Shown here: one piece after another, positions 1 through 64,000 of the stretch | How positions within the stretch are numbered: position 1 is the first letter of the stretch | Layout of the letters: every line of letters begins with the position of its first letter | From: Escherichia phage RB32 | Direction: 5' to 3' (one strand) | Sequence record: NC_008515.1 | Length of the DNA: 64,000 nt | Position numbers and translations under genes: made by a program | The notes under the pieces: generated by a model | What the model saw: only the letters and a program-made list of their open reading frames with translations | Told to the model about the DNA's origin: nothing | Databases searched by the model: none

Positions 1-576
1 GAGAAGAAAATCGCTGAGCAAGCTTCTAAATTCATTGACCATCTTGCGAAAGAATGGCTCGCTGAAAATAAATTAGCAGTTGATAAAGGCATCAAAGCCG
101 AACTGTTTGAATCCATGCTTGGTGGATTAAAAGAGCTCTTTGTTGAACACAACGTTGTTGTTCCAGAAGAATCAGTTGATGTTGTGGCTGAAATGGAAGA
201 AGAGTTGCAAGAACATAAAGAAGAATCAGCTCGTCTGTTCGAAGAACTCAATATGCGCGACGCATATATCAATTATGTGCAGCGTGAAGTGGCATTGAGC
301 GAAAGTACTAAAGATCTGACTGAGTCTCAAAAAGAAAAAGTCTCTGCTCTGGTCGAAGGTATGGATTATTCAGATGAATTCTCAAATAAATTGAGTGCCA
401 TCGTAGAAATGGTGAAGAAGTCTAATAAAGATGAAAGCACTATTACTGAGGGTATAAATACTCCTGATACTGAAGCAGCCGGACTGAATTTCGTCACTGA
501 AGCTGTAGAAGATAAAGCTGCACCTGGTGCAGAAGATATTGTAAGTGTATATGCGAAAGTCGCATCTCGTTTCTAA
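1..576 (+). CDS. 22: Prohead core scaffold protein gp22, 5'-truncated by window edge
   Basis: Frame 1 is open from nt 1 to the stop at 574-576; acidic protein ending ...VYAKVASRF directly upstream of gene 23, as in T4. Confidence 0.85.
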   Translation, partial: EKKIAEQASKFIDHLAKEWLAENKLAVDKGIKAELFESMLGGLKELFVEHNVVVPEESVDVVAEMEEELQEHKEESARLFEELNMRDAYINYVQREVALSESTKDLTESQKEKVSALVEGMDYSDEFSNKLSAIVEMVKKSNKDESTITEGINTPDTEAAGLNFVTEAVEDKAAPGAEDIVSVYAKVASRF

Positions 577-594
577 TTTTAAAGGTTAACACAA

Positions 595-2160
595 ATGACT
601 ATCAAAACTAAAGCTGAACTTTTGAACAAATGGAAGCCATTACTGGAAGGTGAAGGTTTACCGGAAATTGCTAATAGCAAACAAGCGATTATCGCTAAAA
701 TCTTTGAAAACCAGGAAAAAGATTTCCAGACAGCTCCAGAGTACAAAGACGAAAAAATCGCTCAGGCGTTCGGTTCTTTCTTAACAGAAGCTGAAATCGG
801 TGGTGACCACGGTTACAATGCTACTAACATCGCTGCTGGTCAGACTTCTGGCGCAGTAACTCAGATTGGCCCAGCTGTTATGGGTATGGTACGTCGTGCT
901 ATTCCTAACCTGATTGCTTTCGATATTTGCGGTGTTCAGCCGATGAACAGCCCGACCGGTCAGGTATTCGCACTGCGCGCAGTATATGGTAAAGACCCAA
1001 TCGCTGCCGGCGCTAAAGAAGCATTCCACCCAATGTATGGTCCAGATGCAATGTTCTCTGGTCAGGGTGCTGCTAAGAAATTCGCAGCTCTGGCTGCTAG
1101 CACACAAACCACAGTAGGTGATATCTATACTCACTTCTTCCAGGACACTGGTACTGTGTATCTGCAGGCTTCTGCTCAAGTAACAATTAGTTCTACTGCA
1201 GATGATGCAGCTAAATTAGATGCTGAAATTAAGAAACAAATGGAAGCTGGTGCACTGGTAGAAATCGCTGAAGGTATGGCTACTTCTATCGCTGAACTTC
1301 AGGAAAGTTTCAACGGTTCCACCGATAACCCATGGAATGAAATGGGCTTCCGTATCGATAAACAAGTTATCGAAGCTAAATCGCGCCAGCTGAAAGCTGC
1401 TTACTCTATCGAATTAGCACAAGACCTCCGCGCTGTTCACGGTATGGATGCTGATGCTGAACTGTCTGGTATTCTGGCTACAGAAATCATGCTGGAAATC
1501 AACCGTGAAGTCGTTGATTGGATTAACTACTCAGCTCAGGTTGGTAAATCTGGTATGACCCTGACTCCGGGTTCTAAAGCTGGTGTATTTGACTTCCAGG
1601 ACCCAATCGATATTCGTGGTGCTCGCTGGGCAGGTGAATCCTTTAAAGCTCTGTTGTTCCAGATTGACAAAGAAGCAGTTGAAATTGCTCGTCAGACCGG
1701 TCGTGGTGAAGGTAACTTCATTATCGCTTCCCGTAACGTAGTTAACGTTCTGGCTTCAGTTGATACCGGCATTTCTTATGCTGCACAGGGTCTGGCTACC
1801 GGCTTTAACACTGATACTACCAAGTCAGTATTTGCTGGTGTTCTGGGTGGTAAATACCGTGTATATATCGACCAGTATGCTAAACAGGATTACTTCACTG
1901 TAGGTTATAAAGGTCCGAACGAAATGGATGCTGGTATTTACTACGCTCCATATGTAGCTCTGACTCCACTGCGTGGTTCTGATCCGAAGAACTTCCAACC
2001 AGTAATGGGATTCAAAACTCGTTACGGTATCGGTATCAACCCATTTGCAGAATCCGCTGCTCAGGCTCCGGCTTCTCGCATCCAGAGCGGTATGCCTTCT
2101 ATTCTGAATAGCCTTGGTAAAAACGCTTACTTCCGCCGTGTATATGTTAAAGGTATCTAA
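595..2160 (+). CDS. 23: Major capsid protein gp23
   Basis: 521 aa ORF starting MTIKTKAELLNKWKPLLEGEG, matching T4 gp23 in length and sequence. Confidence 0.97.
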   Translation: MTIKTKAELLNKWKPLLEGEGLPEIANSKQAIIAKIFENQEKDFQTAPEYKDEKIAQAFGSFLTEAEIGGDHGYNATNIAAGQTSGAVTQIGPAVMGMVRRAIPNLIAFDICGVQPMNSPTGQVFALRAVYGKDPIAAGAKEAFHPMYGPDAMFSGQGAAKKFAALAASTQTTVGDIYTHFFQDTGTVYLQASAQVTISSTADDAAKLDAEIKKQMEAGALVEIAEGMATSIAELQESFNGSTDNPWNEMGFRIDKQVIEAKSRQLKAAYSIELAQDLRAVHGMDADAELSGILATEIMLEINREVVDWINYSAQVGKSGMTLTPGSKAGVFDFQDPIDIRGARWAGESFKALLFQIDKEAVEIARQTGRGEGNFIIASRNVVNVLASVDTGISYAAQGLATGFNTDTTKSVFAGVLGGKYRVYIDQYAKQDYFTVGYKGPNEMDAGIYYAPYVALTPLRGSDPKNFQPVMGFKTRYGIGINPFAESAAQAPASRIQSGMPSILNSLGKNAYFRRVYVKGI

Positions 2161-2174
2161 TCTTTGACGATTTA

Positions 2175-2192
2175 AGGGACCTTCGGGTCCCT
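2175..2192 (+). terminator. Stem-loop AGGGACC-UUCG-GGUCCCU followed by a T-rich tract after gene 23
   Basis: Perfect 7-bp stem with UUCG tetraloop read directly from the sequence, then ttagttgttttt. Confidence 0.6.
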
Positions 2193-2208
2193 TTAGTTGT
2201 TTTTATGG

Positions 2209-2216
2209 TATAAATA
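2209..2216 (+). promoter_or_regulatory. T4-type late promoter TATAAATA for gene 24
   Basis: Exact TATAAATA 28 nt upstream of the gene 24 ATG. Confidence 0.65.
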
Positions 2217-2243
2217 AATCATATAAACCAAAAGGAAAGCGCA

Positions 2244-3527
2244 ATGGCTAAAATCAACGAACTTCTGCGCGAATCAACCACAACGAATAGCAACTCAATC
2301 GGTCGCCCAAATCTCGTTGCTTTGACTCGCGCTACCACTAAATTAATATATTCTGACATTGTAGCAACGCAAAGAACTAATCAACCTGTTGCTGCTTTTT
2401 ATGGTATCAAATACCTTAACCCAGATAACGAATTTACATTTAAAACTGGTGCTACTTACGCTGGCGAAGCTGGATATGTAGATCGAGAACAAATCACGGA
2501 ATTAACAGAAGAGTCTAAATTAACTCTCAATAAAGGCGATTTATTCAAATATAATAATATCGTTTATAAAGTATTAGAAGATACACCATTTGCTACCATT
2601 GAAGAAAGCGATTTAGAATTAGCTCTTCAGATTGCAATTGTTCTTTTAAAGGTTCGTCTATTTTCTGACGCAGCGTCAACAAGCAAATTTGAAAGCTCTG
2701 ATAGCGAAATTGCGGATGCTAGATTCCAGATTAATAAATGGCAAACCGCCGTTAAATCTCGTAAACTTAAAACTGGCATTACAGTTGAATTGGCTCAAGA
2801 TTTAGAAGCAAACGGATTCGACGCTCCTAATTTCCTGGAAGATTTGCTTGCAACTGAAATGGCAGATGAAATCAATAAAGATATTCTGCAGTCTTTGATT
2901 ACAGTATCAAAACGTTATAAAGTTACAGGAATTACTGATACTGGATTCATTGATTTGAGTTATGCATCTGCTCCTGAAGCAGGTCGTTCATTATACCGAA
3001 TGGTATGTGAAATGGTTTCGCATATCCAAAAAGAATCAACTTATACAGCAACGTTCTGTGTTGCTTCAGCTCGTGCTGCTGCGATTCTTGCTGCATCAGG
3101 TTGGTTAAAACATAAACCAGAAGATGATAAATATCTTTCACAAAATGCCTACGGGTTCTTAGCTAATGGTTTACCGCTTTATTGCGATACTAACAGCCCA
3201 TTAGATTATGTAATCGTTGGTGTAGTAGAAAATATTGGCGAAAAAGAAATTGTTGGGTCAATTTTCTATGCTCCGTATACAGAAGGTCTTGACTTAGATG
3301 ACCCTGAACATGTAGGTGCATTTAAAGTTATAGTTGACCCAGAAAGTTTGCAGCCATCTATCGGTTTATTAGTTAGATATGCTTTATCTGCAAATCCTTA
3401 CACTGTAGCAAAAGATGAAAAAGAAGCAAGAATAATTGATGGTGGAGACATGGATAAAATGGCGGGTCGTTCAGATTTGTCTGTTTTATTAGGTGTTAAG
3501 CTACCAAAAATTATTGTTGATGAATAA
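2244..3527 (+). CDS. 24: Head vertex protein gp24
   Basis: 427 aa, same length as T4 gp24; capsid-protein paralogue placed after gene 23. Confidence 0.95.
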   Translation: MAKINELLRESTTTNSNSIGRPNLVALTRATTKLIYSDIVATQRTNQPVAAFYGIKYLNPDNEFTFKTGATYAGEAGYVDREQITELTEESKLTLNKGDLFKYNNIVYKVLEDTPFATIEESDLELALQIAIVLLKVRLFSDAASTSKFESSDSEIADARFQINKWQTAVKSRKLKTGITVELAQDLEANGFDAPNFLEDLLATEMADEINKDILQSLITVSKRYKVTGITDTGFIDLSYASAPEAGRSLYRMVCEMVSHIQKESTYTATFCVASARAAAILAASGWLKHKPEDDKYLSQNAYGFLANGLPLYCDTNSPLDYVIVGVVENIGEKEIVGSIFYAPYTEGLDLDDPEHVGAFKVIVDPESLQPSIGLLVRYALSANPYTVAKDEKEARIIDGGDMDKMAGRSDLSVLLGVKLPKIIVDE

Positions 3528-3532
3528 AACAA

Positions 3533-3550
3533 AGGGACCTTTCGGTCCCT
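3533..3550. terminator. Bidirectional stem-loop between convergent genes 24 and rnlB
   Basis: AGGGACC-tttc-GGTCCCT hairpin with T-runs on both sides. Confidence 0.6.
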
Positions 3551-3556
3551 TTTTAT

Positions 3557-4561
3557 TTAACTTACCAATTCAATCCAAGCCGGACGAAGTACATCTTGTA
3601 CCATTTTAACTAATTCCTTTTTAATCAAAGAAGGATTATCCGCTTGAGTTAGAGTAATACCTTCACGAGAAGTTTCTTCCAAAATATCTTGAACAGTTAG
3701 TCCCATCACCTTTCCAAAATCTTTTGGACCAATTTCGCCAATTTTAGAAATAACGTTATTTATCCGGTTCAGTGTAACGTAGCAAGCTAAAATTCCCAGC
3801 AATTTATTATCAGCTTCTGACAGCTCAACTTTAGCTTTAATAGGCTTATCAGACTTTTTCTTTTCGCTAAATTTAGAGTTCTTGCATTTAATCGCTACAC
3901 GATTGCCATTAGGCATCCAAGAAGGATAACAAGGTTTCAATACATATCCTTCAGCGGTAAATACTTCGCCTTTTGCTTTGGCATTCCAGACGCATTTATT
4001 TGCATCAACTAATCCAGCATGGTCTACTGTAAAATTATAATCTTGGACGACAGAATCTAAATCATTTGGCAATTTAATAAGCTCTTCAAATTTACCACGA
4101 CCTAAAAGTGGAGCCATTTTAAATTTAAATGTATTACAGAATGATTCCATCATATAATCATCGACATAAGTCACATCACCACTTTCTGTAGTGACAATAA
4201 TGTCAAATACATAAAAATCTTTATCGCCATAATCGACATTCTTCTGAATGCCAGGTCCAGCGAATTCGCCAAAGACTTGATAAGATACAACCGCTGAGGT
4301 TTCCATAATATCTTGTACTGCTTTAATAGAATCTTTGTAATTCTTTAGAATAATTTCATACCCAAAGAAATCTTCAGCAGGAAGAATCGGTCCAGTACGT
4401 TTAGCACAAGTTGCTTTATCGCGCTCAATAATCAACGAGAAATTTGTACCATGAATCTTTTCACGAGCTACCCATTCGCCGCCAGTCAATCCCAAGCTAT
4501 AAAGTTTTTCAATAAATTTAGAGTTGTAATGATTTTCAAGACTGCTATACTTTTTAAACAT
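3557..4561 (-). CDS. rnlB: RNA ligase 2 (Rnl2)
   Basis: 334 aa [44 protein letters not shown]..., near-identical to T4 Rnl2 including the KxHG nucleotidyl-lysine motif (K35). Confidence 0.95.
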
Positions 4562-4570
4562 AATTAATCC

Positions 4571-4849
4571 TCAAAATGTAATTTCTAACCAATCACCATC
4601 ACGCTGATCACTATTAACTTTAAAGCTGAATCCTTCTTTTCTCAGCCAATCACCAATTTCTTCAGTAATCAATTTATCACGAGCAGTACAATAATAACTA
4701 AAATATGTTTTACCTTGTTCAGCTGCTTTATTAGCAAGTTCCGAAAAATCTTTAATAAAACACTCTAGCTTAAACTGTTTGCTTTTAAGTGCTTTTTCGC
4801 GTAATTGATTAGCAAAAGATTCATTTTCATAAAGATCATACTGTTCCAT
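4571..4849 (-). CDS. Hypothetical protein (position of T4 24.2)
   Basis: 92 aa ORF between rnlB and hoc on the same strand. Confidence 0.6.
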   Translation of the reverse strand: MEQYDLYENESFANQLREKALKSKQFKLECFIKDFSELANKAAEQGKTYFSYYCTARDKLITEEIGDWLRKEGFSFKVNSDQRDGDWLEITF

Positions 4850-5051
4850 TTTTCACCTTTTTATTAATATGTCTTTTTCTATAGACAACTTTTTCTCGAG
4901 TCTCAAATTTATTCTTAGCAGTCATAGCTCGAGCCCATAATACAGCCACTTCTTTTGCCTGTAAGTTCAATTCACGAGCAATTTCAATGAATGACTTTCC
5001 AGACTCATGAAGAGTAAACACCACAACCTCAGTTCTCATAATCAATCTCAT
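4836..5051 (-). CDS. Small basic protein with helix-turn-helix-like segment (position of T4 24.3)
   Basis: 71 aa ORF; segment SGKSFIEIARELNLQAKEVAVLWARA looks like an HTH; basic C-terminus. Confidence 0.55.
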   Translation of the reverse strand: MRLIMRTEVVVFTLHESGKSFIEIARELNLQAKEVAVLWARAMTAKNKFETREKVVYRKRHINKKVKNGTV

Positions 5052-5120
5052 GTTATCGAGTTGGTGCCATTATATACATCATTTTCTGATTGTGTTTTGT
5101 GTGCTTTCAAAATGAAGAAA

Positions 5121-5134
5121 GGGGCCGAAGCCCC
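5121..5134 (-). terminator. UUCG-tetraloop stem-loop downstream of hoc
   Basis: GGGGC-CGAA-GCCCC on plus strand, i.e. GGGGC-UUCG-GCCCC on the minus transcript, just after the hoc stop. Confidence 0.5.
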
Positions 5135-5139
5135 TACGA

Positions 5140-6270
5140 TTATGGATAGGTATAGATGATACCAGTTTCTAAAGCAGTTTTATGAATGATGTATCCATTA
5201 CGCGATTCTTGGACATCAACTTCTGGATAATCTTTCATCATCTTCTGGAGAGTGTAACGATGCAAGTAGTACTTACTATCTGGATCGTCAGTTTTCCAAT
5301 CTTTACCTTCTTCGGTCATTTTTTGGATTTCATCCATAACCCACCAACCGCACCAGATGTAAGCTGAAGTACGATGTGGAAGAGGATGAACATAAGGCAA
5401 TTCACCTTCTGGTTCTGGAGCAACTTTATCAGTTACCTGAACTTGACCTTCTGCTGTAATAGTTTTGCTATCATAATCAGTAGCAGTAACAGTTGCAGTA
5501 ACTTCAATAGTTTGACTTCCAATAGATGAGGTATCAACTGTATACACATTAGTCGATCCTTCTACAGGAGAAGAGTCTTTCTTCCATGAATAAGTAATTT
5601 GCGCTTCTTCTGGAGCATCAGTGACATTAGCAGTAAATGTAGCCGAAGCATCTTGCTGAACATTAATAGAAGGAGGAGTCAATGTAACCTGTGGATTCAT
5701 TGTCTTTTTATTAACCGTCAATGATACTTCATTGGAAGTAACTTCCTTTTCATTATAATTTTCTGCAGTTACTTGGGCTACACACTTAATTTTTTTAACT
5801 CCGCTTGTAGTAGGAGTATAATTGAATGTAGCAGAAGTTGCTTCGCCCACAGGAGAATCGTCAACGTACCATTGATACGTAGCAGTTGCGCCCGATGGCT
5901 GCGAAGCTAAAGCAGCAGTAAATTCAACAGCTGTTCCGATTACTCCAGCAGCAGGACTATCAGGAGTTACAGCTAAGGTAGTTGTCTGCGTCTTATTTTG
6001 AACTGTGATAGTTGTACTAATTTCAGCTGTTTCAGCTTCAGCTTCTGGAACTGTATTTGTTGCAACCACTTTAATAGTCTTTTGACCAGCAGGTCCTTTT
6101 AATACATAATTAAAGGTTGCTTCAGCTCCATCCTGTGGAACATTATCTACACTCCAAGCATAGGTAATAGTTCCACCTTCAGTTTGACCACTGGGTGCAG
6201 CAGTAAACTGCTTGGTTTCATCAATAACCCCCGTTGGTGTTTTAGGAGTTATATCAACTGTAAAAGTCAT
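5140..6270 (-). CDS. hoc: Highly immunogenic outer capsid protein Hoc
   Basis: 376 aa, T/S/V-rich Ig-like repeats, starts MTFTVDITPKTPTGVIDETKQFTAAPSG as T4 Hoc. Confidence 0.93.
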   Translation of the reverse strand: MTFTVDITPKTPTGVIDETKQFTAAPSGQTEGGTITYAWSVDNVPQDGAEATFNYVLKGPAGQKTIKVVATNTVPEAEAETAEISTTITVQNKTQTTTLAVTPDSPAAGVIGTAVEFTAALASQPSGATATYQWYVDDSPVGEATSATFNYTPTTSGVKKIKCVAQVTAENYNEKEVTSNEVSLTVNKKTMNPQVTLTPPSINVQQDASATFTANVTDAPEEAQITYSWKKDSSPVEGSTNVYTVDTSSIGSQTIEVTATVTATDYDSKTITAEGQVQVTDKVAPEPEGELPYVHPLPHRTSAYIWCGWWVMDEIQKMTEEGKDWKTDDPDSKYYLHRYTLQKMMKDYPEVDVQESRNGYIIHKTALETGIIYTYP

Positions 6271-6279
6271 AAGTTATCC

Positions 6280-6960
6280 TTATTTTAATGTTACGAAAGA
6301 AGAATTACGTGTTTCACGAATTAGAACTGATCCGTCACGATTAATGTAGTAAATTAAGCTAAATAAAGTTTGGTGTGCCGATGCGTGTTCAAAACTAGTT
6401 GGGTGAGATTTCCAATCTGGAGTTTCAGCAATCCACTGGTAAATCCACCAAGGAACAGTGCAGAATCCTGGATTTTTTCCAATCAGCTGAAGATTCGGGC
6501 TAAAGTTTTTCGGAAGAGTAAATACAGACGGCTTTTCAGATTCAATAATCTCAGCTACAGCCTGTTCGAATTTTTCTTCAACAAAAGGAGTATCTTCAAT
6601 TAAAACATCGGTATTTTCAGGAATTTTATCCGTTTCTACTACTTCAATTTTAATGTCAGATTTAACCGGAGAATCAATCAGAAGTGCTGCTTCTGGATTG
6701 ACTTCTTCATCGTCATATTTTAACCCCTCTGCGGCATCAGCAGCATTGATTAAGTCTTTAATAGATAACCCATCAGTCTCTGGCATAGGTTCACTAGCGA
6801 GCTTCTGGAGGGCTTCTTCAATATCAATAACGATATTATCAAAAGATTTATTCTTTTTGACCTTTATACCAAACTGTTCAGCATATTCAGCTAATTTAGC
6901 TTTAGCTTCTTTATTATCATCAAGAGCCTTCAGCTCTGCAATATAATCTTTATCTATCAT
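6280..6960 (-). CDS. inh: Inhibitor of prohead protease (Inh)
   Basis: 226 aa ORF at the T4 inh position and length. Confidence 0.88.
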   Translation of the reverse strand: MIDKDYIAELKALDDNKEAKAKLAEYAEQFGIKVKKNKSFDNIVIDIEEALQKLASEPMPETDGLSIKDLINAADAAEGLKYDDEEVNPEAALLIDSPVKSDIKIEVVETDKIPENTDVLIEDTPFVEEKFEQAVAEIIESEKPSVFTLPKNFSPNLQLIGKNPGFCTVPWWIYQWIAETPDWKSHPTSFEHASAHQTLFSLIYYINRDGSVLIRETRNSSFVTLK

Positions 6961-6973
6961 AATATTTCCTCAG

Positions 6974-6981
6974 TATAAATA
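6974..6981 (+). promoter_or_regulatory. Late promoter TATAAATA upstream of uvsW
   Basis: Exact TATAAATA 30 nt upstream of the uvsW ATG. Confidence 0.6.
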
Positions 6982-7010
6982 TAGATATATTTATTACATG
7001 GTATTTAGAC

Positions 7011-8522
7011 ATGACTGACATTAAAGTACATTTTTATGATTTTAGTCACGTGAGAATTGATTGTGAAGAAAGTACATTTCATGAACTCCGTGATTTCTTT
7101 AGCTTTGAAGCTGATGGGTATCGTTTTAATCCGAAGTACAGATATGGCCACTGGGATGGACGAATCCGTCTTTTAGATTATAATCGTCTTCTTCCATTCG
7201 GCTTAGTCGGGCAAATTAAAAAGTTCTGTGATAACTTTGGCTATAAAGCCTGGATTGACCCACAAATTAACGAAAAAGAAGAATTATCAAGAAAAGATTT
7301 TGATGAATGGCTTTCTAAATTAGAAATCTATTCAGGAAATAAAAGAATTGAACCACACTGGTATCAAAAAGATGCAGTGTTTGAAGGATTAGTTAATCGT
7401 CGTAGAATTCTTAATCTTCCAACATCCGCTGGTAAATCGTTAATTCAAGCTTTGCTTGCGCGATATTATTTGGAAAATTATGAAGGTAAAATTCTTATCA
7501 TTGTTCCAACAACTGCTCTGACAACTCAGATGGCTGATGACTTTGTTGACTATCGTTTATTCAGTCATGCAATGATAAAGAAAATCGGTGGCGGAGCATC
7601 AAAAGATGATAAATATAAAAATGATGCACCAGTCGTTGTTGGTACATGGCAAACTGTAGTAAAACAACCGAAAGAATGGTTCTCACAGTTTGGAATGATG
7701 ATGAATGATGAATGCCATCTTGCTACAGGAAAAAGTATTTCATCTATCATATCAGGTCTAAATAACTGCATGTTTAAATTTGGTCTATCAGGTTCATTAC
7801 GTGATGGCAAAGCCAATATCATGCAGTACGTTGGAATGTTTGGTGAAATATTTAAGCCAGTAACGACTTCTAAATTAATGGAAGATGGACAAGTAACTGA
7901 GTTAAAAATTAATAGTATTTTTCTTCGTTATCCTGATGAGTTTACTACTAAATTAAAGGGAAAAACTTACCAAGAAGAAATAAAAATTATTACTGGGCTT
8001 AGTAAAAGAAATAAATGGATCGCTAAATTAGCTATTAAGCTTGCGCAAAAAGATGAAAACGCTTTTGTCATGTTTAAACATGTATCGCATGGTAAAGCTA
8101 TTTTCGATTTAATTAAAAATGAATACGATAAAGTTTATTACGTATCAGGGGAAGTTGATACCGAAACCCGCAATATAATGAAAACCTTAGCTGAAAATGG
8201 TAAAGGAATAATTATAGTAGCTAGTTATGGTGTATTTTCTACTGGTATTTCAGTTAAAAATCTGCATCACGTTGTTTTAGCGCACGGTGTTAAATCAAAA
8301 ATCATTGTATTACAAACAATCGGTCGTGTATTACGTAAGCATGGTTCTAAGACAATAGCAACAGTCTGGGACCTCATAGATGATTGTGGTGTTAAGCCAA
8401 AATCTGCTAATACGAAAAAGAAATATGTTCATTTGAACTATCTTTTAAAACACGGCATTGATCGTATTCAGCGCTACGCAGATGAAAAATTTAATTACGT
8501 AATGAAAACAGTTAATTTATAA
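7011..8522 (+). CDS. uvsW: UvsW recombination/repair helicase
   Basis: 503 aa; helicase motifs (LPTSAGKS Walker A, DECH box); matches T4 UvsW. Confidence 0.95.
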   Translation: MTDIKVHFYDFSHVRIDCEESTFHELRDFFSFEADGYRFNPKYRYGHWDGRIRLLDYNRLLPFGLVGQIKKFCDNFGYKAWIDPQINEKEELSRKDFDEWLSKLEIYSGNKRIEPHWYQKDAVFEGLVNRRRILNLPTSAGKSLIQALLARYYLENYEGKILIIVPTTALTTQMADDFVDYRLFSHAMIKKIGGGASKDDKYKNDAPVVVGTWQTVVKQPKEWFSQFGMMMNDECHLATGKSISSIISGLNNCMFKFGLSGSLRDGKANIMQYVGMFGEIFKPVTTSKLMEDGQVTELKINSIFLRYPDEFTTKLKGKTYQEEIKIITGLSKRNKWIAKLAIKLAQKDENAFVMFKHVSHGKAIFDLIKNEYDKVYYVSGEVDTETRNIMKTLAENGKGIIIVASYGVFSTGISVKNLHHVVLAHGVKSKIIVLQTIGRVLRKHGSKTIATVWDLIDDCGVKPKSANTKKKYVHLNYLLKHGIDRIQRYADEKFNYVMKTVNL

Positions 8523-8534
8523 GGGCTTCGGCCC
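8523..8534 (+). terminator. GGGC-UUCG-GCCC stem-loop abutting the uvsW stop
   Basis: Perfect hairpin read from sequence; followed by ttggagaaaa RBS of uvsW.1. Confidence 0.5.
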
Positions 8535-8547
8535 TTTGGAGAAAAAG

Positions 8548-8778
8548 ATGTTACTAGAATTTAAACAATTTCTTTATGAAGCTTCTATTGATGAATTTAT
8601 GGGTAAAATTGCCTCTTGTCAAACATTAGAAGGTTTAGAAGAACTTGAAGCTTATTATAAGAAAAGAGTCAAAGAAACTGAATTAAAAGATACTGATGAC
8701 ATCTCTGTGAGAGATGCTTTGGCAGGAAAAAGAGCTGAATTAGAAGATTCAGACGATGAAGTAGAAGAAAGCTTTTAA
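8548..8778 (+). CDS. uvsW.1: UvsW.1 small acidic protein
   Basis: 76 aa from the ATG at 8548; the ORF track start at 8536 is a TTG; length matches T4 UvsW.1. Confidence 0.8.
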   Translation: MLLEFKQFLYEASIDEFMGKIASCQTLEGLEELEAYYKKRVKETELKDTDDISVRDALAGKRAELEDSDDEVEESF

Positions 8779-8787
8779 ATTAAAAAA

Positions 8788-8810
8788 GGCCCAACCAAAA
8801 AGGAAGGGCC
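8788..8810 (-). terminator. Stem-loop GGCCC...GGGCC followed by T-run on minus strand
   Basis: Hairpin with T6 tract downstream in the minus direction, after the small uvsY-distal ORF. Confidence 0.4.
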
Positions 8811-8833
8811 AAAACTATAGACTAAAGGTCACA

Positions 8834-9001
8834 CTATAGCAAAAGTTGTGTTTCATTTAATTGTTCTTCCGAACTTTCTGAAACTGGTAGTTCTTTAATG
8901 TAATTATAACAAGGCCCAGGATGTACAGGACCTTTGTCTGTTTCAACAACCAATGCAGAATCGATTGGAGTTTTACAGACAACACAAATCTTATCTGACA
9001 T
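8834..9001 (-). CDS. Small Cys-containing protein (position of T4 uvsY.-2)
   Basis: 55 aa ORF MSDKICVVCKTPIDSALVVETDKGPVHPGPCYNY... preceded by SD GAGGAG; below the 60-aa ORF-track cutoff. Confidence 0.5.
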   Translation of the reverse strand: MSDKICVVCKTPIDSALVVETDKGPVHPGPCYNYIKELPVSESSEEQLNETQLLL

Positions 9002-9029
9002 GATTGTCTCCTCTAAATTATATATCTAT

Positions 9030-9188
9030 TTATACAACTCTCATATGCATATCAATGCCCATATCTTTAGAATAAAAATATTCATCAAGATATCCGGCAA
9101 ATTTTCCTTTAATATAAAGGACATCTTCACCACATGGATGGTCGGCCAGGATACGAATATCCTGACGCTTAAGATTATGCTTTTTCAT
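9030..9188 (-). CDS. Small protein downstream of uvsY (uvsY.-1-like), start unresolved
   Basis: C-terminal part of the 117-aa ORF 9030..9383 from the first internal Met outside uvsY; the 5' part of that ORF overlaps uvsY coding sequence. Confidence 0.35.
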   Translation of the reverse strand: MKKHNLKRQDIRILADHPCGEDVLYIKGKFAGYLDEYFYSKDMGIDMHMRVV

Positions 9189-9255
9189 TAAGAATTGAAT
9201 TTCCGTTTCAAATTCTTCTTCATAATTAAAAGCATCATCAATACTATATCTCTCA

Positions 9256-9669
9256 TTATTTTCCAGCCTCAAATGCTCGCATGTCTTGAATATGCTTAAT
9301 AGCAAATCCACGTGATTTAATAGCATCAAGAGCTCCGCTACAGAAATCCAATAAAATCCCCCAATACTGTAACGAGGTATCAACCTTTAAAACATCCTTA
9401 TCAGCTGATAGAACTGTCTTCATTTCTGATTTCTCGTAACGATCCATACTAAATTCATCACCATCTCCTCGTCCCGAGTAGTAGTCTAATTTAGCTTTAA
9501 GAGCAACTTTTTTCTGTGCGTCAATTCTAAGCATTTCCTTTTTAATACTTGAATGCTTATTAAGCCATTTACTATATAACATCACATTATTAGCTGCTTC
9601 ATACTGTAATTTAGTCGAATCTATAAACACATCTTTCTTCAATTCTTCTTGAAGATCTTCTAATCTCAT
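9256..9669 (-). CDS. uvsY: UvsY recombination mediator
   Basis: 137 aa, MRLEDLQEELKKDVFIDSTKLQYEAANNVMLYSKWLNKHSS..., matches T4 UvsY. Confidence 0.95.
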   Translation of the reverse strand: MRLEDLQEELKKDVFIDSTKLQYEAANNVMLYSKWLNKHSSIKKEMLRIDAQKKVALKAKLDYYSGRGDGDEFSMDRYEKSEMKTVLSADKDVLKVDTSLQYWGILLDFCSGALDAIKSRGFAIKHIQDMRAFEAGK

Positions 9670-9709
9670 ATTGTTCTCTATTCAATTGTTATTGGATGGA
9701 CTTAGATTC

Positions 9710-9736
9710 ATTATACCACGTTTATACGTGAAGCAT
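9710..9736 (-). promoter_or_regulatory. MotA-dependent middle promoter for uvsY
   Basis: Minus strand reads TAATGCTTCA (MotA box) - 13 nt - TATAAT; the box overlaps the gene 25 stop codon. Confidence 0.55.
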
Positions 9737-10134
9737 TATACTCTATTACTAGAAGCCAATTGCAGTTTTATCTGCTCAATATCATCGGGGTTATCGATGA
9801 CCGAAAAGCGTATTTCTACTATCAGAGTATAATCATCATAAACGGGTATCACATTAACTGATAATTTATCAATACGCGGCTCATAGTTTCTTACTGCGCT
9901 TTCGATATTGCGCTCAACTGTATCAGCAGTAAGAGGAGTCATATTTTCAAAAAGCTGGTCTGATAAATCACATCCAAATTCAGGGTCAAACGGTCTTGAA
10001 CCTTTTCTTGTTGTAATAATTCCCAAAAGACTGTTTTTAATTGACCTTAATCCAAGTGATCTGGAAACATCTTTGTTCCAATCCATTTTCATTTCCGGGT
10101 CAATATCAGAATAAAGCTTATTAATATTTGCCAT
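9736..10134 (-). CDS. 25: Baseplate wedge protein gp25
   Basis: 132 aa, [35 protein letters not shown]..., matches T4 gp25. Confidence 0.95.
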   Translation of the reverse strand: MANINKLYSDIDPEMKMDWNKDVSRSLGLRSIKNSLLGIITTRKGSRPFDPEFGCDLSDQLFENMTPLTADTVERNIESAVRNYEPRIDKLSVNVIPVYDDYTLIVEIRFSVIDNPDDIEQIKLQLASSNRV

Positions 10135-10760
10135 TATAGTAACTCAAAGAACTCTTTGAGGCCTCTTATTACGTGAGCATGGGTTTTTCCACACTCTGGA
10201 CACTTAATTGGAACAGCCAAATAAACGGTAGGCTTTAAAAGCATATCTTTTATAGCTACAATATCTGACTCTGTGATGATAGAATATAAATCTTCTAGTT
10301 CCTTTTCATTTAAGTCTTCAACTGGAATGCTTTCCCCGTTAGCATGAATCGTTTCTATACATGATACTATCATGTGGGCTATATTTTTATCATCAAAAAT
10401 TTTAGGGTATCGGAATTTAATTTTAATGTCACCCAGTGTATACCAGAGGTCTTCTGGTGCATCTATTTGTGTGTGTAATAGATTTATATGGGTTGGTATT
10501 TCAGTTCCACAGGTGCACTTCCAGGAGTTTTCGTGATTAACTTCGCCGAGAGAATGTGCCCATAAATGAATCAACAATAGTTCTGATTCTTGGCGGTTTA
10601 AATCTTTTGCATTTGTGCAGTCTTTGATTAGCTTTTTAACAATTACTTCTACAGAACCATTATTTTTGGCAGTAATAAGTTCTAGATATTCTTTAAGCGT
10701 GAATGCGCGACAATTGATTATTTTAGAACCAACTCTCACATCAAATTTGTATTCATACAT
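10134..10760 (-). CDS. 26: Baseplate hub protein gp26
   Basis: 208 aa ORF overlapping the gene 25 start by 1 nt, T4 gene order. Confidence 0.9.
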
Positions 10761-10781
10761 ATTTAGCTCCTTTATTTATCA

Positions 10782-10789
10782 TATTTATA
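10782..10789 (-). promoter_or_regulatory. Late promoter TATAAATA (minus strand) for gene 26
   Basis: Plus-strand TATTTATA is TATAAATA on the minus strand, 22 nt upstream of the gene 26 ATG. Confidence 0.5.
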
Positions 10790-10793
10790 AATA
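10786..10793 (+). promoter_or_regulatory. Late promoter TATAAATA (plus strand) for gene 51
   Basis: Exact TATAAATA 18 nt upstream of the gene 51 ATG; overlaps the divergent gene 26 promoter. Confidence 0.6.
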
Positions 10794-10810
10794 GAATAAA
10801 AGGAGCATCT

Positions 10811-11560
10811 ATGGCAAACATTATTCGTTGTAAATTACCAGATGGTGTTCATCGTTTTAAACCATTTACGGTAGAAGATTATCGAGATTTTTTGTTAGTT
10901 CGAAACGATATAGAACATCGGTCACCACAAGAACAAAAAGAAATAATTACTGATTTAATTGATGATTATTTTGGAGACTATCCGAAGACTTGGCAACCAT
11001 TTATATTTTTGCAGGTATTTGTAGGGTCAATAGGTAAAACAAAAGTACCAGTCACATTCGTATGTCCAAAATGTAAAAAAGAAAAGACAGTTCCATTTGA
11101 AATATATCAAAAAGAATTAAAGGAACCTGTTTTTGATGTAGCTAATGTTAAAATTAAATTAAAGTTTCCTTCTGAGTTTTATGAAAATAAAGCAAAGATG
11201 ATTACTGAAAATATTCATTCTGTTCAAGTAGATGAAATATGGTATGATTGGAAGGAAATTAGCGAATCAAGTCAAATAGAACTTGTTGACGCCATCGAGA
11301 TAGAAACATTAGAAAAAATTCTCGATTCAATGAATCCTATTAATTTAACATTGCACATGTCGTGTTGTAATAAGTATGTAAAAAAATACACTGATGTAGT
11401 AGATGTGTTTAAGCTATTAGTTAACCCAGATGAAATATTTACTTTTTATCAAATTAATCACACACTTGTAAAAAGTAATTATAGCTTAAATTCAATAATG
11501 AAAATGATTCCTGCCGAGCGCGGATTCGTATTAAAACTGATTGAGAAGGATAAACAATAA
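10811..11560 (+). CDS. 51: Baseplate hub assembly catalyst gp51
   Basis: 249 aa, same length and position as T4 gp51. Confidence 0.9.
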
Positions 11561-12735
11561 TGAGTATGTTGCAACGCCCCGGATATCCAAATCTCAGCGT
11601 TAAATTATTTGATAGCTACGACGCTTGGAGTAATAATAGATTTGTTGAATTAGCTGCTACTATTACTACATTAACTATGCGGGATTCTCTTTATGGCCGA
11701 AATGAAGGAATGCTGCAGTTTTATGATTCTAAAAACATCCATACAAAAATGGATGGAAATGAAATAATTCAGATTTCTGTAGCTAATGCAAACGATATTA
11801 ATAATGTTAAAACACGAATTTATGGATGTAAGCATTTTTCCGTGTCAGTAGATTCAAAGGGTGATAACATCATTGCTATTGAATTGGGAACTATTCATTC
11901 TATAGAAAATCTTAAATTTGGCAGACCGTTTTTCCCTGATGCAGGTGAATCTATAAAAGAAATGCTTGGCGTCATTTATCAAGACCGCACATTATTAACT
12001 CCAGCAATAAATGCTATAAATGCTTATGTTCCTGATATTCCGTGGACTAGCACATTTGAAAACTATTTGTCATATGTAAGAGAAGTTGCTCTAGCTGTAG
12101 GAAGCGACAAATTTGTATTTGTATGGCAAGACATCATGGGAGTTAACATGATGGACTATGATATGATGATAAATCAAGAACCATATCCAATGATTGTCGG
12201 TGAGCCATCTTTAATAGGTCAATTCATCCAAGAATTAAAATATCCATTAGCATATGATTTCGTTTGGTTGACTAAATCGAATCCTCACAAACGTGACCCA
12301 ATGAAAAATGCTACTATCTATGCTCATTCATTTTTAGATTCTTCATTGCCAATGATTACTACAGGAAAGGGCGAAAACTCTATTGTAGTGTCAAGATCAG
12401 GTGCTTATTCTGAAATGACTTATAGGAATGGATATGAAGAAGCTATTCGTCTTCAAACTATGGCACAATATGACGGCTATGCTAAATGTTCTACTGTCGG
12501 TAATTTTAACTTGACTCCTGGCGTTAAAATTATTTTTAATGATAGTAAAAACCAATTTAAAACAGAATTTTACGTTGATGAAGTTATCCATGAATTATCC
12601 AATAATAATTCAGTAACTCATCTATATATGTTCACTAATGCAACGAAACTGGAAACAATAGACCCAGTTAAGGTTAAAAATGAATTTAAATCTGATACTA
12701 CCACTGAAGAAAGTAGTTCTTCCAATAAGCAATAA
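11560..12735 (+). CDS. 27: Baseplate hub protein gp27
   Basis: 391 aa, same length and position as T4 gp27. Confidence 0.93.
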
Positions 12736-13213
12736 AGAAGTTTCTATTCCTAAAATGGGTCTTAAACATTATAATATTTTAAAAGATGTTAAAGGTCCTG
12801 ATGAAAATTTAAAACTTCTTATTGATTCTATTTGTCCGAATTTATCACCGGCAGAAGTTGATTTCGTTTCCATTCATTTATTGGAATTTAATGGAAAGAT
12901 TAAATCTCGTAAAGAAATAGATGGATATACTTATGACATAAATGATGTTTATGTATGCCAAAGATTAGAGTTTCAATACCAAGGAAATACATTTTATTTT
13001 AGACCTCCTGGAAAATTTGAACAATTTTTAACTGTGAGTGATATGTTATCCAAATGCTTGCTTAAGGTCAATGATGAAGTTAAAGAAATTAATTTTCTTG
13101 AGATGCCAGCATTCGTTTTAAAATGGGCAAATGATATTTTTACAACTTTAGCAATTCCTGGCCCTAATGGTCCAATAACTGGAATTGGCAATATTATTGG
13201 ATTATTTGAATGA
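12680..13213 (+). CDS. 28: Baseplate hub distal protein gp28
   Basis: 177 aa; start overlaps the 3' end of gene 27 as in T4. Confidence 0.88.
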
Positions 13214-14982
13214 AAAAGCCACAAGAAATGCAAACGATGCGTAGAAAAGTTATTTCAGATAATAAACCAACACAGGAAGCGGCTAAATCCGCTTCCAACA
13301 CTTTATCTGGGCTTAATGACATTTCTACAAAATTGGATGATGCTCAAGCTGCTTCTGAATTAATTGCTCAAACTGTCGAAGAAAAATCGAATGAAATAAT
13401 TGGAGCAATTGACAATGTAGAAAGTGCAGTGAGTGATACTACTGCTGGTTCTGAATTAATTGCTGAAACTGTTGAAATTGGCAACAATATTAATAAAGAA
13501 ATCGGTGAATCACTCGGGAGCAAATTAGATAAATTAACAAGTTTACTAGAGCAAAAAATTCAGACAGCTGGAATTCAACAGACTGGGACTAGTTTAGCTA
13601 CAGTTGAAAGCGCTATTCCTGTTAAAGTCGTTGAGGATGATACTGCTGAATCTGTGGGTCCTTTATTACCGGCTCCCGAAGCAGTTAATAATGATCCTGA
13701 CGCTGATTTTTTCCCTGCCCCTCAGCCAGTTGAGCCAAAGCAAGAATCACCAGAAGAAAAACAGAAAAAAGAAGCATTTAACTTAAAATTATCTCAAGCT
13801 TTAGATAAATTAACAAAGACTGTTGATTTTGGATTTAAGAAATCCATTTCAATTAGTGATAAAATATCAAGCATGTTATTTAAGTACACCATCAGTGCTG
13901 CTATTGAAGCTGCTAAAATGACTGCAATGATATTGGCTGTTGTTGTTGGAATAGACCTGTTGATGGTTCATTTTAAATACTGGTCAGATAAATTTTCAAA
14001 AGCCTGGGATTTATTTAATACTGACTTTACTAAATTCTCTAGCGAAACCGGAACATGGGGTCCTTTATTACAGAGCATCTTTGATTCTATTGATGAAATT
14101 AAAAAGTTCTGGGAAGCGGGAGATTGGGGTGGATTGACAGTAGCTATTGTAGAAGGGCTTGGAAAGGTTCTTTATAATTTAGGAGAACTTATTCAGCTTG
14201 GAATGGCTAAATTATCTGCGGCAATTCTTCGAGTCATTCCTGGCATGAAGGATACCGCTGATGAAGTAGAAGGAAGAGCACTAGAAAATTTCCAAAATAC
14301 TACAAATGCTTCTCTTAGCAAAGAAGACCAAGAAAAAGTTGCAAATTATCAATATAAAAGAATGAATGGAGACCTTGGTCCGATAGCAAAAGGGTTAGAC
14401 AAAATTGCGAACTGGAAAACTCGTGCATCTAACTGGATTCGTGGCGTTGATAATAAAGAAGCACTAACGACTGATGAAGAGAGAGCAGAGGAAGAAGAAA
14501 AATTAAAGCAACTTTCTCCGGAGGAAGCTAAAATTGCTTTAATGAAAGCTAATGAAGCTCGTGCTGCTATGAATCGTTTTGATCAATACGCCGATTCAGC
14601 TGATATGAGTAAAGACTCAACAGTTAAATCAGTTGAAGCTGCCTATGAAGACCTTAAAAAACGGATGGATGACCCGGATTTAAATAATTCACCGGCAGTT
14701 AAAAAAGAACTTGCTGCTAGATTTTCTAAAATTGATGCTACATATCAAGAGCTCAAGAAAAATCAGCCTAATGCCAAACCTGAAACTTCTGCTAAATCGC
14801 CAGAAGCAAAACAAGTCCAGGTAATAGAAAAGAACAAAGCACAGCAAGCTCCTGTTCAACAAGCATCTCCTTCAATCAATAATACTAATAATGTTATTAA
14901 GAAAAATACTGTCGTTCATAATATGACACCTGTTACGAGTACAACTGCTCCTGGTGTATTTGATGCGACTGGAGTTAATTAA
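13210..14982 (+). CDS. 29: Baseplate hub / tail length determinator gp29
   Basis: 590 aa, same length and position as T4 gp29. Confidence 0.93.
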   Translation: MKKPQEMQTMRRKVISDNKPTQEAAKSASNTLSGLNDISTKLDDAQAASELIAQTVEEKSNEIIGAIDNVESAVSDTTAGSELIAETVEIGNNINKEIGESLGSKLDKLTSLLEQKIQTAGIQQTGTSLATVESAIPVKVVEDDTAESVGPLLPAPEAVNNDPDADFFPAPQPVEPKQESPEEKQKKEAFNLKLSQALDKLTKTVDFGFKKSISISDKISSMLFKYTISAAIEAAKMTAMILAVVVGIDLLMVHFKYWSDKFSKAWDLFNTDFTKFSSETGTWGPLLQSIFDSIDEIKKFWEAGDWGGLTVAIVEGLGKVLYNLGELIQLGMAKLSAAILRVIPGMKDTADEVEGRALENFQNTTNASLSKEDQEKVANYQYKRMNGDLGPIAKGLDKIANWKTRASNWIRGVDNKEALTTDEERAEEEEKLKQLSPEEAKIALMKANEARAAMNRFDQYADSADMSKDSTVKSVEAAYEDLKKRMDDPDLNNSPAVKKELAARFSKIDATYQELKKNQPNAKPETSAKSPEAKQVQVIEKNKAQQAPVQQASPSINNTNNVIKKNTVVHNMTPVTSTTAPGVFDATGVN

Positions 14983-14990
14983 GGAATAAT

Positions 14991-16085
14991 ATGGCAATTG
15001 TTAAAGAAATAACTGCTGATTTAATTAAAAAGTCCGGTGAGAAAATTTCAGCCGGACAGAGTACTAAATCAGAAGTAGGAACTAAAACATACACTGCCCA
15101 GTTTCCAACTGGGCGTGCTAGTGGTAATGACACTACAGGGGACTTCCAGGTAACAGATCTATATAAGAATGGATTATTATTTACTGCATACAATATGTCA
15201 TCTAGGGATTCTGGAAGTCTTAGATCGATGAGATCTAACTACTCTTCTTCATCTTCGAGTATTTTACGTACAGCCAGAAACACTATTAGTAGTACAGTAT
15301 CAAAACTATCAAATGGATTAATATCAAATAATAATTCAGGAACAATAAGTAAAGCTCCTATCGCAAATATTCTTTTACCGAGATCTAAATCCGATGTTGA
15401 TACATCATCACATAGATTTAATGATGTTCAAGAAAGTCTTATCAGCAGAGGCGGAGGTACTGCTACTGGAGTGCTAAGTAATATTGCTTCAACCGCAGTA
15501 TTTGGGGCGTTGGAAAGTATAACACAAGGTATAATGGCTGATAATAATGAACAGATTTATACGACAGCCAGAAGTATGTATGGTGGTGCTGAAAATAGAA
15601 CTAAAGTGTTTACATGGGATTTGACTCCACGTTCAACAGAAGATTTAATGGCTATTATTAATATCTATCAATATTTTAACTATTTTTCTTATGGTGAAAC
15701 GGGTAAATCTCAATATGCTGCTGAAATAAAGGGGTATTTAGATGATTGGTATCGTTCTACGTTAATTGAACCTTTATCTCCGGAAGACGCAGCTAAAAAT
15801 AAAACACTATTTGAGAAAATGACATCGAGTTTAACTAACGTTCTAGTAGTTTCAAACCCGACAGTTTGGATGGTGAAAAACTTTGGTGCAACATCTAAGT
15901 TTGATGGAAAAACGGAAATATTTGGTCCATGCCAAATACAGAGCATAAGATTTGATAAAACACCTAATGGTAACTTTAACGGATTAGCTATTGCTCCAAA
16001 CCTCCCTAGTACATTTACTCTCGAGATTACTATGAGAGAAATTATCACGTTAAACCGTGCTTCTTTATATGCGGGGACTTTTTAA
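14991..16085 (+). CDS. 48: Baseplate tail-tube cap gp48
   Basis: 364 aa, same length and position as T4 gp48. Confidence 0.92.
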   Translation: MAIVKEITADLIKKSGEKISAGQSTKSEVGTKTYTAQFPTGRASGNDTTGDFQVTDLYKNGLLFTAYNMSSRDSGSLRSMRSNYSSSSSSILRTARNTISSTVSKLSNGLISNNNSGTISKAPIANILLPRSKSDVDTSSHRFNDVQESLISRGGGTATGVLSNIASTAVFGALESITQGIMADNNEQIYTTARSMYGGAENRTKVFTWDLTPRSTEDLMAIINIYQYFNYFSYGETGKSQYAAEIKGYLDDWYRSTLIEPLSPEDAAKNKTLFEKMTSSLTNVLVVSNPTVWMVKNFGATSKFDGKTEIFGPCQIQSIRFDKTPNGNFNGLAIAPNLPSTFTLEITMREIITLNRASLYAGTF

Positions 16086-17050
16086 TGTATTCTTTAGAGG
16101 AATTTAATAATCAAGCAATAAACGCAGATTTCCAACGTAATAATATGTTTAGCTGCGTTTTTGCAACAACTCCATCAACTAAAAGCTCTTCGTTGATAAG
16201 TTCAATTAGCAACTTTTCTTATAATAACTTGGGCCTAAATTCAGATTGGTTAGGATTAACCCAAGGTGATATTAATCAGGGAATTACCACGCTAATTACA
16301 GCTGGCACACAAAAACTGATAAGAAAATCAGGGGTTAGTAAATATCTTATTGGTGCCATGAGTCAACGTACAGTTCAAAGTTTATTAGGCTCATTTACAG
16401 TTGGTACATATTTAATTGACTTCTTTAACATGGCATATAACTCATCTGGATTGATGATATATTCCGTAAAAATGCCAGAGAATAGATTATCCTATGAAAC
16501 TGACTGGAACTATAATTCTCCTAATATTCGTATAACTGGGAGAGAATTAGACCCTTTGGTTATTTCATTTAGAATGGATTCAGAAGCTTGTAACTATCGT
16601 GCAATGCAAGACTGGGTTAACTCTGTTCAAGACCCAGTAACTGGATTACGTGCTTTGCCACAAGATGTCGAGGCAGATATTCAGGTTAATCTTCATTCTC
16701 GTAATGGATTGCCTCATACTGCGGTGATGTTCACCGGATGCATTCCAGTGTCAGTGAGCGCTCCTGAGTTATCATATGATGGAGATAACCAAATAACTAC
16801 ATTTGATGTTACTTTTGCGTATAGAGTCATGCAGGCTGGAGCAGTTGATAGACAAGCTGCGCTTGAATGGCTTGAATCTGCTGCTATAAATGGTATTCAA
16901 AGCGTTCTCGGAAATAGTGGAGGTGTTACTGGACTATCTAATTCGCTTTCACGACTCAGTAGATTAGGGGGAACTGCAGGAAGCATTTCAAACATTAATA
17001 CTATGACAGGAATTGTCAATTCGCAAAGTAAAATATTAGGAGCAATATAA
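16085..17050 (+). CDS. 54: Baseplate tail-tube initiator gp54
   Basis: 321 aa, T4 gp54 position and approximate length. Confidence 0.92.
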   Translation: MYSLEEFNNQAINADFQRNNMFSCVFATTPSTKSSSLISSISNFSYNNLGLNSDWLGLTQGDINQGITTLITAGTQKLIRKSGVSKYLIGAMSQRTVQSLLGSFTVGTYLIDFFNMAYNSSGLMIYSVKMPENRLSYETDWNYNSPNIRITGRELDPLVISFRMDSEACNYRAMQDWVNSVQDPVTGLRALPQDVEADIQVNLHSRNGLPHTAVMFTGCIPVSVSAPELSYDGDNQITTFDVTFAYRVMQAGAVDRQAALEWLESAAINGIQSVLGNSGGVTGLSNSLSRLSRLGGTAGSISNINTMTGIVNSQSKILGAI

Positions 17051-17054
17051 CAAT

Positions 17055-17072
17055 GGGGACCTTTCGGTCCCC
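17055..17072. terminator. Stem-loop GGGGACC-tttc-GGTCCCC after gene 54
   Basis: Perfect 7-bp hairpin followed by atatttttattt on the plus strand; also downstream of the minus-strand 96-aa ORF. Confidence 0.55.
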
Positions 17073-17078
17073 ATATTT

Positions 17079-17369
17079 TTATTTACGGAATGAAATGAAA
17101 GCAGCAACTGAAGCAACTAAACTGTCTTCAATATAAACTTCAATTTTTACCGGAGCTTCTGACTCGAATTTACCTGTTACTACACCCTGAAAAATACTTT
17201 CAGTCTGTTCTGGCTTTGAAAAATTTTCAGAAGGAAAAATTCCGAACTTTTTATCTGTTCCAAAAATTTTAATAAATTCATCGTAAACTGCTTCATTAAA
17301 AGCATTATCAGCAGGAATAACGCCTTCAACTACAAGTTCTTGACCTAAAAAGCGTAAAGAAGATTTCAT
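17079..17369 (-). CDS. Hypothetical protein, 96 aa (position of T4 alt.-3)
   Basis: ORF preceded by its own early promoter, leader and SD (the 54-bp element at 17377..17430). Confidence 0.6.
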   Translation of the reverse strand: MKSSLRFLGQELVVEGVIPADNAFNEAVYDEFIKIFGTDKKFGIFPSENFSKPEQTESIFQGVVTGKFESEAPVKIEVYIEDSLVASVAAFISFRK

Positions 17370-17376
17370 TTTGTGT

Positions 17377-17430
17377 TCCTCATGTTATGTCAGTAAGACT
17401 ACTATAACACAACACGAGGGACTTGTAAAC
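17377..17430 (-). repeat. 54-bp element, copy 1: early promoter (GTTTAC-N18-TATAGT) + leader + GAGGA SD
   Basis: Identical base-for-base to 32743..32796; sits between the Alt-paralogue stop and the 96-aa ORF start. Confidence 0.7.
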
Positions 17431-19487
17431 TACATTTTGAACTTTTTAGACATTCCGTTGATGTTAACCAAAGAAGCTAAGATTTGAGAAACTTCATTTT
17501 CCTCTTCTTTTGATTCTTCTACAAGGAATTGATTAAATCCAGTCATTGGACGAACTTCACCAGTTTCCATTAGATGGTCGCCATCATATACTGATTCCTC
17601 TAATTGTTCAGAAGGAGGAACGATTGTACCTTCGATTAGATACTTGTTATAAGCAGTTTCTTTCATAAAGTACGTACTTACTTTATTAATCTTCAGTAAA
17701 ATTCCACGCGGTAGAATAACTTCAGCTTCTGATGGAAATCCTGATAAATGACCTGGAACGATAACTTTGATTCGCTCAGCTCCTTTAATTACCATACCCA
17801 CGCTAGTTTCAGCATCTTCATTGGCATATGTAGAATGACTACCCGTATGCATTAAATCTTCTGCATCAACGGAACCTTCTCCTTCACCAGAAAATACTGC
17901 GCCGGAATCATCTAGAGCCATATAGTTTTTACCATGCTCACCGAAGATATTTGGTTTAAGCGATGTGGATACGAAGTTCTTGAAATAGAACATTTTATTT
18001 TCAATGTTATGACGCAAAGTTTTAAAGGTAACTTCTTGTCCACGATAAAGCGTAGTTCCTGGAGGAAGAACCGAACCTTTAGCGAATGCAGAATCCAACG
18101 TCTCGATGTGCTTAATGGCACGTTCCATATATTCTTCACGGGTAGAATCTGGTTTACCCAAAAGGAACGAGTTCATTTCAACATATGAATCTGCACAATA
18201 ATCTTCAATTACATCAGATTCAGCTTGAGTTAATCCTTTTGGAGTTACTTCGGTGCTTGCGTATTCATATGCCTGAGCGGCAGATTCATTAATCAATTTA
18301 TAAATGCCATTCATTACAAATTGAATAATAGCTGTCTTTTCATCTGGCGTAGCTTTAGAACCTTTAACCAAATCATTGATAATTTTCTTAATAACATCAA
18401 AGCTATTAGAAATATTAATATCAGCAAGATCGCTTAAAATTTTATCAGTTTTATAATCAAAGAATTCTTTATTCTTTAAATATTCTTGAGAACCTTGATA
18501 TGTTATATCGCTCTGCAACTTGATGGATGGATCACGTAAACGTGCATGGGCTAATGCAATATGATTTCGGAAGTTTTCTAGTTCATAATCGCTAGATTTA
18601 AAACGAGAAGCACTCCTCATACCACCGATAGCTCCTTTGCTGAAGTTTGAACCAATCTGAATAACGCCAGAGTTCATTGGTCCTTCTGCTTTATATACCG
18701 GAACTTTAGATTCAAACTCTTGATATTTCTTAGCAGCGAAGCTATCACCCTGAAGTGAAGCATCAACAGTAGAATATTGAGCTTGTGCTGCTAATCGACG
18801 ACTAATTTTAGTTTTCTGAATAACAGCTTGGTCCGTGCGCTTATCATTTTCTAAAGCAATAGAAGCAGCAACAGCGACAGCTTTAGGAACAGCATTACCT
18901 GTTTTAACGTCTACATAAACATCACCAACCTTTGATTCAACTTTTGTGAATAACTCAGTTGAAATAGGAGGTACACCTGGAATGTCTTCTAAATTGGCAT
19001 TTTTACGGTAAACCATAATATATGCATACTTTTTATCATAGTCCCAGATTTCCTTTAAAAGAACATATCGACCTGCTCCTTTAGTACGTACTAAACGGTC
19101 AGCAATAACTTGCATTTGACGAGCAGCGCCATTTGTTTTACTTTTTAGTACGCGGAATAGGCATGCGTCAATTTTATACTGCTTCATTGTTTGAAGAGCA
19201 GTATCAAAAACAGCATTAATGACACCAATTGGATTTCCACCCAAGTTTCTAAGCTTAACCAGCGATAATTTCTCGTTGACACCTATCATTACGATATGCA
19301 TCATTTTATCGCCTGGCTTAACGTTTTTATTCGTATCACCACCAGAGGTGTATGTACAAAATCTAAATCCAGGAAGCACGCTTTCTTCGCCGGCTTGAAT
19401 AGCAAAAATTTGTGGTATTTTATGCTTAGGATTTAAGTTAACAACCGGCGCCGAAGCGCCGTCAAATAATTCTGTAATAAGTTCCAT
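17430..19487 (-). CDS. Alt-family ADP-ribosyltransferase, second paralogue (685 aa)
   Basis: N-terminus MELITELFD... parallels Alt; C-terminal half carries LYRGQ, FVSTSL and SEAEV (R / STS / E-x-E ART-type motifs); start 3 nt after the alt stop with SD AAGGA. Confidence 0.85.
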   Translation of the reverse strand: MELITELFDGASAPVVNLNPKHKIPQIFAIQAGEESVLPGFRFCTYTSGGDTNKNVKPGDKMMHIVMIGVNEKLSLVKLRNLGGNPIGVINAVFDTALQTMKQYKIDACLFRVLKSKTNGAARQMQVIADRLVRTKGAGRYVLLKEIWDYDKKYAYIMVYRKNANLEDIPGVPPISTELFTKVESKVGDVYVDVKTGNAVPKAVAVAASIALENDKRTDQAVIQKTKISRRLAAQAQYSTVDASLQGDSFAAKKYQEFESKVPVYKAEGPMNSGVIQIGSNFSKGAIGGMRSASRFKSSDYELENFRNHIALAHARLRDPSIKLQSDITYQGSQEYLKNKEFFDYKTDKILSDLADINISNSFDVIKKIINDLVKGSKATPDEKTAIIQFVMNGIYKLINESAAQAYEYASTEVTPKGLTQAESDVIEDYCADSYVEMNSFLLGKPDSTREEYMERAIKHIETLDSAFAKGSVLPPGTTLYRGQEVTFKTLRHNIENKMFYFKNFVSTSLKPNIFGEHGKNYMALDDSGAVFSGEGEGSVDAEDLMHTGSHSTYANEDAETSVGMVIKGAERIKVIVPGHLSGFPSEAEVILPRGILLKINKVSTYFMKETAYNKYLIEGTIVPPSEQLEESVYDGDHLMETGEVRPMTGFNQFLVEESKEEENEVSQILASLVNINGMSKKFKM

Positions 19488-19490
19488 GAT

Positions 19491-21584
19491 TTATCCTTGA
19501 ACGAACTTGTAAGGCATGTTTGTAATATCTATGCAAGACGCAATAATTCCAAGAGATGATTCTACTTTCTGTTTAACATTTGATGAAACAAATGATGCAA
19601 AGTCAACTCTGTCTTCTACTTCAATATCACCTGTCATTGCAACTACTTCGCCGGTTTCCATTAGACAGTCTCCGTCATAAATTACCGATTCGGTGAGTTC
19701 TTCTGTGGTCATAACTTCAGCTTGAATGAGTTTTGTATTATTAGATGTTGTTCCGTCATTATTAGAAGCATCAGTTATTTTATTAACTTTGACCATCAAC
19801 CCGCGCGGTAGAATAACTTCAGCTTCTGTTGCTATTCCGAGACTTCCTGGATATACAACATTAACTTTATGAGCTCCATCAATTGCCCATCCTATTTGAA
19901 CTTTAACGTATTCAGGATTTTCTTTATACGCTCTTATTTCGTTTGGATTAATAGTTATTCCTTCTTCATTTTTATCAACTGTTAATTCGTTACGAGCTTC
20001 TGGTTCTAAAAGACCAATACCAGCATGTGTAATTCCAAAACGTCCAAAAATGATAGGAGTTAAAGAAGTAGATACAAAATTTCTGAAATAGAACACTTTA
20101 TTTTTAACTAGTGCTTCGTATATAGGAGCAGTCATACTTTGAGCACGATAAACTGTAATGCCTTCCGGTATGCGGTCACCATTTTCAAAAGCTGAATCTA
20201 AATTATTTATAGCAGATTCAATTTCTTTTTCACTCATTACATCATATCGTTCTGGATTGTAACGACCTAAAAGAAGATTATTAATGTCTGTATATCCTGA
20301 ACCACAATACTCTCTAATACCGCGCTTTTGTGATGGAGTATATTTAGAACCATCACGGGCAATAGTAATATCAATCATTGGACCAGCACCAATTCCAGAA
20401 AAGCTATAAATCATTCGTTTGAGGAATTTAGTTTTTGCTGCATTCCAGGCATTTTTAGTTATTTCTCCCCAGACTTCATCTGGTTGCCCTTTACGAGTTT
20501 TATTATGTTTATCAAGCCAATTATCTTTATATTCTTCAAAGAATTTATTAACAGCTGCTGCGTATTTCTCTAAACATTTTATTGAAGTAGTTGGCTCATT
20601 TTTTATCGCGTTAAAAATTACATCTTTAATTTTTTCGGAAACTTCATCAACCTCACTTTTTGAAAAGAATTTATAGTCATAGTGAAGTTCATTCGCAGTT
20701 CCTTCGGCAATAATTTTTGCTGCCTTAGTTTTAGAAGCTAATGAATTAATTCCAAGCTTCATTTCTTCTGCTTCGGGAATTAAAGGAGCGGTAGCAGGTT
20801 TATTGAAATTAGCTGCGGTAGATTCATACTTCTGGAATAATTCACTTTCAAACCTAGAAGATTCCAATGATTGACTTTGCGCAATTGCTCTACGGGAAAT
20901 TTTAACTTTAACGATTACAGCTTGGTCAGAACGTTTATCATTTTCTTGCGCAATAGATGCTGCAATTGCCTCATTTTTAGTTACTTGGGCTCCAGTATCT
21001 TTATTGATATAAACATCACCGACCTTCGATTCAACTTTAGTAAAGAGCTCGGTACTAATTTCCGGAACTCCTGGAATGTCTTCTAGTGATACATTTTTGC
21101 GATGTATAAGAATATATGCATACTTTTTATCATAATCCCAGAGTTCCTTAAGAAGGACGTATCTACCACCTGAACGACTACGGATAAGTCTATCAGCAAT
21201 AACTTGAATTTGTCGAGCTTGGCCAGCAGTTTTAGACTTAAGAATACGAAGCATACAAGCATCAATTTTATACTGACGCATCGTTTGCATTGCAACAGTA
21301 AAAACTGAATTGATATAATTAATTGGGCTTGGACCAAGACCTTTTAATTTAGCAATTGAACCTTTAGCAGTTAATGTAAAAGGAACAATATGCATCATTT
21401 TATCGCCCATTTTTAAATCGCGATTAGTATCACCTCCAGATGTATAGGTACATAAACGAAAGCCTGGTTGTTCAATTGCATCATCAACATGAACTGAAAA
21501 AATTTGCGGTATTTTCTTCTTTGGATTTAAGTTTGTAATCGGAAGAGTAGTATCTTCGTCAAATAATTCTGTAATGAGTTCCAT
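19491..21584 (-). CDS. alt: Alt ADP-ribosyltransferase (packaged internal head protein)
   Basis: 697 aa from the second Met (MELITELFDEDTTLPITNLNPKKK... as T4 Alt); VYRAQ, FVSTSL, TEAEV motifs. Confidence 0.92.
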   Translation of the reverse strand: MELITELFDEDTTLPITNLNPKKKIPQIFSVHVDDAIEQPGFRLCTYTSGGDTNRDLKMGDKMMHIVPFTLTAKGSIAKLKGLGPSPINYINSVFTVAMQTMRQYKIDACMLRILKSKTAGQARQIQVIADRLIRSRSGGRYVLLKELWDYDKKYAYILIHRKNVSLEDIPGVPEISTELFTKVESKVGDVYINKDTGAQVTKNEAIAASIAQENDKRSDQAVIVKVKISRRAIAQSQSLESSRFESELFQKYESTAANFNKPATAPLIPEAEEMKLGINSLASKTKAAKIIAEGTANELHYDYKFFSKSEVDEVSEKIKDVIFNAIKNEPTTSIKCLEKYAAAVNKFFEEYKDNWLDKHNKTRKGQPDEVWGEITKNAWNAAKTKFLKRMIYSFSGIGAGPMIDITIARDGSKYTPSQKRGIREYCGSGYTDINNLLLGRYNPERYDVMSEKEIESAINNLDSAFENGDRIPEGITVYRAQSMTAPIYEALVKNKVFYFRNFVSTSLTPIIFGRFGITHAGIGLLEPEARNELTVDKNEEGITINPNEIRAYKENPEYVKVQIGWAIDGAHKVNVVYPGSLGIATEAEVILPRGLMVKVNKITDASNNDGTTSNNTKLIQAEVMTTEELTESVIYDGDCLMETGEVVAMTGDIEVEDRVDFASFVSSNVKQKVESSLGIIASCIDITNMPYKFVQG

Positions 21585-21607
21585 CATATCCTCTCTAGTG
21601 TTTATTC

Positions 21608-21615
21608 TATTTATA
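21608..21615 (-). promoter_or_regulatory. Late promoter TATAAATA (minus strand) upstream of alt
   Basis: Plus-strand TATTTATA about 24 nt upstream of the alt ATG. Confidence 0.55.
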
Positions 21616-21620
21616 AAATT

Positions 21621-21637
21621 AAAGGCCCGAAGGCCTT
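21621..21637 (-). terminator. Stem-loop AAAGGCC-UUCG-GGCCUUU after the 62-aa ORF
   Basis: Perfect hairpin on the minus transcript followed by A/U-rich sequence. Confidence 0.5.
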
Positions 21638-21825
21638 TAATAATCTATTGGTAAGAGAGTACGATATATTTCAAACTTTGGACCTTTTTCATAGGCATCA
21701 AATGTTTCTGTGAATTTATTATAAGCATATGCATCTATAAATTCAATCATGATTTGTGATACAGAAGTAGAAACATCTCCACCTTCTTTTTGAGCCACGA
21801 CAATTGTTTCTAAGTAAGCTTTCAT
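21637..21825 (-). CDS. Hypothetical protein, 62 aa
   Basis: ORF whose ATG overlaps the gene 30 stop (ATGA). Confidence 0.5.
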   Translation of the reverse strand: MKAYLETIVVAQKEGGDVSTSVSQIMIEFIDAYAYNKFTETFDAYEKGPKFEIYRTLLPIDY

Positions 21826-23282
21826 AGACCAGTTACCTCATGAAAATCACCAAATACATCTTCGAATGTATTAGCTTTAGTTTTATCTTCACGTAAACGA
21901 ATCGCAATCGGAAGAAATAATTTAACGTAATCAGTGCGGCCATCAGATTTTAACCAACCGTTGCATTCGCACTCTAGAATTTTTCCAATATAATAATTTT
22001 GGTTTTCCATGATGCGAGTACGGTCAAGTTCATGTGATTTTACACCGGCTTTATCTTTTAAGCCTGAACCAGCATTTACTTTAATTTTTCCACACTCTGA
22101 TTCAAGAATAAATCCACCTGCTTTAGTAGGGTCTTTACGGTGAGGATAAATTCCTACAATTTTTAAATCAACATCAATTACTTCTTTAAATTTATAGAGA
22201 TTTTTTGAACGAGCATTTTCCCACAATCCATCGGTATTTTTGAGAATAATACCTTCAAGACCTTGGTCAATATACTTTTTGTAAATAACCTTAGCTTCAT
22301 CTAGGTTATTTACTACCTGGTTTTCAATTAAAATTACTTTATCATAGCCTGATGTCATTTGTTCTAGTTTAGAAAAACGTACATCATATTTTAAACGAAA
22401 TGCTGGAAGACCGTATACTTCTACCAACGGTACATAATCCCAGACCTGAAACTTCATGCATTGAGCTTCTTTTTCTGAAATAGTTCCTTTTAAAGATTTA
22501 TTAGCGATTCCATTAGAAGCAGTACGTGATTCAGCTACTTCTGTGAAGTCTTTAGCTTTGCTAATTTCAGGAGTGTCAAAAAGAAAATCTAGGCCTTCTG
22601 ATTCCTTTTTAACTTGCTCATGGTATACCAATTCGCCATCAATTAACACACCTTCTGGATGAATCTGGCGGGCTTCAGCAGTCATTTTGATTAACTCTTC
22701 CTTAAGAAGATCTAATCCTAGGTATTCATTACCAGCTCGTGATAAAAGACGAACATCATCTAATTCATCACCTCTGACTTCAGCAAAGCACCGAGCTCCA
22801 TCAGCTTTTAATTGGGCAAAGGCTGGAAATTTGATATTCTTATTAATGCCTTTTTCATCATAAGAACTTGCCAGCATTTGAGGTTGTTCAGGAATTAAAC
22901 CTGGCCAAACTTTGTTTGCAATAGATACTGATGCACCGCATTCAAGGTCTCGCATCATCACCCGACGCAAAACTTCAACATCATCTTTTTTACCGTCAGT
23001 AATATATCCAGTTAATTCCTCAATTGCCGCATTTCCAGTCAATTTCCGAGTAGCTAACGTGAATTCAATGAAGTCAAGCATATCGGTAAGAGTCAACATT
23101 CCAAAACTCTGGGTAGCAATACCAGGTTTAGGCCATTTCTTGATATAATACTGTAACCCACGAGAATAAGTCAGACGATATACTCGTTTAAGCAATTCAT
23201 TATCTTTATTCTTTTCAAGAATTGCTTGCTTCTGCTTAGTTGAACCAATAGATGCTATTTCGTTCAGAATTTTAAGAATCAT
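21822..23282 (-). CDS. 30: ATP-dependent DNA ligase gp30
   Basis: 486 aa, MILKILNEIASIGSTKQKQAILEKNKDNELLKRVY..., adenylation motif KADGAR; matches T4 DNA ligase. Confidence 0.95.
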   Translation of the reverse strand: MILKILNEIASIGSTKQKQAILEKNKDNELLKRVYRLTYSRGLQYYIKKWPKPGIATQSFGMLTLTDMLDFIEFTLATRKLTGNAAIEELTGYITDGKKDDVEVLRRVMMRDLECGASVSIANKVWPGLIPEQPQMLASSYDEKGINKNIKFPAFAQLKADGARCFAEVRGDELDDVRLLSRAGNEYLGLDLLKEELIKMTAEARQIHPEGVLIDGELVYHEQVKKESEGLDFLFDTPEISKAKDFTEVAESRTASNGIANKSLKGTISEKEAQCMKFQVWDYVPLVEVYGLPAFRLKYDVRFSKLEQMTSGYDKVILIENQVVNNLDEAKVIYKKYIDQGLEGIILKNTDGLWENARSKNLYKFKEVIDVDLKIVGIYPHRKDPTKAGGFILESECGKIKVNAGSGLKDKAGVKSHELDRTRIMENQNYYIGKILECECNGWLKSDGRTDYVKLFLPIAIRLREDKTKANTFEDVFGDFHEVTGL

Positions 23283-23548
23283 TGTTCATCCTTTAGAGTT
23301 TGGTTTACAGCTCTATTATAAATCAATTCATCATTAAGCTCAGTCAAAGACCTGTGGTACGTGGTTCTAACTTTATTTCCTTGCATCCAGTGCTTGACGT
23401 AAATGAAACCTTGCTCTACACATTTTTTAAAAATTCGTTCGTCTTTTTGAGCTCGGAATTCTGGATTGCATCTAAAAAATTGATTTACGTGACCGTAATC
23501 ACGTGTAGTATTACCTTCATTTTCATAAATAGTGTGAACGACAAACAT
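23279..23548 (-). CDS. Hypothetical protein, 89 aa (30.1 position)
   Basis: ORF coupled (ATGA overlap) to gene 30 and to the next ORF. Confidence 0.6.
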   Translation of the reverse strand: MFVVHTIYENEGNTTRDYGHVNQFFRCNPEFRAQKDERIFKKCVEQGFIYVKHWMQGNKVRTTYHRSLTELNDELIYNRAVNQTLKDEQ

Positions 23549-24387
23549 TAGAATGCTCCTTGGAAAATATTATCACCACTAGTAGGTCTATTATACAAAT
23601 ACTCTATGCCACCAGGTTTAATATAGTTCCATGTCTGAAACGGATGTGTCTGATATGGATGATATAGATGATTATAAGGATTAAATCCAGGAGTTCTCCA
23701 GGTAGTGTTCCAAGGAAAAGAATCGTTTTTAATCATCTTTTCAATTACATCTTTTATAGCTTTTTCACTATCAAAACTTTCTTTATTTTCCTTCGATGGA
23801 AAAAGCTTATTCTCGACATCATTCCATGTATAAACTCGCTGAGCAGTTTTTGGAATACTGTCACGCTCCCCTCGAGCCATCCAATAAACAGGAACATTTA
23901 ATATTTCACTCGCATGATCGCAGTGATGAGCGAGATCGTCAATATAACAAATTACGTTATATTTCTCTTTTGCCTTTTTGAACAACTCTTCTTTTGAAGA
24001 ATCATGACCACACATCATTACTTCTGAGAAGGCACCAGGAAAAAGAGCATTCAAATTAAATTGGCGATTCAACAGAGCGTCAATAGAATCACCTAATGCT
24101 GTAACAGCTACAAAATTATAATCTTCTTTTAATTTGTTAATTACACACAGGGCATCTTTATACGGAGACAAGTAACGAATAAAATCTGAACGATTGTATT
24201 TTTCAATTAACTTGACGCCAAGTTCTTCGTCACAATTAAAGAGTTTACCTGGAGAAATAAATTTCTCATCTTGGATCATTTTTAAAATATGTTCTAACGG
24301 AAGATTATATTTCTGGGCAAAATAAGGAAGGCCTGATTGCCAGCTTAAACATACTCCATCAATATCAGTCAAAATAGTTGGCTTCAT
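23548..24387 (-). CDS. HAD-superfamily hydrolase-like protein, 279 aa (30.2 position)
   Basis: N-terminal motif ILTDIDGV (hhhDxDGV, HAD motif I) and later YIDD acidic motif. Confidence 0.6.
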   Translation of the reverse strand: MKPTILTDIDGVCLSWQSGLPYFAQKYNLPLEHILKMIQDEKFISPGKLFNCDEELGVKLIEKYNRSDFIRYLSPYKDALCVINKLKEDYNFVAVTALGDSIDALLNRQFNLNALFPGAFSEVMMCGHDSSKEELFKKAKEKYNVICYIDDLAHHCDHASEILNVPVYWMARGERDSIPKTAQRVYTWNDVENKLFPSKENKESFDSEKAIKDVIEKMIKNDSFPWNTTWRTPGFNPYNHLYHPYQTHPFQTWNYIKPGGIEYLYNRPTSGDNIFQGAF

Positions 24388-24848
24388 AGAGAGTCTCTTA
24401 ATAGATTTAACACATCAATAAATTCAGCTTCGGTTAGTATTGTATCATCTTTTGTTAGACCACTAGCCATGCTGTGCTTCAAAACTTTTCCTTTCGAGGC
24501 TTGTAATGCATCACGAAAGCCCCTGTTTTGGATCGCTGCTTCAAAATATGCATTTGTGTATAATTCTTTCCACGCTGGAGAGTATCTTGAAAATGGAACT
24601 CCAAGCCAGAACAACGTGCCACGGTCCTGAGCTCTAGCATAAGCTCGTCCAGCTTGTTGGGCGGCAAGCCCGGATAAACCAAATATACGACGTTGTTGTT
24701 CAACATTTTTCACTTTGCATCCTTGGAGGAATCCTTCAAGACCTCCGAATTGAATACCATCCATGACGAAAGGCCATTGGGCGAAATTGCTTAATGCACA
24801 TGATGGCCATCTAAAATTGCTTCTAATCTCTAACTCAGACATTTTCAA
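24384..24848 (-). CDS. YbiA/NADAR-like protein, 154 aa (30.3 position)
   Basis: Motifs LSNFAQWPFVMDGIQF...EGFLQGCKV and ALQASKGKVLKHS resemble the YbiA/DUF1768 (NADAR) signature FSNFAxWPIxVDG...EHYFQAxKF...LVEHT. Confidence 0.55.
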   Translation of the reverse strand: MKMSELEIRSNFRWPSCALSNFAQWPFVMDGIQFGGLEGFLQGCKVKNVEQQRRIFGLSGLAAQQAGRAYARAQDRGTLFWLGVPFSRYSPAWKELYTNAYFEAAIQNRGFRDALQASKGKVLKHSMASGLTKDDTILTEAEFIDVLNLLRDSL

Positions 24849-25041
24849 TACTTATAATTTCAACATCAGCCCAATGACCATAGCAAGGAAGACGAAATTC
24901 AACTGGCCAGTTAGGGTCCTTTTCTAATATAATAGACTTAACTTGTGGTTCTTCATGTTCATCGGTATATGGACCTTTATATGTTACTTTATATGTGACC
25001 TTAATGTACTGAATTCCAAAAATCTTATTAATTATATTCAT
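24835..25041 (-). CDS. Hypothetical protein, 68 aa
   Basis: ORF in the 30.x small-gene run. Confidence 0.45.
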   Translation of the reverse strand: MNIINKIFGIQYIKVTYKVTYKGPYTDEHEEPQVKSIILEKDPNWPVEFRLPCYGHWADVEIISIENV

Positions 25042-25235
25042 ACTAATTCCTTTAATCCGTAAATAGGAGATAATTCATCACCCATACGAATGTCTTCATT
25101 TCCATCTACCCAGGAAACAATATAAGCCTCTTTTATTTGAACACCACACCATTTAAATGGAGGTAGAACCTTAGAAATTAATCCAGGTATACCAACTCCC
25201 TTTAATTCAACAGTTTGACCTAAAAAGAATTTCAT
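25038..25235 (-). CDS. Hypothetical protein, 65 aa
   Basis: ORF coupled by ATGA overlaps to neighbours. Confidence 0.45.
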   Translation of the reverse strand: MKFFLGQTVELKGVGIPGLISKVLPPFKWCGVQIKEAYIVSWVDGNEDIRMGDELSPIYGLKELV

Positions 25236-25522
25236 TAGAACCTCATTTGAAAACCGTGCGATTTAACATTACCGCCGCCAATATCAGAAATGTTAATTTC
25301 ACGCGCAATTGAAGGGTCAATGTCAATTTCACGATTGAGTTTAGTGATAGCTAAAGTATCACGCCCATTTACTGTACGAAATTCTAAAGGACAAACCACA
25401 TCAACGTAATTTTTAATCGATTCACTGGTAGGTTGCAAATGTGCAGAAAGGTCTTTGGGCGCCTTTGAGAAAACAACTTCACAGAAATTTTTGCGGGTGT
25501 CAAAATAAGTAGTCATAAACAT
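25235..25522 (-). CDS. Hypothetical protein, 96 aa
   Basis: Start moved to Met-18 of the track ORF (SD GAGGAAA upstream); the longer ORF would run through the stem-loop at 25540..25553. Confidence 0.5.
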   Translation of the reverse strand: MFMTTYFDTRKNFCEVVFSKAPKDLSAHLQPTSESIKNYVDVVCPLEFRTVNGRDTLAITKLNREIDIDPSIAREINISDIGGGNVKSHGFQMRF

Positions 25523-25539
25523 AATGTTTTCCTCAGTAA

Positions 25540-25553
25540 GGGGCCGAAGCCCC
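25540..25553 (-). terminator. UUCG stem-loop GGGGC-UUCG-GCCCC
   Basis: Hairpin immediately after the stop of the 121-aa ORF; no strong U-tract, may be an RNA-stability element. Confidence 0.4.
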
Positions 25554-25562
25554 TGTTTTATT

Positions 25563-25928
25563 TTAAATATCAAATTCGTTAAGAACTACATCAAAGATTG
25601 CTTCAAGATGCTCAGGTTTAGCTCTGTTACTCAGAATATGACGAATCCAAGTTTTAACCAAAAGCTTGCGATTAGCACCATTCCAGCAAGGATGAGTCCC
25701 TAAATCGCGTTGACGAAAATCATCATCCAAAGCAATTTTGAAGTTGGAACCTTCCATAGTGATGGAAACTGTAATACCATTTTCAAATCGCATATAAACG
25801 TAGTTAGGAGTCATATACTGTTCAATTTCGCATACTGATCCATTTTGATGTTTCCAAAGGCAGATGGTATCAATAGAACCTGCAATACCATTAGAAACAT
25901 ATTTACGTTCAAAGTTGATGTAGTTCAT
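25563..25928 (-). CDS. Hypothetical protein, 121 aa
   Basis: ORF in the 30.x run. Confidence 0.55.
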   Translation of the reverse strand: MNYINFERKYVSNGIAGSIDTICLWKHQNGSVCEIEQYMTPNYVYMRFENGITVSITMEGSNFKIALDDDFRQRDLGTHPCWNGANRKLLVKTWIRHILSNRAKPEHLEAIFDVVLNEFDI

Positions 25929-25996
25929 TTTTATTCTCCGAGATGTTTAATTGCAGTACAGGTATATAATATCATATCCTGTACCAAAGTAAACAA

Positions 25997-26329
25997 TTAT
26001 TTTACTATTTTCCAATGCTGCATGTCAAGTTTACCAACTTTTTTCATCTTCTCAATCAAACGTTCGGCACGTTGGCGAGCTGTAACATAATGCCATTCGC
26101 CTAATTCATTTTGTTCAATTTTTCCAACGATTACTGTATTCAATTCATAAATCCAACCAGTAAAGAAATTATGAACTTGAATTGTAAAGGTGAAATCTGT
26201 TCCCATACCTTCTGTTGTTTCTACTTCAATAATATCACCTTCAACTGCCATTAAGAACCACATAGTTTCATCATATTTACCATTGAAGCATTTAGTTTTA
26301 ACTGTAGCGTTCAGATTAATCGTTTTCAT
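25997..26329 (-). CDS. Hypothetical protein, 110 aa
   Basis: ORF with an early promoter upstream. Confidence 0.55.
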   Translation of the reverse strand: MKTINLNATVKTKCFNGKYDETMWFLMAVEGDIIEVETTEGMGTDFTFTIQVHNFFTGWIYELNTVIVGKIEQNELGEWHYVTARQRAERLIEKMKKVGKLDMQHWKIVK

Positions 26330-26356
26330 TTTATTCTCCTTTGTTTGTGTAAGATA

Positions 26357-26386
26357 ATACTATCACAAAGGAACTATACTGTAAAC
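26357..26386 (-). promoter_or_regulatory. Early promoter GTTTAC-N18-TAGTAT
   Basis: Minus-strand match to T4 early promoter consensus about 28 nt upstream of the 110-aa ORF. Confidence 0.45.
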
Positions 26387-26414
26387 AACTTTATGTAATC
26401 TTTGGAAAATAAAA

Positions 26415-26434
26415 AGGACTCCCGAAGGAGTCCT
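26415..26434 (-). terminator. Rho-independent terminator AGGACUCC-UUCG-GGAGUCCU + U-run
   Basis: 8-bp stem with UUCG loop followed by UUUUUAUUUU on the minus transcript, just after the basic small ORF. Confidence 0.65.
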
Positions 26435-26438
26435 CAAC

Positions 26439-26615
26439 TTATGCTTTCTGCTTACCAAAACGAGAAGCATCATCTCGAAGAACCGCACGTGCTCGGCGCA
26501 TGATCTTCTCAACAGTTTGATTGATACGAGAGTTCGACCCACGCTTGTAGCCAGCGCGTTTAGAATCACCAACTTTCTTTTCAACTGCTTTCTTTGCTTT
26601 AGCTTGTTTTGCCAT
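26439..26615 (-). CDS. Small basic protein, 58 aa (30.9 position)
   Basis: MAKQAKAKKAVEKKVGDSKRAGYKRGS... Lys/Arg-rich; start taken at the internal Met of the 72-aa track ORF. Confidence 0.5.
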   Translation of the reverse strand: MAKQAKAKKAVEKKVGDSKRAGYKRGSNSRINQTVEKIMRRARAVLRDDASRFGKQKA

Positions 26616-26736
26616 TATAAATTCTCTTTTAAATGAAAATGCAGGACTTATTGGCATTGCCTGCGCAAGCCCTCAAGGGGAACATAGGTTTTTGGATATT
26701 TAACGACCAGGATAACCATAAACCTCGTCAACATAA

Positions 26737-26985
26737 TTACTTCAATGTTACCACAAAGTGACGAACTGCTTTTCGTGCAGCAGAAGCCAAAGGCTTAGCA
26801 TATTTAAGTTCATCTTTTTCCTGAAGCTCAGCAGCTAATGCGGTTTGAGCAGGATTCAGATGTTTGAAATAACGCAGAATTTCAAGAGCTTCGGCTTCAA
26901 CATCAATAGATGCGCCATAGTTTTCGTGACCATTATTCCATGCGTTTCGTTGCAGTTCAAGAGCGTGTTGTAATTGTTTAATCAT
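26737..26985 (-). CDS. rIII: rIII lysis-inhibition accessory protein
   Basis: 82 aa, MIKQLQHALELQRNAWNNGHENYGASIDVEAEALEILRYF..., matches T4 rIII. Confidence 0.9.
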   Translation of the reverse strand: MIKQLQHALELQRNAWNNGHENYGASIDVEAEALEILRYFKHLNPAQTALAAELQEKDELKYAKPLASAARKAVRHFVVTLK

Positions 26986-27123
26986 TTAAAAATTCTCGTT
27001 AGAGATTAAAACTCGGTAGTCACGTTCTTCTGAATTTCATCTTCTTTCGACAGATCTCTCAGTTGTAGACTACCACATAGAATTGTTCGGTTAACTTATT
27101 ATTCCGACACCCAATTCATATTA

Positions 27124-27131
27124 TTATTTAT
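27124..27131 (-). promoter_or_regulatory. Late-promoter-like TATAAATA (minus strand) between gene 31 and rIII
   Basis: Plus-strand TATTTATA immediately after the gene 31 stop, about 140 nt upstream of rIII. Confidence 0.4.
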
Positions 27132-27132
27132 A

Positions 27133-27468
27133 TCACTTATAAAGACATGGAATAGCTTTATAGTGACAAGTAACGAATTTTTGTTTAATTTCTTTTGGCT
27201 GCTTAAGACCCAGAGCTACAAAAGGATGCGGAACATTTCGAATTTGACCAACTGGAAGAGAAGTCAAATCACCAACTTCGCAGAAACCTTCAGGAACATC
27301 AGGACCGACAGAGTGAACTACACACAGTTCAGGAACTTCACCTTGAACACGTTTACCGATAATAAGTCCTGATTCTGTAACTTCTTCATCACCGGCTTGT
27401 GCAGGTTCAGAAACTAAAATAACATATTCACCGACAGCACGAATTGGTAGCTGTTGTACTTCAGACAT
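27133..27468 (-). CDS. 31: Co-chaperonin gp31 (GroES analogue)
   Basis: 111 aa, [40 protein letters not shown]..., matches T4 gp31. Confidence 0.93.
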
Positions 27469-27524
27469 CGTTTTTCCTTTTTGTTAACAGATGAATTAAT
27501 AATAACAAATAATTCTTAAAGCAT

Positions 27525-27833
27525 TTATTTACCAATAAATTGGAGCAAATGCTCAACTTTCATACCATTAACGGAAATCAATTTGTCAATAGAAAAACCT
27601 CGCCATGCACCAAGCTCAACATCAAACACTGGAATCATGTCAGTAGATTCTTTCCGAGTAGATTCAGTCAATTTACCAGTTTGCATGGTTGGCATAAAGT
27701 CTGCATCACGAGTACCTTTCATAGTACGAATAGTACCATCAGACTTTTCAAAAACTACGTTTGAAACACCCATGGACAATTTAGTTTTCAAAATTTCACG
27801 AATTGCTACTTTCTGCTCAGTTGTCAGTTTCAT
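27525..27833 (-). CDS. Hypothetical protein, 102 aa (31.1 position)
   Basis: ORF following gene 31 on the minus strand. Confidence 0.55.
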   Translation of the reverse strand: MKLTTEQKVAIREILKTKLSMGVSNVVFEKSDGTIRTMKGTRDADFMPTMQTGKLTESTRKESTDMIPVFDVELGAWRGFSIDKLISVNGMKVEHLLQFIGK

Positions 27834-28070
27834 TTATTTACCTATTACAGTTTTAATATGAGTTGTTCCACGTTCTTTAAGGGTGGAAAGTAATTTTTGG
27901 CATTTTTCTAAATCAGATTTCCAACTATATGGTTTATCAATACAAACCCAATTTGTCTTATAATACTGTTTCCATTTAGAGAAAAAATATTTCTTATACT
28001 CTACAGCAAACGAGATGTTCTCATTAGAATAAGAACTAATTGCTGTGAGCTTTACCAAACGAAATTTCAT
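27834..28070 (-). CDS. Hypothetical protein, 78 aa (31.2 position)
   Basis: ORF coupled to cd. Confidence 0.5.
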   Translation of the reverse strand: MKFRLVKLTAISSYSNENISFAVEYKKYFFSKWKQYYKTNWVCIDKPYSWKSDLEKCQKLLSTLKERGTTHIKTVIGK

Positions 28071-28651
28071 TATTCACCGCAGAATTCGTTGATATTTTCC
28101 CAGTTTAACTTATTCAAGTTTTTCTTAGGAACATTAAACACTTCAATACCTGCATTTCGCAGAATATCATCCCAGCCAGGTTTATTTTTATCGTATGTTT
28201 CACAATAAACCAGCTTTTTAATACCAGATTGAGCTATCGCTTTTGCGCAATCTGGACAGGGAGAAAGTGTTACATACATAGTAGCACCTTCAATAGAAGA
28301 ACCATTTCGTGCAGCAAACAAAATTGCATTTAGTTCAGCATGAATTTCATTTTTAGATGACCATTCCGAGTGAGCACTACGATGTTCTTTCGCCAAGACA
28401 AAACGATCAGTTGAACCAAATGATACACATTCAGGCTTATGACCTTGAATGATAGTATGTTTAGGCTTATTCAACAACCAACCTTGCTCAGCAGCATAAT
28501 CACAACAGTTCACACCCCCTGCGGGTGAACCATTATACCCAGTAGAAATAATACGTCCATTCTTTTCAATTACTGCTCCTACCTTCCAGGAGCAACATTT
28601 TGATTCCTGCGATACTAAATATGCAATTTGAAGTACTGTACTCGCTTTCAT
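28070..28651 (-). CDS. cd: dCMP deaminase
   Basis: 193 aa with zinc-deaminase motifs HAELNAI and SPCPDCAK; matches T4 Cd. Confidence 0.93.
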   Translation of the reverse strand: MKASTVLQIAYLVSQESKCCSWKVGAVIEKNGRIISTGYNGSPAGGVNCCDYAAEQGWLLNKPKHTIIQGHKPECVSFGSTDRFVLAKEHRSAHSEWSSKNEIHAELNAILFAARNGSSIEGATMYVTLSPCPDCAKAIAQSGIKKLVYCETYDKNKPGWDDILRNAGIEVFNVPKKNLNKLNWENINEFCGE

Positions 28652-28986
28652 TTCATAATCACCAGATAAGCAGATTTAGCAGTTTCAACACGATAAATTT
28701 CGTGACGAAGTTTAGTTATACTTTTAATAACAGAACTAATTATATTCTGCCCATCTTTAAAGCGGTTTTTCTTATCAATAAAAATTGCACCAGCCATCTT
28801 TTTGTGAAGCTCAACTTGATACTTCGTCACAATAATAGCATCATACACAGAAGGATGAATACTATTCACTAAAGTATCATTCATTAAAGTTATTCTAATG
28901 AACTGTGCTGTTTCAGAATCAAGCGCTCTATGATCGCCAGTATCATTTTCAAGACAATTATCAATTATATCAGTTAAATTCATCAT
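28648..28986 (-). CDS. Hypothetical protein, 112 aa (cd.1 position)
   Basis: ORF coupled by ATGA overlap to cd. Confidence 0.5.
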   Translation of the reverse strand: MMNLTDIIDNCLENDTGDHRALDSETAQFIRITLMNDTLVNSIHPSVYDAIIVTKYQVELHKKMAGAIFIDKKNRFKDGQNIISSVIKSITKLRHEIYRVETAKSAYLVIMK

Positions 28987-29219
28987 AGTACGCCATACAC
29001 CCTTTGTGCTTCAACTAATCCATCAAAATCCAGTTTAAGATGCGATATTTGATCGCCATCACCTGGATTCACAATTACTAATACTGAACGAGGAGTTTCG
29101 GTAATAACGCGAACCGACGTTTCAGGAAATCGTTCAGAAACCTTATTTACCAATTCTTGAGCAAATAGTTTAACTTTTTCTTGGAATTCTTTAACAGTAA
29201 TTGGTTTTTCGCTTAGCAT
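28983..29219 (-). CDS. Hypothetical protein, 78 aa
   Basis: ORF coupled to neighbours. Confidence 0.5.
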   Translation of the reverse strand: MLSEKPITVKEFQEKVKLFAQELVNKVSERFPETSVRVITETPRSVLVIVNPGDGDQISHLKLDFDGLVEAQRVYGVL

Positions 29220-29740
29220 GTTGATCCTAGCTCCTTACTTTCAACGTTTTTAACTAATTTGACAGAAACTAATTCAGCATCTTGAGTAATCATTACCGGG
29301 CCTTCTTCATACTCTTCAAGATATTCTAGAGCTTTCTTTTTAGCTTCTTCCTTCGTATCAGTTTGAGCATAGATATAAAACATACAACCAGTAATACCTA
29401 CTACTTTCCACTTAATTTCTTTATCAGCTTTAATTTCAAATTTACTGACAGAATCATCTTTTTGAACTTCTTCGAAAAAAGAATATTCTAACATATAAGC
29501 AATTGAAAATAACGGGCTAACTTTATAGGATTCACCCATTACATCAACAGCTTTATACCAACAATCATCAATTTCGCGTTTAATGCTAATAACATTTTTC
29601 GCAGGATCTATTTTTACTTTAAATGAATTTTCCCCAATAAACTGGGCAATTCGTTTATTAGCCCCGCAAGTTTCATTAAAAATATCTTTATATCCAGCTT
29701 TAAAGCGATAAACCTTATCTTCTTCAAACCATTCGCTCAT
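29213..29740 (-). CDS. Hypothetical protein, 175 aa
   Basis: ORF with an early promoter upstream. Confidence 0.55.
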   Translation of the reverse strand: MSEWFEEDKVYRFKAGYKDIFNETCGANKRIAQFIGENSFKVKIDPAKNVISIKREIDDCWYKAVDVMGESYKVSPLFSIAYMLEYSFFEEVQKDDSVSKFEIKADKEIKWKVVGITGCMFYIYAQTDTKEEAKKKALEYLEEYEEGPVMITQDAELVSVKLVKNVESKELGSTC

Positions 29741-29770
29741 TTCAATTTCCTCATTTGTTTTGGTAGAGCT

Positions 29771-29800
29771 ATAATATCACAACTCTACCGTAAAGTAAAC
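29771..29800 (-). promoter_or_regulatory. Early promoter GTTTAC-N18-TATTAT
   Basis: Minus-strand consensus match upstream of the 175-aa ORF. Confidence 0.45.
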
Positions 29801-29802
29801 TA

Positions 29803-30078
29803 TTAAATTGCTTTGAATTCTGATGTCTGTGATTCAAAGCGAATGTCGCCTTTGATAACTAGCTCAGCATCAAGACCAAATACAACAATGATATGCGCGG
29901 AACCTGGATACAACGTAATGGCAATAGAATCCACCTGGTCTGGAAGCAAAGCGTTCAATACATGAGTCACTTGAGCGTGGATTCGAAGTTCAGCTGCATT
30001 ATCAAGCTTTTCAAACATGTTATTAGCGATAATTTGGCTAAACACTACTTCTACGATTTTAGAGTAAGTCGGAAACAT
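29803..30078 (-). CDS. Hypothetical protein, 91 aa
   Basis: ORF between pseT and the cd-distal genes. Confidence 0.5.
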   Translation of the reverse strand: MFPTYSKIVEVVFSQIIANNMFEKLDNAAELRIHAQVTHVLNALLPDQVDSIAITLYPGSAHIIVVFGLDAELVIKGDIRFESQTSEFKAI

Positions 30079-30142
30079 ATTTACCTCACATAATTTTCTT
30101 CAAGCCAATTAATAATATCCCAAGTTTCATGGTGCAAAGCCA

Positions 30143-31364
<1,222 letters not shown>

Positions 31365-31368
<4 letters not shown>

Positions 31369-31595
31369 TTATTTTTCTCAACCAACGATTGAATATAATC
31401 ATGCAGGTCTTTAGATGCTTTACCCCACTTATTTTGATATTCATTTTTAAGATTAGCTCGAGATTGAGCTAATAAAACATCATTAGTTGGAGGTAAAGAT
31501 TCTAACCGCTGAATCTGGCGTCCATAAATCATTGCAGCCATCTCGGATTCATAAATCAATCCTTTGAGATGTTCAAATTGATGCCATGAAATCAT
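31365..31595 (-). CDS. Hypothetical protein, 76 aa
   Basis: ORF coupled to neighbours. Confidence 0.45.
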
Positions 31596-31891
31596 TTACA
31601 TTTATCCTCTTTTAGCTCTTGACGATAATAACATATCATAGTTTTTTGGTCATGTACATATCGTTTTACATCATTAAGCCAAATACGAAATTCCTGGGAA
31701 TCTTCAAATGGCATACCGACCCAAGCTTTACCATCAATAACTTTAACTTGCCAAGATAGTTTAGCTTCATCATATGACTTTATTTGTACAGGCCAATTAG
31801 GATGAACTGTTTCTTTCTTTACTTCTAGAGGCTTTGTCGAACAACCAACTAGAAGACCAATAGATAATATTACTGCCGATAGTTTAATCAT
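31592..31891 (-). CDS. Outer-membrane lipoprotein, candidate o-spanin (Rz1 equivalent)
   Basis: Signal peptide with lipobox LLVGC (MIKLSAVILSIGLLVGCSTKP...); start overlaps the upstream membrane/coiled-coil ORF by 4 nt. Confidence 0.65.
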   Translation of the reverse strand: MIKLSAVILSIGLLVGCSTKPLEVKKETVHPNWPVQIKSYDEAKLSWQVKVIDGKAWVGMPFEDSQEFRIWLNDVKRYVHDQKTMICYYRQELKEDKCK

Positions 31892-32241
31892 TTAGAAAGG
31901 TCCTGGATGTCTTCTGCGAACTTGTTGAAGGAGTTGTTGATTTGTTTTTCAACCAATCCTGGCTTATGAGCCACCACATCCGCCTTCTTTGCATCTTTGC
32001 GCAGTTTTTCATTTTCACGCTCAATAGCAGCAATTGCCTCACGATTTTTAGTATTCATCGCATCAATATAATTATACTGAATTCGCAAATTATTTAATGC
32101 TAAAGCGTTTTCATTGGCTGTTTTTGTAATTTCAGTAACTGATGTTTCTAATCTTTCTACCTTATTTTTTAAAATAATAGATGTTCCGCCAAATGCTATT
32201 ACAAGTAATAGCAATCCAGTTGTTGTATTACTTAATTGCAT
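31888..32241 (-). CDS. N-terminally anchored coiled-coil protein, candidate i-spanin (Rz equivalent)
   Basis: N-terminal TM helix GLLLLVIAFGGTSIIL followed by a charged helical region; paired with the lipoprotein gene. Confidence 0.6.
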   Translation of the reverse strand: MQLSNTTTGLLLLVIAFGGTSIILKNKVERLETSVTEITKTANENALALNNLRIQYNYIDAMNTKNREAIAAIERENEKLRKDAKKADVVAHKPGLVEKQINNSFNKFAEDIQDLSK

Positions 32242-32738
32242 AAAGTTTTAATAACCTCTATAATATCGTCTTGAGAAAGACCGTTAATTAAAATATGATG
32301 TTCCGCCGGAGATTTAGAAATTTTAAAGCATGCCGCAACATCTTCTGCCATATCCGATGCGCTACGATTTGGATTACTAATTCCAAGACGATGTTTTCCT
32401 GTTAAAGGATTAACGATGATATAGCATTTACAGCTATTGATATGAACATTAGGTTGAGTCTGATTAATGAACACTTCACAATCATACTTAGCGAGTTGAT
32501 TTTCTAAAAAGACTTTCATCTCTTCAACCGCATCAGGAAGCATATCACGGGCTTGCTCAAGACGACGATTTCGATATTCTTTAATGGTCGTTTTCCGCTT
32601 GACTTGCTTAGCTAAATCTTTCTTAAGATCGGTGATATATCCAACTCGACGATTTCCTTTGAATACAGAAATCCCATCTGTAGTATCACCGTATGCTTCA
32701 ACGACCATTTCAGTAGTAATAAGTTGTAAATCCATCAT
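32232..32738 (-). CDS. alc: Alc, inhibitor of host transcription on cytosine DNA
   Basis: 167/168 aa (tandem ATG start), T4 alc position upstream of pseT-distal genes and downstream of rnlA. Confidence 0.8.
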   Translation of the reverse strand: MMDLQLITTEMVVEAYGDTTDGISVFKGNRRVGYITDLKKDLAKQVKRKTTIKEYRNRRLEQARDMLPDAVEEMKVFLENQLAKYDCEVFINQTQPNVHINSCKCYIIVNPLTGKHRLGISNPNRSASDMAEDVAACFKISKSPAEHHILINGLSQDDIIEVIKTLCN

Positions 32739-32742
32739 AAAG

Positions 32743-32796
32743 TCCTCATGTTATGTCAGTAAGACTACTATAACACAACACGAGGGACTTGTAAAC
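32743..32796 (-). repeat. 54-bp element, copy 2: early promoter + leader + SD in front of alc
   Basis: Identical to 17377..17430; -35 GTTTAC at 32796..32791, -10 TATAGT at 32772..32767 (minus strand). Confidence 0.7.
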
Positions 32797-32799
32797 AGC

Positions 32800-34387
<1,588 letters not shown>

Positions 34388-34414
34388 AATAAAATGGGCC
34401 TTGCGGCCCACTCC

Positions 34415-35593
34415 TTAAAAGTATTTTTTAAAACTCATCATAACTTTATCATCAACATCATTATCAATCTGTGCAACAAGGTAAGATGACAGTTCTACTT
34501 CTTGTGGCGCGGATTGAACATTATCAGAATTAAGATATTCACGAATCCAAGGATATGGGTGTTTAACCGGAGCATCGGTAATTGGGCATGGAAGACCACA
34601 CTGTTTCATACGAGATACAGTTAAGTAATCAATAAAGCTCCACATGCTATTTGTATTTAATCCAGGAACATCGCCATCTTTAAATAAATGAACTGCCCAA
34701 TCTTTTTCTTGGCGGTTAACTTCCATGAAAATATCAACTGCTTCTTGTTCACACTCTTGAGCAATTTTAACCCATTCATCACCATCAGTACCGGATTGAA
34801 GTTGACGAATAATATATTGGGTGCCTTTAAGGTGAAGCTGTTCATCGCGTGCAATGAACTTCATAATCTTGGCATTACCTTCCATGATTTCCATGTTCTT
34901 ATGGAAGTTAAAGGTACATGCAAAAGATACATAAAAACGAATAGCTTCTAAGGCATTAATAACGTGTAAACAGAGGTAAAGAGACTTCATTAAAGCACAT
35001 TTAGCTTCGGCTTCTTGTTTAATAGCTCGGTTTAAACGAAAATCAGCATCAGGAGATTCTTTAGCTAGTTCTACAAATTCTTTAGCGTTTTCCCATTCAC
35101 GGGTTTTAACCAAGACATCATCATAATAGCGACCGATAGATTCAGCACGTTTCATGATAGCTTCATCTAATACAATCTCATCAAATACCTTCGATGGATC
35201 AGTATAAAGATTTCGCATGATATGAGTATATGAACGACTGTGAATAGTTTCACTAAAAGTCCATGTAGCAACCCACGTATCAAGGCTTGGGTCTGAAATT
35301 AATGACATAAGTACAGCAGACGGCGCACGACCCTGAATGCTATCCAAAAGTGATTGATACTTCAAGTTGTTAGTAAAAATATTTTGCTGATACTGAGGAA
35401 GCTTATTAAACTGTGCAGCATCCATCATTAAGTTTACTTCTTCCGGGCGCCAGAAAAATGATAAGGACTTTTCTGTAAGTTCTTCAAATACTCGATGCCG
35501 TTGAATATCATAACGCGCAATACCAAGACCTGAACCAAAAAACATAGGTTCTTTTAAAACATCAACTGGGTTTGTATTAAAAACTGTGCTCAT
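34415..35593 (-). CDS. nrdB: Ribonucleotide reductase small subunit
   Basis: 392 aa uninterrupted ORF (no intron). Confidence 0.95.
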   Translation of the reverse strand: MSTVFNTNPVDVLKEPMFFGSGLGIARYDIQRHRVFEELTEKSLSFFWRPEEVNLMMDAAQFNKLPQYQQNIFTNNLKYQSLLDSIQGRAPSAVLMSLISDPSLDTWVATWTFSETIHSRSYTHIMRNLYTDPSKVFDEIVLDEAIMKRAESIGRYYDDVLVKTREWENAKEFVELAKESPDADFRLNRAIKQEAEAKCALMKSLYLCLHVINALEAIRFYVSFACTFNFHKNMEIMEGNAKIMKFIARDEQLHLKGTQYIIRQLQSGTDGDEWVKIAQECEQEAVDIFMEVNRQEKDWAVHLFKDGDVPGLNTNSMWSFIDYLTVSRMKQCGLPCPITDAPVKHPYPWIREYLNSDNVQSAPQEVELSSYLVAQIDNDVDDKVMMSFKKYF

Positions 35594-35644
35594 AAATTTT
35601 CCACTTAGTTAATAGTTGGTGACTCGTCCGTGAGTCAAATTATA

Positions 35645-37909
35645 TCATAATTTACAGGATGAACAATCTTCAGCTTTTGGAGTTTCTATTTCATAATCAT
35701 CAGTACCAGAACCATCACGGGTATTATGATAATAGAAATTTTTAATGCCATAATACCATCCGTATAGCATGTCATCAATCATTATTGACATTGGAACCTT
35801 TCCTTTTGGAAAAATCTGCGGGTCATAGTATGTATTCGCTGAAGCTGATTGACATACCCATTTCAGCATAATAGCTACCTGCGTAAGATAAGGTTTATTA
35901 CCTTTCTTAGCTAATTTCCACGTATAATCATATAGGTCTATGTTATGCTCAATATTGGGCACGACTTGATTAAAGGAGCCCTCTTTTGATTCTTTAACAG
36001 AGACTGGTCCACGTGGAGGCTCGATGCCGTTTGTACTGTTAGAAACTTGGGAAGATGACTCACATGGCATAAGTGCTGATAATGTGCTATTACGGATGCC
36101 AAAGAGCTTAAGGTCTTCCCGCAGCGCCGACCAGTCACAAACGTATTTTGGAGCTGCGATTTGGTCAATCTTTTTATTGTACCAGTCGATAGGTAGTTCG
36201 CCTCGAGACCAACGAGTGTCTGAATAATATTCGCAAGGTCCTTTTTCTTTGGCGAGCTTAATGGATGCTTTAATGAGTCCATACTGTAATCTCTCAAATA
36301 GTTCATGTGTTAAATCGTTAGCATCTTCATAAGAAGCAAAGTTACTTGCCAGCCAAGCTGCATAGTTAGTAACACCTACACCAAGGTTACGACGCTTTTT
36401 AGCTTTTTCTGCTTCAGGAACTGGATATCCTTGGTAATCCAAAAGATTATCAAGAGCACGAACTTGAACTTCTGCCAATTCATTAATTTTATCTTGGTCT
36501 TGCCAGTCAAAATTATCTAGTACGAATGCAGATAACGTGCACAAGCCAATTTCAGCATCAGGACTATTCACATCATTTGTTGGAATAGCAATTTCACAGC
36601 ACAAGTTACTCTGACGAATAGGTGCCTTTTCACGAATAAACGGAGTATAGTTATTCGTATTATCAATGAACTGCACATAAATCCTTGCTGTTCCTGAACG
36701 TTCAGTCATGAGCAATTCAAATAGTTCACGGGCTTTAATACGCTTTTTGCGAATATTAGGGTCTTTTTCTGCTGCTTCGTATAATTCACGGAAACGGTCT
36801 TGGTCTTTAAAATAAGAATAATAAAGCTCGCCACCCATTTCATGCGGACTGAACAAAGTAATATAATCGTTCTTTCCGAATCGTTCCATCATCAAATCAT
36901 TCAGTTGAACACCATAATCCATATGACGAATGCGGTTTTCTTCTACGCCTTTGTTATTTTTCAAAACGAGAAGATTTTCAACTTCCAAATGCCAAATAGG
37001 ATAATAAGCAGTAGCAGCGCCGCCACGAATTCCACCCTGTGAGCATGATTTAACAGCAGTCTGAAAATGTTTCCAAAAAGGAATAACACCAGTATGGCGT
37101 ACTTCACCCATGCCAATCTTAGAACCTTCGGCACGAATCATACCAACGTTAATACCAATTCCAGCGCGTTTAGAGATATATTCAACAATTGAAGCGGAAG
37201 CCTTATTGATAGACTTCAATGAATCTCCTGCCTCAATAACAACACATGAACTAAACTGTCGAGTTGGAGTACGACAACCAGCCATAATAGGAGTTGGCAA
37301 TGAAATCTGTCGAGTAGATACTGCTTCATAAAAACGAATAACGTGTTTTAATCTATCAACAGGTTCATCTTGATGCAGTGCCATTCCAATAGTCATAAAT
37401 GCAAACTGTGGAGTTTCATAAATTTGACCAGTGGTTTTATCTTTAACTAGATATTTTTCTTTTAATTGCATCGCCCCGGAATAAGTAAATTCCATATCCC
37501 GTTCGTGCTTAATTTTTGATTCTAAAAATGTAATTTCTTCTGCTGAATATTTTGACAATAATTCAGGGTCATATTTACCTTCATTTACACAATAAGAAAT
37601 ATGGTCAATAAATGAACGTGGTTCATACTGCCCATAAACATGCTTACGAAGAGCAAACATTAAACAACGCGCAGCTACATATTGATAATCAGGCTCTTCA
37701 ACCGAAATAGAATTCGCAGCAGCCTTAATGACAATAGTCTGAATATCATCAGTTGTCATTCCATCACGGAGATAAGATTTAATATTTTCATATAATTCAT
37801 AAGGATCTACTGATGTTCCTTCAGCTGCCCAAGATAAAACTTTAATAATTTTTTGTGGGTCAAAGCTCTGAGAAACACCACTACTTTTGATAACATTAAT
37901 TAATTGCAT
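35645..37909 (-). CDS. nrdA: Ribonucleotide reductase large subunit
   Basis: 754 aa, same length as T4 NrdA. Confidence 0.96.
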   Translation of the reverse strand: MQLINVIKSSGVSQSFDPQKIIKVLSWAAEGTSVDPYELYENIKSYLRDGMTTDDIQTIVIKAAANSISVEEPDYQYVAARCLMFALRKHVYGQYEPRSFIDHISYCVNEGKYDPELLSKYSAEEITFLESKIKHERDMEFTYSGAMQLKEKYLVKDKTTGQIYETPQFAFMTIGMALHQDEPVDRLKHVIRFYEAVSTRQISLPTPIMAGCRTPTRQFSSCVVIEAGDSLKSINKASASIVEYISKRAGIGINVGMIRAEGSKIGMGEVRHTGVIPFWKHFQTAVKSCSQGGIRGGAATAYYPIWHLEVENLLVLKNNKGVEENRIRHMDYGVQLNDLMMERFGKNDYITLFSPHEMGGELYYSYFKDQDRFRELYEAAEKDPNIRKKRIKARELFELLMTERSGTARIYVQFIDNTNNYTPFIREKAPIRQSNLCCEIAIPTNDVNSPDAEIGLCTLSAFVLDNFDWQDQDKINELAEVQVRALDNLLDYQGYPVPEAEKAKKRRNLGVGVTNYAAWLASNFASYEDANDLTHELFERLQYGLIKASIKLAKEKGPCEYYSDTRWSRGELPIDWYNKKIDQIAAPKYVCDWSALREDLKLFGIRNSTLSALMPCESSSQVSNSTNGIEPPRGPVSVKESKEGSFNQVVPNIEHNIDLYDYTWKLAKKGNKPYLTQVAIMLKWVCQSASANTYYDPQIFPKGKVPMSIMIDDMLYGWYYGIKNFYYHNTRDGSGTDDYEIETPKAEDCSSCKL

Positions 37910-38226
37910 AAGTCCTCAACTTGAAAATCGTCTTTAAACAATCGGTTAACTATATGAGCTATTATATCACCATGACACGGCTTTGGTTTACATGTGCATC
38001 CTAGCCTCATTCCACGTAAAGGCTCTAAATGTGCTTTAGTTATTTCTCCGGATTTAATTCGACGTATAAAATCTTTTTTGAATAATTCAATGGCAGCCTC
38101 CCGGCTGCCAGCATCTTTACCGACGTAATTCCCCCAAAATGTACCACGGTGAATATTAACATCAAAGTCGGATTTATATTTATTCACTACCCGGCATAGA
38201 CGGCCCGCGCGGTTGTAGGTGTTCAT
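37900..38226 (-). CDS. Hypothetical Cys/His-containing protein, 108 aa
   Basis: ORF with motif [12 protein letters not shown]; overlaps nrdA start by 10 nt. Confidence 0.5.
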
Positions 38227-38455
38227 ATTGTTCTTCCGTTAAAACAGTAATATCGTAGTAACAGTCAGAAGAAGTTTTAACTGTAGAAATTTTATTATCA
38301 AAATACTCACGAGTCATTTTATGAGTATAATATTTTTTGCCATAAATGATAATAGGCTGATTTGGTCCTGGAACTTCTAACTCACTTGGATTAGGAAGTG
38401 TAAAAAGAACTACACCAGAAGTATCTTTAAATCGTAAAATCATATATCCTCGCAA
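38180..38455 (-). CDS. Hypothetical protein, 91 aa
   Basis: ORF between td and nrdA. Confidence 0.45.
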
Positions 38456-38466
38456 TTAAATTAAAA

Positions 38467-39327
38467 TTACACCGCCATCTTTCCTTTAATAGAAGGGTGT
38501 GATTCATAGTTGTTAAGAACAAAATTATGCGGCTTTACGAATTGACTCAACCAAAATACCTGCGATTCTGTGTCCCATTCATCAAATTCATCTGGAAATT
38601 TTAATTGCAATTCGCATAAATCCATAGGTTCACGACGTAAAATTTCTTTACATTGTTCTACGTGATTCATATAGATATGAGTATTACCACCGGAAAATAT
38701 CAAATCTCCCGGAATAAGATTACACATCTTAGCTACAATATGAACTAACGTAGCATATGATGCAATGTTGAATGGCAAGCCCAAGAACACGTCAACACTT
38801 CTTTGATACCACTGTAAATCCAAATAGCCATTACGCACATTAAATTGATAGAACATATGACAAGGCGGTAATGCCATATATTTAAGTTCAGCTGGATTCC
38901 ACGCAGAAACAATTTGTCGCCTATCATTCGGCAGTTTTTTAATACGATCAATAACTTCTACAATTTGGTCTACACCGCCAAAATCACGCCATTGTTTTCC
39001 ATAAATTGGACCAAGTTCACCGCTATGGTATCCTAAATCTTTTGCTTGATTTTCGTAATTTTCATCCCAGACTGTTTTGCCTTGAATTAATGAATCATGC
39101 TGAATTAATCGTAAATCATTGACATTTGTGCTTCCTGATAAAAACCATATTAACTCAGCAATGCAAGCTTTCCAGGCGAGCTTTTTAGTTGTTACTGCAG
39201 GAAAACCTTTGGTTAAATCCCAACGCAATTTAGTACCGAACAAAGCAATTGTTCCTGTGCCTGTTCGGTCATCAGTTTCGTAGCCATTTTCAAAAATGTC
39301 TTTAATTAAATCTTGGTATTGTTTCAT
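38467..39327 (-). CDS. td: Thymidylate synthase
   Basis: 286 aa uninterrupted ORF (no intron); MKQYQDLIKDIFENGYETDDRTGTGTIALFG... and active-site region ALPPCHMFYQF. Confidence 0.95.
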   Translation of the reverse strand: MKQYQDLIKDIFENGYETDDRTGTGTIALFGTKLRWDLTKGFPAVTTKKLAWKACIAELIWFLSGSTNVNDLRLIQHDSLIQGKTVWDENYENQAKDLGYHSGELGPIYGKQWRDFGGVDQIVEVIDRIKKLPNDRRQIVSAWNPAELKYMALPPCHMFYQFNVRNGYLDLQWYQRSVDVFLGLPFNIASYATLVHIVAKMCNLIPGDLIFSGGNTHIYMNHVEQCKEILRREPMDLCELQLKFPDEFDEWDTESQVFWLSQFVKPHNFVLNNYESHPSIKGKMAV

Positions 39328-39372
39328 TTAGTACCTTATATAAATTATAATACATTTTATGAAGCTAAATAA

Positions 39373-39720
39373 TCAATACGGTTTAGCATCAAATTTTCTC
39401 TCAATTTCAGGCGTGAAATATAATTCTTTACCGCGTTTGGAAAAGCGACCAATAATATGATAATTATTCTCATCAAACGTGATATTACCAATATCCATAG
39501 CTTTCAACCAAATATCGATATTTCTATCCAGCTTTATGTCAAAATTCCAATACGGAAAACTATTACCGAAAATACTGCAAGCGGATTCAGTGCAACAACT
39601 GCTATAAATCTTGTCTTTAGGAACTACTAATTGATAGACACCTTTAATAAACTGAGGACCCTGCCATTTTGGTTGTTTCGCGTCTTTTTCTAATAGAATA
39701 GGGTAATAATTAAAGTTCAT
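39373..39720 (-). CDS. Hypothetical protein, 115 aa, inserted between frd and td
   Basis: ORF from the ATG at 39720 (the track start at 39732 is a GTG); Cys cluster SSCCTESACS. Confidence 0.5.
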   Translation of the reverse strand: MNFNYYPILLEKDAKQPKWQGPQFIKGVYQLVVPKDKIYSSCCTESACSIFGNSFPYWNFDIKLDRNIDIWLKAMDIGNITFDENNYHIIGRFSKRGKELYFTPEIERKFDAKPY

Positions 39721-39740
39721 ATTTTCCGGCACGCGTTATT

Positions 39741-40570
<830 letters not shown>

Positions 40571-40581
40571 ATTATTTTCCC

Positions 40582-40824
40582 CTAAACAGACTTTTTCACA
40601 ATTTTCCAATCAGCTTTAAACTGCTCGACGTCAGAATGGTAAATCCAGAATCCTGCACTTTCTCCGTCTTCATAAAGAGGACATCCATCACATTCATCTT
40701 CCCATCCCATGTCACGTAAAAGATGTTCAGCTTTTTCAACAAGTTCAGAATCTTTACCGATGATATTAAAATACCATTTACCTCTAACTTCTGAATCTTT
40801 GATACTCTGACGTTGTAATCTCAT
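40582..40824 (-). CDS. Hypothetical protein, 80 aa
   Basis: ORF in the frd-32 intergenic run. Confidence 0.5.
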   Translation of the reverse strand: MRLQRQSIKDSEVRGKWYFNIIGKDSELVEKAEHLLRDMGWEDECDGCPLYEDGESAGFWIYHSDVEQFKADWKIVKKSV

Positions 40825-40933
40825 TTTATTCTCCTTAGCAAGTTTTAATCAAAAGATATAAACAGACCAACATAACTGCTGCCATAATATAAGGTGCGAA
40901 CATTTTCTTTTCTCCATTAGTTTTGATAGGGTA

Positions 40934-40963
40934 ATAGTATCACACTACTACCCTGATGTAAAC
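40934..40963 (-). promoter_or_regulatory. Early promoter GTTTAC-N18-TACTAT
   Basis: Minus-strand consensus match directly after the stop of the 133-aa ORF. Confidence 0.45.
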
Positions 40964-41364
40964 TACTTTTTGAAAGTTTTTCGCAAAAGTTCAATGATTT
41001 CATCTACATTATTTTCGTCAACAATGCAGTGAATTTTTGTTACGCCAGAAACCTTGTCTTTGACTTCATCCTCTTCAGAAGTCGGTTCTTTATATTCGCG
41101 GAAACAATAAAACTCTTCTTCACTAAGTTCAAAATAATCATCACCCATACCATCATCATTATAAATTTCACCATTAGCACAAATGATTTCGGTTACATAA
41201 TCAAAGCCATCTAAACTTGATATTGATTTAACTTCAAACCAACCGCCATTTTCTTGAATGATGCCGACCATACTAGCATTTGATGAACTAATATCAATGA
41301 AAGATTTAATACGATGTGGATTTAACTCGTATTTTTTGCCGATTTCCATTTTGATTTTCCTCAT
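40963..41364 (-). CDS. Hypothetical acidic protein, 133 aa
   Basis: ORF; a stem-loop lies just upstream. Confidence 0.5.
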   Translation of the reverse strand: MRKIKMEIGKKYELNPHRIKSFIDISSSNASMVGIIQENGGWFEVKSISSLDGFDYVTEIICANGEIYNDDGMGDDYFELSEEEFYCFREYKEPTSEEDEVKDKVSGVTKIHCIVDENNVDEIIELLRKTFKK

Positions 41365-41395
41365 TTTAATAGGGGCTTAATAGCCCCCTTGATAA

Positions 41396-41647
41396 TTATT
41401 GTTCAATCAGTCCCATGTAAAATTCTACGTCTTCAGCATCCATACCATCGCAGTATTCATTAGCCATAAACCGCTCAAGAACTTCTAAAGGACCTTCAAT
41501 AACGATTTGAATACTCCAAAACTTAGAATCTTGTACACTTGTGATACTAAGTTCAGGATAACGATTACGAATAATTTCTTCAATATATTCAAAATCAACG
41601 ATGTCAATATCAACTTTAGCCATATTATTTTCCTCTTTAATTATCAA
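41396..41647 (-). CDS. Hypothetical acidic protein, 83 aa
   Basis: ORF downstream of an early promoter. Confidence 0.5.
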
Positions 41648-41666
41648 CAGTATTGCCGATAGTTGT

Positions 41667-41696
41667 ATAATACCATAGAAGAACAGGGATGTAAAC
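41667..41696 (-). promoter_or_regulatory. Early promoter GTTTAC-N18-TATTAT with A/T-rich upstream block
   Basis: Minus-strand consensus match; upstream block ttttgtgaaaaaattttgaaataaaaaag. Confidence 0.5.
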
Positions 41697-41726
41697 AGTT
41701 TTGTGAAAAAATTTTGAAATAAAAAA

Positions 41727-41745
41727 GGGGACCTCTAGGGTCCCC
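41727..41745 (-). terminator. Terminator GGGGACC-loop-GGUCCCC + U6 after gene 32
   Basis: 7-bp stem followed by UUUUUUAUUUC on the minus transcript, 22 nt after the gene 32 stop. Confidence 0.65.
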
Positions 41746-41767
41746 AATTAATTAGTAATATAATCTA

Positions 41768-42676
41768 TTAAAGATCATTCAAAAGGTCATCCAGGTCCGT
41801 GTCATCAGCACTAGATGAACTGCCAGAGCTTGAGCTCATAAAATCATCTTCAGTTTTTGTATTGAAGTCATCAACATTGAATGCATCCAAATCATCAGCA
41901 ACTTTATCAGCTTTCTTAGCAGCAGTTGCAGCGGCACCGCCCATCACAGCAGTTCCCATAACTTGACTGAACTTAGTGCTCAGTTCTTCAAACGATTTGA
42001 ATTTATCTTTAGAAGTCATTTCAGAAAGGTCAACCATTTGTTCGAACAGTTCTTTCTGGAAAGATTCATCGTCAATGTTTGGAATCGCAGATTGATTCAG
42101 GAATTTAGATTCATCGTAGTTACTAAATCCAGAAACTTGTTTAACTTTCAGTACAAAGTTAGCACCTTCCCACGGACAAGTTACATCAACCGGAGTTTCA
42201 CCCATTTCGACATCAACCGCAATCATTGCATTGATTTTATCCCAGATTTTCTTACCGAAACGGTATTTAAATACTTTACCTTCATTTTCTGGAGCAGCTG
42301 GGTCTTTTACAACAAGAATGTTAGCCCAGTAAGAAGTTTTACGTTTAACAAGACCGTACTCTTTATTGTCAGTGTTGTACAAATCATTTTTACTGATGTA
42401 TTGACATACTGGGCAAGAATCGTAATCACCGTGGGTAGATGAACAGTTTTCAATATACCATTTACCATTTTTCTTGAAACCGTGATTTACAAGAATTGCG
42501 AATGGTGCTTGTTCATCATTTTTAGACGGAAGAAAACGAATTACTGCTTGACCGTTACCCGCATTATCGAGTTTCAGTTTCCACTCGCCTTTATCTTCAG
42601 AAGAAAAACCACCTTTATTTCCAGCCAGTTTAGCCATTTGTGCAGCGAGTTCAGCAGTAGATTTACGTTTAAACAT
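41768..42676 (-). CDS. 32: Single-stranded DNA-binding protein gp32
   Basis: 302 aa, [43 protein letters not shown]..., zinc ligands in [13 protein letters not shown]. Confidence 0.96.
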
Positions 42677-42745
42677 TTTTATTTCCTTTTTAATTTAATT
42701 AACAGTTGGTGCTATGACGATGTATGACCTCATAGCTGGTCAGTG
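42677..42745 (-). promoter_or_regulatory. Gene 32 mRNA leader / autogenous translational operator
   Basis: Minus transcript reads ...ACCAACUGUUAAUUAAAUUAAAAAGGAAAUAAAA-AUG preceded by a GC-containing pseudoknot-like segment, as in the T4 gene 32 operator. Confidence 0.55.
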
Positions 42746-42750
42746 AGATA

Positions 42751-42776
42751 ATTATAATCTATTTATAATAAGCAAT
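42751..42776 (-). promoter_or_regulatory. Stacked gene 32 promoters: MotA-box-like TTGCTTA, late TATAAATA, -10 TATAAT
   Basis: Minus strand reads AATTGCTTA-TTATAAATA-GAT-TATAAT. Confidence 0.5.
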
Positions 42777-43429
42777 TAATACTTGCAAGATTTCACAGTT
42801 TCAATGAAAACATTTTTAGCTTTCTGTGAATCAATATTTAAAATTTTTCTATAAGCCTTTAACTTTATAGAATAATTATTCCAGACTAAATTATCAGTCT
42901 GTTCATCATGTTTATCAATTATATTTAAAAATGAATCAAGCAAGATAAACGTCTCAAACGAAATTATGTTCGATTGAAGCAGTTTAAAAATATAACTTGA
43001 TTGAACTTTTGGATTATACTCAAAGATTTCTTTAAAAGCAGAAACTTCAACTTTTTTACTAAAATAATAAATGTTGCGAATATCTTCTTCAAACTTAAAT
43101 TTAATTTGCTTTAAGCGTCCGATATATTCACGATAAAACACAAGTGCATCAGCGTCAGAGATGTCACCAATCCAAGCATCTTGGTTGGCAACCAAATTGC
43201 TTATAAAGATTAAAGCAAGTTCCTTTAATTTATATTTTTCTGATAACTTCTGGAAAAAATACTTATCCCTTCGCTTTTGATAAGCGGCATCAGACACCCG
43301 CATGCACCAATTATACTTAATAACATCATACTTTCCATTCATATGTTGTTTTATCATTAAGTATAATTTATAAACTGATTTACCATCAATGTATCTTTCA
43401 CCACCAGCAGGCATGCGGAGTTTAATCAT
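42776..43429 (-). CDS. 59: Helicase loader gp59
   Basis: 217 aa, same length and position as T4 gp59. Confidence 0.92.
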   Translation of the reverse strand: MIKLRMPAGGERYIDGKSVYKLYLMIKQHMNGKYDVIKYNWCMRVSDAAYQKRRDKYFFQKLSEKYKLKELALIFISNLVANQDAWIGDISDADALVFYREYIGRLKQIKFKFEEDIRNIYYFSKKVEVSAFKEIFEYNPKVQSSYIFKLLQSNIISFETFILLDSFLNIIDKHDEQTDNLVWNNYSIKLKAYRKILNIDSQKAKNVFIETVKSCKY

Positions 43430-43764
43430 AGTAGAAAATCTAATGTATTAGTTTTTTCACAACGAACAACAGAAGGACGTAAAAGATTTTCATCAATAGC
43501 TTCTGACTGAATTTTTTCAATTATACCCGAAGGAATGAATTTAGCAAATTGAGTTTCAGGAATAGAATTTTCTTCCAAGAATGCTGTTGTAGCTTCAAGA
43601 TAACTCATTCCAAACTTTTCTACCATTTTTTCAATAATAAATCCGTTTTCTTGACGATCAAGAAGCTTTGCTATTTCATCCTTTTCTTTCTTGATTGAAA
43701 GTTCTTTTTCTGAAAGACCGGTCTCATCGACCGGACGAATATCATTTAGAGAAAACTGTGTCAT
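43426..43764 (-). CDS. 33: Late transcription co-activator gp33
   Basis: 112 aa from MTQFSLNDIRPVDETG...; the track ORF begins 3 codons upstream. Confidence 0.88.
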   Translation of the reverse strand: MTQFSLNDIRPVDETGLSEKELSIKKEKDEIAKLLDRQENGFIIEKMVEKFGMSYLEATTAFLEENSIPETQFAKFIPSGIIEKIQSEAIDENLLRPSVVRCEKTNTLDFLL

Positions 43765-44011
43765 AAAGTTCAACTACCTCTTCAGTTTCAGCTTCAAACA
43801 CATCACGATTATCTTTATGATACAAAGCTAATAGACGATTAAACATCTTACCATCAACGCCAAGTTCATCTTTGGCACGAATTCGAATGTCTTTAATCAA
43901 TTCATTATAACCGGAAATTTTCAGTTTATGATCAGATGCTTCTTTAATAAATTTAGCCAAGTCTTCGCCATGGATAGCTTCATCAAATTCAACCATTTCT
44001 TTTTTAGCCAT
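43742..44011 (-). CDS. dsbA: Double-stranded DNA-binding protein DsbA
   Basis: 89 aa, same length and position as T4 DsbA; overlaps the gp33 start. Confidence 0.85.
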   Translation of the reverse strand: MAKKEMVEFDEAIHGEDLAKFIKEASDHKLKISGYNELIKDIRIRAKDELGVDGKMFNRLLALYHKDNRDVFEAETEEVVELYDTVFSK

Positions 44012-44019
44012 TATTCACC

Positions 44020-44937
44020 TCAAAATTCATTAATGCTATTAGTTAATTTAGAAAGACCCGCTTTTACAAAATATGAATAAATTTTGCCACGCGGTGGTAA
44101 TTTATATGAATTATAGTAATTCACAATGTTTGAAGCAATATTATCAGGAATATAATCAAAATCAATTAGAACTAAATTTTCTTTATAACGATTATATTCA
44201 GATTCTGTGAGAAGCACCTTAGCTTGCTCACGGTCATTAGCAATAGCTTCAACGATTGAAGTTTTCATTGAAGGAGTTCGTTCACCTTCAACTCTGGTAA
44301 ACCAAAAGTCAGAACGTACTTTAACTGAAGCAACGTTATCCTTTTTGTCACCCTTAAGAATTTTAGTCATACAATCAATTTCAGCAGAACCGCTTTTAAT
44401 TTTAACCCATTTCTTGTGCATCGGTGACCATTGCTTAACATTTGGGTATTTGTGAAGTTGAGTAAAGTCACCATCCGACGAAATGATTAAAATCTTGTGT
44501 CCTTCTAAAGAGAACTTTTTAACAAGCACAGCAATGTGGTCATCTGCTTCATACTTATCAATATCCATAACAATGTATGGCATATAAGCTTTCAATTCAT
44601 CTATAACTTTATGACTGGATTCAAAATAACCTTCCCAGTCCCAAGTAGATTCTTCTCGTGCTTTTCCACGGTTTTTCTTATAATAATAAGCGAAATCACG
44701 ACGCCAATATCCAGATTTTGCGTTATCGATACACAGTACAATTTTAGTGTATCCAAGAGTTTTTGCTTTTTTGACATTAAACTTAATTGAGTTCAATATC
44801 AAATGACGAACCATTGATAAATTAATTTTTTCTTTATCTGGGAAGTTTACTAGAGCAGTTGAAAGAGCAATTTGACTAAAGTCAATAAAGCAAATTCCTT
44901 CTTTGTAATCTTCATCCAGCATCATTTCTAAATCCAT
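44020..44937 (-). CDS. rnh: RNase H (5'-3' exonuclease, FEN family)
   Basis: 305 aa from MDLEMMLDEDYKEG... with SD GAGG upstream. Confidence 0.92.
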   Translation of the reverse strand: MDLEMMLDEDYKEGICFIDFSQIALSTALVNFPDKEKINLSMVRHLILNSIKFNVKKAKTLGYTKIVLCIDNAKSGYWRRDFAYYYKKNRGKAREESTWDWEGYFESSHKVIDELKAYMPYIVMDIDKYEADDHIAVLVKKFSLEGHKILIISSDGDFTQLHKYPNVKQWSPMHKKWVKIKSGSAEIDCMTKILKGDKKDNVASVKVRSDFWFTRVEGERTPSMKTSIVEAIANDREQAKVLLTESEYNRYKENLVLIDFDYIPDNIASNIVNYYNSYKLPPRGKIYSYFVKAGLSKLTNSINEF

Positions 44938-44999
44938 ATGAACCTCGTTCAATTAGTGAGATTTCTATTATATACTATCTAAATCTTAAAGTAAACAGG

Positions 45000-45007
45000 T
45001 ATAAATA
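45000..45007 (+). promoter_or_regulatory. Late promoter TATAAATA for gene 34
   Basis: Exact TATAAATA 35 nt upstream of the gene 34 ATG. Confidence 0.6.
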
Positions 45008-45041
45008 CTTATTATTGAAAACACAATAGGAGCCCGGGAGA

Positions 45042-48000
45042 ATGGCCGAGATTAAAAGAAAGTTCAGAGCAGAAGATGGTCTGGACGCAGGTGGCGATAA
45101 AATAATCAACGTAGCTTTAGCTGATCGTACCGTAGGAACTGACGGTGTTAACGTTGATTACTTAATTCAAGAAAACACAGTTCAGCAATATGATCCAACT
45201 CGTGGATATTTAAAAGATTTTGTAATCATTTATAATAATCGTTTTTGGGCAGCAACGGATAATATTCCAAAACCTGCTGGAAATTTTAATAGAATTCGTT
45301 GGAAAGCATTACGTACTGATGCCGTATATACAACCGTATCATCTGGACCATATCAATTAAAATCCGGAGAAGCAATTTCAGTAGATACATCAGTTGGCAA
45401 TGACATTGAGTTTACTTTACCACCTTCTCCGCTTGATGGAGAAACCGTAATAATTCAAGATATCGGTGGAAAACCTGGCATAAATCAGGTTAAAATAAAT
45501 TCTTCAAATCAGAGTATTGTCAATTTTAGAGGTGAACAGGTACGTTCAGTTTTAATGACTCATCCAAAGTCACAGATGGTATTCATTTTTAATAATCGTT
45601 TGTGGCAAATGTATATTGCTGATTATAGCAGAGAAGCTGCGATTGTTACTCCATCGACTGTATATCAAGCACAATCTAATGATTTTATCGTACGTAGATT
45701 TACTTCTGCCGCACCGATTAATGTTAAACTTCCAAGATTTGCCAATCATGGAGATATCATTAATTTCGTTGATTTAGATAAATTAAATCCACTTTATCAT
45801 ACAATTGTTACGACATATGATGAAACAACGTCAGTGCAAGAAGTTGGAACTCATTCCATTGAAGGCCGTACATCGATTGACGGTTTCTTGATGTTTGATG
45901 ATAATGAGAAATTGTGGAGATTGTTTGACGGGGATAGTAAAGCACGTTTACGCATTATAACAACTAATTCTAATATTCGTCCAAATGAAGAAGTTATGGT
46001 ATTTGGTGCGAATAACGGAACAGCCCAAACAATTGAGCTTCAGCTTCCAACTGATATTTCTGTTGGTGATACTGTTAAAATTTCCATGAATTACATGAGA
46101 AAAGGACAAACAGTTAAAATCAAAGCTGCCGGTGAAGATAAAATTGCTTCTTCAGTTCAATTACTGCAATTCCCAAAACGTTCAGAATATCCGCCTGAAG
46201 CTGAATGGGTAACAGTTCAAGAATTAGTTTTTAATGGTGAAACTAATTATGTACCAGTTTTGCAACTTGCTTATATAGAAGATTCTGATAGAAAATACTG
46301 GGTTGTACAGCAAAACGTTCCAACAGTTGAAAGAGTCGATTCTTTAAATAATTCTACTAGAGCAAGATTAGGCGTAATTGCTTTAGCTACACAAGCTCAA
46401 GCAAATGCTGATTTAGAAAATTCTCCGCAAAAAGAATTGGCAATTACTCCAGAAACGTTAGCTAATCGTACTGCTACTGAAACTCGCAGAGGTATTGCAA
46501 GAATAGCAACTACTGCTCAAGTAAATCAGAACACCACATTCTCTTTTGCAGATGACCTTATCATCACTCCTAAAAAGCTGAATGAAAGAACTGCTACAGA
46601 AACTCGTAGAGGTGTTGCTGAAATTGCTACGCAGCAAGAAACTAATACAGGTACTGATGATACTACAATCATCACTCCTAAAAAGCTTCAAGCTCGTCAA
46701 GGTTCTGAATCATTATCTGGTATTGTAACTTTTGTATCTACTGCAGGAGCTGCTCCAGCTTCTAGCCGTGAATTAAATGGTACGAATGTTTATAATAAAA
46801 ACACTAATAATTTAGTTGTTTCACCTAAAGCTTTGGATCAGTATAAAGCTACTCCAACGCAACAAGGCGCAGTAATTTTAGCAGTTGAAAGTGAAGTAAT
46901 TGCTGGACAGAGTCAGGAAGGATGGGCAAATGCGGTTGTAACACCAGAAACGTTACATAAAAAGACATCAACTGATGGAAGAATTGGTTTAATTGAAATT
47001 GCTACGCAAAGTGAAGTTAATACAGGAACTGATTATACTCGTGCAGTCACTCCTAAAACTTTAAATGACCGTAGAGCAACTGAAAGTTTAAGTGGTATAG
47101 CTGAAATTGCGACACAAGTTGAATTCGACGCAGGCGTCGACGATACTCGTATCTCTACACCATTAAAAATTAAAACCAGATTTAATAGTACTGATCGTAC
47201 TTCTGTTGTTGCTCTATCTGGATTAGTTGAATCAGGAACTCTCTGGGACCATTATACCCTTAATATTCTTGAAGCAAATGAGACACAGCGTGGTACACTT
47301 CGTGTAGCTACGCAGGTCGAAGCTGCTGCAGGAACATTAGATAATGTTTTAATAACTCCTAAAAAGCTTTTAGGTACTAAATCTACTGAAGCACAGGAAG
47401 GTGTTATTAAAGTTGCAACTCAGTCTGAAACTGTGACTGGAACGTCAGCAAATACTGCTGTATCTCCAAAAAATTTAAAATGGATTGTGCAGAGTGAACC
47501 TACTTGGGCAGCAACTACTCTGATAAGAGGTTTTGTTAAAACTTCGTCTGGTTCAATTACATTCGTTGGTAATGATACAGCCGGTTCTACCCAAGATTTA
47601 GAACTGTATGAGAAAAATAACTATGCAGTATCACCATATGAATTAAACCGTGTATTAGCAAATTATCTGCCGTTAAAAGCAAAAGCGGTAGATAGTAATT
47701 TATTAGATGGTCTAGATTCACTCCAGTTCATTCGTAGGGATATTGCGCAGACAGTTAATGGATCATTAACCTTAACCCAACAAACGAATCTGAGTGCCCC
47801 TCTTGTATCATCTAGTACTGCTACGTTTGGTGGATCAGTTACAGCAAATAGTGTACTAACTATTTCTAATACTGGAACAGAAACTCATCTGATTTTTGAG
47901 AAAGGACCTCAAACTGGAACAAACCCGGCTCAAACGATGACTGTCAGAGTGTGGGGAAATCAATTTAGTGGGGAATCAGACACAACACGTTCTACCGTAT

Positions 48001-48911
48001 TTGAAGTTAGTGATGAAACGTCTAGTCATTTTTATTCTCAGCGTAATAAAGCTGGAAATATAACATTTAATATCAACGGTACAGTAACACCGATAAATGT
48101 TAATGCTTCAGGAACATTGAATGCAAATGGTGCTGCAACATTTGGTAATTCAGTCACTGCAACTGGTGAAATTATTTCTCGAAGCGCAAATGCTTTCCGT
48201 GCTATTAACGGAAATTATGGTTTCATTGTTCGCAATGATGGGTCAGTAACGAATTTTATGCTTACTGCATCGGGTGATCAAACTGGCGGATTTAATGGAT
48301 TGCGTCCTTTAGCTATTAATAATGCATCTGGCCAAGTAACGATTGGTGAAAGCTTAATCATTGCAAAAGGTGCTACTATAAGTTCGGGTGGTTTGACTGT
48401 TAACTCGAGAATTCGTTCTCAGGGTACTAAAACCTCTGATTTATATACCCGTGCGCCAACATCTGATACAGTAGGATTCTGGTCAATCGATATTAATGAT
48501 TCAGCCACTTATAACCAGTTTCCGGGTTATTTTAAAATGGTTGAAAAAACTAATGAAGTGACTGGACTTCCATACTTAGAACGTGGTGAAGAAGTTAAAT
48601 CTCCTGGTACATTGACTCAGTTTGGTAACACACTTGATTCACTTTACCAAGATTGGATTACTTATCCAACGACCCCAGAAGCACGTACCACTCGCTGGAC
48701 GCGTACATGGCAGAAAACTAAAAATTCTTGGTCAAGTTTTGTTCAGGTATTTGATGGAGGTAACCCTCCTCAACCTTCGGATATAGGAGCAATCCCATCT
48801 GATAATGGAATAATAGGTAATCTTACTATTCGTGATTTCTTACGAATTGGTAATGTTCGCATTATTCCTGACCTAGTGAATAAAACTGTTAAATTTGAAT
48901 GGGTTGAATAA
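45042..48911 (+). CDS. 34: Long tail fibre proximal subunit gp34
   Basis: 1289 aa, same length as T4 gp34. Confidence 0.96.
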   Translation: MAEIKRKFRAEDGLDAGGDKIINVALADRTVGTDGVNVDYLIQENTVQQYDPTRGYLKDFVIIYNNRFWAATDNIPKPAGNFNRIRWKALRTDAVYTTVSSGPYQLKSGEAISVDTSVGNDIEFTLPPSPLDGETVIIQDIGGKPGINQVKINSSNQSIVNFRGEQVRSVLMTHPKSQMVFIFNNRLWQMYIADYSREAAIVTPSTVYQAQSNDFIVRRFTSAAPINVKLPRFANHGDIINFVDLDKLNPLYHTIVTTYDETTSVQEVGTHSIEGRTSIDGFLMFDDNEKLWRLFDGDSKARLRIITTNSNIRPNEEVMVFGANNGTAQTIELQLPTDISVGDTVKISMNYMRKGQTVKIKAAGEDKIASSVQLLQFPKRSEYPPEAEWVTVQELVFNGETNYVPVLQLAYIEDSDRKYWVVQQNVPTVERVDSLNNSTRARLGVIALATQAQANADLENSPQKELAITPETLANRTATETRRGIARIATTAQVNQNTTFSFADDLIITPKKLNERTATETRRGVAEIATQQETNTGTDDTTIITPKKLQARQGSESLSGIVTFVSTAGAAPASSRELNGTNVYNKNTNNLVVSPKALDQYKATPTQQGAVILAVESEVIAGQSQEGWANAVVTPETLHKKTSTDGRIGLIEIATQSEVNTGTDYTRAVTPKTLNDRRATESLSGIAEIATQVEFDAGVDDTRISTPLKIKTRFNSTDRTSVVALSGLVESGTLWDHYTLNILEANETQRGTLRVATQVEAAAGTLDNVLITPKKLLGTKSTEAQEGVIKVATQSETVTGTSANTAVSPKNLKWIVQSEPTWAATTLIRGFVKTSSGSITFVGNDTAGSTQDLELYEKNNYAVSPYELNRVLANYLPLKAKAVDSNLLDGLDSLQFIRRDIAQTVNGSLTLTQQTNLSAPLVSSSTATFGGSVTANSVLTISNTGTETHLIFEKGPQTGTNPAQTMTVRVWGNQFSGESDTTRSTVFEVSDETSSHFYSQRNKAGNITFNINGTVTPINVNASGTLNANGAATFGNSVTATGEIISRSANAFRAINGNYGFIVRNDGSVTNFMLTASGDQTGGFNGLRPLAINNASGQVTIGESLIIAKGATISSGGLTVNSRIRSQGTKTSDLYTRAPTSDTVGFWSIDINDSATYNQFPGYFKMVEKTNEVTGLPYLERGEEVKSPGTLTQFGNTLDSLYQDWITYPTTPEARTTRWTRTWQKTKNSWSSFVQVFDGGNPPQPSDIGAIPSDNGIIGNLTIRDFLRIGNVRIIPDLVNKTVKFEWVE

Positions 48912-48919
48912 GAGGTATT

Positions 48920-50035
48920 ATGGAAAAATTTATGGCAGAGTTTGGACAAGGATATGTCCAAACGCCATTTTTATCGGAAAGCAATTCAGTAAGATATAAA
49001 ATAAGCATAGCGGGTTCTTGCCCGCTTTCTACTGCGGGGCCATATGTTAAATTTCAGGATAATCCCGTTGGAAATCAAACATTTAGTGCAGGTCTTCATT
49101 TAAGAGTTTTTGACCCTTCTACAGGAGCATTAGTTGATAGTAAGTCATATGCTTTTTCTGCTTCAAACAATACAACATCTACCGCTTTTGTCAGTTTCAT
49201 GAATTCTTTGTCAAACAATAGACTTGTTGCTATATTAACTAGCGGAAAGGTTAATTTTCCTCCTGAAGTGGTATCTTGGTTAAGGGGAGCAGGAACTTCA
49301 GTTTTCCCATCAGATTCAGTATTGTCAAGATTTGACGTGTCATATGCTGCTTTTTACACTTCTTCTAAAAGAGCTATCGCATTAGAGCATGTTAAACTAA
49401 GTAATAGAAAAAGCACAGATGACTATCAAACTATGTTAGATGTTGTATTTGATAGTTTAGAAGACGTCGGAGCTACAGGATTTCCTAAAAGAACATACGA
49501 AAGCGTTGAGCAATTTATGTCTGCGGTTGGTGGAACTAATAACGAAATTGCGCGATTGCCAACTTCAGCTGCTATAAGTAAACTTTCTGACTACAATTTA
49601 ATTCCTGGTGATGTTCTTTATCTTAAAGCACAACTATATGCTGATGCTGATTTACTTGATCTTGGAACTGCAAATATATCTATTCGTTTTTATGATGCAT
49701 CAAATGGATATATTTCCTCGACCCAAGCTGAGTTTACTGGGCAAGCTGGGTCTTGGGAATTAAAAGAAGATTATGTAGTTGTTCCTGAAAATGCAGTAGG
49801 ATTTACGATATATGCACAAAGAACTGCCCAAGCAGGTCAAGGCGGCATGAGAAATTTAAGCTTTTCTGAAGTATCAAGAAATGGCGGAATTTCGAAACCT
49901 GCTGAATTTGGTGTCAATGGTATTCGTGTTAATTATATCGGTGAATCCTCTTCACCTCCAGATATAATGGTACTTCCTACACAGGCATCGTCTAAAACTG
50001 GTAAAGTGTTTGGACAGGAATTTAGAGAAGTTTAA
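48920..50035 (+). CDS. 35: Long tail fibre hinge connector gp35
   Basis: 371 aa, T4 gp35 position and approximate length. Confidence 0.92.
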   Translation: MEKFMAEFGQGYVQTPFLSESNSVRYKISIAGSCPLSTAGPYVKFQDNPVGNQTFSAGLHLRVFDPSTGALVDSKSYAFSASNNTTSTAFVSFMNSLSNNRLVAILTSGKVNFPPEVVSWLRGAGTSVFPSDSVLSRFDVSYAAFYTSSKRAIALEHVKLSNRKSTDDYQTMLDVVFDSLEDVGATGFPKRTYESVEQFMSAVGGTNNEIARLPTSAAISKLSDYNLIPGDVLYLKAQLYADADLLDLGTANISIRFYDASNGYISSTQAEFTGQAGSWELKEDYVVVPENAVGFTIYAQRTAQAGQGGMRNLSFSEVSRNGGISKPAEFGVNGIRVNYIGESSSPPDIMVLPTQASSKTGKVFGQEFREV

Positions 50036-50041
50036 ACTGAG

Positions 50042-50057
50042 GGAGCCTTCGGGTTCC
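50042..50057 (+). terminator. Stem-loop GGAGCC-UUCG-GGUUCC + U-run after gene 35
   Basis: Hairpin with one G-U pair followed by ttttttc. Confidence 0.55.
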
Positions 50058-50066
50058 TTTTTTCTT

Positions 50067-50074
50067 TATAAATA
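50067..50074 (+). promoter_or_regulatory. Late promoter TATAAATA for gene 36
   Basis: Exact TATAAATA 24 nt upstream of the gene 36 ATG. Confidence 0.6.
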
Positions 50075-50097
50075 ATATTAAAATAAAGGGGCATACA

Positions 50098-50748
50098 ATG
50101 GCTGATTTAAAAGTAGGTTCAACTGTAGGTGGATCTGTCATTTGGCATCAAGGAAATTTTCCATTGAATTCAGCCGGTGACGATGTACTCTACAAATCAT
50201 TTAAAATATATTCAGAATATAATAAACCGCAGGCAGCTGATAACGATTTCGTTTCTAAAGCTAATGGTGGTACTTACGCCGGTCCAATTACTATTAATTA
50301 CGGGGTAAATAGTTATCTTCAATTAAGTAATAATGAAACCCCTATCCGAATTCGTTCTGGTGGCGGCACTGGTAATACTCTTGTAGTTGGCGGCTCTTCC
50401 GGCGGTATTAGTTTTAGACCTGCAGGTAGTGAAATCACTACTGGACAAATTACTATTACGCCAGAAGGTTTGACAACATTTACCAGGGCTGTAACGGCTC
50501 CATCGGTAACTGTTACATCTACTCCTTCCGCAGCATCTGATGTTACTCGCAAAGATTATGTTGATGGAGCAATAAATACTGTTACAGCAAATGCAAACTC
50601 TAGGGTATTACGCTCTGGAGACACTATGACAGGAAATTTAACTGCGCCAAACCTTTTTTCACAGAATCCTGCATCTCAACCTTCACACGTTCCACGATTT
50701 GACCAAATCGTAATTAAGGATTCTGTTCAAGATTTCGGCTATTATTAA
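50098..50748 (+). CDS. 36: Long tail fibre distal connector gp36
   Basis: 216 aa, T4 gp36 position and approximate length. Confidence 0.9.
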
Positions 50749-50756
50749 GAGGACTT

Positions 50757-53700
50757 ATGGCTACTTTAAAACAAATACAATTTAAAAGAAGCAAAATTGC
50801 AGGTCAACGTCCTGCAGCTTCAGTATTAGCCGAAGGTGAATTGGCTATAAACTTAAAAGATAAAACAATTTTCACAAAAGATGACTCAGGTAGTGTTATA
50901 GAATTAGGTTTAAAATATGGAGGAACTATAAATGGATCTTTAGAGGTTACAGAAAATATAACTGGAACTTTAATTGGAAATTCTAGTACAGCTACTAAAT
51001 TGCAAACATCTAGGAAAATTAATGGTATATCTTTTGATGGATCAAAGGACATTACACTAACTCCATCTGATATAAATGTAAATAGTACAACATTTATAAA
51101 AAATAACGGCGAATTACCCGTTGATGCTAATTTAGATACATACGGGCCCATTGAAGAATATCTTGGTGTTTGGTCGAAATCTACTTCAACAAATGCGCAA
51201 CCAGCAAATAAATTCCCAGAAGAAAATGCCGTAGGTGTACTAGAAGTATTTGTGGCCGGCCAATTTGCTGGCACTCAGCGTTATACTGTAAGATCTGGTA
51301 ACGTCTATATTCGTTCCTTATCTGCTAAATGGAATGGCGTCGATGGTCCATGGGGTGTGTGGCGTAATGTTCAAGCGTCAACTCGTCCACTTTCACAAAC
51401 GATTGACCTTGATAGCTTGGGAGAATTAGAACATTGTGGCTTATGGAGAAACAGTTCAAGCGCAATCGCATCATTTGATCGCCATTATCCAGAAGAAGGA
51501 TCAGCCGCACAAGGATTTTTAGAAATATTTGAAGGTGGTTTATACACGAGAACGCAGCGATATACTACCCGCATGGGTATGGTTTATACTCGTTGTCTCG
51601 CTGCCGCATGGGATGCTAGTGCACCTAAGTGGGAGGAATGGAAGCAGGTTGGTCATGGCACACCAGCGACTTTCTATGACGGAGATCTGAATGATTTTAA
51701 AACTCCTGGGTTATATAATATTTTAGGCACTGATGCCGTTATTAACTGTCCTACCGGTGAAGGTTTGCCGACTGTTATTGTTGGTTTGCTGGAAGTTAAA
51801 CAGCGTGCTTCTGGCGGTGCTATTTTCCAAAAATTTACTACTGCCGGAACGGGTGCAACTACTCGCGATCGTATTTTTGAGCGTGCATATACTGGTGGTG
51901 TGTGGGGTGCATGGAACGAAGTATATACATCTTATTCTCTGCCAATTACTTTGGGTATGGGTGGTGTTAAAGCTCAATTAGCGGAGCTAGATTGGAACAC
52001 ATTTGATTTTGTTCCTGGCAGTATGTTTAGCGTTCCTTTGAACAAAATAAAGAACATGCCAGCAAATATGGATTGGGGTACGATTGACGGAAACTTGATC
52101 ATGTTTTCCGTTGGACCAAGCGAGGGTGACGGAACAGGTCGAACAATTCAATTATGGCGTGGAAGAGCAACACAATCAGACTATCGTTATTTTGTTGTTC
52201 GTATTACTGGACCTTTGACGAATAGAACTTGTACAGCTCGACGCGTTGTTCTTGAAGATGGTCGCCACACATGGACAGCTCAACAAGATTTTAATGGCGC
52301 AGTTAACTTCGGTGCTCCTACCAATTTTAACTCTACTGTTAATCTTAATAACACTACCACTTTTAAAACAGCAGTTAAATTCCGCTCATCTAATGCATTC
52401 CGTATGTATGCCGGAAAATTTGGTACAATTTTCCGTAATGATGGAGAGAGTCTTTATATTCTTTCCACCGACGAAGATGATCAAGATGGAAACTTTAATA
52501 CAAATAGACCTTTCCGTTATGAATTAAGAACTGGTGATGTTACTTTGGGTGGTGCTGTTGGTGCTAACGTTTTAAAATTAAAACGTGATTCTCTCACCGC
52601 ATTTTTTGGCGGTGATATTAACATGAAAGGCACGATGACTTTTGACGCCGGACGTTTAGGATCACGAGATTATTTTAAATTTAACCATTGGGGTGATAGC
52701 AATAACGCTCGTGATAACATCATCCAGTTAGAAGATAGCCAAGGCGCCCATTTTTCCACTGAACGTACTTTAGCGACAGGTGCAATTAAAACTCGTTTCT
52801 TTGGCGAAACATTCACTGATGGTACATTATACCTAAATCAGATGAATAATAGCTCTGAACGATTCTCTATCAACAATTGGGGAAATTCAGAAGTTGGTCG
52901 CGCGGCAGTATTGGAAGTCGGCGATTCAAAAGGTTATCACTTCTATGCTGAACGCAGGACAGATAACAGTTTGATGTTTGATGTTGCTGGTTCTTTGATC
53001 GTGCATGGACCTAGCGGAATAACCATCAAAAACTCAACTGGTGCACGACATATCTGGTTTAGAGATGATAGCGATGCAGAAAAGGCTGTTATCTGGGCTA
53101 CAGATGAGGGTATTTTACATATTCGCAATAATCATGGGGGTTCATTTAGTCATCACTTCCAGGGTGCAATGATTAAAGCGGGAGAGCGTGTTCCATATAG
53201 TGGTGAATACGCTCTTATCCGTGGTAATATTTCCGGTGGTGCATGGGTAGACTGGCGAGATCGTCCGGCTGGATTGTTGGTAGACTGTCAGGACTCACGA
53301 AATCAAGCATATAGCATTTGGAAAGCTACTCATTGGGGCGAACAGCACCTTGCGGCGATGGGTGTTCATGCTGGCGGTGGTAATCCTCAGGTTGTATTGC
53401 ATGTGGGTGGGAGTGATTATGCATTTGCATTTAACGGTGATTTTACTGCTGGTGCTGCTGTATATTGTAACGACGTTTATATTCGTTCTGACCGTCGTCT
53501 GAAAATTAATGTTGAAGACTACGAAGAGAATGCGGTGGATAAGGTAAATAAACTCAAAGTTAAAACCTATGATAAAGTTAAATCTCTTTCTGACCGCGAA
53601 GTTATCGGCCATGAGATTGGTATTATCGCACAGGATTTGCAAGAAGTATTACCGGAAGCTGTTAGCACTTCTAGTGTCGGATCTCAGGATAACCCAGAAG

Positions 53701-53840
53701 AAATTTTAACAATTTCTAACTCTGCTGTGAACGCGCTTTTAATTAAGGCTATCCAAGAAATGAGCGAAGAAATTAAAGAATTAAAAACGCCTTTCTTCAC
53801 TAAAATTGCTCGCAAAATTAGTAATTATTTTAAATTCTAA
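50757..53840 (+). CDS. 37: Long tail fibre distal subunit gp37 with C-terminal chaperone-like domain
   Basis: 1027 aa; C-terminal ~116 aa begin at the motif [11 protein letters not shown] (S911), resembling autoproteolytic intramolecular chaperone domains of other phage fibres. Confidence 0.92.
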
Positions 53841-53846
53841 CAACAA

Positions 53847-53859
53847 GGGGCTTTGCCCC
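53847..53859 (+). terminator. Stem-loop GGGGC-UUU-GCCCC after gene 37
   Basis: 5-bp GC stem followed by tttggag; weak U-tract. Confidence 0.4.
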
Positions 53860-53872
53860 TTTGGAGAAAATT

Positions 53873-54673
53873 ATGGCAGTAGTTGGAGTTCCTGGCTGGA
53901 TTGGAAGTTCAGCCGTAAATGAAACGGGTCAGCGCTGGATGAGTCAAGCAGCTGGTCAATTAAGATTGGGTGTTCCTTGCTGGATGAGTCAATTTGCAGG
54001 TCGCTCAAGAGAAATTATTCATACACTTGGAGCGGACCATAACTTTAATGGTCAATGGTTCCGAGATAGATGTTTTGAGGCAGGTAGTGCACCTATAGTG
54101 TTTAATATTACCGGAAATTTGGTATCATATTCTAGAGACGTTCCTTTATTCTTCATGTACGGAGATACACCTAATGAATATGTTCAGTTGAATATTGGTG
54201 GCGGCGTCCATATGTGGGGTAGAGGTGGACAAGGTGGATGGACTCATTCCGGCGGAGATGGTAATGGTCAACAAGGTGGTCATTGTATTCAAAATGACAT
54301 CGGTGGACGATTAAGAATTAATAACGGTGGAGTAATTTGTGGTGGAGGTGGAGGTGGAGGTGGTATCGCTTATCGTCCTCACTCTGGTGCAAAATGGCAA
54401 GATATTGGTGGTGGTGGAGGAAGACCATTTGGCCCAGGAGGAGGCGGAGGTTATTCCGGCGGCGCAGCTTCTTATGATGGCCCAGGAGGTGGTTATAATT
54501 ATGGTAATGCTCACTCTGGCCAGGGTGGTGATGCTGGCGCAAATGGACAAAATGCCTGGCATGATGGCGGTAAAGTTCTAAAAGTTGGAGCTGGTGGCGC
54601 TGCCGGATATGCTGTTATAGGATCAGCTCCAACATGGCAAAATGTTGGAGTAATATATGGTCCAAGGGTATAA
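53873..54673 (+). CDS. 38: Glycine-rich receptor-binding adhesin gp38 (T2/T6 type)
   Basis: 266 aa from the ATG at 53873 (the track start at 53861 is a TTG); N-terminus [28 protein letters not shown] and poly-Gly motifs separated by variable segments. Confidence 0.85.
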
Positions 54674-54704
54674 TTTTGAATAAATATCCTTAAAAGGAGG
54701 GTCT

Positions 54705-55361
54705 ATGGCAGCACCTAGAATATCATTTTCGCCCTCTGATATTCTATTTGGTGTTCTAGATCGCTTGTTCAAAGATAACGCTACCGGGAAAGTTCTTGCT
54801 TCCCGGGTAGCTGTCGTAATTCTTTTGTTTATGATGGCGATTGTTTGGTATAGGGGAGATAGTTTCTTTGAGTACTATAAGCAATCAAAGTATGAAACAT
54901 ACAGTGAAATTATTGAAAAGGAAAGAAATGCACGCTTTGAATCTGTCGCCCTGGAACAACTCCAGATAGTTCACATATCATCTGAGGCAGACTTTAGTGC
55001 GGTGTATTCTTTCCGCCCTAAAAACTTAAACTATTTTGTTGATATTATAGCATATGAAGGAAAATTACCTTCAACAATAAGTGAAAAATCACTTGGAGGA
55101 TATCCTGTTGATAAAACTATGGATGAATATGCAGTTCATTTAAATGGACGTCATTATTATTCCAACTCAAAATTTGCTTTTTTACCAACTAAAAAGCCTA
55201 CTCCCGAAATAAACTACATGTACAGTTGTCCATATTTTAATTTGGATAATATCTATGCTGGAACAATAACCATGTACTGGTATAGAAATGATCATATAAG
55301 TAATGACCGCCTTGAATCAATATGTGCTCAGGCGGCCAGAATATTAGGAAGGGCTAAATAA
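54705..55361 (+). CDS. t: Holin T
   Basis: 218 aa, MAAPRISFSPSDILFGVLDRLFKDNATGKVLASRVAVVILLFMMAIVWY..., matches T4 holin. Confidence 0.93.
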   Translation: MAAPRISFSPSDILFGVLDRLFKDNATGKVLASRVAVVILLFMMAIVWYRGDSFFEYYKQSKYETYSEIIEKERNARFESVALEQLQIVHISSEADFSAVYSFRPKNLNYFVDIIAYEGKLPSTISEKSLGGYPVDKTMDEYAVHLNGRHYYSNSKFAFLPTKKPTPEINYMYSCPYFNLDNIYAGTITMYWYRNDHISNDRLESICAQAARILGRAK

Positions 55362-55634
55362 TTATTTGTTTGTATACATTTCTAAATATCTATATACACC
55401 CTCAAAACCCTCGTTGAATTCGTCGATGAGGGTTTTCTTATCTTCTTGAGTTAATTCAGAAACAATTTTACGGAATGAATTCTGATTTAATTTTCTACCT
55501 TCATGTGTTACTCCAATCTCATTCAGAAATGCAATAAAATTAGCACGATTCTCAACAATATCTTCTCTGGAAAATTTAATCAAAATAGACGCAACAGTAA
55601 TAATTTCACGAACTGTATCAATGTTTTTATTCAT
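55362..55634 (-). CDS. asiA: Anti-sigma-70 factor AsiA
   Basis: 90 aa, MNKNIDTVREIITVASILIKFSREDIVENRANFIAFLNEIG..., matches T4 AsiA. Confidence 0.93.
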   Translation of the reverse strand: MNKNIDTVREIITVASILIKFSREDIVENRANFIAFLNEIGVTHEGRKLNQNSFRKIVSELTQEDKKTLIDEFNEGFEGVYRYLEMYTNK

Positions 55635-55646
55635 TAACTATACCAC

Positions 55647-55799
55647 TCAATTAGTTGACTTTGTTATAATATCATCAGACGCTTGATTTGTAAACTGGTC
55701 TGTGCTATTTTCTTCAAAAATTTTTTCTACGAATTCCTTGAACGACTCGCGTTCCTGAGCTGCATTATGCTCGATTACCTTTTCAAGATTATGACTCAT
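55647..55799 (-). CDS. Small acidic protein, 50 aa (unannotated in ORF track)
   Basis: ORF MSHNLEKVIEHNAAQERESFKEFVEKIFEENSTDQFTNQASDDIITKSTN; its ATG overlaps the arn stop (ATGA). Confidence 0.45.
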   Translation of the reverse strand: MSHNLEKVIEHNAAQERESFKEFVEKIFEENSTDQFTNQASDDIITKSTN

Positions 55800-56074
55800 T
55801 CGAAATAATCTTCAATTTCGTAATCATGGACATAAATCATTATAGTTTTTAATATATCATCAATACTTTTTCCTGGAGCTGGAATTACGTAGAAATATCC
55901 TGCTTTTGAGAGGTCTTTATAAGTTCCAACCAAGAAATCATTATTCTCGAGATGTAGTTCTTCAACTAATTCATTGACAATTGAGTGATATAGATTTGGT
56001 AGAAACTTATATAGCTTTTCTAGAATATCAATTTTGATTGTATATTGAACCACAGATTGAGAATCAATAATCAT
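55796..56074 (-). CDS. arn: Arn, anti-restriction (McrBC inhibitor) protein
   Basis: 92 aa acidic protein at the T4 arn position between asiA and motA; assignment by position and length. Confidence 0.75.
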   Translation of the reverse strand: MIIDSQSVVQYTIKIDILEKLYKFLPNLYHSIVNELVEELHLENNDFLVGTYKDLSKAGYFYVIPAPGKSIDDILKTIMIYVHDYEIEDYFE

Positions 56075-56157
56075 AGACCTTCCCCTTATGTTTCTGTTTG
56101 CGATTAGATTCTTTAAACGCTTTCTTCTTATCTTTATGGACAGAAGCTTTATTAAAA

Positions 56158-56376
56158 TTATGTTTTGCGACTAAATTGTTCATAATGCTGAATTACCTCT
56201 CTTAAACATTTGCATGTGAATGAAAACTTTTTAGCTACACCACATTCAAATATGTGTTCTCTTAAATCGCGTGTATCAGTATATCCCATCTCAACAATAA
56301 AATGTCGTATTAGATTTTTATCTTTATCGTTTAGAGAATTAAAATAATCAGATTTTGAATTAATTTCCCTGGCCAA
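56158..56376 (-). CDS. Hypothetical protein, 72 aa
   Basis: ORF in the arn-motA run. Confidence 0.45.
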   Translation of the reverse strand: MAREINSKSDYFNSLNDKDKNLIRHFIVEMGYTDTRDLREHIFECGVAKKFSFTCKCLREVIQHYEQFSRKT

Positions 56377-56656
56377 ATTGAATCACCTTCAGTTGACGTT
56401 TTAACTCTTTTATCATTTCTTCGTTCATCGCAATATAAAGATCGCGTAAAGCAGGTTTTAGCATTCCATTTACCGGAGAACTAAATGGACATACATAATC
56501 TTTTCCTACGAGCTTTTTGGCGAATTCCATATCGCAGAACTTAAATCCCGGCTCATTGGTATAAATTCCCCAATTAGTTGACATCATTTTATTGGCATAT
56601 TCCAATGCCTGGATTTGATTAGTAATTCCATCAATTTGAAACTTTTTAATATTCAT
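56360..56656 (-). CDS. Hypothetical protein, 98 aa
   Basis: ORF in the arn-motA run. Confidence 0.5.
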   Translation of the reverse strand: MNIKKFQIDGITNQIQALEYANKMMSTNWGIYTNEPGFKFCDMEFAKKLVGKDYVCPFSSPVNGMLKPALRDLYIAMNEEMIKELKRQLKVIQFGQGN

Positions 56657-57123
56657 TAGTAAAGGTCCTCAGAGTAAAGTTCTTTTTCACTACCACCACG
56701 TTCAATACGTACTTGTCCAGCGTAAGTTGCAATAATCATTGCTTCTTCACGTGTCCAATAATTACTATATTGATCAATAAACCCTTGGTCATCATCACAA
56801 ACATGGTCTGATACAAGTTTATCACTTACCTGGTCAAGAACTTCAGCCATATCTTTAGAATAATGACGAGCACCAGGAATAACCAGAGTCCCACCATCTT
56901 TTAACTTAAAGCGGTTGGCTGCACACACAATTCGACGTTGATATTTTTCATTATTGTTCCAATGAGCTACTTGCCAACAGATTTCAGGAACCTCTTCTAA
57001 AACATCCTCTTCCGTATATTCGGTGTAGTCGCCATAGGCCTGTAATTTAGCTGCTAGACTTTCTGGAGTTTCACGTAATAAAGCCAGGTCTAATAATTCA
57101 AGACGCTCTTTGAAGGTTTTCAT
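56656..57123 (-). CDS. Hypothetical protein, 155 aa
   Basis: ORF; start overlaps the stop of the upstream 51-aa ORF (ATGA). Confidence 0.55.
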
Positions 57124-57275
57124 TTGGTTTCCTCAACACTTTTAATTTTTATAGCTTGTTTAGAACTTTCAAAGCATTGACAATATACTCTTACCGCATC
57201 AAACTGGTTGGCCGCTTTAAGATGGACTACACCTTCGCCGTTATAAAATTCTACGACAATTTTAAATGTTTTCAT
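57120..57275 (-). CDS. Small protein, 51 aa (unannotated in ORF track)
   Basis: [54 protein letters not shown] with ATGA overlaps at both ends. Confidence 0.45.
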
Positions 57276-57601
57276 TTAAACCATCCTTTAATACGTTGCC
57301 ATAAAGTTTTCTGTTGAGCTTTGTTAACACCAATTGAGCGAATAACTGGTTGAGATTCATGGAATTCTTTATAATCAGCAAGGTAAATTTCGTAAGCTGA
57401 ATCCATAAAGGAACTTATAGCTGCCATGAAATTATTGCGAATACCTACTGGAGCATCTTTACTTTCACGAATAATCATGTATTTACCAGTCTTAATCTTT
57501 ACAATAGTTCCAAGATAAGCTCCATGGTACCAAATATCCCAACCCTCTTGAGTAGGTTCTGCACAACGACGAAGTTCATTAACAATTTCTAACTTGTTCA
57601 T
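57272..57601 (-). CDS. Hypothetical protein, 109 aa (motA.1 position)
   Basis: ORF directly downstream of motA. Confidence 0.55.
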   Translation of the reverse strand: MNKLEIVNELRRCAEPTQEGWDIWYHGAYLGTIVKIKTGKYMIIRESKDAPVGIRNNFMAAISSFMDSAYEIYLADYKEFHESQPVIRSIGVNKAQQKTLWQRIKGWFK

Positions 57602-57611
57602 TATTTATTCC

Positions 57612-58247
57612 TCACAGTTCAGATGCTACAGCGATTACTGCTTCAATGTTTTCTGCCGAGCGTTTAATGTCAAGATACACATTACCGTTTTTAGCGATTT
57701 TACATGACATTCCGATGTCAGTAAATTTCTGAATATGATGTTCCATCATTTTGTATCCAAAAATTCGCATATTTCCATTGTTGTTAATTTCAAAATTGCG
57801 AATTCCGTGAGTGCGTTTTTCTAAAATAGCGAGATAATTACTACGATAAGTTTCAACCTTTTTAAGAACAAATCCATTTTCATCTAAAAGTTTTAACATG
57901 AGGTCTTTATCTTCTTCCATATCGGAAGTAATCTCGCGAGCTTTACGAGTTGCTCGTTTTTTCAGCAGTTCAGGAGCATTTTCTTGTGCGTATAAAGTTG
58001 CTGCATTTGAAATAATATCCTGAGCTTCACCAGTAATGATTAATCCATCACCAGATTTCTCCACCAGGCCTTTTTTAATCAATACCCCAATATTACTATT
58101 AACTACTGCGTTACCTAAATCTGGATGCACCTCACGAACTTCTGCAGCTGTAATGAAATCTTTCTTAGCAATAGTAATTAAAATCGCAGCAGTTTTTTCA
58201 TTCAGAACATCGTTAGAAGCTTTGATGATGTAAGTTACTTTAGACAT
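57612..58247 (-). CDS. motA: MotA middle-transcription activator
   Basis: 211 aa, same length and position as T4 MotA. Confidence 0.92.
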   Translation of the reverse strand: MSKVTYIIKASNDVLNEKTAAILITIAKKDFITAAEVREVHPDLGNAVVNSNIGVLIKKGLVEKSGDGLIITGEAQDIISNAATLYAQENAPELLKKRATRKAREITSDMEEDKDLMLKLLDENGFVLKKVETYRSNYLAILEKRTHGIRNFEINNNGNMRIFGYKMMEHHIQKFTDIGMSCKIAKNGNVYLDIKRSAENIEAVIAVASEL

Positions 58248-58288
58248 TTTCTAATCTCCGTAATTCTGTATCAGTAGTTGATAGTTGT

Positions 58289-58318
58289 ATAGTACCACAG
58301 TATGCTTTGGTTGTAAAC
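58289..58318 (-). promoter_or_regulatory. Early promoter GTTTAC-N18-TACTAT with A/T-rich upstream block, for motA
   Basis: Minus-strand consensus match about 42 nt upstream of motA ATG; upstream block ttttgtgaaaaaaatttttgaaataaaaaag. Confidence 0.55.
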
Positions 58319-58350
58319 CGTTTTGTGAAAAAAATTTTTGAAATAAAAAA

Positions 58351-58370
58351 GGGAGAGCCTCGGCTCTCCC
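58351..58370 (-). terminator. Terminator GGGAGAGC-CGAG-GCUCUCCC + U-run
   Basis: 8-bp stem followed by UUUUUUAUUUC on the minus transcript. Confidence 0.65.
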
Positions 58371-58375
58371 TAAAA

Positions 58376-58525
58376 TTACTGTTCAAACGCGATTACTATC
58401 ATGATAACACGCTGAATACCAAAAGCAAGAAGACCTCCTGCTACGGCTGGAACAACACCTAAACCCGCCAGTAAAATGGCACCAGATACTAACGCAGCGC
58501 TTGTAATACCTACGAATGGACTCAT
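58376..58525 (-). CDS. Small hydrophobic membrane peptide, 49 aa (52.1-like position)
   Basis: ORF MSPFVGITSAALVSGAILLAGLGVVPAVAGGLLAFGIQRVIMIVIAFEQ; ATG overlaps the gene 52 stop (ATGA). Confidence 0.5.
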   Translation of the reverse strand: MSPFVGITSAALVSGAILLAGLGVVPAVAGGLLAFGIQRVIMIVIAFEQ

Positions 58526-59850
58526 TTGATTTCCTCTAAATCTTTGGTGTATTCGGTAACTACATCAGTAGTTTTCCAATATTCGTTTTCTTCTTTTTTA
58601 GCTTTAGCTTCTTCAGCAAGTTTCTTTGCTTCGTCGGAAGTCATATGAAAAATATTCATTCCGACTAGTTTATCAACATAAGAAGAATACATATCAATTT
58701 TAGAAAGTTCTTCGGTCAGTTCTTTGCGAGTTTTACCCTGCACAACAATTTCACCTGAAATTACTTTCTTAATGAAATGTGCCTTGGCAAAGGCTAAACG
58801 AAATGCTGATTCAGTTTCTTTGATTTTGTTATCAATTCGTTTTTGGACATAAGTTTTACGAACTTCAACAAAGTCTTTAATTAAATCAACTACGTTATCG
58901 TAAACTTGCAGTTTTCCTTTCTCATTAATAACCGTAATATTCTGAGAACGACGCTCAATCAACCCAAAGTCTTTCATAATTTTTGCATGGCGTTCTTCTT
59001 CATTATCGCTCAAAAAATATTCTTTACGGAATTTAACTTTAAAGCCAAAACCATGCTCACCACAAGCATCATCCCATGTAATGAAGCCTTTATCTTCAAG
59101 CGGGTCTAAAATTTTACTCACATAAGTTTCACGATCATACTTATACGGAATCTCAGTGATATGCATTTGAGTTCGTGAAGTAAACTTATATGTTCCACGA
59201 ATTTCATATTGCCCATCAATTTCAACGACTTCACCACGAAATTCTGGGAATTCTACCTTCGGTTTAGTTACTTTCTTTCCTTGAAGAGCTTGTAATACAG
59301 CTTTCTTAACAGAAGAAACACTATGAGGAAGAATGTAAGTTGCATAACCAGTTGCAATACCGGAAACGCCATTAAGAAGAACAGTAGGAATAATAGGCAA
59401 ATAGAAAGCAGGCGGAATGTGTTCTTTATCTTGATGTACCGGAGCATATTCAGTATCTTTATATACGTTATAGAAATTTTTACTTACACGAGCAAAAATA
59501 TAACGACTTGCCGCTGCTTTTTGGACGGTACGAGAACCAAAGTTTCCTTGACCATCTAACAAAGGAAAGTTATTATTCCAAGTGTTAGCCATCAAAGCAC
59601 CTGCGTCTTGTGCAGAGTTTTCGCCATGGTGATATCCAAGGTCCGCTACACCACCTGCGATAGAAGCGAGCTTATGAAACTTATCTTTATTTCCTCGTGC
59701 CAAATCAAGAGCTCGAGCAATAACAAATCGTTGAACTGGCTTAAATCCATCAATCATATTTGGGATAGCACGATTTTCAACCGTGTACATAGCATAAGCC
59801 AATGCTTCATTATCAATGATACTTTTTAAATCGCGATTATTCAGTTGCAT
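58522..59850 (-). CDS. 52: DNA topoisomerase II medium subunit gp52
   Basis: 442 aa, MQLNNRDLKSIIDNEALAYAMYTVENRAIPNMIDGFKPVQRF..., matches T4 gp52. Confidence 0.95.
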   Translation of the reverse strand: MQLNNRDLKSIIDNEALAYAMYTVENRAIPNMIDGFKPVQRFVIARALDLARGNKDKFHKLASIAGGVADLGYHHGENSAQDAGALMANTWNNNFPLLDGQGNFGSRTVQKAAASRYIFARVSKNFYNVYKDTEYAPVHQDKEHIPPAFYLPIIPTVLLNGVSGIATGYATYILPHSVSSVKKAVLQALQGKKVTKPKVEFPEFRGEVVEIDGQYEIRGTYKFTSRTQMHITEIPYKYDRETYVSKILDPLEDKGFITWDDACGEHGFGFKVKFRKEYFLSDNEEERHAKIMKDFGLIERRSQNITVINEKGKLQVYDNVVDLIKDFVEVRKTYVQKRIDNKIKETESAFRLAFAKAHFIKKVISGEIVVQGKTRKELTEELSKIDMYSSYVDKLVGMNIFHMTSDEAKKLAEEAKAKKEENEYWKTTDVVTEYTKDLEEIK

Positions 59851-59854
59851 AAAT

Positions 59855-59995
59855 TTACCATACTAGTGAATGTAGTGCCATAATAACATCAGAAATGAAA
59901 AGCACGACTTGAATTAATCCGAACATTATTCCATAATATAACGCTATCAATAAAATAGCATGGGCTAATGAATAGCCCAAGATTTTCTTAATCAT
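59855..59995 (-). CDS. Small hydrophobic membrane peptide, 46 aa
   Basis: ORF MIKKILGYSLAHAILLIALYYGIMFGLIQVVLFISDVIMALHSLVW; ATG overlaps the ac stop. Confidence 0.45.
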   Translation of the reverse strand: MIKKILGYSLAHAILLIALYYGIMFGLIQVVLFISDVIMALHSLVW

Positions 59996-60143
59996 TTTTA
60001 TTTAATAGCCAAAACACTAATAAAACTACTGCTAATACGCCTTGGGCTGATGCTTGTAAAAATACTGAAGTTTCTCCAGTTACCAATGTTCCAACAAATA
60101 AAAAGGACCAACAGAAAAAGGCTATACCATGAACAAATTTCAT
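59988..60143 (-). CDS. ac: Ac (acridine-resistance) membrane peptide
   Basis: 51 aa hydrophobic ORF MKFVHGIAFFCWSFLFVGTLVTGETSVFLQASAQGVLAVVLLVFWLLNKND between stp and gene 52; SD GAGGAAAA. Confidence 0.65.
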   Translation of the reverse strand: MKFVHGIAFFCWSFLFVGTLVTGETSVFLQASAQGVLAVVLLVFWLLNKND

Positions 60144-60150
60144 ATTTTCC

Positions 60151-60231
60151 TCACTGGCGTCCGAAGACGCCTTTGGTTTTAAGATTGTTACGATAGAACT
60201 GCATCACGTGTTCGTTGTGGAAATTACTCAT
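60151..60231 (-). CDS. stp: Stp peptide (suppressor of pseT; modulator of host restriction/anticodon-nuclease complex)
   Basis: 26 aa [29 protein letters not shown], matching T4 Stp as I recall it; ATG overlaps the ndd stop (TAATG). Confidence 0.8.
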
Positions 60232-60689
60232 TAATATGCCTGCAAAACAAATTTAAAGTTATCAGCCAACATACGGTTCATTTCTTCAAGTGTTTGATAC
60301 TCAGAATGGTGATTACGAGTAAACGCCAAAGCTAACTGACCTTTACCAAATCCCGTCGTCAGAGGTTTCATCTTAGAAGCAGGCAGATAAAACACTGTGT
60401 ATGGAACATTGTTATTTGCAATAGTACGTGCAAGCTGAGACCGACGTTGACGAATATGACTTAGAACTGCACTGAATCCTTGCTTAGAACGCTGATTACC
60501 TACATAAAATCGTGCAGACACACATGGATTACTAAATGGACGACCATCTAATTTACTTACTAAAAAGTAAAATCCAGGTTTAGATAAAATATCTTTATGT
60601 GGAGTTCCTAAAAACCATTCACCACCCTTGATTGTACCAATAACAGTAGCGCCCGCATTATTCAGATCAGTAACAGTCATATATTTCAT
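60231..60689 (-). CDS. ndd: Nucleoid disruption protein Ndd
   Basis: About 152 aa from [25 protein letters not shown]...; the track ORF extends 18 codons upstream. Confidence 0.88.
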
Positions 60690-60747
60690 ATTAATTTCCT
60701 CTAAATTATTTTCTACTCCAAGGCCGCATGAATACACGGCCATTAAA

Positions 60748-60963
60748 TCAATCGTCGCAGTCGACGCTCAATTCCCAAAACTCTTCTACAGTATAAGTTT
60801 CAGTATCATTTTCAACACAGAAACGTTCATTACTGTTATTTGCTAAAGTAGCGTTAACTGTCATTTTCTCGCTAGTGCTTTTAAGAGGTGAAATACGAAT
60901 TAACTGATCACCGTTATCTAAACAGAAAATTTCACCAACTTTTACATCTTTAAAAATTTTCAT
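60748..60963 (-). CDS. Hypothetical protein, 71 aa
   Basis: ORF with SD GAGGTG upstream. Confidence 0.5.
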
Positions 60964-60971
60964 AATTCACC

Positions 60972-61082
60972 TCAAGGAGTATAAAATCCGAATGCAGTTG
61001 TTGACCATCCCATCCAATATGGAAAATTTGCACCAATGTAAAACATAAGAATATAAAACCAACCGCTCAACAAATTCATCAT
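60972..61082 (-). CDS. Tiny aromatic-rich membrane peptide, 36 aa
   Basis: ORF MMNLLSGWFYILMFYIGANFPYWMGWSTTAFGFYTP; ATG overlaps the stop of the upstream ORF. Confidence 0.4.
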   Translation of the reverse strand: MMNLLSGWFYILMFYIGANFPYWMGWSTTAFGFYTP

Positions 61083-61276
61083 TTTACACCATTCCAAATT
61101 GTTTCAACTACGGATTTTAAACCATTTTGATGAATGTCCATTCCGACAACCGCCATCAAATAAATTCCAACTACAACTGAACCTAAGGCAAAAATCAGCA
61201 TGAAAATGAATAAAGCCGGAAAAATATTATCGAAAAACCATTCAATAAATGTAAAAGCACCGCGTTTACGCTTCAT
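61079..61276 (-). CDS. Membrane peptide, 65 aa
   Basis: Start at Met-8 of the track ORF (MKRKRGAFTFIEWFF...) preceded by SD GAGGAAAA; one predicted TM helix. Confidence 0.45.
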   Translation of the reverse strand: MKRKRGAFTFIEWFFDNIFPALFIFMLIFALGSVVVGIYLMAVVGMDIHQNGLKSVVETIWNGVK

Positions 61277-61283
61277 ATTTTCC

Positions 61284-61397
61284 TCACATAAATCCAAAGT
61301 AAGCGTTTAATACATCAATCATTAAAACGATTGGGAATATACTCAAAACTACTAGTATTATAACTACATTCCATATAGCTTTAACAATCTTTTTCAT
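61284..61397 (-). CDS. Tiny membrane peptide, 37 aa
   Basis: MKKIVKAIWNVVIILVVLSIFPIVLMIDVLNAYFGFM; true start downstream of an early promoter that lies inside the longer track ORF. Confidence 0.45.
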   Translation of the reverse strand: MKKIVKAIWNVVIILVVLSIFPIVLMIDVLNAYFGFM

Positions 61398-61463
61398 TTT
61401 CTGTTCCTCCGTAGTTGATAGGGTAATAGTACCACGGAAGAACAGTCTTGTAAACAACTTTTT

Positions 61464-61562
61464 TAAAAATATTCGTAATAAATGTGAATACCAACTACTA
61501 CCGCTGAAACCTGTGCAACCCACCACGCGCAAGCAATAAGTACAGAATTCAAAATTTTCATA
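61464..61562 (-). CDS. Tiny membrane peptide, 32 aa
   Basis: MKILNSVLIACAWWVAQVSAVVVGIHIYYEYF; ATG overlaps the stop of the 28-aa ORF. Confidence 0.35.
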
Positions 61563-61645
61563 ATAACCTCATCACAAAAGTAAATGTTAAACAAATTACT
61601 GGAATACTAATTAACCAAACAAAACACCACCATAGTGAACTCATA
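61559..61645 (-). CDS. Tiny membrane peptide, 28 aa
   Basis: MSSLWWCFVWLISIPVICLTFTFVMRLL. Confidence 0.3.
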
Positions 61646-61677
61646 GTTCAATCTCAACCATTTTCATTTCATTTTAC

Positions 61678-61884
61678 TCAATAATCCGCTAAAAGATTAA
61701 CGATTGCATCACGAAGACACTTATTCGAAATACGTTTAAGAGCAATTTCAGTTTCTGGAGCATTTTGAATAATCATCGAATTCAACTCAGCCTCAGCAAA
61801 TTGAAGTTCTTTAACTAGTTCAGCTTTATATTTCCCTTGCCCTTTCTTAGCTTTTGCTCGTTTTAGTTCAGCTGTAGTAAACAT
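61678..61884 (-). CDS. Hypothetical basic protein, 68 aa
   Basis: Start at Met-35 of the track ORF, after SD GGAGAA; an early promoter lies inside the longer ORF. Confidence 0.45.
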   Translation of the reverse strand: MFTTAELKRAKAKKGQGKYKAELVKELQFAEAELNSMIIQNAPETEIALKRISNKCLRDAIVNLLADY

Positions 61885-61918
61885 TTTATTCTCCAAATCC
61901 GTATCAGTTGATAGTTGT

Positions 61919-61949
61919 ATAGTACCACAGTCCTTGTGGTATGTAAACC
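61919..61949 (-). promoter_or_regulatory. Early promoter GTTTAC-N19-TACTAT with A/T-rich upstream block
   Basis: Minus-strand consensus match; core block gatagttgtatagtaccacag shared with the motA promoter. Confidence 0.5.
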
Positions 61950-61967
61950 GTTTTGTGAAAAAATTTT

Positions 61968-62525
61968 TTAAATGGAAAGATACCATCCGTTGTAGTTGCT
62001 TTTTCTTACAACCTTACGAAGGTCTTCTCTATCACCGATGAATTTCGGAGTGTACTGGATGACACCTGGGTGAATTTCTTTAGTGTTGAATATAATTATA
62101 CAGTCAGCGACTTGGTGATTCAGAATGGGCCCTAGATTTATTCCAGAACCGTATGGATACTCTCCGCTGCATCCGGTTGTTACCGAAATCCATCGTGAGT
62201 CAGTTTGATGTGTCTTAACTTCTACACGAAGCCCACAGTATTTTGGATGTGCTAAAACATCCCATGCATACGTGTACGGATCATCGACATCTTCTTGACC
62301 TTTGTTAACATACCCACTCAACCAATCTGCTACAAAAAACTCTGCGTACACAGCGATACGACATCTTTCGATGACCTCAGCCTTATCCTGATTTGGATTT
62401 TGTTTTAAAGAGTATCTTGCAGTATCAGCAATTTTGACCTTCATTTCACTAGTCAAATCACCGTTCGATAGGGTAAATGTCGGAATCTGAAATAGTCTCT
62501 GTAGCCCCGGATTCGTTTTCTGCAT
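61968..62525 (-). CDS. denB: Endonuclease IV
   Basis: 185 aa, same length and position as T4 DenB. Confidence 0.88.
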   Translation of the reverse strand: MQKTNPGLQRLFQIPTFTLSNGDLTSEMKVKIADTARYSLKQNPNQDKAEVIERCRIAVYAEFFVADWLSGYVNKGQEDVDDPYTYAWDVLAHPKYCGLRVEVKTHQTDSRWISVTTGCSGEYPYGSGINLGPILNHQVADCIIIFNTKEIHPGVIQYTPKFIGDREDLRKVVRKSNYNGWYLSI

Positions 62526-62787
62526 TTAAACTTTCCTTTTTACCACTAAGATAAGCGTTATACATTTTAAGAGTACCATAGTAAATTCGATCATTTTCAT
62601 CTAAAGAATTACGATCAAGTTCATCGAGATTCTTTTTGTCCATGACTATAACATCATTGCAGTAAAGAACTCCAAGTTTTTCATGCCCAAATTCGAATTT
62701 ATTGCAGTACACAATATTAGCATAATGATTACCATGTAGAGAAATTTCTTTAATTCCGGGATCACCAACATTCATAAAGTGAATCAT
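62458..62787 (-). CDS. Hypothetical protein, 109 aa (denB.1 position)
   Basis: ORF whose 3' end overlaps the denB start by 68 nt. Confidence 0.45.
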   Translation of the reverse strand: MIHFMNVGDPGIKEISLHGNHYANIVYCNKFEFGHEKLGVLYCNDVIVMDKKNLDELDRNSLDENDRIYYGTLKMYNAYLSGKKESLNAENESGATETISDSDIYPIER

Positions 62788-62807
62788 AATTTCCTCTTAA
62801 AACAAAA

Positions 62808-62819
62808 GGGCCGAAGCCC
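62808..62819 (-). terminator. GGGC-UUCG-GCCC stem-loop after the 64-aa ORF
   Basis: Hairpin + UUUUGUU on the minus transcript; part of a repeated stop-codon/hairpin module. Confidence 0.5.
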
Positions 62820-62823
62820 TTAT

Positions 62824-63018
62824 TTATTTAAATTGTGCAATTCTTTTCTCTAAACAGTCAGCATAAGATTTCATTGAGATGAACTGTGAAAGCAGCAGTT
62901 CTTGCTCAACTGCACTAACTGTTAGAAACTTTGCGCTTTCTAAAAATTTGCTCAGTGCATTAATTTTGAGCATTAATTGATCGTATTCTTCTTTTACTCG
63001 TGCTTGATAACCTAACAT
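62824..63018 (-). CDS. Hypothetical protein, 64 aa
   Basis: ORF bracketed by two near-identical hairpin modules. Confidence 0.45.
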   Translation of the reverse strand: MLGYQARVKEEYDQLMLKINALSKFLESAKFLTVSAVEQELLLSQFISMKSYADCLEKRIAQFK

Positions 63019-63038
63019 AATTTTCCTTAATGTGATAA

Positions 63039-63050
63039 GGGCCGAAGCCC
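63039..63050 (-). terminator. GGGC-UUCG-GCCC stem-loop after rIIB
   Basis: Hairpin abutting the rIIB stop codon. Confidence 0.5.
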
Positions 63051-63989
63051 TTATTTAAATTGTTCAGTAACGTCTTCAACTACTTCGTATTGGCAGGTAC
63101 GCATTTTAGCATCGTTGTAATCAATCGGAATTGATACTACATCACGCGGATGTACTTTAACTTTTACAACTCGACTAGTTGAACTGCCAAAGTGACGAAT
63201 ATAAGATTTAGAACACACATGCAGACCACGAGAACAAGTTTGTGTATCATCGTCATTCACACGAGTACGTGGCATTTTAACTACTTTACCCGGGCTGTTA
63301 TCAAAGGTGTTTGAATGACAGTCAAAGTAATTACTACGAACTACTTTCCAAGCATAGAAGTAACCATCTTCTGTAATTTCAATATCATTTGCTACCAAGA
63401 AATCAAAGAGTCGAGATACCGCTTTTTGGCTTGGGTTTTCCAACAGATTTTCCAAGAACGGAAAATAAAATTCAAAGTTTTCACCTTTTTCCATCGAGTC
63501 AAGAATACGATCAACTAAACCGGACCGCAATTCGATATTTTGATAGAACAAGCTTCCACCTTCAATTCGAACATCACCAGAAATATATTTTTCAACAGCG
63601 CGACGAACATTAATTTTTTGTGCCGCTTCTTCCAACTTATCCGCTACAAGCAGATTAAGAATTTCCTGGAAGTTTGAATGAGTATTAGGAGTTGCGTTAT
63701 AAGTTACACCGTCAACAGTAATTGAAATGAATTTTTTAGATGCATTCCAAATAATGTCAGATTTAGCAACTGGAGCAATAACTGCATCGCTATTAACTTT
63801 AACTGTAATATCACCGCTAATAGTAACTTTAGGGTGTTTAGCTTCTTCAGCATTTTTCAAAACACGACGGATTGTGTCAACCGATACACCTTGCCAATCA
63901 GCCAATTCCTGTTGGGTGTAATTACCACTTGAATACAGTTTAACAATTTCAGCTTGTTCGTTTTTGGTCAGGCATTTAATATTGTACAT
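63051..63989 (-). CDS. rIIB: rIIB rapid-lysis protein
   Basis: 312 aa, same length and position as T4 rIIB (rIIA would lie beyond the window end). Confidence 0.93.
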   Translation of the reverse strand: MYNIKCLTKNEQAEIVKLYSSGNYTQQELADWQGVSVDTIRRVLKNAEEAKHPKVTISGDITVKVNSDAVIAPVAKSDIIWNASKKFISITVDGVTYNATPNTHSNFQEILNLLVADKLEEAAQKINVRRAVEKYISGDVRIEGGSLFYQNIELRSGLVDRILDSMEKGENFEFYFPFLENLLENPSQKAVSRLFDFLVANDIEITEDGYFYAWKVVRSNYFDCHSNTFDNSPGKVVKMPRTRVNDDDTQTCSRGLHVCSKSYIRHFGSSTSRVVKVKVHPRDVVSIPIDYNDAKMRTCQYEVVEDVTEQFK

Positions 63990-64000
63990 AATTTTCCTTA

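Follow-up and report, generated by a model that had tools for sequence, protein, structure and literature searches.

The Alt protein of bacteriophage T4 (gpAlt, 682 aa) is a head-packaged, injected NAD+:arginine mono-ADP-ribosyltransferase. About 40 copies of it are present per head, and one RNA polymerase alpha subunit is among the targets known for it. Two sites for the prohead protease gp21, ITE-6 and LTE-619, have been mapped on this protein by mass spectrometry (PMC5694885), and the variants Alt E577A and ModA E165A are dead mutants (PMC11404850). T4 ModA and ModB (about 200 aa, early-expressed) have an alignable signature (YRG/WRG, S-x-S/T and EQE, the second Glu of which corresponds to E165 of ModA in our alignment), but they are unpackaged single-domain proteins encoded at another locus, have neither the N- nor the C-terminal module of Alt and cannot be aligned well with Alt-like proteins outside of these motifs. 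The ADP-ribosyltransferase (ART) fold and the R / S-T-S / E-x-E residues are also common to the phage enzymes and the C3-like and binary-toxin ARTs (Clostridium botulinum C3, C. difficile CDTa, C. perfringens iota Ia, Bacillus cereus VIP2 and Vibrio Vis). The phage enzymes differ in that a long insert separates STS from ExE and that they are joined to phage-specific N- and C-terminal head-packaging modules, whereas toxin ARTs are joined to delivery domains.

Duplicated alt genes have already been published: ORF187c and ORF188c of Aeromonas phage 44RR form an adjacent full-length duplication with 54% similarity (PMC1524935, 2006), and the phage 6phi13/SHFML-11 case comprises two Alt-like paralogues with 43.29% identity, for which functional divergence has already been proposed (PMC13600099, 2026). 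In several lineages, our tblastn searches detected two to three Alt-like loci in each genome. The Alt types duplicated in Aeromonas and Acinetobacter phages are more distant, with 29-33% identity to the protein B described below, while the published Tequatrovirus paralogues correspond to the gene pair analysed here: protein B is found at 99.4% amino-acid identity in SHFML-26 and its gene at 97.7% nucleotide identity in SHFML-11.

We analysed a stretch of 64,000 nucleotides from Escherichia phage RB32 (NC_008515.1), hereafter the window. At the locus that it has in common with T4, between DNA ligase/alt.1 and alt.-3/gene 54, the window carries two neighbouring ORFs of 697 and 685 aa on the minus strand, as the earlier note had described. 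The first one, gene A (19491..21584, minus strand), is alt, with an allele of the RB33/T2/T6 type; its 697 aa are counted from the second ATG and become 698 from the ATG at 21587. The second one, gene B (17430..19487, minus strand), encodes another full-length Alt-like ART. In the RB33 record, which is 100% identical to the window, gene B is called 'alt.-2' and labelled hypothetical; the RefSeq name for both genes is 'Alt-like RNA polymerase ADP-ribosyltransferase'. The stop codon of A (TAA, 19491-19493) and the ATG of B (19485-19487) are separated by 3 nt, and a Shine-Dalgarno-like AAGGA sequence (19494..19498, minus strand) lies within the last codons of A, 6 nt 5' of the B start, which matches the junction proposed earlier. 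The junction sequence before the start of B is also kept in T4, 5' of alt.-1. Judging from this spacing, translation of A and B may be coupled.

Proteins A and B present the same arrangement as T4 Alt, i.e., an N-terminal Alt domain (the Tevenvirinae_ADPRT module), a helical linker, an R-S-ExE ART domain and a C-terminal propeptide, and all three start with the same nine residues, MELITELFD. The two proteins are 41% identical overall (BLASTP, E 3e-158). The identity amounts to 68% over N-terminal residues 1-238, falls to 15% in the linker and reaches 35% and 43% in the ART domain and the C-terminal tail, respectively, in line with the common N-terminus and strongly diverged catalytic domain suggested previously. 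Gene A is the positional orthologue of T4 alt: 237 of the 238 N-terminal residues match, but the proteins correspond to different alleles in their middle part (697 versus 682 aa, with a linker 32% and an ART domain 66% identical). Protein B is a paralogue of T4 Alt; the identity between the two is 47% over the whole protein and 40% when the ART domain alone is considered.

Both proteins belong to the Alt family of R-S-ExE ADP-ribosyltransferases and retain intact catalytic residues. They match the Pfam profile PF03496 (ADPrib_exo_Tox; E 2e-37 for A and, with the cutoff at 23.4 bits, 72 bits for B) and the PHROG family phrog_802 ('Alt-like RNA polymerase ADP-ribosyltransferase'; E 3e-272 for A, E 1e-256 for B over its full length), and the precomputed Pfam domains of B are PF26846 (Tevenvirinae_ADPRT) and PF03496. 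The three motif elements read by the earlier note in both proteins are indeed present, as YRAQ (R480), STS (S505-T506-S507) and EAE (587-589) in A, and as YRGQ (R482), STS (507-509) and EAE (587-589) in B. The alignment, which could have revealed a loss of the catalytic Arg or Glu in B, places R482, E587 and E589 at equivalent positions. The corresponding minus-strand codons are located at 18042..18044 for Arg482, which aligns with R478 of T4 Alt, at 17961..17969 for Ser507-Thr508-Ser509 and at 17721..17729 for Glu587-Ala588-Glu589 of the ARTT loop. Residues R482, S507, S509, E587 and E589 are invariant among 19 diverse Alt-like proteins, 17 of which have Thr at the position of T508, and the complete signature is unaltered in seven B orthologues. 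If the numbering of the published mutant starts from the upstream ATG, E589 of B aligns with the Glu replaced in the inactive E577A variant of T4 Alt. The AlphaFold2 model of B (pLDDT about 80-90 in the ART domain) exhibits a complete C3/VIP2-type ART fold, and its best Foldseek matches in the PDB are the Vis toxin, C3bot, CDTa, an iota-like toxin and VIP2 (E 1.6e-7 to 5e-5, probability 1.00). The sequence identity of B to these toxin ARTs is 13-20%; protein A matches them by sequence.

Most Tequatrovirus phages have an intact gene B: 400 of the 496 matching records, T2 and T6 included, contain at least 80% of the gene at a nucleotide identity of at least 94%, and the protein is found at an amino-acid identity of at least 90% in 400 records. 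The novelty implied by the earlier note does not hold, since gene B is intact in so many records and already annotated, and alt paralogues have been published. This is a known gene pair whose second enzyme is uncharacterised in the literature searched, where we found no study of B function and no virion proteomics, activity assay or mutant phenotype for B.

As the earlier note stated, T4 has one alt with small alt.-1 and alt.-2 ORFs. Of the second gene, T4 carries a remnant, deleted and not intact. T4 alt.-1 corresponds to B residues 1-54 and alt.-2 to residues 62 to about 115; the remnant is 94.5% identical to B over its first 347 nt, and the PHROG families of alt.-1 and alt.-2 match B better than A. 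The T4 copy is frameshifted by a 1-nt deletion and has lost 1,699 nt between two 9-bp CTAAAAAGT direct repeats, which removed the entire linker and ART domain. In the window, the upstream repeat copy, the end of the deletion from which alt.-2 originated, is at 19140..19148 and the downstream copy, the other end, at 17441..17449 (both minus strand). The T4 GenBank note regards alt.-1/alt.-2 as a duplicated initial portion of alt; the comparison identifies them as the remnant of a full-length paralogue. Ninety phage records, T4 and 89 others, share this deletion junction. The two-gene arrangement is the common T-even state, and the T4 lineage departed from it through the deletion of B. Phage sutha underwent an independent loss of B, and each of two metagenomic contigs has one A/B chimeric gene in place of the pair, with a catalytic domain of the B type, the body of A being lost. 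Phages can do without gene B in at least certain contexts, as it is missing from the T4 lineage (90 records) and from sutha.

Gene B evolves under strong purifying selection. Among seven genomes (RB33, RB51, WL-3, SH7, PYPS2T, T2 and T6), dN/dS ranges from 0.028 to 0.076 in all 21 pairs of B orthologues, with dS up to 0.27, and the ORF has 685 aa in every genome. Pooled over these pairs, the pN/pS ratio amounts to 0.054 in the ART region and 0.023 in the N-terminal domain, the most conserved part of B.

We consider, with a probability of about 0.7, that gene B encodes a functional second Alt-type enzyme and is not a decaying duplicate. According to this proposal, the TATAAATA promoter that precedes A would drive late transcription of both genes, whose cistrons lie close together and would each be translated from a ribosome-binding site of their own. 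By means of the Alt N-terminal module that they have in common, both proteins would enter the prohead scaffolding core. The protease gp21 would cut them after I-T-E6 and after L-x-E near residue 631, leaving B with a mature mass of about 69 kDa. Both would stay in the head, be ejected with the DNA and mono-ADP-ribosylate arginines of host proteins with NAD+ in the new host before any phage gene expression, A acting as the T4 Alt orthologue and B probably modifying a partly different set of host proteins.

A target set of B different from that of Alt is plausible, because its ART domain is only 35% identical to that of A and 40% to that of T4 Alt, and because the substrate-recognition position of the ARTT loop differs. 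Three positions before the first Glu of ExE (ARTT turn 1), B has Phe584, A has Ile and T4 Alt has Pro; the A counterpart of Phe584 aligns with the Tyr of the CDTa sequence 'PGYAGEYE'. This difference is deduced from divergence, and the two enzymes could overlap fully in their targets, e.g., on RNA polymerase alpha. Protein B would then be an active, packaged but redundant back-up of Alt, retained because it raises the dosage or safeguards the phage when host factors block one of the two enzymes, and its divergence would reflect arms-race drift rather than new targets. We regard this explanation as unlikely, although several observations agree with it: either catalytic body has been lost in nature (that of B in the T4 lineage and sutha, that of A in the two chimeras), T4 Alt is non-essential (PMC9026906), and A itself exists in two diverged forms, with ART domains 66% identical in an otherwise near-identical frame, which indicates that the Alt family tolerates large divergence. 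Full redundancy does not predict the strong purifying selection on both copies in about 400 genomes, and the ARTT turn-1 position and the long STS-to-ExE insert differ sharply between A and B.

Packaging of B in the head, the next step of the two-enzyme proposal, is plausible because the protein retains the Alt N-terminal domain (67-68% identity) and both gp21 motifs mapped on T4 Alt. The first six codons of B (19470..19487, minus strand; MELITE) encode a putative N-terminal propeptide ending with I-T-E; residues 4-6 are identical to the T4 Alt site, and E6 is invariant among the 19 homologues. The predicted C-terminal motif L-x-E, present at the C-terminal boundary in T4 Alt, A and B, corresponds to Leu629-Glu630-Glu631 in B (17595..17603, minus strand) and aligns with LTE-619; its P1 glutamate, E631, is likewise invariant among the 19 homologues, and the AlphaFold2 model is disordered from residue 629 on. 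Since L/I-x-E motifs are short and B contains seven of them, cleavage at these two sites is predicted solely from the alignment with T4 Alt.

A protein that enters the head might serve there mainly as a structural component of the core, as volume filler or scaffold contact, its catalysis being irrelevant or lost. Alt is described both as an enzyme and as part of the core (PMC11404850), more DNA is packaged in alt- mutants (PMC3012670), which shows that internal proteins affect head contents, and the low pN/pS ratio of the N-terminal domain fits such a role. The catalytic residues are nonetheless all invariant, the ART domain is itself strongly constrained, the fold is that of a complete ART, and heads assemble without Alt and, in T4, without B, which makes a mainly structural role improbable. 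That gene B is a duplicate turning into a pseudogene, as the frameshifted, deleted remnants in T4 and 89 other records would suggest, is hardly credible given full-length copies in about 400 records, and for the window it is ruled out by the ORF intact in 7/7 genomes and dN/dS of 0.03-0.08 at dS up to 0.27.

Returning to the expression of the two putative enzymes, the T4 late-promoter consensus motif TATAAATA is located at 21608..21615 (minus strand), 23 nt 5' of the A ATG (21584), so that the tight spacing of A and B behind a T4-type late promoter shortly upstream of A, part of the earlier note, agrees with the junction, the motif and the T4 comparison. This motif is a short sequence. Motifs of this type are not above chance across the whole window (13 observed versus 8.7 expected), and its support therefore comes from its position and its conservation upstream of T4 alt, not from its occurrence. 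It comes directly after a strong G+C-rich hairpin that follows alt.1 (21618..21641, minus strand; RNA fold, -14.5 kcal/mol, z = -5.3, 0/200 shuffles equally stable). The same hairpin is present in T4, and it is probably a terminator or insulator against upstream early or middle transcription. This layout suggests that B is expressed late. Our search for terminator-like sites on the minus strand from A through B to alt.-3 found none. In the interval from alt.-3 to gene 54, the terminator search detected a bidirectional terminator-like hairpin (17053..17074), at which late transcription through A, B and alt.-3 is likely to end.

On the minus strand of RB33 (the phage of the window, which is 100% identical to record KM607001.1 over 17000-22000), DNA ligase (gene 30), alt.1, two consecutive Alt-family genes and alt.-3 follow one another in this order, with genes 54 and 48 then encoded on the plus strand. 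The first of the two, hereafter gene A (19491-21584, minus strand), is annotated as alt and encodes a protein of 697 amino acids; the second, gene B (17430-19487, minus strand), encodes 685 amino acids and is listed as hypothetical in the RB33 record, under the note 'alt.-2'. Both genes occupy the position of the Alt-family locus, between ligase/alt.1 and alt.-3/gene 54 and behind a late-promoter motif. The earlier note had described two ORFs with a common MELITELFD start, the second beginning 3 nt after the stop codon (TAA) of the first, and an AAGGA just before B; all of these are present in the sequence, the AAGGA being located 6 nt 5' of the B ATG.

Proteins A and B share 41% identity overall (E-value 3e-158), unevenly spread along the two sequences. 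Using the numbering of B, their identity amounts to 68% in the N-terminal domain (1-238), 15% in the linker (239-410), 35% in the ADP-ribosyltransferase (ART) domain (411-625) and 43% in the C-terminal tail (626-685). For the same four regions, A matches T4 Alt at 237 of 238 positions and then at 32%, 66% and 94% identity, and B matches T4 Alt at 67%, 23%, 40% and 43%. Judged from these alignments, A is the positional orthologue of T4 Alt, yet a different allele. At least two allele types of A can be distinguished, one of 697 amino acids (RB33, T2, T6, RB51, WL-3 and the phage sutha) and the T4 type of 682-686 amino acids (T4, PYPS2T and SH7). The alt gene is a mosaic between phages: when A (19491-21584) is aligned with T4 alt (4351-6399 of L002, the T4 locus from AF158101.6), the ends are near-identical and the linker and ART regions have diverged. 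PYPS2T and SH7 carry the T4-type allele alongside an intact B, and all four combinations occur, both allele types of A being found with an intact B and without it.

Homology of both proteins to the Alt family covers their full length, including the N-terminal Alt module: the family phrog_802 ('Alt-like RNA polymerase ADP-ribosyltransferase') matches residues 1-696 of A (3e-272) and 1-685 of B (1e-256), and the Pfam family PF03496 (ADPrib_exo_Tox; cutoff 23.4 bits) scores 128.7 bits for A and 72.0 bits for B. Precomputed annotations of B orthologues also include PF26846 (Tevenvirinae_ADPRT), and NCBIfam contains no family for A or B. The motifs VYRAQ/LYRGQ, FVSTSL and (T/S)EAEVILPRG are found in A and B as previously described, and the claim that both catalytic sites are intact holds, the R, S-T-S and E-x-E elements of both proteins being aligned with those of T4 Alt, ModA and ModB. 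The catalytic residues are R480, S505-507 and E587-x-E589 in A, and R482, S507-T508-S509 and E587-x-E589 in B. Residues R482, S507, S509, E587 and E589 are invariant in seven B orthologues and in 19 diverse Alt-like proteins. Position 508 is a Thr in all seven orthologues and in 17 of the 19 Alt-like proteins. The T4 Alt mutant E577A and the ModA mutant E165A are catalytically dead (PMC11404850). ModA E165 is the second Glu of EQE, and T4 Alt has E574-M-E576 when numbered from its MELITE start; since an upstream ATG is present in T4, E577 would be the second Glu if numbering starts there, equal to E589 in A and B. Published Alt residue numbers (e.g., E577) seem to count from the first ATG.

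Searches against solved structures with the B sequence gave no match at E ≤0.01 and those with the A sequence only weak matches, to CDTa and iota toxin; the copy of the PDB searched contained no Alt structure. Modelling of B with AlphaFold2 from an alignment of 19 sequences gave a mean pLDDT of 72.6, with about 80-90 in the ART domain; for the fold of the N-terminal module, the AlphaFold2 model is confident (pLDDT 84.6). Foldseek comparison of the B model with the PDB retrieved the Vis toxin, C3 exoenzymes, CDTa, iota-like toxins and VIP2 (E-values 1.6e-7 to 5e-5, probability 1.00), with target TM-scores of 0.56-0.66 for the single-domain toxins, matches that assign the ART fold to B.

Gene B encodes 685 amino acids in all seven phages compared (RB33, RB51, WL-3, SH7, PYPS2T, T2 and T6). 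Pairwise dN/dS for B ranges from 0.028 to 0.076 over the 21 pairs of these phages, with dS up to 0.27, and the pooled pN/pS of the same pairs is 0.054 in the ART region and 0.023 in the N-terminal domain. The intact ORFs, together with dN/dS values of 0.03-0.08, rule out that B is a pseudogene or a decaying duplicate. By its sequence and predicted fold, B is a genuine ART of the R-S-ExE type and is strongly constrained.

The suggestion that B could be unique to the phage of the window, or absent from classic phages, can be dismissed, since B is present in T2, T6, many RB phages and about 400 records. It is found over at least 80% of its length and at 94% nucleotide identity or more in 400 of the 496 matching phage records, and 400 records also encode B at 90% amino-acid identity or more. 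Carriers include T2, T6, RB3, RB14, RB27 and RB51, as well as many field isolates from Escherichia, Shigella, Yersinia, Salmonella and Citrobacter. Both genes are named 'Alt-like RNA polymerase ADP-ribosyltransferase' in RefSeq, and alt_1/alt_2 in other annotations. Nolan et al. [quoted passage not shown] Further Straboviridae lineages also have multiple Alt-like copies. The novelty that the earlier note attached to the two-gene arrangement therefore falls away: the arrangement is already annotated, it is the majority state in T-even phages, and alt paralogues have been published. The A/B pair is a known arrangement, and it is T4 that is the deletion variant.

The same note had stated that T4 carries a single full-length alt with the small ORFs alt.-1 and alt.-2 at this position. 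These ORFs are indeed there, and aligning the T4 locus (L002 3962-4347) with the window identifies them as gene B itself, of which the first ~345 nt are retained. A 1-nt deletion after codon 54 of B splits the frame into alt.-1 and alt.-2, and a deletion of 1,699 nt, with the 9-bp direct repeats CTAAAAAGT at its two ends (window 19140-19148 and 17441-17449), has removed both linker and ART domain. B is a much better match than A to the PHROG families of alt.-1 and alt.-2. A note in the T4 GenBank record interprets alt.-1/alt.-2 as a duplicated 5' part of alt; the alignment and the 9-bp repeat junction replace this interpretation by that of a remnant of full-length B. A 70-nt probe spanning the T4 junction is nearly complete in 90 records, among them natural isolates, which marks the deletion as the allele of a lineage rather than an accident of the laboratory.

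Other rearrangements affect the same locus. In sutha (L009, PV245934.1, 5001-7204), B has been lost independently and the 3' end of A now adjoins the final 38 codons of B, which remain as a 38-aa ORF carrying an 'Alt-like' annotation. Two Logan metagenome contigs, L011 (5001-7055, from SRR24155011) and L012 (5001-7061, from SRR19633722), encode a single alt that combines the N-terminus of A with the body of B. The sequence is A-like up to a crossover at about nt 540 in L011 and nt 660 in L012 and B-like thereafter, with 92-100% identity in almost every 60-nt window, so that only the B-type catalytic domain is left. In the 65-kb contig L011, the order is ligase, alt.1, alt, alt.-3 and gene 54, with no second alt gene. 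These chimeras may be artefacts of assembly, which is made less likely by the longest exact match between A and B in the window being only 25 nt and by the different crossover points of the two contigs. Overall, the alt locus behaves as a modular cassette that keeps its packaging ends, whereas its catalytic cores can be swapped or dispensed with.

The late-promoter motif TATAAATA that had been reported 5' of A occupies 21608-21615 (23 nt upstream of the ATG at 21584) and is immediately preceded by a very stable hairpin (z = -5.3). The region upstream of T4 alt keeps the hairpin, TATAAATA and the ATGATG start. In the window, TATAAATA is not enriched (13 occurrences versus 8.7 ± 3.2 expected), so that the motif alone is weak evidence, and it is its position and conservation that carry the argument. 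Gene A, like T4 alt, starts with tandem in-frame ATGs (ATGATG, 21582-21587, minus strand); the distance from the GAGG at 21590-21593 is just 2 nt to the first ATG and 5 nt to the second, which makes the MELITE start at the second ATG more likely. A second exact TATAAATA is present inside A (20204-20211, minus strand), about 720 nt upstream of B. This copy may have arisen by chance or act as an internal late promoter for a B-only transcript.

T4 Alt is a prohead-core protein present in about 40 copies and ejected with the DNA. Mass spectrometry showed that cleavage by the prohead protease gp21 removes 6 residues from its N-terminus (ITE-6) and 63 from its C-terminus (LTE-619) (PMC5694885). The MELITE start of B is identical to that of T4 Alt, with ITE at positions 4-6 of both A and B, and the counterpart of LTE-619 is LEE 629-631 in B and an LTE ending at residue 632 in A. 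The P1 glutamates of these putative gp21 sites, E6 and E631 in B, are invariant in 19 homologues, and the B model is disordered from residue 629 on. The predicted mature product of B (residues 7-631) would have a mass of 69.1 kDa, versus 70.1 kDa for A. These sequence features are consistent with the packaging and injection of B. The searched literature, taken without the 1994-1995 gpAlt papers, contains only descriptive mentions of a second Alt and no proteomics, activity or mutant data on it.

Between STS and ExE, A and B each contain a long insert, and the two inserts have unrelated sequences. At the third position ahead of the first Glu of ExE, a Phe is present in B (Phe584) and in the relatives closer to it, an Ile in A and a Pro in T4 Alt; when A is aligned with CDTa, this position falls opposite the Tyr of the CDTa segment 'PGYAGEYE'. 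In C3-like and iota-like toxins it is the turn-1 aromatic of the ARTT loop, which contributes to substrate recognition. The insert, Phe584 and the 35-40% identity of the B ART domain to either Alt type are suggestive, although not proof, that the targets of B may differ from those of Alt. The best-supported explanation of the locus, which we largely infer, is that A and B are two active, late and packaged ARTs, probably with different targets. More tentatively, and with roughly three chances in ten, B would be another effector injected into the cell and acting on host targets of its own; one possibility is that it neutralises a host toxin or defence protein, as T4 Alt reportedly does with MazF, and some of the differences in host range or defence sensitivity between T2/T6 and T4 could trace to B. 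In that case, the loss of B by deletion in the T4 lineage would have kept an entire enzyme of the T-even 'first-minute' takeover toolkit out of sight in the model phage.

Almost all knowledge of injected phage ARTs comes from T4, a deletion variant at the alt locus. T2, T6 and the majority of T-even phages probably bring two distinct enzymes of the Alt type into the cell, the second with conserved catalytic and processing sites and under strong constraint, from a locus with conserved packaging ends and swappable catalytic cores. The A/B pair is not a new kind of system, and identifying the substrates and phenotype of B is a cheap and well-posed question.

The small neighbouring genes have features of their own. 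The alt.1 gene (21637-21825, minus strand) encodes 62 amino acids matching the Pfam family PF24647 ('Phage blade protein', 7.5e-29); the gene shares 4 nt at its start with the end of the ligase gene, and a strong hairpin (21618-21641) comes after it. Just downstream of B, alt.-3 (17079-17369, minus strand) encodes a 96-aa protein with the Pfam domain DUF5498, and C-terminal extension mutants of T4 Alt.-3 escape the CmdTAC defence system (PMC11618068). A sigma-70/T4-early-type promoter-like site (TTTACA-17 nt-TATAGT, with an upstream TG) lies in front of alt.-3 at 17401-17429 (minus strand); with its own early-type promoter, alt.-3 probably has early expression that does not depend on the late alt genes.

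Follow-up and report, generated by a model that had tools for sequence, protein, structure and literature searches.

The genome of Escherichia phage RB32 raises the question of why two genes lying far from each other, alt.-3 and alc, are preceded by one and the same piece of DNA, and what this piece does at each place. The window, that is, the whole stretch of 64,000 nucleotides that was analysed (NC_008515.1), contains two 54-bp copies, 15.3 kb apart, whose minus-strand sequence is GTTTACAAGTCCCTCGTGTTGTGTTATAGTAGTCTTACTGACATAACATGAGGA; coordinates are given in Table 1. The perfect identity of the copies, put forward in the original prediction, was confirmed by direct comparison, and it ends abruptly on both sides, the flanking extension being 0 and 0. 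When up to three mismatches were allowed, the 54-mer matched the window at these two places only, with no third copy, and it had no match in 100 dinucleotide-preserving shuffles. Chance and assembly artefact were thus ruled out as the source of the repeat by the shuffles, the identity test and its presence in 498 phage records; indeed, a sequence that is shorter than sequencing reads and present in hundreds of independently sequenced genomes is not a product of assembly. The 401-bp regions around both copies are 100% identical to phage RB33 (Tequatrovirus, KM607001), from whose annotation the gene names around them were taken. The genes alt.-2, alt.-3, rnlA and alc are all on the minus strand. 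Each copy had been described as starting right after the stop codon of the upstream gene: more exactly, copy B starts 3 nt past the rnlA TAA, and copy A includes the last base of the alt.-2 TAG.

Table 1. Positions, in the window, of the two repeat copies, their parts and the genes around them.
Feature	Position	Strand	Basis or remark
alt.-3 CDS, 96 aa	17079..17369	-	ATG 7 nt past the repeat
Repeat copy A, cassette of promoter, hairpin and Shine-Dalgarno	17377..17430	-	alt.-2/alt.-3 interval
Shine-Dalgarno GAGGA of alt.-3	17377..17381	-	
Hairpin, copy A	17378..17419	-	predicted fold; 5′ arm positions 12-25, 3′ arm 40-53 with the Shine-Dalgarno
Predicted transcription start, copy A	17394	-	promoter geometry; A, 7 nt past the -10, repeat position 37
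Extended -10 TGtTATAGT, copy A	17401..17409	-	consensus scan
-35 hexamer TTTACA, copy A	17424..17429	-	consensus scan; the preceding G gives the T4 early consensus GTTTAC
alt.-2, full-length Alt paralogue, 2058 bp	17430..19487	-	final stop-codon base is the first repeat base
Late-promoter motif TATAAATA, just upstream of alt	21608..21615	-	motif; annotated as such in SA20RB
alc CDS, 167 aa	32232..32735	-	from the second (conserved) ATG
Repeat copy B, identical cassette	32743..32796	-	rnlA/alc interval
Shine-Dalgarno GAGGA of alc	32743..32747	-	
Hairpin, copy B	32744..32785	-	predicted fold; the alc-specific flank CTT adds about 3 more pairs to the stem
Predicted transcription start, copy B	32760	-	promoter geometry
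Extended -10 TGtTATAGT, copy B	32767..32775	-	consensus scan
-35 hexamer TTTACA, copy B	32790..32795	-	consensus scan
rnlA (gene 63)	32800..33924	-	expected origin of transcripts reading into copy B

Both copies carry the hexamers TTTACA and TATAGT, separated by a 17-bp spacer, with 10 of 12 matches to the canonical hexamers and a TG extended -10. The proposed arrangement of an early promoter, a leader and the Shine-Dalgarno GAGGA is supported by the consensus scan at both sites; the promoter had been described with an 18-nt spacer, a value obtained by counting from GTTTAC, while the distance from TTTACA is 17 nt. Canonical T4 early promoters comprise an UP element, the -35 GTTTAC, a TGn and the -10 (PMC2988021), and the repeat resembles them in GTTTACA, in the 17-bp spacer, in the TG extended -10 and in the general leader consensus. 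It differs from them in two respects: its spacer is complementary to the leader, whereas the spacers are usually unconstrained, and the whole 54 bp are duplicated. A differential RNA-seq set for T4, with 150 start sites, exists (bioRxiv 10.1101/2024.04.04.588121).

The sequence GAGGA closes the repeat, 7 nt from the ATG of alt.-3 and 7 nt from the annotated ATG of alc. Of the two distances given originally, the 7 nt to the 96-aa ORF are right, and the 4 nt to alc are superseded, as the conserved alc ATG is also 7 nt away. In phage UFV10 the ATG that lies 4 nt past copy B, the first of two adjacent ones, is replaced by ATA (L028, rnlA-alc spacer), which shows that the second is the functional start of alc; the alignment of Alc homologues across genera fits this annotated second ATG. 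Another ATG is found inside the repeat itself, in CATGAGGA (17377-17384 and 32743-32750, minus strand), where it opens a mini-ORF of 4-5 codons; in both copies the TGA stop of this mini-ORF and the ATG downstream share bases (ATGA). The mini-ORF lacks its own ribosome-binding site and its ATG is not conserved in other genera; it was dismissed and, on these sequence grounds, is probably meaningless.

The complementarity between spacer and leader, which the original prediction had missed, is the key anatomical feature of the repeat. Positions 12-25, in the promoter spacer, are predicted to pair with positions 40-53, in the leader including the ribosome-binding site, to give an 18-bp hairpin in which the -10 hexamer is carried by a 2-nt bulge and a 4-bp apical stem. 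The minimum free energy is -23.3 kcal/mol at alt.-3 and -27.7 kcal/mol at alc (z of -3.9 and -4.4, respectively), and none of 200 shuffles folds as stably as either hairpin. The predicted transcription start, at about repeat position 37, falls downstream of the whole 5′ arm. According to partition function calculations, the energy needed to open the ribosome-binding site is 10.9 kcal/mol for alt.-3 and 10.1 kcal/mol for alc in an RNA begun 80 nt upstream, and 1.7 and 1.0 kcal/mol, respectively, in an RNA that begins at the predicted start. A scan of window positions 17000-33200 against Rfam returned no relevant known RNA family.

These features suggest a mechanism by which the same leader would behave differently according to where its transcript begins. 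The host sigma-70 RNA polymerase would read G-TTTACA, the 17-bp spacer and TGt-TATAGT, and would start about 7 nt downstream, giving a transcript with a leader of about 25 nt and with GAGGA exposed 7 nt before the start codon; this RNA, begun at the cassette promoter, would lack the 5′ arm and stay open. RNAs started upstream, and reaching the cassettes via rnlA or via the late genes alt and alt.-2, would have both arms and could fold into the 18-bp hairpin, which would bury the ribosome-binding site. Alc and Alt.-3 would then be translated only from their own immediate-early transcripts. That the hairpin confines the translation of the two proteins in this way, as modelled from the predicted folds, is judged slightly better than an even chance.

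Whether the hairpin has been maintained by selection was addressed at alc, by collecting the rnlA-alc spacers of other T4-like genera: six were obtained from the phage collection and 42 from IMG/VR by means of an Alc profile, which reached 42 loci where scans with single proteins had given just 5 close relatives each. The distance from GTTTACA to the ATG is constant, at 60-64 nt, and in most lineages the bases just after GTTTACA are complementary to the ribosome-site region, the sequence of the arms varying by lineage. The 5′ arm in the promoter spacer and the 3′ arm in the ribosome-site region are, respectively, TCTCCATTTGGTT and AACCAAATGGAGA in Karamvirus, TCTCCGTTTAGTT and AACCAAACGGAGA in Gelderlandvirus, TCCTCATCAG and CTGATGAGGA in Jiaodavirus, TCTCCTCAT and ATGAGGAGA in Dhakavirus, and CCTCTCGTTTTT and AAAAACGAGAGG in an IMG/VR locus (L053). 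The duplex of spacer and leader reaches -15 to -24 kcal/mol in 12 of 18 lineage representatives, while shuffling of the spacer gives about -6 (p <= 0.004 each); in 12 of the 18, no leader pairs better with the spacer than the cognate one. When the sequences are placed in register by promoter-spacer position, two to four kinds of canonical pair are seen, among 14 representatives, at 15 of the 16 positions of the stem, a count that uses the partners from the predicted fold of each sequence itself and so leans towards structure. This covariation across genera, seen in the sequences compared, indicates that the alc hairpin is selected and not accidental.

The remaining six of the 18 representatives do not have full masking, so masking is not indispensable for alc. 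In two of them (L050 and L057) a gap of 2-3 nt separates the end of the predicted hairpin from the ribosome-binding site, and an additional locus (L067) is of the L050 type; the other four (Mosigvirus-like and some other lineages) have just a small palindrome inside the spacer. Such a palindrome, wholly contained in the promoter spacer, represents a second type of stem-loop, exemplified by CCAC-AAGGACT-GTGG (61948 of the window, minus strand; also L023-L027, L020 and L056). This type precedes alt.-3 in other genera and alc in Mosigvirus; the alc promoter of Mosigvirus is thus similar to promoters of the alt.-3 type, the opposite of what is seen in Tequatrovirus. A further variant of this interval occurs in Gaprivervirus of the VR25/VR20 type (L018, L042, L043 and L070), where an extra 77-aa ORF is present between rnlA and alc, with a leader hairpin, GGTTCCATCA...TGATGAGGACC, that covers its ribosome-binding site. 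As this hairpin is located downstream of the -10, it would form also in the transcripts of the promoter itself.

In a time-course study of T4, alc and alt.-3 are both early at the RNA and at the protein level, alt is classed as late, alt.-1 and alt.-2 as middle, and rnlA as giving early RNA and late protein (PMC9697503). Co-regulation of the two genes, as originally suggested, is plausible in the light of these classes, both genes being early and their upstream neighbours belonging to other classes. The late-promoter motif just upstream of alt is the likely source of late transcripts that run through alt and alt.-2 towards alt.-3, and the terminator scan did not find a terminator between alt.-2 and alt.-3. 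The expression classes of the neighbours, the late-promoter motif and the absence of a terminator in this interval together lead to the expectation of read-through RNA at both cassettes, where a device that blocks its translation would make sense. The T4 expression classes support an active early promoter boundary and co-regulation, and leave masking as a prediction of the folding calculations. As for the genes around copy A, RB33, T6, PP01 and other phages have a full-length second Alt-like ADP-ribosyltransferase of 685 aa, alt.-2; in T4 just the remnants alt.-1 and alt.-2 are found, and the T4 alt.-2 reading frame extends into the repeat. Alt.-3 is dispensable in T4, and mutants with a C-terminal extension of the protein escape the CmdTAC defence by blocking the degradation of CmdA (PMC11618068).

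The repeat has most of the features that define the regulatory cassettes known in T4-like phages as PeSL, for promoter-early stem-loop (Arbiol et al. 2010, PMC2839356; Comeau et al. 2014, PMC4122927). Among their published subclasses are stem-loops "between -35 and -10" or "overlapping the -10", and their repeats within a genome serve as homologous exchange sites. Like PeSLs, the two copies span the interval from stop codon to ATG, with a one-base overlap with the alt.-2 stop in copy A, and they contain a sigma-70-like early promoter, recognised by sequence match (TTTACA-17-TATAGT), in front of genes that are early in T4; they also have a stable predicted stem-loop that overlaps the promoter (18 bp, enclosing the -10, z of about -4) and a ribosome-binding site at the 3′ end (GAGGA, 7 nt, ATG). 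Unlike PeSLs, the repeat is present in two copies per genome in the 498 records, and not as a dense array around dispensable ORFs in hyperplastic regions, its copies flank essential genes, and no indel or mini-circle is associated with it. Other differences concern the stem, which is AT-rich, without G/C tracts or a terminator tail, and whose 3′ arm is the ribosome-binding site, pointing to translational masking over termination. Moreover, the stem-loops of T4 and PST are placed just upstream of the promoter by Comeau et al. 2014 (PMC4122927), whereas the hairpin of the repeat overlaps it.

The second known system to which the repeat can be compared is that of the T4 genes e, soc, 49 and I-TevI, in which the ribosome-binding site is held in a helix on upstream-started transcripts, and the RNA from an internal promoter, devoid of the 5′ arm, is translatable (PMC3014915). 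Similarly, the ribosome-binding site of the repeat is paired in the read-through RNA, with a computed opening cost of 10-11 kcal/mol, and the promoter lies inside the hairpin, with a predicted start past the 5′ arm. The internal promoters of those genes are late and delay translation, in contrast to the promoter of the repeat, which is immediate-early and would, in the proposed model, limit translation to the first minutes. The repeat already fits the described PeSL cassettes and the hairpins that hide ribosome sites, and does not amount to a new kind of mechanism; either the pair or the hairpin may already have been noted in the T4 literature.

The stem-loop could instead act mainly on transcription, as a terminator, an attenuator or a 3′ stabiliser of the rnlA and alt.-2 RNAs, its overlap with the ribosome site being incidental. 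A terminator or attenuator role is what the authors of the PeSL studies propose; in a transcriptional fusion, one stem-loop of RB49/phi1 cut lacZ expression by an amount similar to that of a strong terminator, the annotators of SA20RB labelled the alt.-3 hairpin as a rho-independent terminator (WebGeSTer), and the two or three lineages in which the hairpin ends just before the ribosome-binding site would agree with this function. However, neither hairpin has a U tract behind it, and the ribosome-binding site itself makes up the 3′ arm in 12 of 18 lineages, which is expected under masking but not under termination. Judged by the presence of a G+C-rich stem and a U tract, the intrinsic terminator was rejected, the tails being AACACAAAAUG and CUUUAUGAUG and the scan giving 0 terminator-like sites at both copies. 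A mainly transcriptional role is thus regarded as unlikely. Transcriptional and translational roles are compatible and not mutually exclusive and, since a PeSL stem-loop lowered a transcriptional fusion, part of the effect of the hairpin could be on transcription or on RNA stability, next to the masking of the ribosome site that is favoured here.

The other alternatives concern the history of the pair. The perfect identity of the copies, shared by RB33, had been taken as a sign of recent transfer, and a cassette transferred or duplicated in this particular phage would explain it. This explanation was refuted by comparison with other phages: a blastn search of the 54-mer against 50,697 phage records found 498 records with 995 places, all at least 90% identical, with two places per genome in all but one of the records. 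T4 has both copies, with a one-base difference in the leader, and T6 also has both; about 495 records encode an Alc at least 90% identical to that of RB33, in agreement with the 498 records of the repeat. From its occurrence throughout these records, the pair is no younger than the ancestor of the sequenced Tequatrovirus, and identical copies are seen in several other genomes too, RB33 simply carrying the commonest haplotype at both sites. An origin of the pair in this phage is, therefore, almost inconceivable.

For a pair of this age, the identity of the copies may reflect exchange between them, or the selection of the same optimal sequence at both sites with recurrent mutation and no exchange of DNA. 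Both copies were tabulated in 14 Tequatrovirus genomes, a small sample picked for diversity. Six of the 16 variant alleles occur at both sites; five genomes have TACAGT at the alc site, and GBLB0003 has it at both. More variants are shared than chance would give, with a hypergeometric p from 6e-6 to 0.02, according to the variant space assumed. Parallel mutation draws support from the concentration of the variation at positions 11-19 and 27-34, and from the upper value (p = 0.02), which applies if the variant space is limited to the observed sites and makes the overlap marginal. Against it, the linked pair 29A+32A (TATAATAATC) is found at either site or both: PP01 and UFV10 have it twice, once at each site, and P8 and a ZN18-like genome have it only at alt.-3. 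Moreover, none of the 54 positions shows a fixed site-specific difference in the 14 genomes, though the duplication predates the radiation of the genus, and the mean number of differences per 54 positions between sites of different genomes, 2.8, is similar to that within the same site (2.2 for alc-alc and 3.2 for alt.-3-alt.-3), the value within a genome being 2.3. Parallel mutation is, on balance, improbable. The shared variants form the pattern expected from occasional gene conversion, and not from strict homogenisation, as far as can be read from these sequences, and gene conversion, already invoked originally, fits the polymorphisms common to both sites. The same genomes were less informative on the hairpin: one compensatory change was observed, C15-to-T with G50-to-A in phage GBLB0003, and roughly half of the variants in the stem weaken a pair, so that the data within the genus alone would not establish the structure.

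The proposal that the repeat is a substrate for recombination is reasonable as regards gene conversion; rearranged genomes were absent among the 14 that were read, gene order being constant in all of them. Genes 30 and 31 sit between the two copies and are essential; a crossover deletion between the copies would remove both.

The comparison with other genera suggests how the alt.-3 copy originated. In Gaprivervirus, Dhakavirus, Mosigvirus, Marfavirus and Karamvirus, alt.-3 has an early promoter whose spacer contains a palindrome of the type CAC-AAGGAA-GTG, and in these five genera a pairing of the spacer with the ribosome-binding site was not found. Their alt.-3 promoters begin with GTTTACAA and most of them end with AACATGAGGA, the very sequences found at the two ends of the repeat. 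The presence of the alc hairpin in 12 of 18 representatives of other genera, together with an ordinary alt.-3 promoter in five genera, indicates that the alc cassette replaced the alt.-3 promoter: most likely, as judged from this distribution, the interior of the latter was exchanged for the alc version in the Tequatrovirus ancestor. The replacement probably took place through recombination between the consensus ends GTTTACAA and AACATGAGGA common to both promoters, and the hairpin architecture is taken as ancestral at alc across many T4-like genera. A full second copy of the alc cassette was not found in Karamvirus or Dhakavirus: in BLAST searches Karamvirus has mostly a single place for it, and the extra places of a Dhakavirus-like genome share just about 27 nt of the consensus from the -10 to the ribosome site.

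Taken as a whole, an early cassette of the PeSL kind, with masking of read-through RNA, copying from alc to alt.-3 and subsequent gene conversion, is considered the best explanation of the repeat and a fairly probable one. A bolder formulation, which falls somewhat short of an even chance and is offered tentatively, is that an ancient, covarying "transcript-origin gate" limits Alc, and in Tequatrovirus also Alt.-3, to its own immediate-early promoter, inverting the e/soc paradigm, and that this gate was copied 15 kb away and has been kept in step by gene conversion spanning essential genes. The repeat would thus offer a testable case in which T4-like phages decouple translation from incoming transcription, the promoter spacer acting as the anti-ribosome-site strand, and the alc/alt.-3 pair a clear natural case of a regulatory cassette that was moved to a second site and later made uniform by gene conversion; the pair also bears on the modular shuffling of PeSLs outside hyperplastic regions. 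In practical terms, the 54-bp repeat is a homology trap in T4 engineering or in the deletion of alt.-3, as in the CmdTAC studies, and changes in the promoter spacer may alter the translation of read-through RNA.

Pairing between promoter spacer and ribosome site was also observed at other places of the window, of whose 10 consensus early cassettes four in all have it to a significant extent. In the ndd.4 cassette (61395-61455, minus strand) the spacer CTGTTCTTCCGTGGT pairs with ACTACGGAGGAACAG, which includes the ribosome-binding site, with an energy of -23 kcal/mol, the value after shuffling of the spacer being -7.7 (p = 0.003); published examples of PeSL swap include the ndd.4/ndd.5 region. 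At 30.8 (26327-26386, minus strand) the spacer of the early promoter pairs with the downstream ribosome-binding site (p = 0.007), and at frd.3 (41620-41696, minus strand) the pairing is weaker and is seen in the predicted full fold only. The occurrence of the same architecture before ndd.4, 30.8 and, in a weaker form, frd.3 suggests that the repeat is one instance of a recurrent design.

Follow-up and report, generated by a model that had tools for sequence, protein, structure and literature searches.

The window, by which we mean the complete stretch of 64,000 nucleotides that was analyzed, derives from Escherichia phage RB32 (NC_008515.1). The region between positions 23200 and 25100 is 100% identical at the DNA level to phage RB33, and hundreds of T4-like phages match it at about 97% identity. 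Comparison with the T4 annotation showed that the gene order around gene 30.3 is the same as in T4. All genes described here are encoded on the minus strand and are tightly packed. Gene 30.4 (24835..25041) lies directly upstream of gene 30.3 (24384..24842; 459 nt, 152 aa), which corresponds to adfN and codes for a phage-type NADAR protein, a predicted DNA ADP-ribosylglycohydrolase, and the stop of 30.4 overlaps the ATG of 30.3 by 8 nt. As read from the sequence the stop codon of 30.3 and the start codon of 30.2 overlap as ATGA (24384..24387), and the stop of 30.2 and the start of 30.1 as TAATG. Gene 30.2 (23548..24387) codes for a protein of 279 aa, a predicted HAD-superfamily phosphatase with a helical cap. 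Gene 30.1 (23279..23548) codes for a DUF3045 protein (PF11243, E=2.9e-64), in agreement with the T4 annotation, and is followed by gene 30 for the ATP-dependent DNA ligase (21822..23282, PF01068 match), by alt.1, which in the gene order stands between gene 30 and alt, by alt (19491..21587, PF03496 match) and by a second alt-like gene (17430..19487).

An earlier note, made from the letters of the sequence, had singled out the open reading frames of 30.3 and 30.2 as a coupled pair. Both are present at its coordinates on the minus strand, and identity with the T4 proteins is 98% for gp30.3 and 97% for gp30.2; the peptide blocks quoted in their support (LSNFAQWPFVMDGIQF, EGFLQGCKV, ALQASKGKVLKHS and ILTDIDGV) are all found in the two frames. 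The pair had been placed immediately downstream of the ligase gene. With every one of these genes encoded on the minus strand, it is in fact transcriptionally upstream of the ligase, and gene 30.1 is located in between. The frame of 30.3 can be read from a TTG at 24848 (24384..24848), giving 154 aa, while the T4 annotation starts two codons further in at the ATG at 24842. With the numbering of the 152-aa protein the published catalytic residues fall in the correct places. A further frame of 75 codons (24479-24706, minus strand) lies within adfN and corresponds to gene 30.3' of the T4 annotation; relatives with a protein identity of 86% or more keep it open, but most distant homologues do not.

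A scan for promoters and terminators gave overall counts no better than those in shuffled sequence and we therefore do not claim operon boundaries. The best minus-strand sigma-70-like match (11/12) lies upstream of gene 30.7, with a terminator-like hairpin just before it (25999-26028 and 26414-26435, both on the minus strand). Between this match and the end of the ligase gene the scan found no terminator-like site on the minus strand, which would fit a single transcript from 30.7 to 30.

Direct sequence searches of Pfam, NCBIfam and the PDB gave no significant NADAR match for gp30.3 and no significant HAD match for gp30.2, so that family profiles and structure models were needed for both proteins. 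The window gp30.3 matches Pfam PF08010 (Phage_30_3) with 233 bits at a cut-off of 36 (E=1e-69); the direct match to the NADAR profile PF08719, proposed earlier as a check, is absent at E<=1. Divergent members of the gp30.3 family (31-46% identity) score 14-22 bits against PF08719 (E=1.5e-4 to 5e-2), below the curated cut-off of 35.1 bits. The relationship to PF08719 is one at the superfamily level. A profile built from nine family members found E. coli YbiA as its top PDB match (E=0.058), aligned on the block that had been quoted as a NADAR signature. The structure model of the window gp30.3 has the alpha+beta fold of NADAR proteins and an intact C-terminal helix (140-153), and it matches NADAR structures only, with a clean gap to other folds. 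The assignment of the 154-aa frame to the NADAR family was thus right, and structure comparison or family profiles are required to see it. Residues E36, K43 and H123 in T4 numbering (E38, K45 and H125 in the 154-aa numbering) are invariant in an alignment of nine gp30.3 sequences; roles for the catalytic glutamate and lysine, which contact ADP-ribose, and for the histidine of the last strand have been described (PMC11825919, PMC11543638, PMC11125620).

The T4 orthologue has been studied in detail. [quoted passage not shown] Upon deletion of adfN T4 and T2 fail to plaque on DarTG1 hosts, a phenotype specific to DarTG1, and AdfN alone complements the T4 deletion; DarTG2 is not countered (PMC11825919). 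In a T4 transposon screen (HIDEN-SEQ) adfN insertions were completely lost on a DarTG1 host (bioRxiv 10.1101/2025.11.20.689424). Purified AdfN by itself removes ADP-ribose from DarT1-modified DNA in vitro, and its activity is lowered by E36A, by K43A and by truncation (PMC11825919). T4 gp30.3 hydrolyses guanine-ADP-ribose but not thymidine- or cytidine-ADP-ribose in vitro, and the phage NADARs form the family with a histidine in the last strand (PMC11125620, PMC12945103). The T4 gp30.3 construct is given as residues 1-208 in the methods of PMC11125620, as compared with the 152 residues encoded by the T4 and RB33 genes; the difference may be an error or may reflect the inclusion of tag residues. 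RB69 carries an allele that is shortened by 15 residues, and it is rescued by adfN supplied in trans (PMC11825919); the RB69 gene is annotated with 414 nt against 459 nt in the window and in T4. That NADAR genes of T4-like phages are linked to early ART genes had been noted before (PMC9503650).

The window protein is 98% identical to T4 gp30.3 over all 152 residues, with three conservative substitutions (A67S, R107K and M124I), of which that at M124 adjoins H123; the last 29 residues are identical. It shares with T4 AdfN the genomic position, E36, K43 and H123 and the full-length C-terminal helix. With this identity and all functional residues intact we would expect the activity and the phenotype of the T4 protein also for the window AdfN. 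The idea of the earlier note, that a phage NADAR counters DarT-type ADP-ribosylation of DNA, is correct, and it was already published for T4, as the characterization of T4 gp30.3 as AdfN makes clear: the orthologue hydrolyses guanine-ADP-ribose on DNA and is required on DarTG1 hosts (PMC11825919, PMC11125620). Compared with the NADAR domains of DarG1 (e.g., Geobacter lovleyi 8bat), YbiA (2b3w) and the NADAR protein of P. nicotianae (8bau) gp30.3 is only 13-20% identical and carries a histidine in place of the acidic residue of the last strand. In contrast to DarG1 it has no extra N-terminal elements beside the core domain (PMC12945103) and no partner DarT toxin, and AdfN fails to function as an antitoxin when cells are not infected (PMC11825919). 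There is no adjacent gene for a DarT toxin in the window, 30.4, 30.2, 30.1 and the ligase gene being without a DarT match, and the NADAR gene is an orphan as described for AdfN.

The earlier note had further proposed that the HAD and NADAR genes together with Alt form an ADP-ribose processing module. For the pair itself this could mean a two-step pathway in which the NADAR protein releases ADP-ribose and the HAD protein degrades it or a derivative. Alternatively gp30.2, translationally coupled to adfN, could be a T-even factor required for full activity of AdfN(T4) in vivo. The latter has a basis in the published work: AdfN(T4) gives uninfected E. coli no protection against DarT1, and it does not protect T5 and Bas25 against DarTG1 either. 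It works fully only in T-even infection; in RB69, where it does work, 30.2 is intact. The authors suggested that a further protein of T-even phages may be required (PMC11825919). If gp30.2 were this factor, the failure of AdfN in uninfected E. coli, T5 and Bas25 and yet its function in RB69 would be explained.

We examined both possibilities by gene neighbourhood. A word-indexed search found 22 close relatives of gp30.3, and tblastn gave 1509 phage records for gp30.3 and 1451 for gp30.2. Both genes are near-universal in T4-like phages and their co-occurrence at the genome level is therefore uninformative. We fetched 30 viral loci by way of gp30.3 and 77 by way of gp30.2 and located the neighbouring genes by tblastn. 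The ATGA overlap speaks for a functional connection, and so does the finding that 30.2 and 30.3 abut in all close relatives (gp30.3 identity of 77% or more) for which the locus reaches beyond the stop of 30.3, and also in Acinetobacter-type phages with proteins only about 40% identical. Of 75 loci of 30.2, 36 have a NADAR gene no more than 2.5 kb upstream and only 20 have it directly abutting. Among 15 loci whose gp30.3 homologue is divergent (<50% identity), ten lack a 30.2 gene within 6 kb; in two of these ten the NADAR gene lies directly upstream of the ligase gene. In some genomes the two genes are about 58 kb apart (e.g., loci L020 and L071 on one 167-kb contig). In 69 of 74 loci, on the other hand, 30.2 is followed within 2.5 kb by a ligase gene of the same orientation; this holds also where identity between the ligases is only 36-40%, and the two genes often abut or overlap. 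Gene 30.2 thus tracks the ligase gene and not adfN, and a processing module of HAD, NADAR and Alt is unsupported. Against a module there is also the activity of AdfN alone in vitro and in complementation of the T4 deletion mentioned above, and the text on DarTG1 of the T4 transposon screen names only adfN, with no mention of 30.2 (bioRxiv 10.1101/2025.11.20.689424). We consider a two-step module or a role of gp30.2 as the T-even factor very unlikely, the latter because of the synteny, the in vitro activity of AdfN by itself and the silence of the transposon screen on 30.2. The packing in the order 30.4, 30.3, 30.2, 30.1 and 30 is best read as inherited T4 gene order and not as a dedicated ADP-ribose operon. 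At loci L025 and L026 (6001-7948) a gp30.3-type NADAR gene stands directly upstream of the ligase gene with neither 30.2 nor 30.1 in between.

The product of Alt is arginine-ADP-ribose, and the NADAR protein might work with the neighbouring Alt, for instance by reversing or tuning the ADP-ribosylation of host proteins by the phage itself. The two ADP-ribosyltransferase genes reported close to the pair are indeed there, about 2-6 kb away and both with PF03496 matches. We found no evidence for a link of Alt to either gene. Of the 15 divergent gp30.3 loci 13 have no Alt gene in their flanks, and Alt accompanies the ligase in many loci that lack a NADAR gene. All NADAR activity tested is on nucleic-acid bases and not on the arginine-ADP-ribose made by Alt; where it has been demonstrated for phage enzymes, the target is always guanine in DNA or RNA and not arginine-linked ADP-ribose of proteins (PMC11125620, PMC12945103). 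Loss of adfN, moreover, has a phenotype specific to DarTG1 (PMC11825919). A partnership with Alt appears to us the most remote of the explanations considered. The second Alt-like ADP-ribosyltransferase (17430-19487, minus strand) is full-length with 685 aa and is only 41% identical to both the adjacent Alt and T4 Alt. The corresponding site in T4 carries no more than the short alt.-1 and alt.-2, which are left over from an old duplication of alt.

The window gp30.2 has no Pfam or NCBIfam assignment. Nevertheless the assignment of the 279-aa frame to the HAD superfamily was sound: all four motifs (DxDx[TV], T/S, K and DD) are present and the model shows the Rossmann-like HAD core with a helical insertion, the cap, after motif I, its score being above 90 over residues 1-190 with low confidence from about residue 229. 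Among 35 homologues D8, D10, G11 and K132 are invariant and T96, D150 and D151 are conserved in at least 90%. The best PDB match of the family profile is the deoxyribonucleotidase 2jao (E=0.026). An exhaustive profile search yielded 1440 cluster representatives; 14 of 24 remote relatives match Pfam NT5C (PF06941) at E<=1e-3, and these NT5C-type relatives align to the gp30.2 family with an hhalign probability of 100%, whereas gp30.2 itself has no match to PF06941 at E<=1. Viral structures matching gp30.2 carry names such as 5' nucleotidase and, lower down, polynucleotide kinase/phosphatase. By its motifs and modelled fold gp30.2 is a predicted HAD phosphatase related to the 5'(3')-deoxyribonucleotidase (NT5C) family. 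A cap inserted after motif I favours small substrates in HAD enzymes, and judged from fold, catalytic motifs and cap domain gp30.2 most likely dephosphorylates a small nucleotide-like substrate. A full-text literature search on the name of the protein found no functional study of gp30.2, and the gene neighbours of two remote relatives (L105 and L107) were uninformative.

The close linkage to gene 30 raises the possibility that gp30.2 acts together with the ligase, for instance as a 3'-phosphatase that prepares DNA ends for sealing or by clearing away a nucleotide formed as a by-product when the ligase acts. Besides the synteny the weak matches of gp30.2 to polynucleotide kinase/phosphatase families (phrog_415, E=0.003) would agree with such a role, for which we found no study of the 30.2-ligase pairing in the literature. 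The helical cap and NT5C nucleotidases as the nearest characterized family argue against an action on DNA ends. Moreover the more distant relatives of gp30.2 (26-28% identity) have no ligase gene nearby, and the linkage may therefore be inherited gene order only. On balance we regard a joint action with the ligase as improbable, although less so than the alternatives involving AdfN or Alt.

We therefore favour as very probable the reading that gene 30.3 of the window is a copy of adfN, that 30.2 codes for a separate HAD phosphatase and that their arrangement is the inherited T4 order. According to this explanation the host toxin DarT1 would ADP-ribosylate guanines in the replicating phage DNA. 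AdfN, an orphan NADAR consisting of the core domain only, would cleave the N-glycosidic bond of guanine-ADP-ribose, so that ADP-ribose would be released, the base restored and phage replication could proceed. Full activity would need the C-terminal helix besides the catalytic residues E36, K43 and the phage-type H123. The adfN gene may serve as an example of how a phage has captured an enzyme resembling an antitoxin and uses it to reverse a host defence based on DNA modification, and the window adds only another allele to a story already published for T4. The product of 30.2 would be a separate Mg-dependent HAD phosphatase of the 5'(3')-deoxyribonucleotidase-like branch and as such a widespread phosphatase of T4-like phages.

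From the 5'(3')-deoxyribonucleotidases (cdN/mdN; 2jao, 6g2n and 3bwv) gp30.2 differs by an extra variable C-terminal tail of about 80 residues. Residues 1 to about 200 are NT5C-like and the variable tail from about 229 to 279 is probably disordered. This last part (23548-23700) is rich in aromatic residues and proline and is missing or different in many homologues, several of which are only about 200 aa long. At least ten homologues share the near-terminal motif G-I-E-Y-L-x-x-(Q/R)-P-T, which could be a docking peptide.

Follow-up and report, generated by a model that had tools for sequence, protein, structure and literature searches.

The frd-td junction of T-even phages raises a simple question: is the short open reading frame (ORF) that separates these two genes in Escherichia phage RB32 an unusual insertion into a junction that is tight in T4, or a regular part of the locus? 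We analyzed a stretch of 64,000 nucleotides of the RB32 genome (NC_008515.1; hereafter the window), together with the corresponding loci of related phages.

The 115-codon frame between frd and td

The initial annotation had placed a same-strand ORF of 115 amino acids (aa) between frd, ending at 39741, and td, starting at 39327. This layout was confirmed: the interval measured 413 nt and consisted of a 20-nt spacer, a 348-nt ORF and a 45-nt spacer. The features of the junction, all on the minus strand, are as follows.

39741..40325, minus strand: frd (dihydrofolate reductase, DHFR), upstream neighbour
39739..39747, minus strand: left copy of the 9-bp direct repeat TAAATGAAA, across the frd stop codon
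39721..39740, minus strand: spacer of 20 nt between frd and the ORF, read from the sequence
39373..39720, minus strand: coding sequence of 115 aa, RB33_230, PHROG 1928 member, from the sequence, GenBank and a hidden Markov model (HMM) match
39328..39372, minus strand: spacer of 45 nt between the ORF and td, read from the sequence
39322..39330, minus strand: right copy of TAAATGAAA, across the td start codon
38467..39327, minus strand: td (thymidylate synthase, TS), intron-less, downstream neighbour

Over the query region, the window matched Enterobacteria phage RB33 (KM607001) at 100% identity, and in that record GenBank labels the product RB33_230, hypothetical protein. The annotated start is the ATG at 39720, and the coordinates of the 115 codons include the stop; the longest open frame extends to an alternative in-frame start, GTG 39732 (119 aa). 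The 20-nt spacer contained a weak GGA resembling a Shine-Dalgarno sequence 7-9 nt 5' of the ATG, and the 45-nt spacer contained AAGG, a putative ribosome-binding site of td. A sigma-70-like hexamer pair, TTGATT-18-TATTAT (39376-39347, minus strand), spanned the ORF stop and the 45-nt spacer. In the same segment (39347-39376, minus strand), a MotA-box-like AGCTTCA was located 10 nt upstream of a TATAAT. These sigma-70-like and MotA-like elements could constitute a td-proximal promoter that has no counterpart in T4.

A tblastn search with the 115-aa protein matched 583 phage records, showing the ORF to be kept across genera; conservation in relatives had been named beforehand as a test of its reality. 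At least 90% identity was found in 361 of these records, all Tequatrovirus, including T2, RB14, RB10, RB18, RB68, AR1 and PP01. Identity was below 60% in the other 222, which came from phages of Klebsiella, Salmonella, Citrobacter, Enterobacter, Serratia, Erwinia and other hosts. Nei-Gojobori analysis of diverged copies gave pN values far below pS. The dN/dS ratio was 0.13 at a dS of 1.1 between two uncultured T4-like contigs (L015 and L016), 0.07-0.08 between RB33 and either contig, with dS near saturation; overall, the ratios were 0.07-0.36. The suggestion that this frame is open by chance, without being a gene, finds its only support in the absence of any known function, and it is refuted by the protein conservation across genera, these dN/dS ratios and a confident structure model; we regard its likelihood as next to nil. 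The conservation across genera thus identifies the ORF as a genuine protein-coding gene, one already annotated as hypothetical. It is also not new, being annotated in RB33 and hundreds of genomes and belonging to an existing PHROG.

The PHROG 1928 family and its place after frd

The 115-aa protein matched the PHROG 1928 HMM with an E value of 7.5e-35, residues 4-111 aligning with profile positions 2-125 of 126. Paralogues and distant homologues matched the same profile, which represents a family without assigned function. Its examples include RB32ORF229c in RB14 and RB51, gp155 and gp154 of Salmonella phage S16, and gp173 of Mineola. The RB33 ORF resembled them in size, motifs and position after frd, with no essential difference. 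An HMM search of 1.84 billion representative proteins returned only 50 matches, all of them stand-alone proteins of 95-148 aa except for three long marginal ones. The family is confined to Straboviridae. No Pfam family, NCBIfam family or PDB sequence relative was found for either the single protein or the 51-member profile, and none of the 51 members had a Pfam match.

Alignment of the 51 sequences showed W19, G91, K95 and G97 to be invariant and L9, G27, Y29, F93 and F102 to be nearly so. Q16 and R92 were invariant in the closer set, R92 nearly so family-wide, and a C-terminal motif, G91-R92-F93-x-K95-x-G97, was conserved. No Cys, His, Asp, Glu or Asn was invariant. A second type of paralogue carried an insert of about 19 residues (ALVxxGxxPTIxxYKRNP). 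The initial annotation had drawn attention to a cysteine cluster, SSCCTESACS. The string is present at residues 40-49, but it did not prove to be a conserved or meaningful feature: C42 and C43 differed even in copies of 97-98% identity (SSCF or SSSYC in place of SSCC), and only C48 was common to the relatives of 62-65% identity. To judge by the alignment, the cluster has no significance at the family level. A zinc-binding or Cys-cluster protein was accordingly rejected, since no Cys or His is invariant across the family.

The family gene was located directly downstream of the DHFR gene in RB33 and in all 13 other examined loci carrying the family. These were Kanagawavirus (L004), Jiaodavirus Mineola (L005), Gelderlandvirus S16 (gp155; L006), Klebsiella phage kv_tblp8 (L007), Winklervirus (L008), Moonvirus NM4.3 (L009), Providencia Gualtarvirus (L011, L012 and L018) and four uncultured T4-like contigs (L013-L016). 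Within Tequatrovirus, about 360 of about 510 records carried the gene after frd, including T2 and T6. In each of the 11 examined loci from outside Tequatrovirus, the family start codon lay 1-23 nt inside frd. Profile scans of the loci revealed a single copy each in Tequatrovirus, Mineola and the Providencia phages, and two tandem copies in L004, L006-L009, L013, L015 and L016. The largest array seen had three tandem copies between frd and td (L014, 2562-3602). RB33 and other Tequatroviruses thus have a single copy with short spacers to frd and td, whereas many genera have two or three overlapping tandem copies. A profile search of the whole window detected the 115-aa ORF as the sole match, without a second copy, and the scans found no copy in the T4, fHoEco02 and Dhakavirus loci.

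In Citrobacter phage NM4.3 (L009, 2480-2809), the annotation omits the family gene and has an opposite-strand 41-aa ORF instead; the plus-strand ORF of 109 aa is a clear family member (E 1.9e-29).

Because the same family follows frd in many genera and in most Tequatroviruses, the occupied frd-td junction can be read from these comparisons as the common state, with T4 in a minority that lacks the gene. The distribution likewise marks the family as old at the post-frd locus across Straboviridae. A synteny comparison of the junction across T-even genomes, proposed at the outset, therefore went against the tight T4 junction as the norm, with T2 and T6 carrying the ORF. These results mainly serve as a correction: the T4 arrangement is not the reference state of the frd-td junction, and most T4 relatives encode one to three copies of the family.

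Junction alleles, the td intron and the direction of change

Junction alleles were surveyed with two queries, the T4 junction and the T4 segment from the 3' end of frd to td exon 2. Three alleles were found in Tequatrovirus: tight, +416/417 bp and +206 bp. T4 and a small number of its relatives had the tight ATGA allele. In the T4 genome (NC_000866), the two genes share 4 nt and no sequence separates them, as the initial annotation had stated; it was equally right that T4 has no copy of the 115-aa ORF. The majority allele, +416/417 bp, corresponds to the 115-aa ORF and includes T6, PP01 and RB51. The +206 bp allele, found in about a quarter of Tequatrovirus records, encodes an unrelated 68-aa protein (PHROG 9550). 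In phage fHoEco02 (L010, 1699-1905), the 68-aa ORF shares ATGA with the end of frd and TAATGA with the beginning of td, so that its start and stop codons overlap the frd stop and the td start, respectively. Some records misname the 68-aa ORF 'flagellar biosynthesis protein'.

The 115-aa gene is dispensable, being absent from T4 and phages closely related to it, from Dhakavirus and from the roughly one in four Tequatroviruses that have the 68-aa ORF instead. The initial view of an accessory gene acquired at a tight junction holds as far as a dispensable accessory gene is concerned, but the notion of an unusual insertion was mostly wrong, the majority carrying the gene.

We next consider the td intron, the insertion site of which is located about 0.6-0.9 kb downstream of the 115-aa ORF. 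Intron state and junction allele were tallied in an evenly spaced sample of Tequatrovirus records, comprising 19 intron-bearing and 24 intron-less td genes. The intron-bearing genes were associated with 5 tight, 8 ORF68 and 6 ORF115 junctions, and the intron-less genes with 23 ORF115 junctions and 1 ORF68 junction (ORF115 versus other alleles, Fisher p = 8e-6, ignoring phylogeny). The tight junction was found in this sample with intron-bearing td only. Mutual exclusion of the ORF and the td intron was rejected, as FL34, G2540-3, ESCO58, FL23, SCS4 and HP3 have both. Homing of the td intron also converts the exon sequence that flanks it. The association therefore suggests, as a reasonable explanation, that the junction allele may hitch-hike with the intron. 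In HP3 and C2-3, the td match covered 67% of the T4 query, and the missing length was about the size of I-TevI, which suggests that their td introns have lost the endonuclease ORF.

The 9-bp repeat TAAATGAAA holds the Lys and stop codons of frd and the Met and Lys codons of td, and it occurs 8 times on the minus strand of the window. Fusing the two copies, with removal of 417 bp, yields exactly the junction of T4 and Dhakavirus. Read from the sequence, this arrangement is compatible with precise deletion, with an insertion that left both gene ends intact, or with functional constraint alone. One scenario, a refined form of the initial view, is that the ancestor of Tequatrovirus and Dhakavirus had a tight junction, and that the ORF was re-inserted into a Tequatrovirus lineage from another T4-like phage and spread by recombination. 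Dhakavirus, the nearest sister genus sampled (Frd of WG01 is 78% identical to that of RB33), has a tight junction as in T4, and the T4 junction sequence AAATGAAACAATACCA is common to Dhakavirus WG01 and C6. The RB33 ORF is 62-65% identical to copies from one uncultured lineage, exceeding the mere 46% identity of Frd from the same phages; this is the reverse of the other Tevenvirinae genera compared, in which the ORF (31-45% identity) was no better conserved than Frd (45-56%). Tequatrovirus is alone in having spacers (20 and 45 nt) around the gene instead of overlaps, and the unrelated 68-aa ORF at the same site in other Tequatroviruses indicates that the site accepts cassettes. However, retention with repeated loss explains equally well why the family occupies exactly the same position in many genera, and the flanking direct repeat would favor recurrent precise deletion. 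The reversal of identities could reflect rate differences between proteins, and no known donor sequence is closer than 65%. We therefore consider lateral re-acquisition possible, although somewhat doubtful.

Candidate functions of the 115-aa protein

The predicted structure, a confident model, is a small beta-barrel with one helix (beta-beta-beta-beta-alpha-beta-beta-beta). The barrel is loosely OB-fold-like, and its weak structural matches were mostly small OB-fold subunits. Such subunits (the RPA14/RPA32 core, Stn1-Ten1, the OB domains of Teb1, SSB and PriB) are built on a closed five-stranded barrel in which the helix falls between strands 3 and 4; the predicted barrel may be comparable, and conserved surface aromatic and basic residues would be a feature of both. 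Homology to T4 gp32 was rejected, as profile comparison showed none. Literature searches on the frd-td junction and on the locus names yielded no relevant work.

The conserved set consists of aromatic and basic residues and glycines and includes no invariant acidic residue, His or Cys, from which we infer a non-catalytic binding or adaptor protein acting through a conserved aromatic/basic surface. On this reading, the product is no enzyme or nuclease, nor is it a zinc protein. Outside Tequatrovirus the family gene begins within the 3' end of frd, and translation is therefore probably coupled to that of DHFR, from early or middle nucleotide-precursor transcripts. The candidate ligand would be either a nucleic acid or a protein partner, for instance DHFR or the dNTP-synthesising complex that contains DHFR and TS. 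The reading that we prefer is thus of a Straboviridae-restricted gene that follows and is coupled to the DHFR gene, encodes a non-catalytic binding or adaptor protein, and is a dispensable occupant of a junction with three alleles. Taken as a whole, it remains tentative, with a probability of roughly 45%.

Database records offer a different account, in which the protein is, or is the remnant of, a free-standing homing endonuclease. The label 'putative homing endonuclease' appears in the BASEL phage records MZ501066, MZ501089, MZ501046, MZ501106 and MZ501065. Residues 24-36 (FIKGVYQLVVPKD) indeed resemble the N-terminus of I-TevI (MKSGIYQIKNTLN), and the protein shares with the I-TevI/Seg-type GIY-YIG enzymes of T-even phages an N-terminal G-(I/V)-Y-Q-hydrophobic strand and a polymorphic site near the mobile td intron. 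The likeness ends there, since the G-V/I-Y element is not followed by YIG 10-11 residues on, and only G27 and Y29 are conserved in that part. A comparison with I-TevI by hhalign gave a probability of 1% over 13 columns, and no Pfam nuclease or GIY-YIG match was obtained with any of the 51 members, bearing out the initial remark that homing-endonuclease motifs are absent. The catalytic Arg/Glu/Asn set is missing; there is no invariant Glu, Asp or His, and Arg92 is nearly but not fully invariant. The model lacks the alpha/beta GIY-YIG fold, its structural matches included no GIY-YIG, HNH, LAGLIDADG or PD-(D/E)xK nuclease fold, and 115 aa leaves no room for a separate DNA-binding domain. Finally, a mobile gene would not be expected to occupy one fixed position in so many genera. 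A homing endonuclease is thus very improbable. A second label, 'putative glucose-1-phosphate adenylyltransferase' (NC_054937/MN580668, phage pSe_SNUABM_01), was likewise rejected, and both database labels are unsupported.

A stronger competitor is a role in host takeover or counter-defence without any functional link to DHFR, in which case the gene's position would reflect only a conserved order in an early-gene region with many small accessory ORFs. The product is small and bears no enzymatic signature, and it diverges fast and occurs in one to three tandem copies; its presence is patchy among near-identical phages, and its neighbours frd.1-3, nrdA.1/2 and RB33_232 are also small ORFs without assigned function. 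Searches of general libraries (Pfam, NCBIfam, PDB sequences and folds) returned no characterised anti-defence relative, however, and the frd-overlapping start in 11 of 11 loci is a tighter link than is usual for variable accessory genes. We consider this explanation rather unlikely. A bolder version of the DHFR-coupled reading is that PHROG 1928 is an unrecognised part of the dNTP machinery: proteins with a new or highly diverged OB-like fold, acting singly or as hetero-oligomers of tandem paralogues, that would link the dNTP synthetase complex (DHFR/TS) to DNA or gp32. This is improbable. If it were true, the absence of members from the model phage T4 would explain why the family had been overlooked for decades. 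If the coupling to frd reflects function, the family becomes a candidate for a missing partner of the phage dNTP-synthesising complex; as matters stand, it is one more conserved phage gene without assigned function.

The closest parallels within the gp32-frd-td-nrdA early region of T4 are frd.1/DUF5417, frd.2, frd.3, nrdA.1/DUF4326 and nrdA.2, which are likewise short, non-essential, patchy in distribution, without assigned function and co-oriented with nucleotide-metabolism genes. The 115-aa family is unrelated to them in sequence and alone has neither a T4 representative nor a Pfam entry. A second extra ORF compared with T4, RB33_232 (81 aa; 40325-40570, minus strand), belongs to PHROG 3183, to which no function is assigned. 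It occupies the interval between frd.1 and the frd gene, where T4 has only a 71-bp gap, and overlaps the start of frd with its stop codon.

Follow-up and report, generated by a model that had tools for sequence, protein, structure and literature searches.

How is the distal tip of the long tail fibre of Escherichia phage RB32 built, and which surface structure of the host does it recognise? We addressed this question on a window of 64,000 nt of the phage genome (NC_008515.1), in which the genes of the locus follow the order g36-g37-g38-t and gene 38 lies directly 3′ of the gp37 gene. Here, a T-even coliphage carries a distal long-tail-fibre tip module of the T6/S16 type; taken as a whole, the locus is very probably best explained by a self-cleaved gp37 capped by an OmpA-binding gp38. 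A position of gp38 at the fibre tip of the virion has already been shown for S16 and T2-type phages. Chance can be discarded as the origin of the locus features because of the Pfam matches of gp37 to Peptidase_S74 (PF13884; residues 911–969, E 1.2e-14, 54.8 bits, cut-off 22) and of gp38 to GP38 (PF05268; E 6.1e-69, 232.6 bits, cut-off 25) and Gp38_N (PF21721; E 9.8e-21, 73.9 bits, cut-off 25). The genes and the signals around them are the following:

50067..50074, plus strand: T4-type late promoter consensus TATAAATA, 5′ of g36
50757..53840, plus strand: gene 37, long tail fibre distal subunit of 1027 aa (phrog_1699, E 1.7e-233)
53847..53859, plus strand: stem-loop GGGGC-TTT-GCCCC in the intercistronic gap, after the stop of g37 and before the ribosome-binding site of g38
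53873..54673, plus strand: gene 38, receptor-recognising adhesin of 266 aa (Pfam, PHROG, PDB, model)

An exact-sequence cluster look-up identified gp37 with the gp37 of RB32 (ABI95067.1) and of RB33, and gp38 with the gp38 of RB32 (ABI95068.1 / YP_803186.1). Trojet et al. 2011 (PMC3157838) likewise report that g38 of RB33 is identical to that of RB32. On the nucleotide level, a single additional G in the window is the sole difference from the RB33 record KM607001.1 in the 60,673 nt compared. The record has a single G where the window has GG at 54224–54225 (codons R117/G118 of gp38), and since the missing G shifts the reading frame of gene 38, a truncated gp38 of 146 aa is annotated in KM607001.1. 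The gap falls near position 156232 of the record and is probably a sequencing error. Host-range predictors trained on this record would mis-handle the truncated RB33 adhesin.

Neither g37 nor g38 was found to have a late promoter of its own; the closest TATAAATA precedes g36 and, being the single one near the locus, suggests that g36, g37 and g38 are probably co-transcribed. The stem between g37 and g38 is preserved in T4_ev240 and fFiEco06, although the bases that form it differ. It was considered as a g37/g38 terminator and rejected as such, as a consensus scan did not report it and its folding z-score of −1.48 is not significant; it is recorded here as a conserved stem-loop. The ATG of gene 38 at 53873 is preceded 7 nt 5′ by GGAG (53863–53866) and is also the start annotated in GenBank, the reading frame from there to 54673 giving the anticipated 266 aa. 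The mechanical list of open reading frames opens gene 38 at a TTG at 53861, four codons before this ATG.

The original prediction had assigned a chaperone-like domain of about 116 residues, beginning at IRS(911), to the C-terminus of gp37. The relevant features are:

53472..53486, plus strand: DVYIR, gp37 residues 906–910, predicted last strand of the mature fibre and docking surface of the gp38 N-terminus (alignment)
53484..53489, plus strand: predicted scissile bond Arg910-Ser911 with Ser911 as nucleophile (conserved Ser/Lys, alignment)
53487..53837, plus strand: intramolecular chaperone (Peptidase S74) domain, Ser911–Phe1027 (Pfam, PDB, AF2 model)
53502-53504, plus strand: codon of Lys916, the partner of Ser911 (invariant in 24 homologues)

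The motif IRSDRRLK begins at residue 909 (nt 53481), which places the serine at position 911 and the lysine at position 916, and residues 911–969 cover profile positions 1–57 of 58 of PF13884. A sequence search of the PDB returned S16 gp37 (6F45_A, E 1.9e-11) for the C-terminus. Ser911, Asp912, Leu915 and Lys916 are invariant among 24 homologues with 29–91% identity; the homologue search gave 33 matches, mostly short or partial proteins, and thus a set adequate for a conservation test rather than for a broad survey. The AF2 model of the domain (pLDDT 80.6) displays a mixed α/β fold with a long coiled-coil helix at its end, and its top ten PDB matches are intramolecular chaperones only, namely MyRF ICA (7DC3, E 6.6e-6), GA-1 (3GUD) and endoNF (3GW6). 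The Pfam match, the conserved Ser/Lys pair and the expected fold of the model support the assignment of the gp37 C-terminus as an S74-type intramolecular chaperone domain with an intact Ser/Lys pair; its counted length (Ser911–Phe1027) is 117 residues, in good agreement with the predicted one. The unusual basic and aromatic C-terminal tail of the domain is common to RB33, T6 and fFiEco06, while the other homologues end the chaperone domain in ordinary coiled-coil sequence. This tail is predicted simply to extend the terminal helix, and we regard it as very unlikely that the released fragment acts after cleavage, for example as an aid in loading the matching gp38 attachment domain of the T6 type, or in association with the membrane.

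By homology, a cut at R910/S911 is predicted to yield a mature gp37 of 910 aa and a released fragment of 117 aa. The mapped S16 site DLNVS^SDRRIKK aligns with DVYIR^SDRRLKI of the gp37 studied here, and the site of fPS-phage gp37, DVYIR^S, aligns with R910/S911 (PMC7917993). DVYIR is also kept in the gp37 proteins of T6 and fFiEco06, while the approximately 200 residues before it diverge. According to Trojet et al. (PMC3157838), gp37 of T2/T6 undergoes proteolytic cleavage and is capped by gp38. These cleavage reports concern S16 and T2/T6 rather than RB33 or RB32 specifically, which would leave room for an S74 domain that stays, uncleaved or inactive, in the mature fibre. Such a retention is highly improbable, however, because neither the Ser911/Lys916 pair nor the SD.RLK motif around it varies, the context of the cleavage site equals that in S16 and the fPS phages, and gp38 can dock only on a tip bared by loss of the domain, which is the situation in the S16 structure (PMC7917993; PMC6851490). 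Self-cleavage of gp37 at Arg910-Ser911 remains the preferred reading.

The second component of the tip, gp38, can be subdivided into three regions, the last of which contains four variable segments defined as low-conservation runs in an alignment of 50 gp38 sequences:

[quoted passage not shown]
54011..54193, plus strand: central conserved β-helix region, aa 47–107 (85–98% identity to all compared adhesins)
54194..54607, plus strand: receptor-binding (polyglycine sandwich) domain, aa 108–245, which behaves as an exchangeable cassette
54239..54274, plus strand: variable segment 1, about aa 123–134 (low conservation)
54365..54406, plus strand: variable segment 2, about aa 165–178 (low conservation), containing R168 and H170-S-G-A173
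54452..54517, plus strand: variable segment 3, about aa 194–215 (low conservation)
54539..54592, plus strand: variable segment 4, about aa 223–240 (low conservation), with D220 slightly upstream

Besides the two Pfam families, gp38 matches phrog_2056 ('host specificity'), phrog_1121 ('tail fiber adhesin') and one PHROG family of unknown function. At the thresholds used, neither Pfam nor the PHROGs returned a T4-type assembly-chaperone family, the Pfam matches being restricted to GP38 and Gp38_N. The sequence matches in the PDB are 9V85 (8.5e-73) and 6F45_D (3.8e-49), and the same two entries are the only PDB matches of the AF2 model (pLDDT 87.4), with TM values of 0.86 and 0.82, respectively; the model displays the polyglycine-II sandwich fold. 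The families and the matches to the PP01 and S16 gp38 crystal structures support the assignment of gp38 as an adhesin of the T2/T6/S16 type and not a T4-type assembly chaperone, in line with the T2/T6-type adhesin of the original prediction. In the attachment domain, W9 and W22 do not vary among the 50 homologues, in which W37 reaches a conservation of at least 90%, and the role of the three conserved tryptophans has been described (PMC6851490). This domain is 97.8% identical to those of T6 and M1 and 52–59% identical to those of FL08, AV119 and wV7. The central region (aa 47–107) consists of strands modelled with a pLDDT above 90. Glycine accounts for 26.6% of the residues of gp38, with one motif, GGGGGGGG, at 157–164 and a second one of 15 residues at 179–193; the invariant glycine columns of the homologue alignment include 116–121, 135–136, 158–162 and 182–190. 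Together with the four low-conservation runs, whose cores lie at about 124–132, 166–177, 208–215 and 228–239, they reproduce the proposed alternation of poly-glycine motifs and variable segments.

The exchangeable character of the receptor-binding domain is visible on the DNA level. The identity to T4_ev240 is 90–100%, falls to 43–61% over 54207–54650 and then returns to 96%, and many phages align to the window only as far as 54195. In alignments with known adhesins (T6, M1, FL08, AV119 and wV7), the identity over aa 108–240 amounts to 100% with wV7, 91.7–92.5% with the OmpA-dependent type-1 adhesins of FL08/AV119, 45.8% with T6 and 45.5% with M1. The variable segments and R168, H170–A173 and D220 are common to gp38 and FL08/AV119, and the OmpA-contact residues proposed for FL08, facing OmpA loops 2–4, are R165, H167–A170 and D217 (npj Viruses 2025, PMC12032242). 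In their text, Trojet et al. (PMC3157838) describe a dependence of RB32 on OmpA and a sensitivity to the LPS composition, and chimeras between RB5 and RB32/RB33 that carry the RB32/RB33 variable region gain the OmpA/LPS specificity. For RB32/RB33 gp38, these RB5 chimeras demonstrate what had been anticipated from the sequence, namely that the host range is set by the gp38 variable loops. The receptor of RB32/RB33 gp38 is E. coli OmpA, dependent on the composition of the LPS core, and about 92% of the residues of its receptor-binding domain are the same in FL08/AV119.

Phage M1 was tried as a predictor of the receptor. M1 gp38 binds OmpA. At 85% identity it aligns with 56% of the query, a part that comprises only the N-terminal and β-helix half, and M1 was dropped as a basis for the receptor call because of the low identity of its variable region. 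The receptor can be predicted from the variable segments alone and not from the overall similarity of gp38 proteins, since the closest structure, PP01 (63% identity), binds OmpC. As a receptor other than OmpA, Tsx is suggested by the near-identity of aa 1–46 to T6 gp38, and OmpC by the best PDB match of gp38 being the OmpC-binding PP01 gp38. Neither candidate is at all likely: specificity maps to the variable segments and not to the N-terminus, the similarity over aa 108–240 is low to T6 and high to the OmpA-dependent FL08/AV119, and RB32 with the identical protein needs OmpA (PMC3157838). OmpA is thus retained as the receptor. That gp38 is instead a T4-type assembly chaperone outside the virion, with gp37 itself contacting the receptor, is next to impossible, since the position of the gene at that of T4 gene 38 and the older designation 'distal long tail fiber assembly catalyst' in GenBank records of some relatives are outweighed by family matches limited to the GP38 adhesin and Gp38_N, a fold equal to that of the PP01 and S16 adhesins, a gp37 end formed by a cleavable chaperone domain and not by a T4-type needle tip, and the altered receptor use upon exchange of the gp38 variable region (PMC3157838).

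For the preferred self-cleaved, gp38-capped tip, we propose the following scenario. The reaction sequence would start with a gp37 precursor of 1027 aa, in which the Ser911–Phe1027 chaperone might aid folding of the trimeric β-helix. After trimerisation, the chaperone would cut itself off by a Ser911/Lys916-catalysed cleavage of Arg910-Ser911, and this cut would bare the DVYIR tip. Subsequently, one gp38 monomer is expected to dock on DVYIR via its N-terminal three-helix domain (W9, W22, W37), the presumed 3:1 stoichiometry of gp37 to gp38 following from homology. The C-terminal half of gp38 would form the polyglycine-II sandwich with the conserved glycine motifs as its core, and the four variable segments would constitute the distal loops contacting the receptor OmpA.

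Published work already covers the tip architecture, its processing and its modular variable loops, as well as the receptor of RB32/RB33 gp38, and the finding is correct but ordinary. The locus nonetheless represents a clean natural case of three-way modularity, composed of the gp37 shaft, the T6-type pair of gp37 tip and gp38 attachment domain, and the OmpA type-1 receptor-binding cassette, which is of use for the design of chimeric fibres.

Among the known systems, the gp37-gp38 tip of Salmonella phage S16 (PDB 6F45) has the same architecture, with a trimeric gp37 whose C-terminal chaperone domain is autocleaved and a monomeric gp38 built from a Trp-prong attachment domain, a β-helix and a polyglycine sandwich, as in the gp38 described here. 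The two gp38 proteins share 43% identity and differ in the receptor, S16 recognising OmpC and the present phage OmpA, and the gp37 proteins are unrelated in sequence before the last five residues of the mature tip. The closest solved structure is the receptor-binding domain of PP01 gp38 (9V85; 63% identity, TM 0.86, rmsd 2.7 Å), but its variable loops differ, and the receptor of PP01 is the OmpC of E. coli O157 (PMC12892980). The type-1 adhesins of FL08 and AV119 are OmpA-dependent like the present gp38 (PMC12032242); R165/H167–A170 and D217 of FL08 correspond to R168/H170–A173 and D220, and one residue of the contact region differs, V166 of FL08 being replaced by P169. T6 gp37 has the same DVYIR/SD motif and the same 28-residue chaperone tail, whereas its residues ~700–905 are a different module and the variable segments of T6 gp38, ~46% identical to those here, bind Tsx. 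The MEROPS S74 domains of endosialidase K1F, GA-1 and T5 pb1 and the eukaryotic MyRF ICA share the fold and the Ser...Lys (i, i+5) catalytic arrangement with the gp37 domain despite a low sequence identity of 10–21%, the spacing in T5 pb1 being given by Ser1264/Lys1269 (PMC4690869). In these proteins the domain completes a self-sufficient tip, whereas its release from gp37 would uncover a dock for a separate adhesin.

The T2/T6-style tail-fibre tip is confirmed, and the original prediction of a gp37 with a cleavable C-terminal end followed by a glycine-rich gp38 adhesin is supported. The tip module is already known, as an annotated and experimentally characterised part of a sequenced phage. 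The initial description was accurate to within one residue (a C-terminal piece of 117 residues, given as about 116), and the 266-aa gp38 and its poly-glycine motifs were found at the expected places. The relevant features are:

50757–53840, + strand: gp37 ORF, long tail fibre distal subunit (1027 aa)
53847–53859: short GC-rich stem-loop, GGGGC-TTT-GCCCC, between the g37 stop codon and the g38 Shine-Dalgarno/ribosome-binding site
53873 (ATG)–54673, + strand: gp38 ORF, receptor-recognising adhesin (266 aa), adjoining the gp37 ORF

The gene order g34-g35-g36-g37-g38-t matches that of other T-even phages, a late-promoter consensus occurs near the locus only 5' of g36, and a GGAG is positioned 7 nt 5' of the gp38 ATG. 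The intercistronic stem is kept with an altered sequence (GGGGG-AAATG-CCCCC) at the equivalent position in T4_ev240 and fFiEco06 and may act in RNA stability, attenuation or translational coupling.

Several lines of evidence from sequence and modelling agree that the gp37 C-terminus is an intramolecular chaperone domain. The motif IRSDRRLK starts at residue 909 (nt 53481) and places Ser911 and Lys916 at the head of the 117 terminal residues, of which 911–969 match Peptidase_S74 (“chaperone of endosialidase”; E 1.2e-14, 54.8 bits, Pfam cut-off 22). When 24 homologues of 29–91% identity are aligned, Ser911, Asp912, Leu915 and Lys916 show no variation. The C-terminal 137 residues match the gp37 construct from S16 in PDB 6F45 (E 1.9e-11) and, more weakly, another phage tail fibre and the MyRF ICA domain. 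The AlphaFold model of residues 861–1027 (pLDDT 80.6) consists of a mixed alpha/beta unit and a subsequent long terminal helix; its ten best matches in the PDB are exclusively structures of intramolecular chaperones: MyRF ICA (7DC3), GA-1 (3GUD) and endoNF (3GW6). The chaperone-like domain originally read from the sequence is thus borne out by the Pfam match, the invariant Ser/Lys pair and the structural matches of the model. The same Ser/Lys (i, i+5) arrangement occurs in T5 pb1, where the pair Ser1264/Lys1269 acts on the bond between Thr1263 and Ser1264, a mechanism proposed earliest, according to the same source, for K1F endosialidase (PMC4690869). The mapped cleavage site of S16 gp37, DLNVS^SDRRIKK, has been aligned with DVYIR^SDGRLKI of Yersinia T-even phages (PMC7917993). 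The window carries DVYIR^SDRRLKI at the aligned site, and cleavage is therefore predicted at Arg910|Ser911, which would leave 910 aa in mature gp37 and set free the C-terminal 117 aa. For T2 and T6, Trojet et al. state that gp37 is cleaved and then capped by gp38 (PMC3157838).

A tail of basic and aromatic character closes the chaperone domain (aa 1011–1027; 53787–53837); it is alike in T6 and fFiEco06 and absent from the other S74-domain homologues found, which finish in ordinary coiled-coil sequence. Further upstream, gp37 aa ~106–385 (51072–51900) comprise, as judged by eye, three tandem copies of a unit of ~60–100 aa; copies 1–2 (aa 106–325) match a “tail collar fiber protein” PHROG, and within one copy lies NVYIRS, similar to the cleavage-site strand but without the subsequent D-R-LK. 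A Gp34_trimer domain (PF21446; E 1.4e-14) is present at aa 525–587 (52329–52517), and residues 518–631 match the solved gp34 structures 4UXE and 5NXF; this module is therefore common to the two fibre subunits, proximal and distal. In gp35, the proximal hinge connector (48920–50035), residues 58–112 match Pfam ILEI (interleukin-like EMT inducer / FAM3 fold; E 6.7e-8, 33.4 bits, cut-off 27).

Gp38 contains 26.6% glycine, with GGGGGGGG at 157–164 and a second glycine motif at 179–193. Its only Pfam matches are GP38 (E 6.1e-69) and Gp38_N (E 9.8e-21), and its PHROGs label is “tail fiber protein; host specificity”. The PDB sequence search returned two chains only, the PP01 gp38 receptor-binding domain (9V85; E 8.5e-73) and S16 gp38 (6F45_D; E 3.8e-49), and the AlphaFold model (pLDDT 87.4) matches solely the same two (TM 0.86 and 0.82). 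Three tryptophans of S16 gp38 plug into gp37 (PMC6851490); they correspond to W9, W22 and W37, which are invariant or nearly so among 50 homologues. In the same alignment, four low-conservation runs (about 124–132, 166–177, 208–215 and 228–239) lie between invariant glycine motifs, a profile which matches the glycine-rich motifs and hypervariable segments reported by Trojet et al. (PMC3157838). An assembly chaperone of the T4 type is excluded; gp38 is the T2/T6-type adhesin initially proposed.

Exact-sequence look-ups identified the 266-aa protein as RB32 gp38 (ABI95068.1 / YP_803186.1) and showed the 1027-aa gp37 to be identical to those of RB32 and RB33. By megablast, only one sequence reached 99% identity, that of Enterobacteria phage RB33 (KM607001.1), annotated at this locus as “long tail fiber distal subunit | tail fiber adhesin”. 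The sole difference in 60,673 bases compared is an extra G in the window (GG at 54224–54225; one G fewer at about 156232 of KM607001.1), and because of the missing base the RB33 record carries a truncated “tail fiber adhesin” of 146 aa. The codons concerned encode a GRGG motif invariant in 50 homologues, and RB33 g38, sequenced independently by PCR, is stated by Trojet et al. (2011) to be identical to RB32 g38 (PMC3157838). Given this agreement and the identity with RB32 gp38, the intact frame is almost certainly the true one. The only new item here is that gene 38 in the public RB33 record probably contains an error of one base.

That the variable loops of gp38 set host range, as originally supposed, had already been demonstrated by Trojet et al., and the receptor was likewise on record: RB32 is OmpA-dependent and sensitive to LPS composition, and recombinants of the Tsx-dependent RB5 that had gained the variable region of RB32/RB33 changed to OmpA/LPS (PMC3157838). 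The switch therefore delimits specificity to a segment of ~400 bp containing the four variable segments. At the DNA level, T4_ev240 is 87–100% identical across g37 and into g38 for ~110 codons, drops to 43–61% over 54207–54650 and then returns to 96%, and many other phages align only as far as 54195, the first glycine motif. Such exchange of cassettes at glycine motifs has been described before in published work. The distal gp37 shaft next to the docking strand (aa ~700–905; 52857–53470) is a separate mosaic module, near-identical in T4_ev240.

T6 gp37 has the same DVYIR|SD motif and its chaperone tail is identical, but its module at ~700–905 is a different, unrelated one; fFiEco06 likewise keeps DVYIR|S and the chaperone domain with an unrelated ~700–905, its gp38 being 98.9% identical. 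The gp38 attachment domain (aa 1–46) is of the T6/M1 type (97.8% identity), and by sequence the gp37 partner fits this T6-type pairing. T6 (Tsx) and M1 (OmpA, with a different loop set) have only the N-terminal half in common with gp38, the variable region being about 45% identical. In contrast, FL08, AV119, wV7 and KIT03 combine the same receptor-binding domain with an Ac3-like attachment domain (52–59% identity). The Gp38 proteins of FL08 and AV119 are OmpA-dependent “type 1” adhesins (PMC12032242), to which residues 108–240 are 91.7% and 92.5% identical, and R168/H170-A173 and D220 are the equivalents of the contact residues R165/H167-A170 and D217 in FL08.
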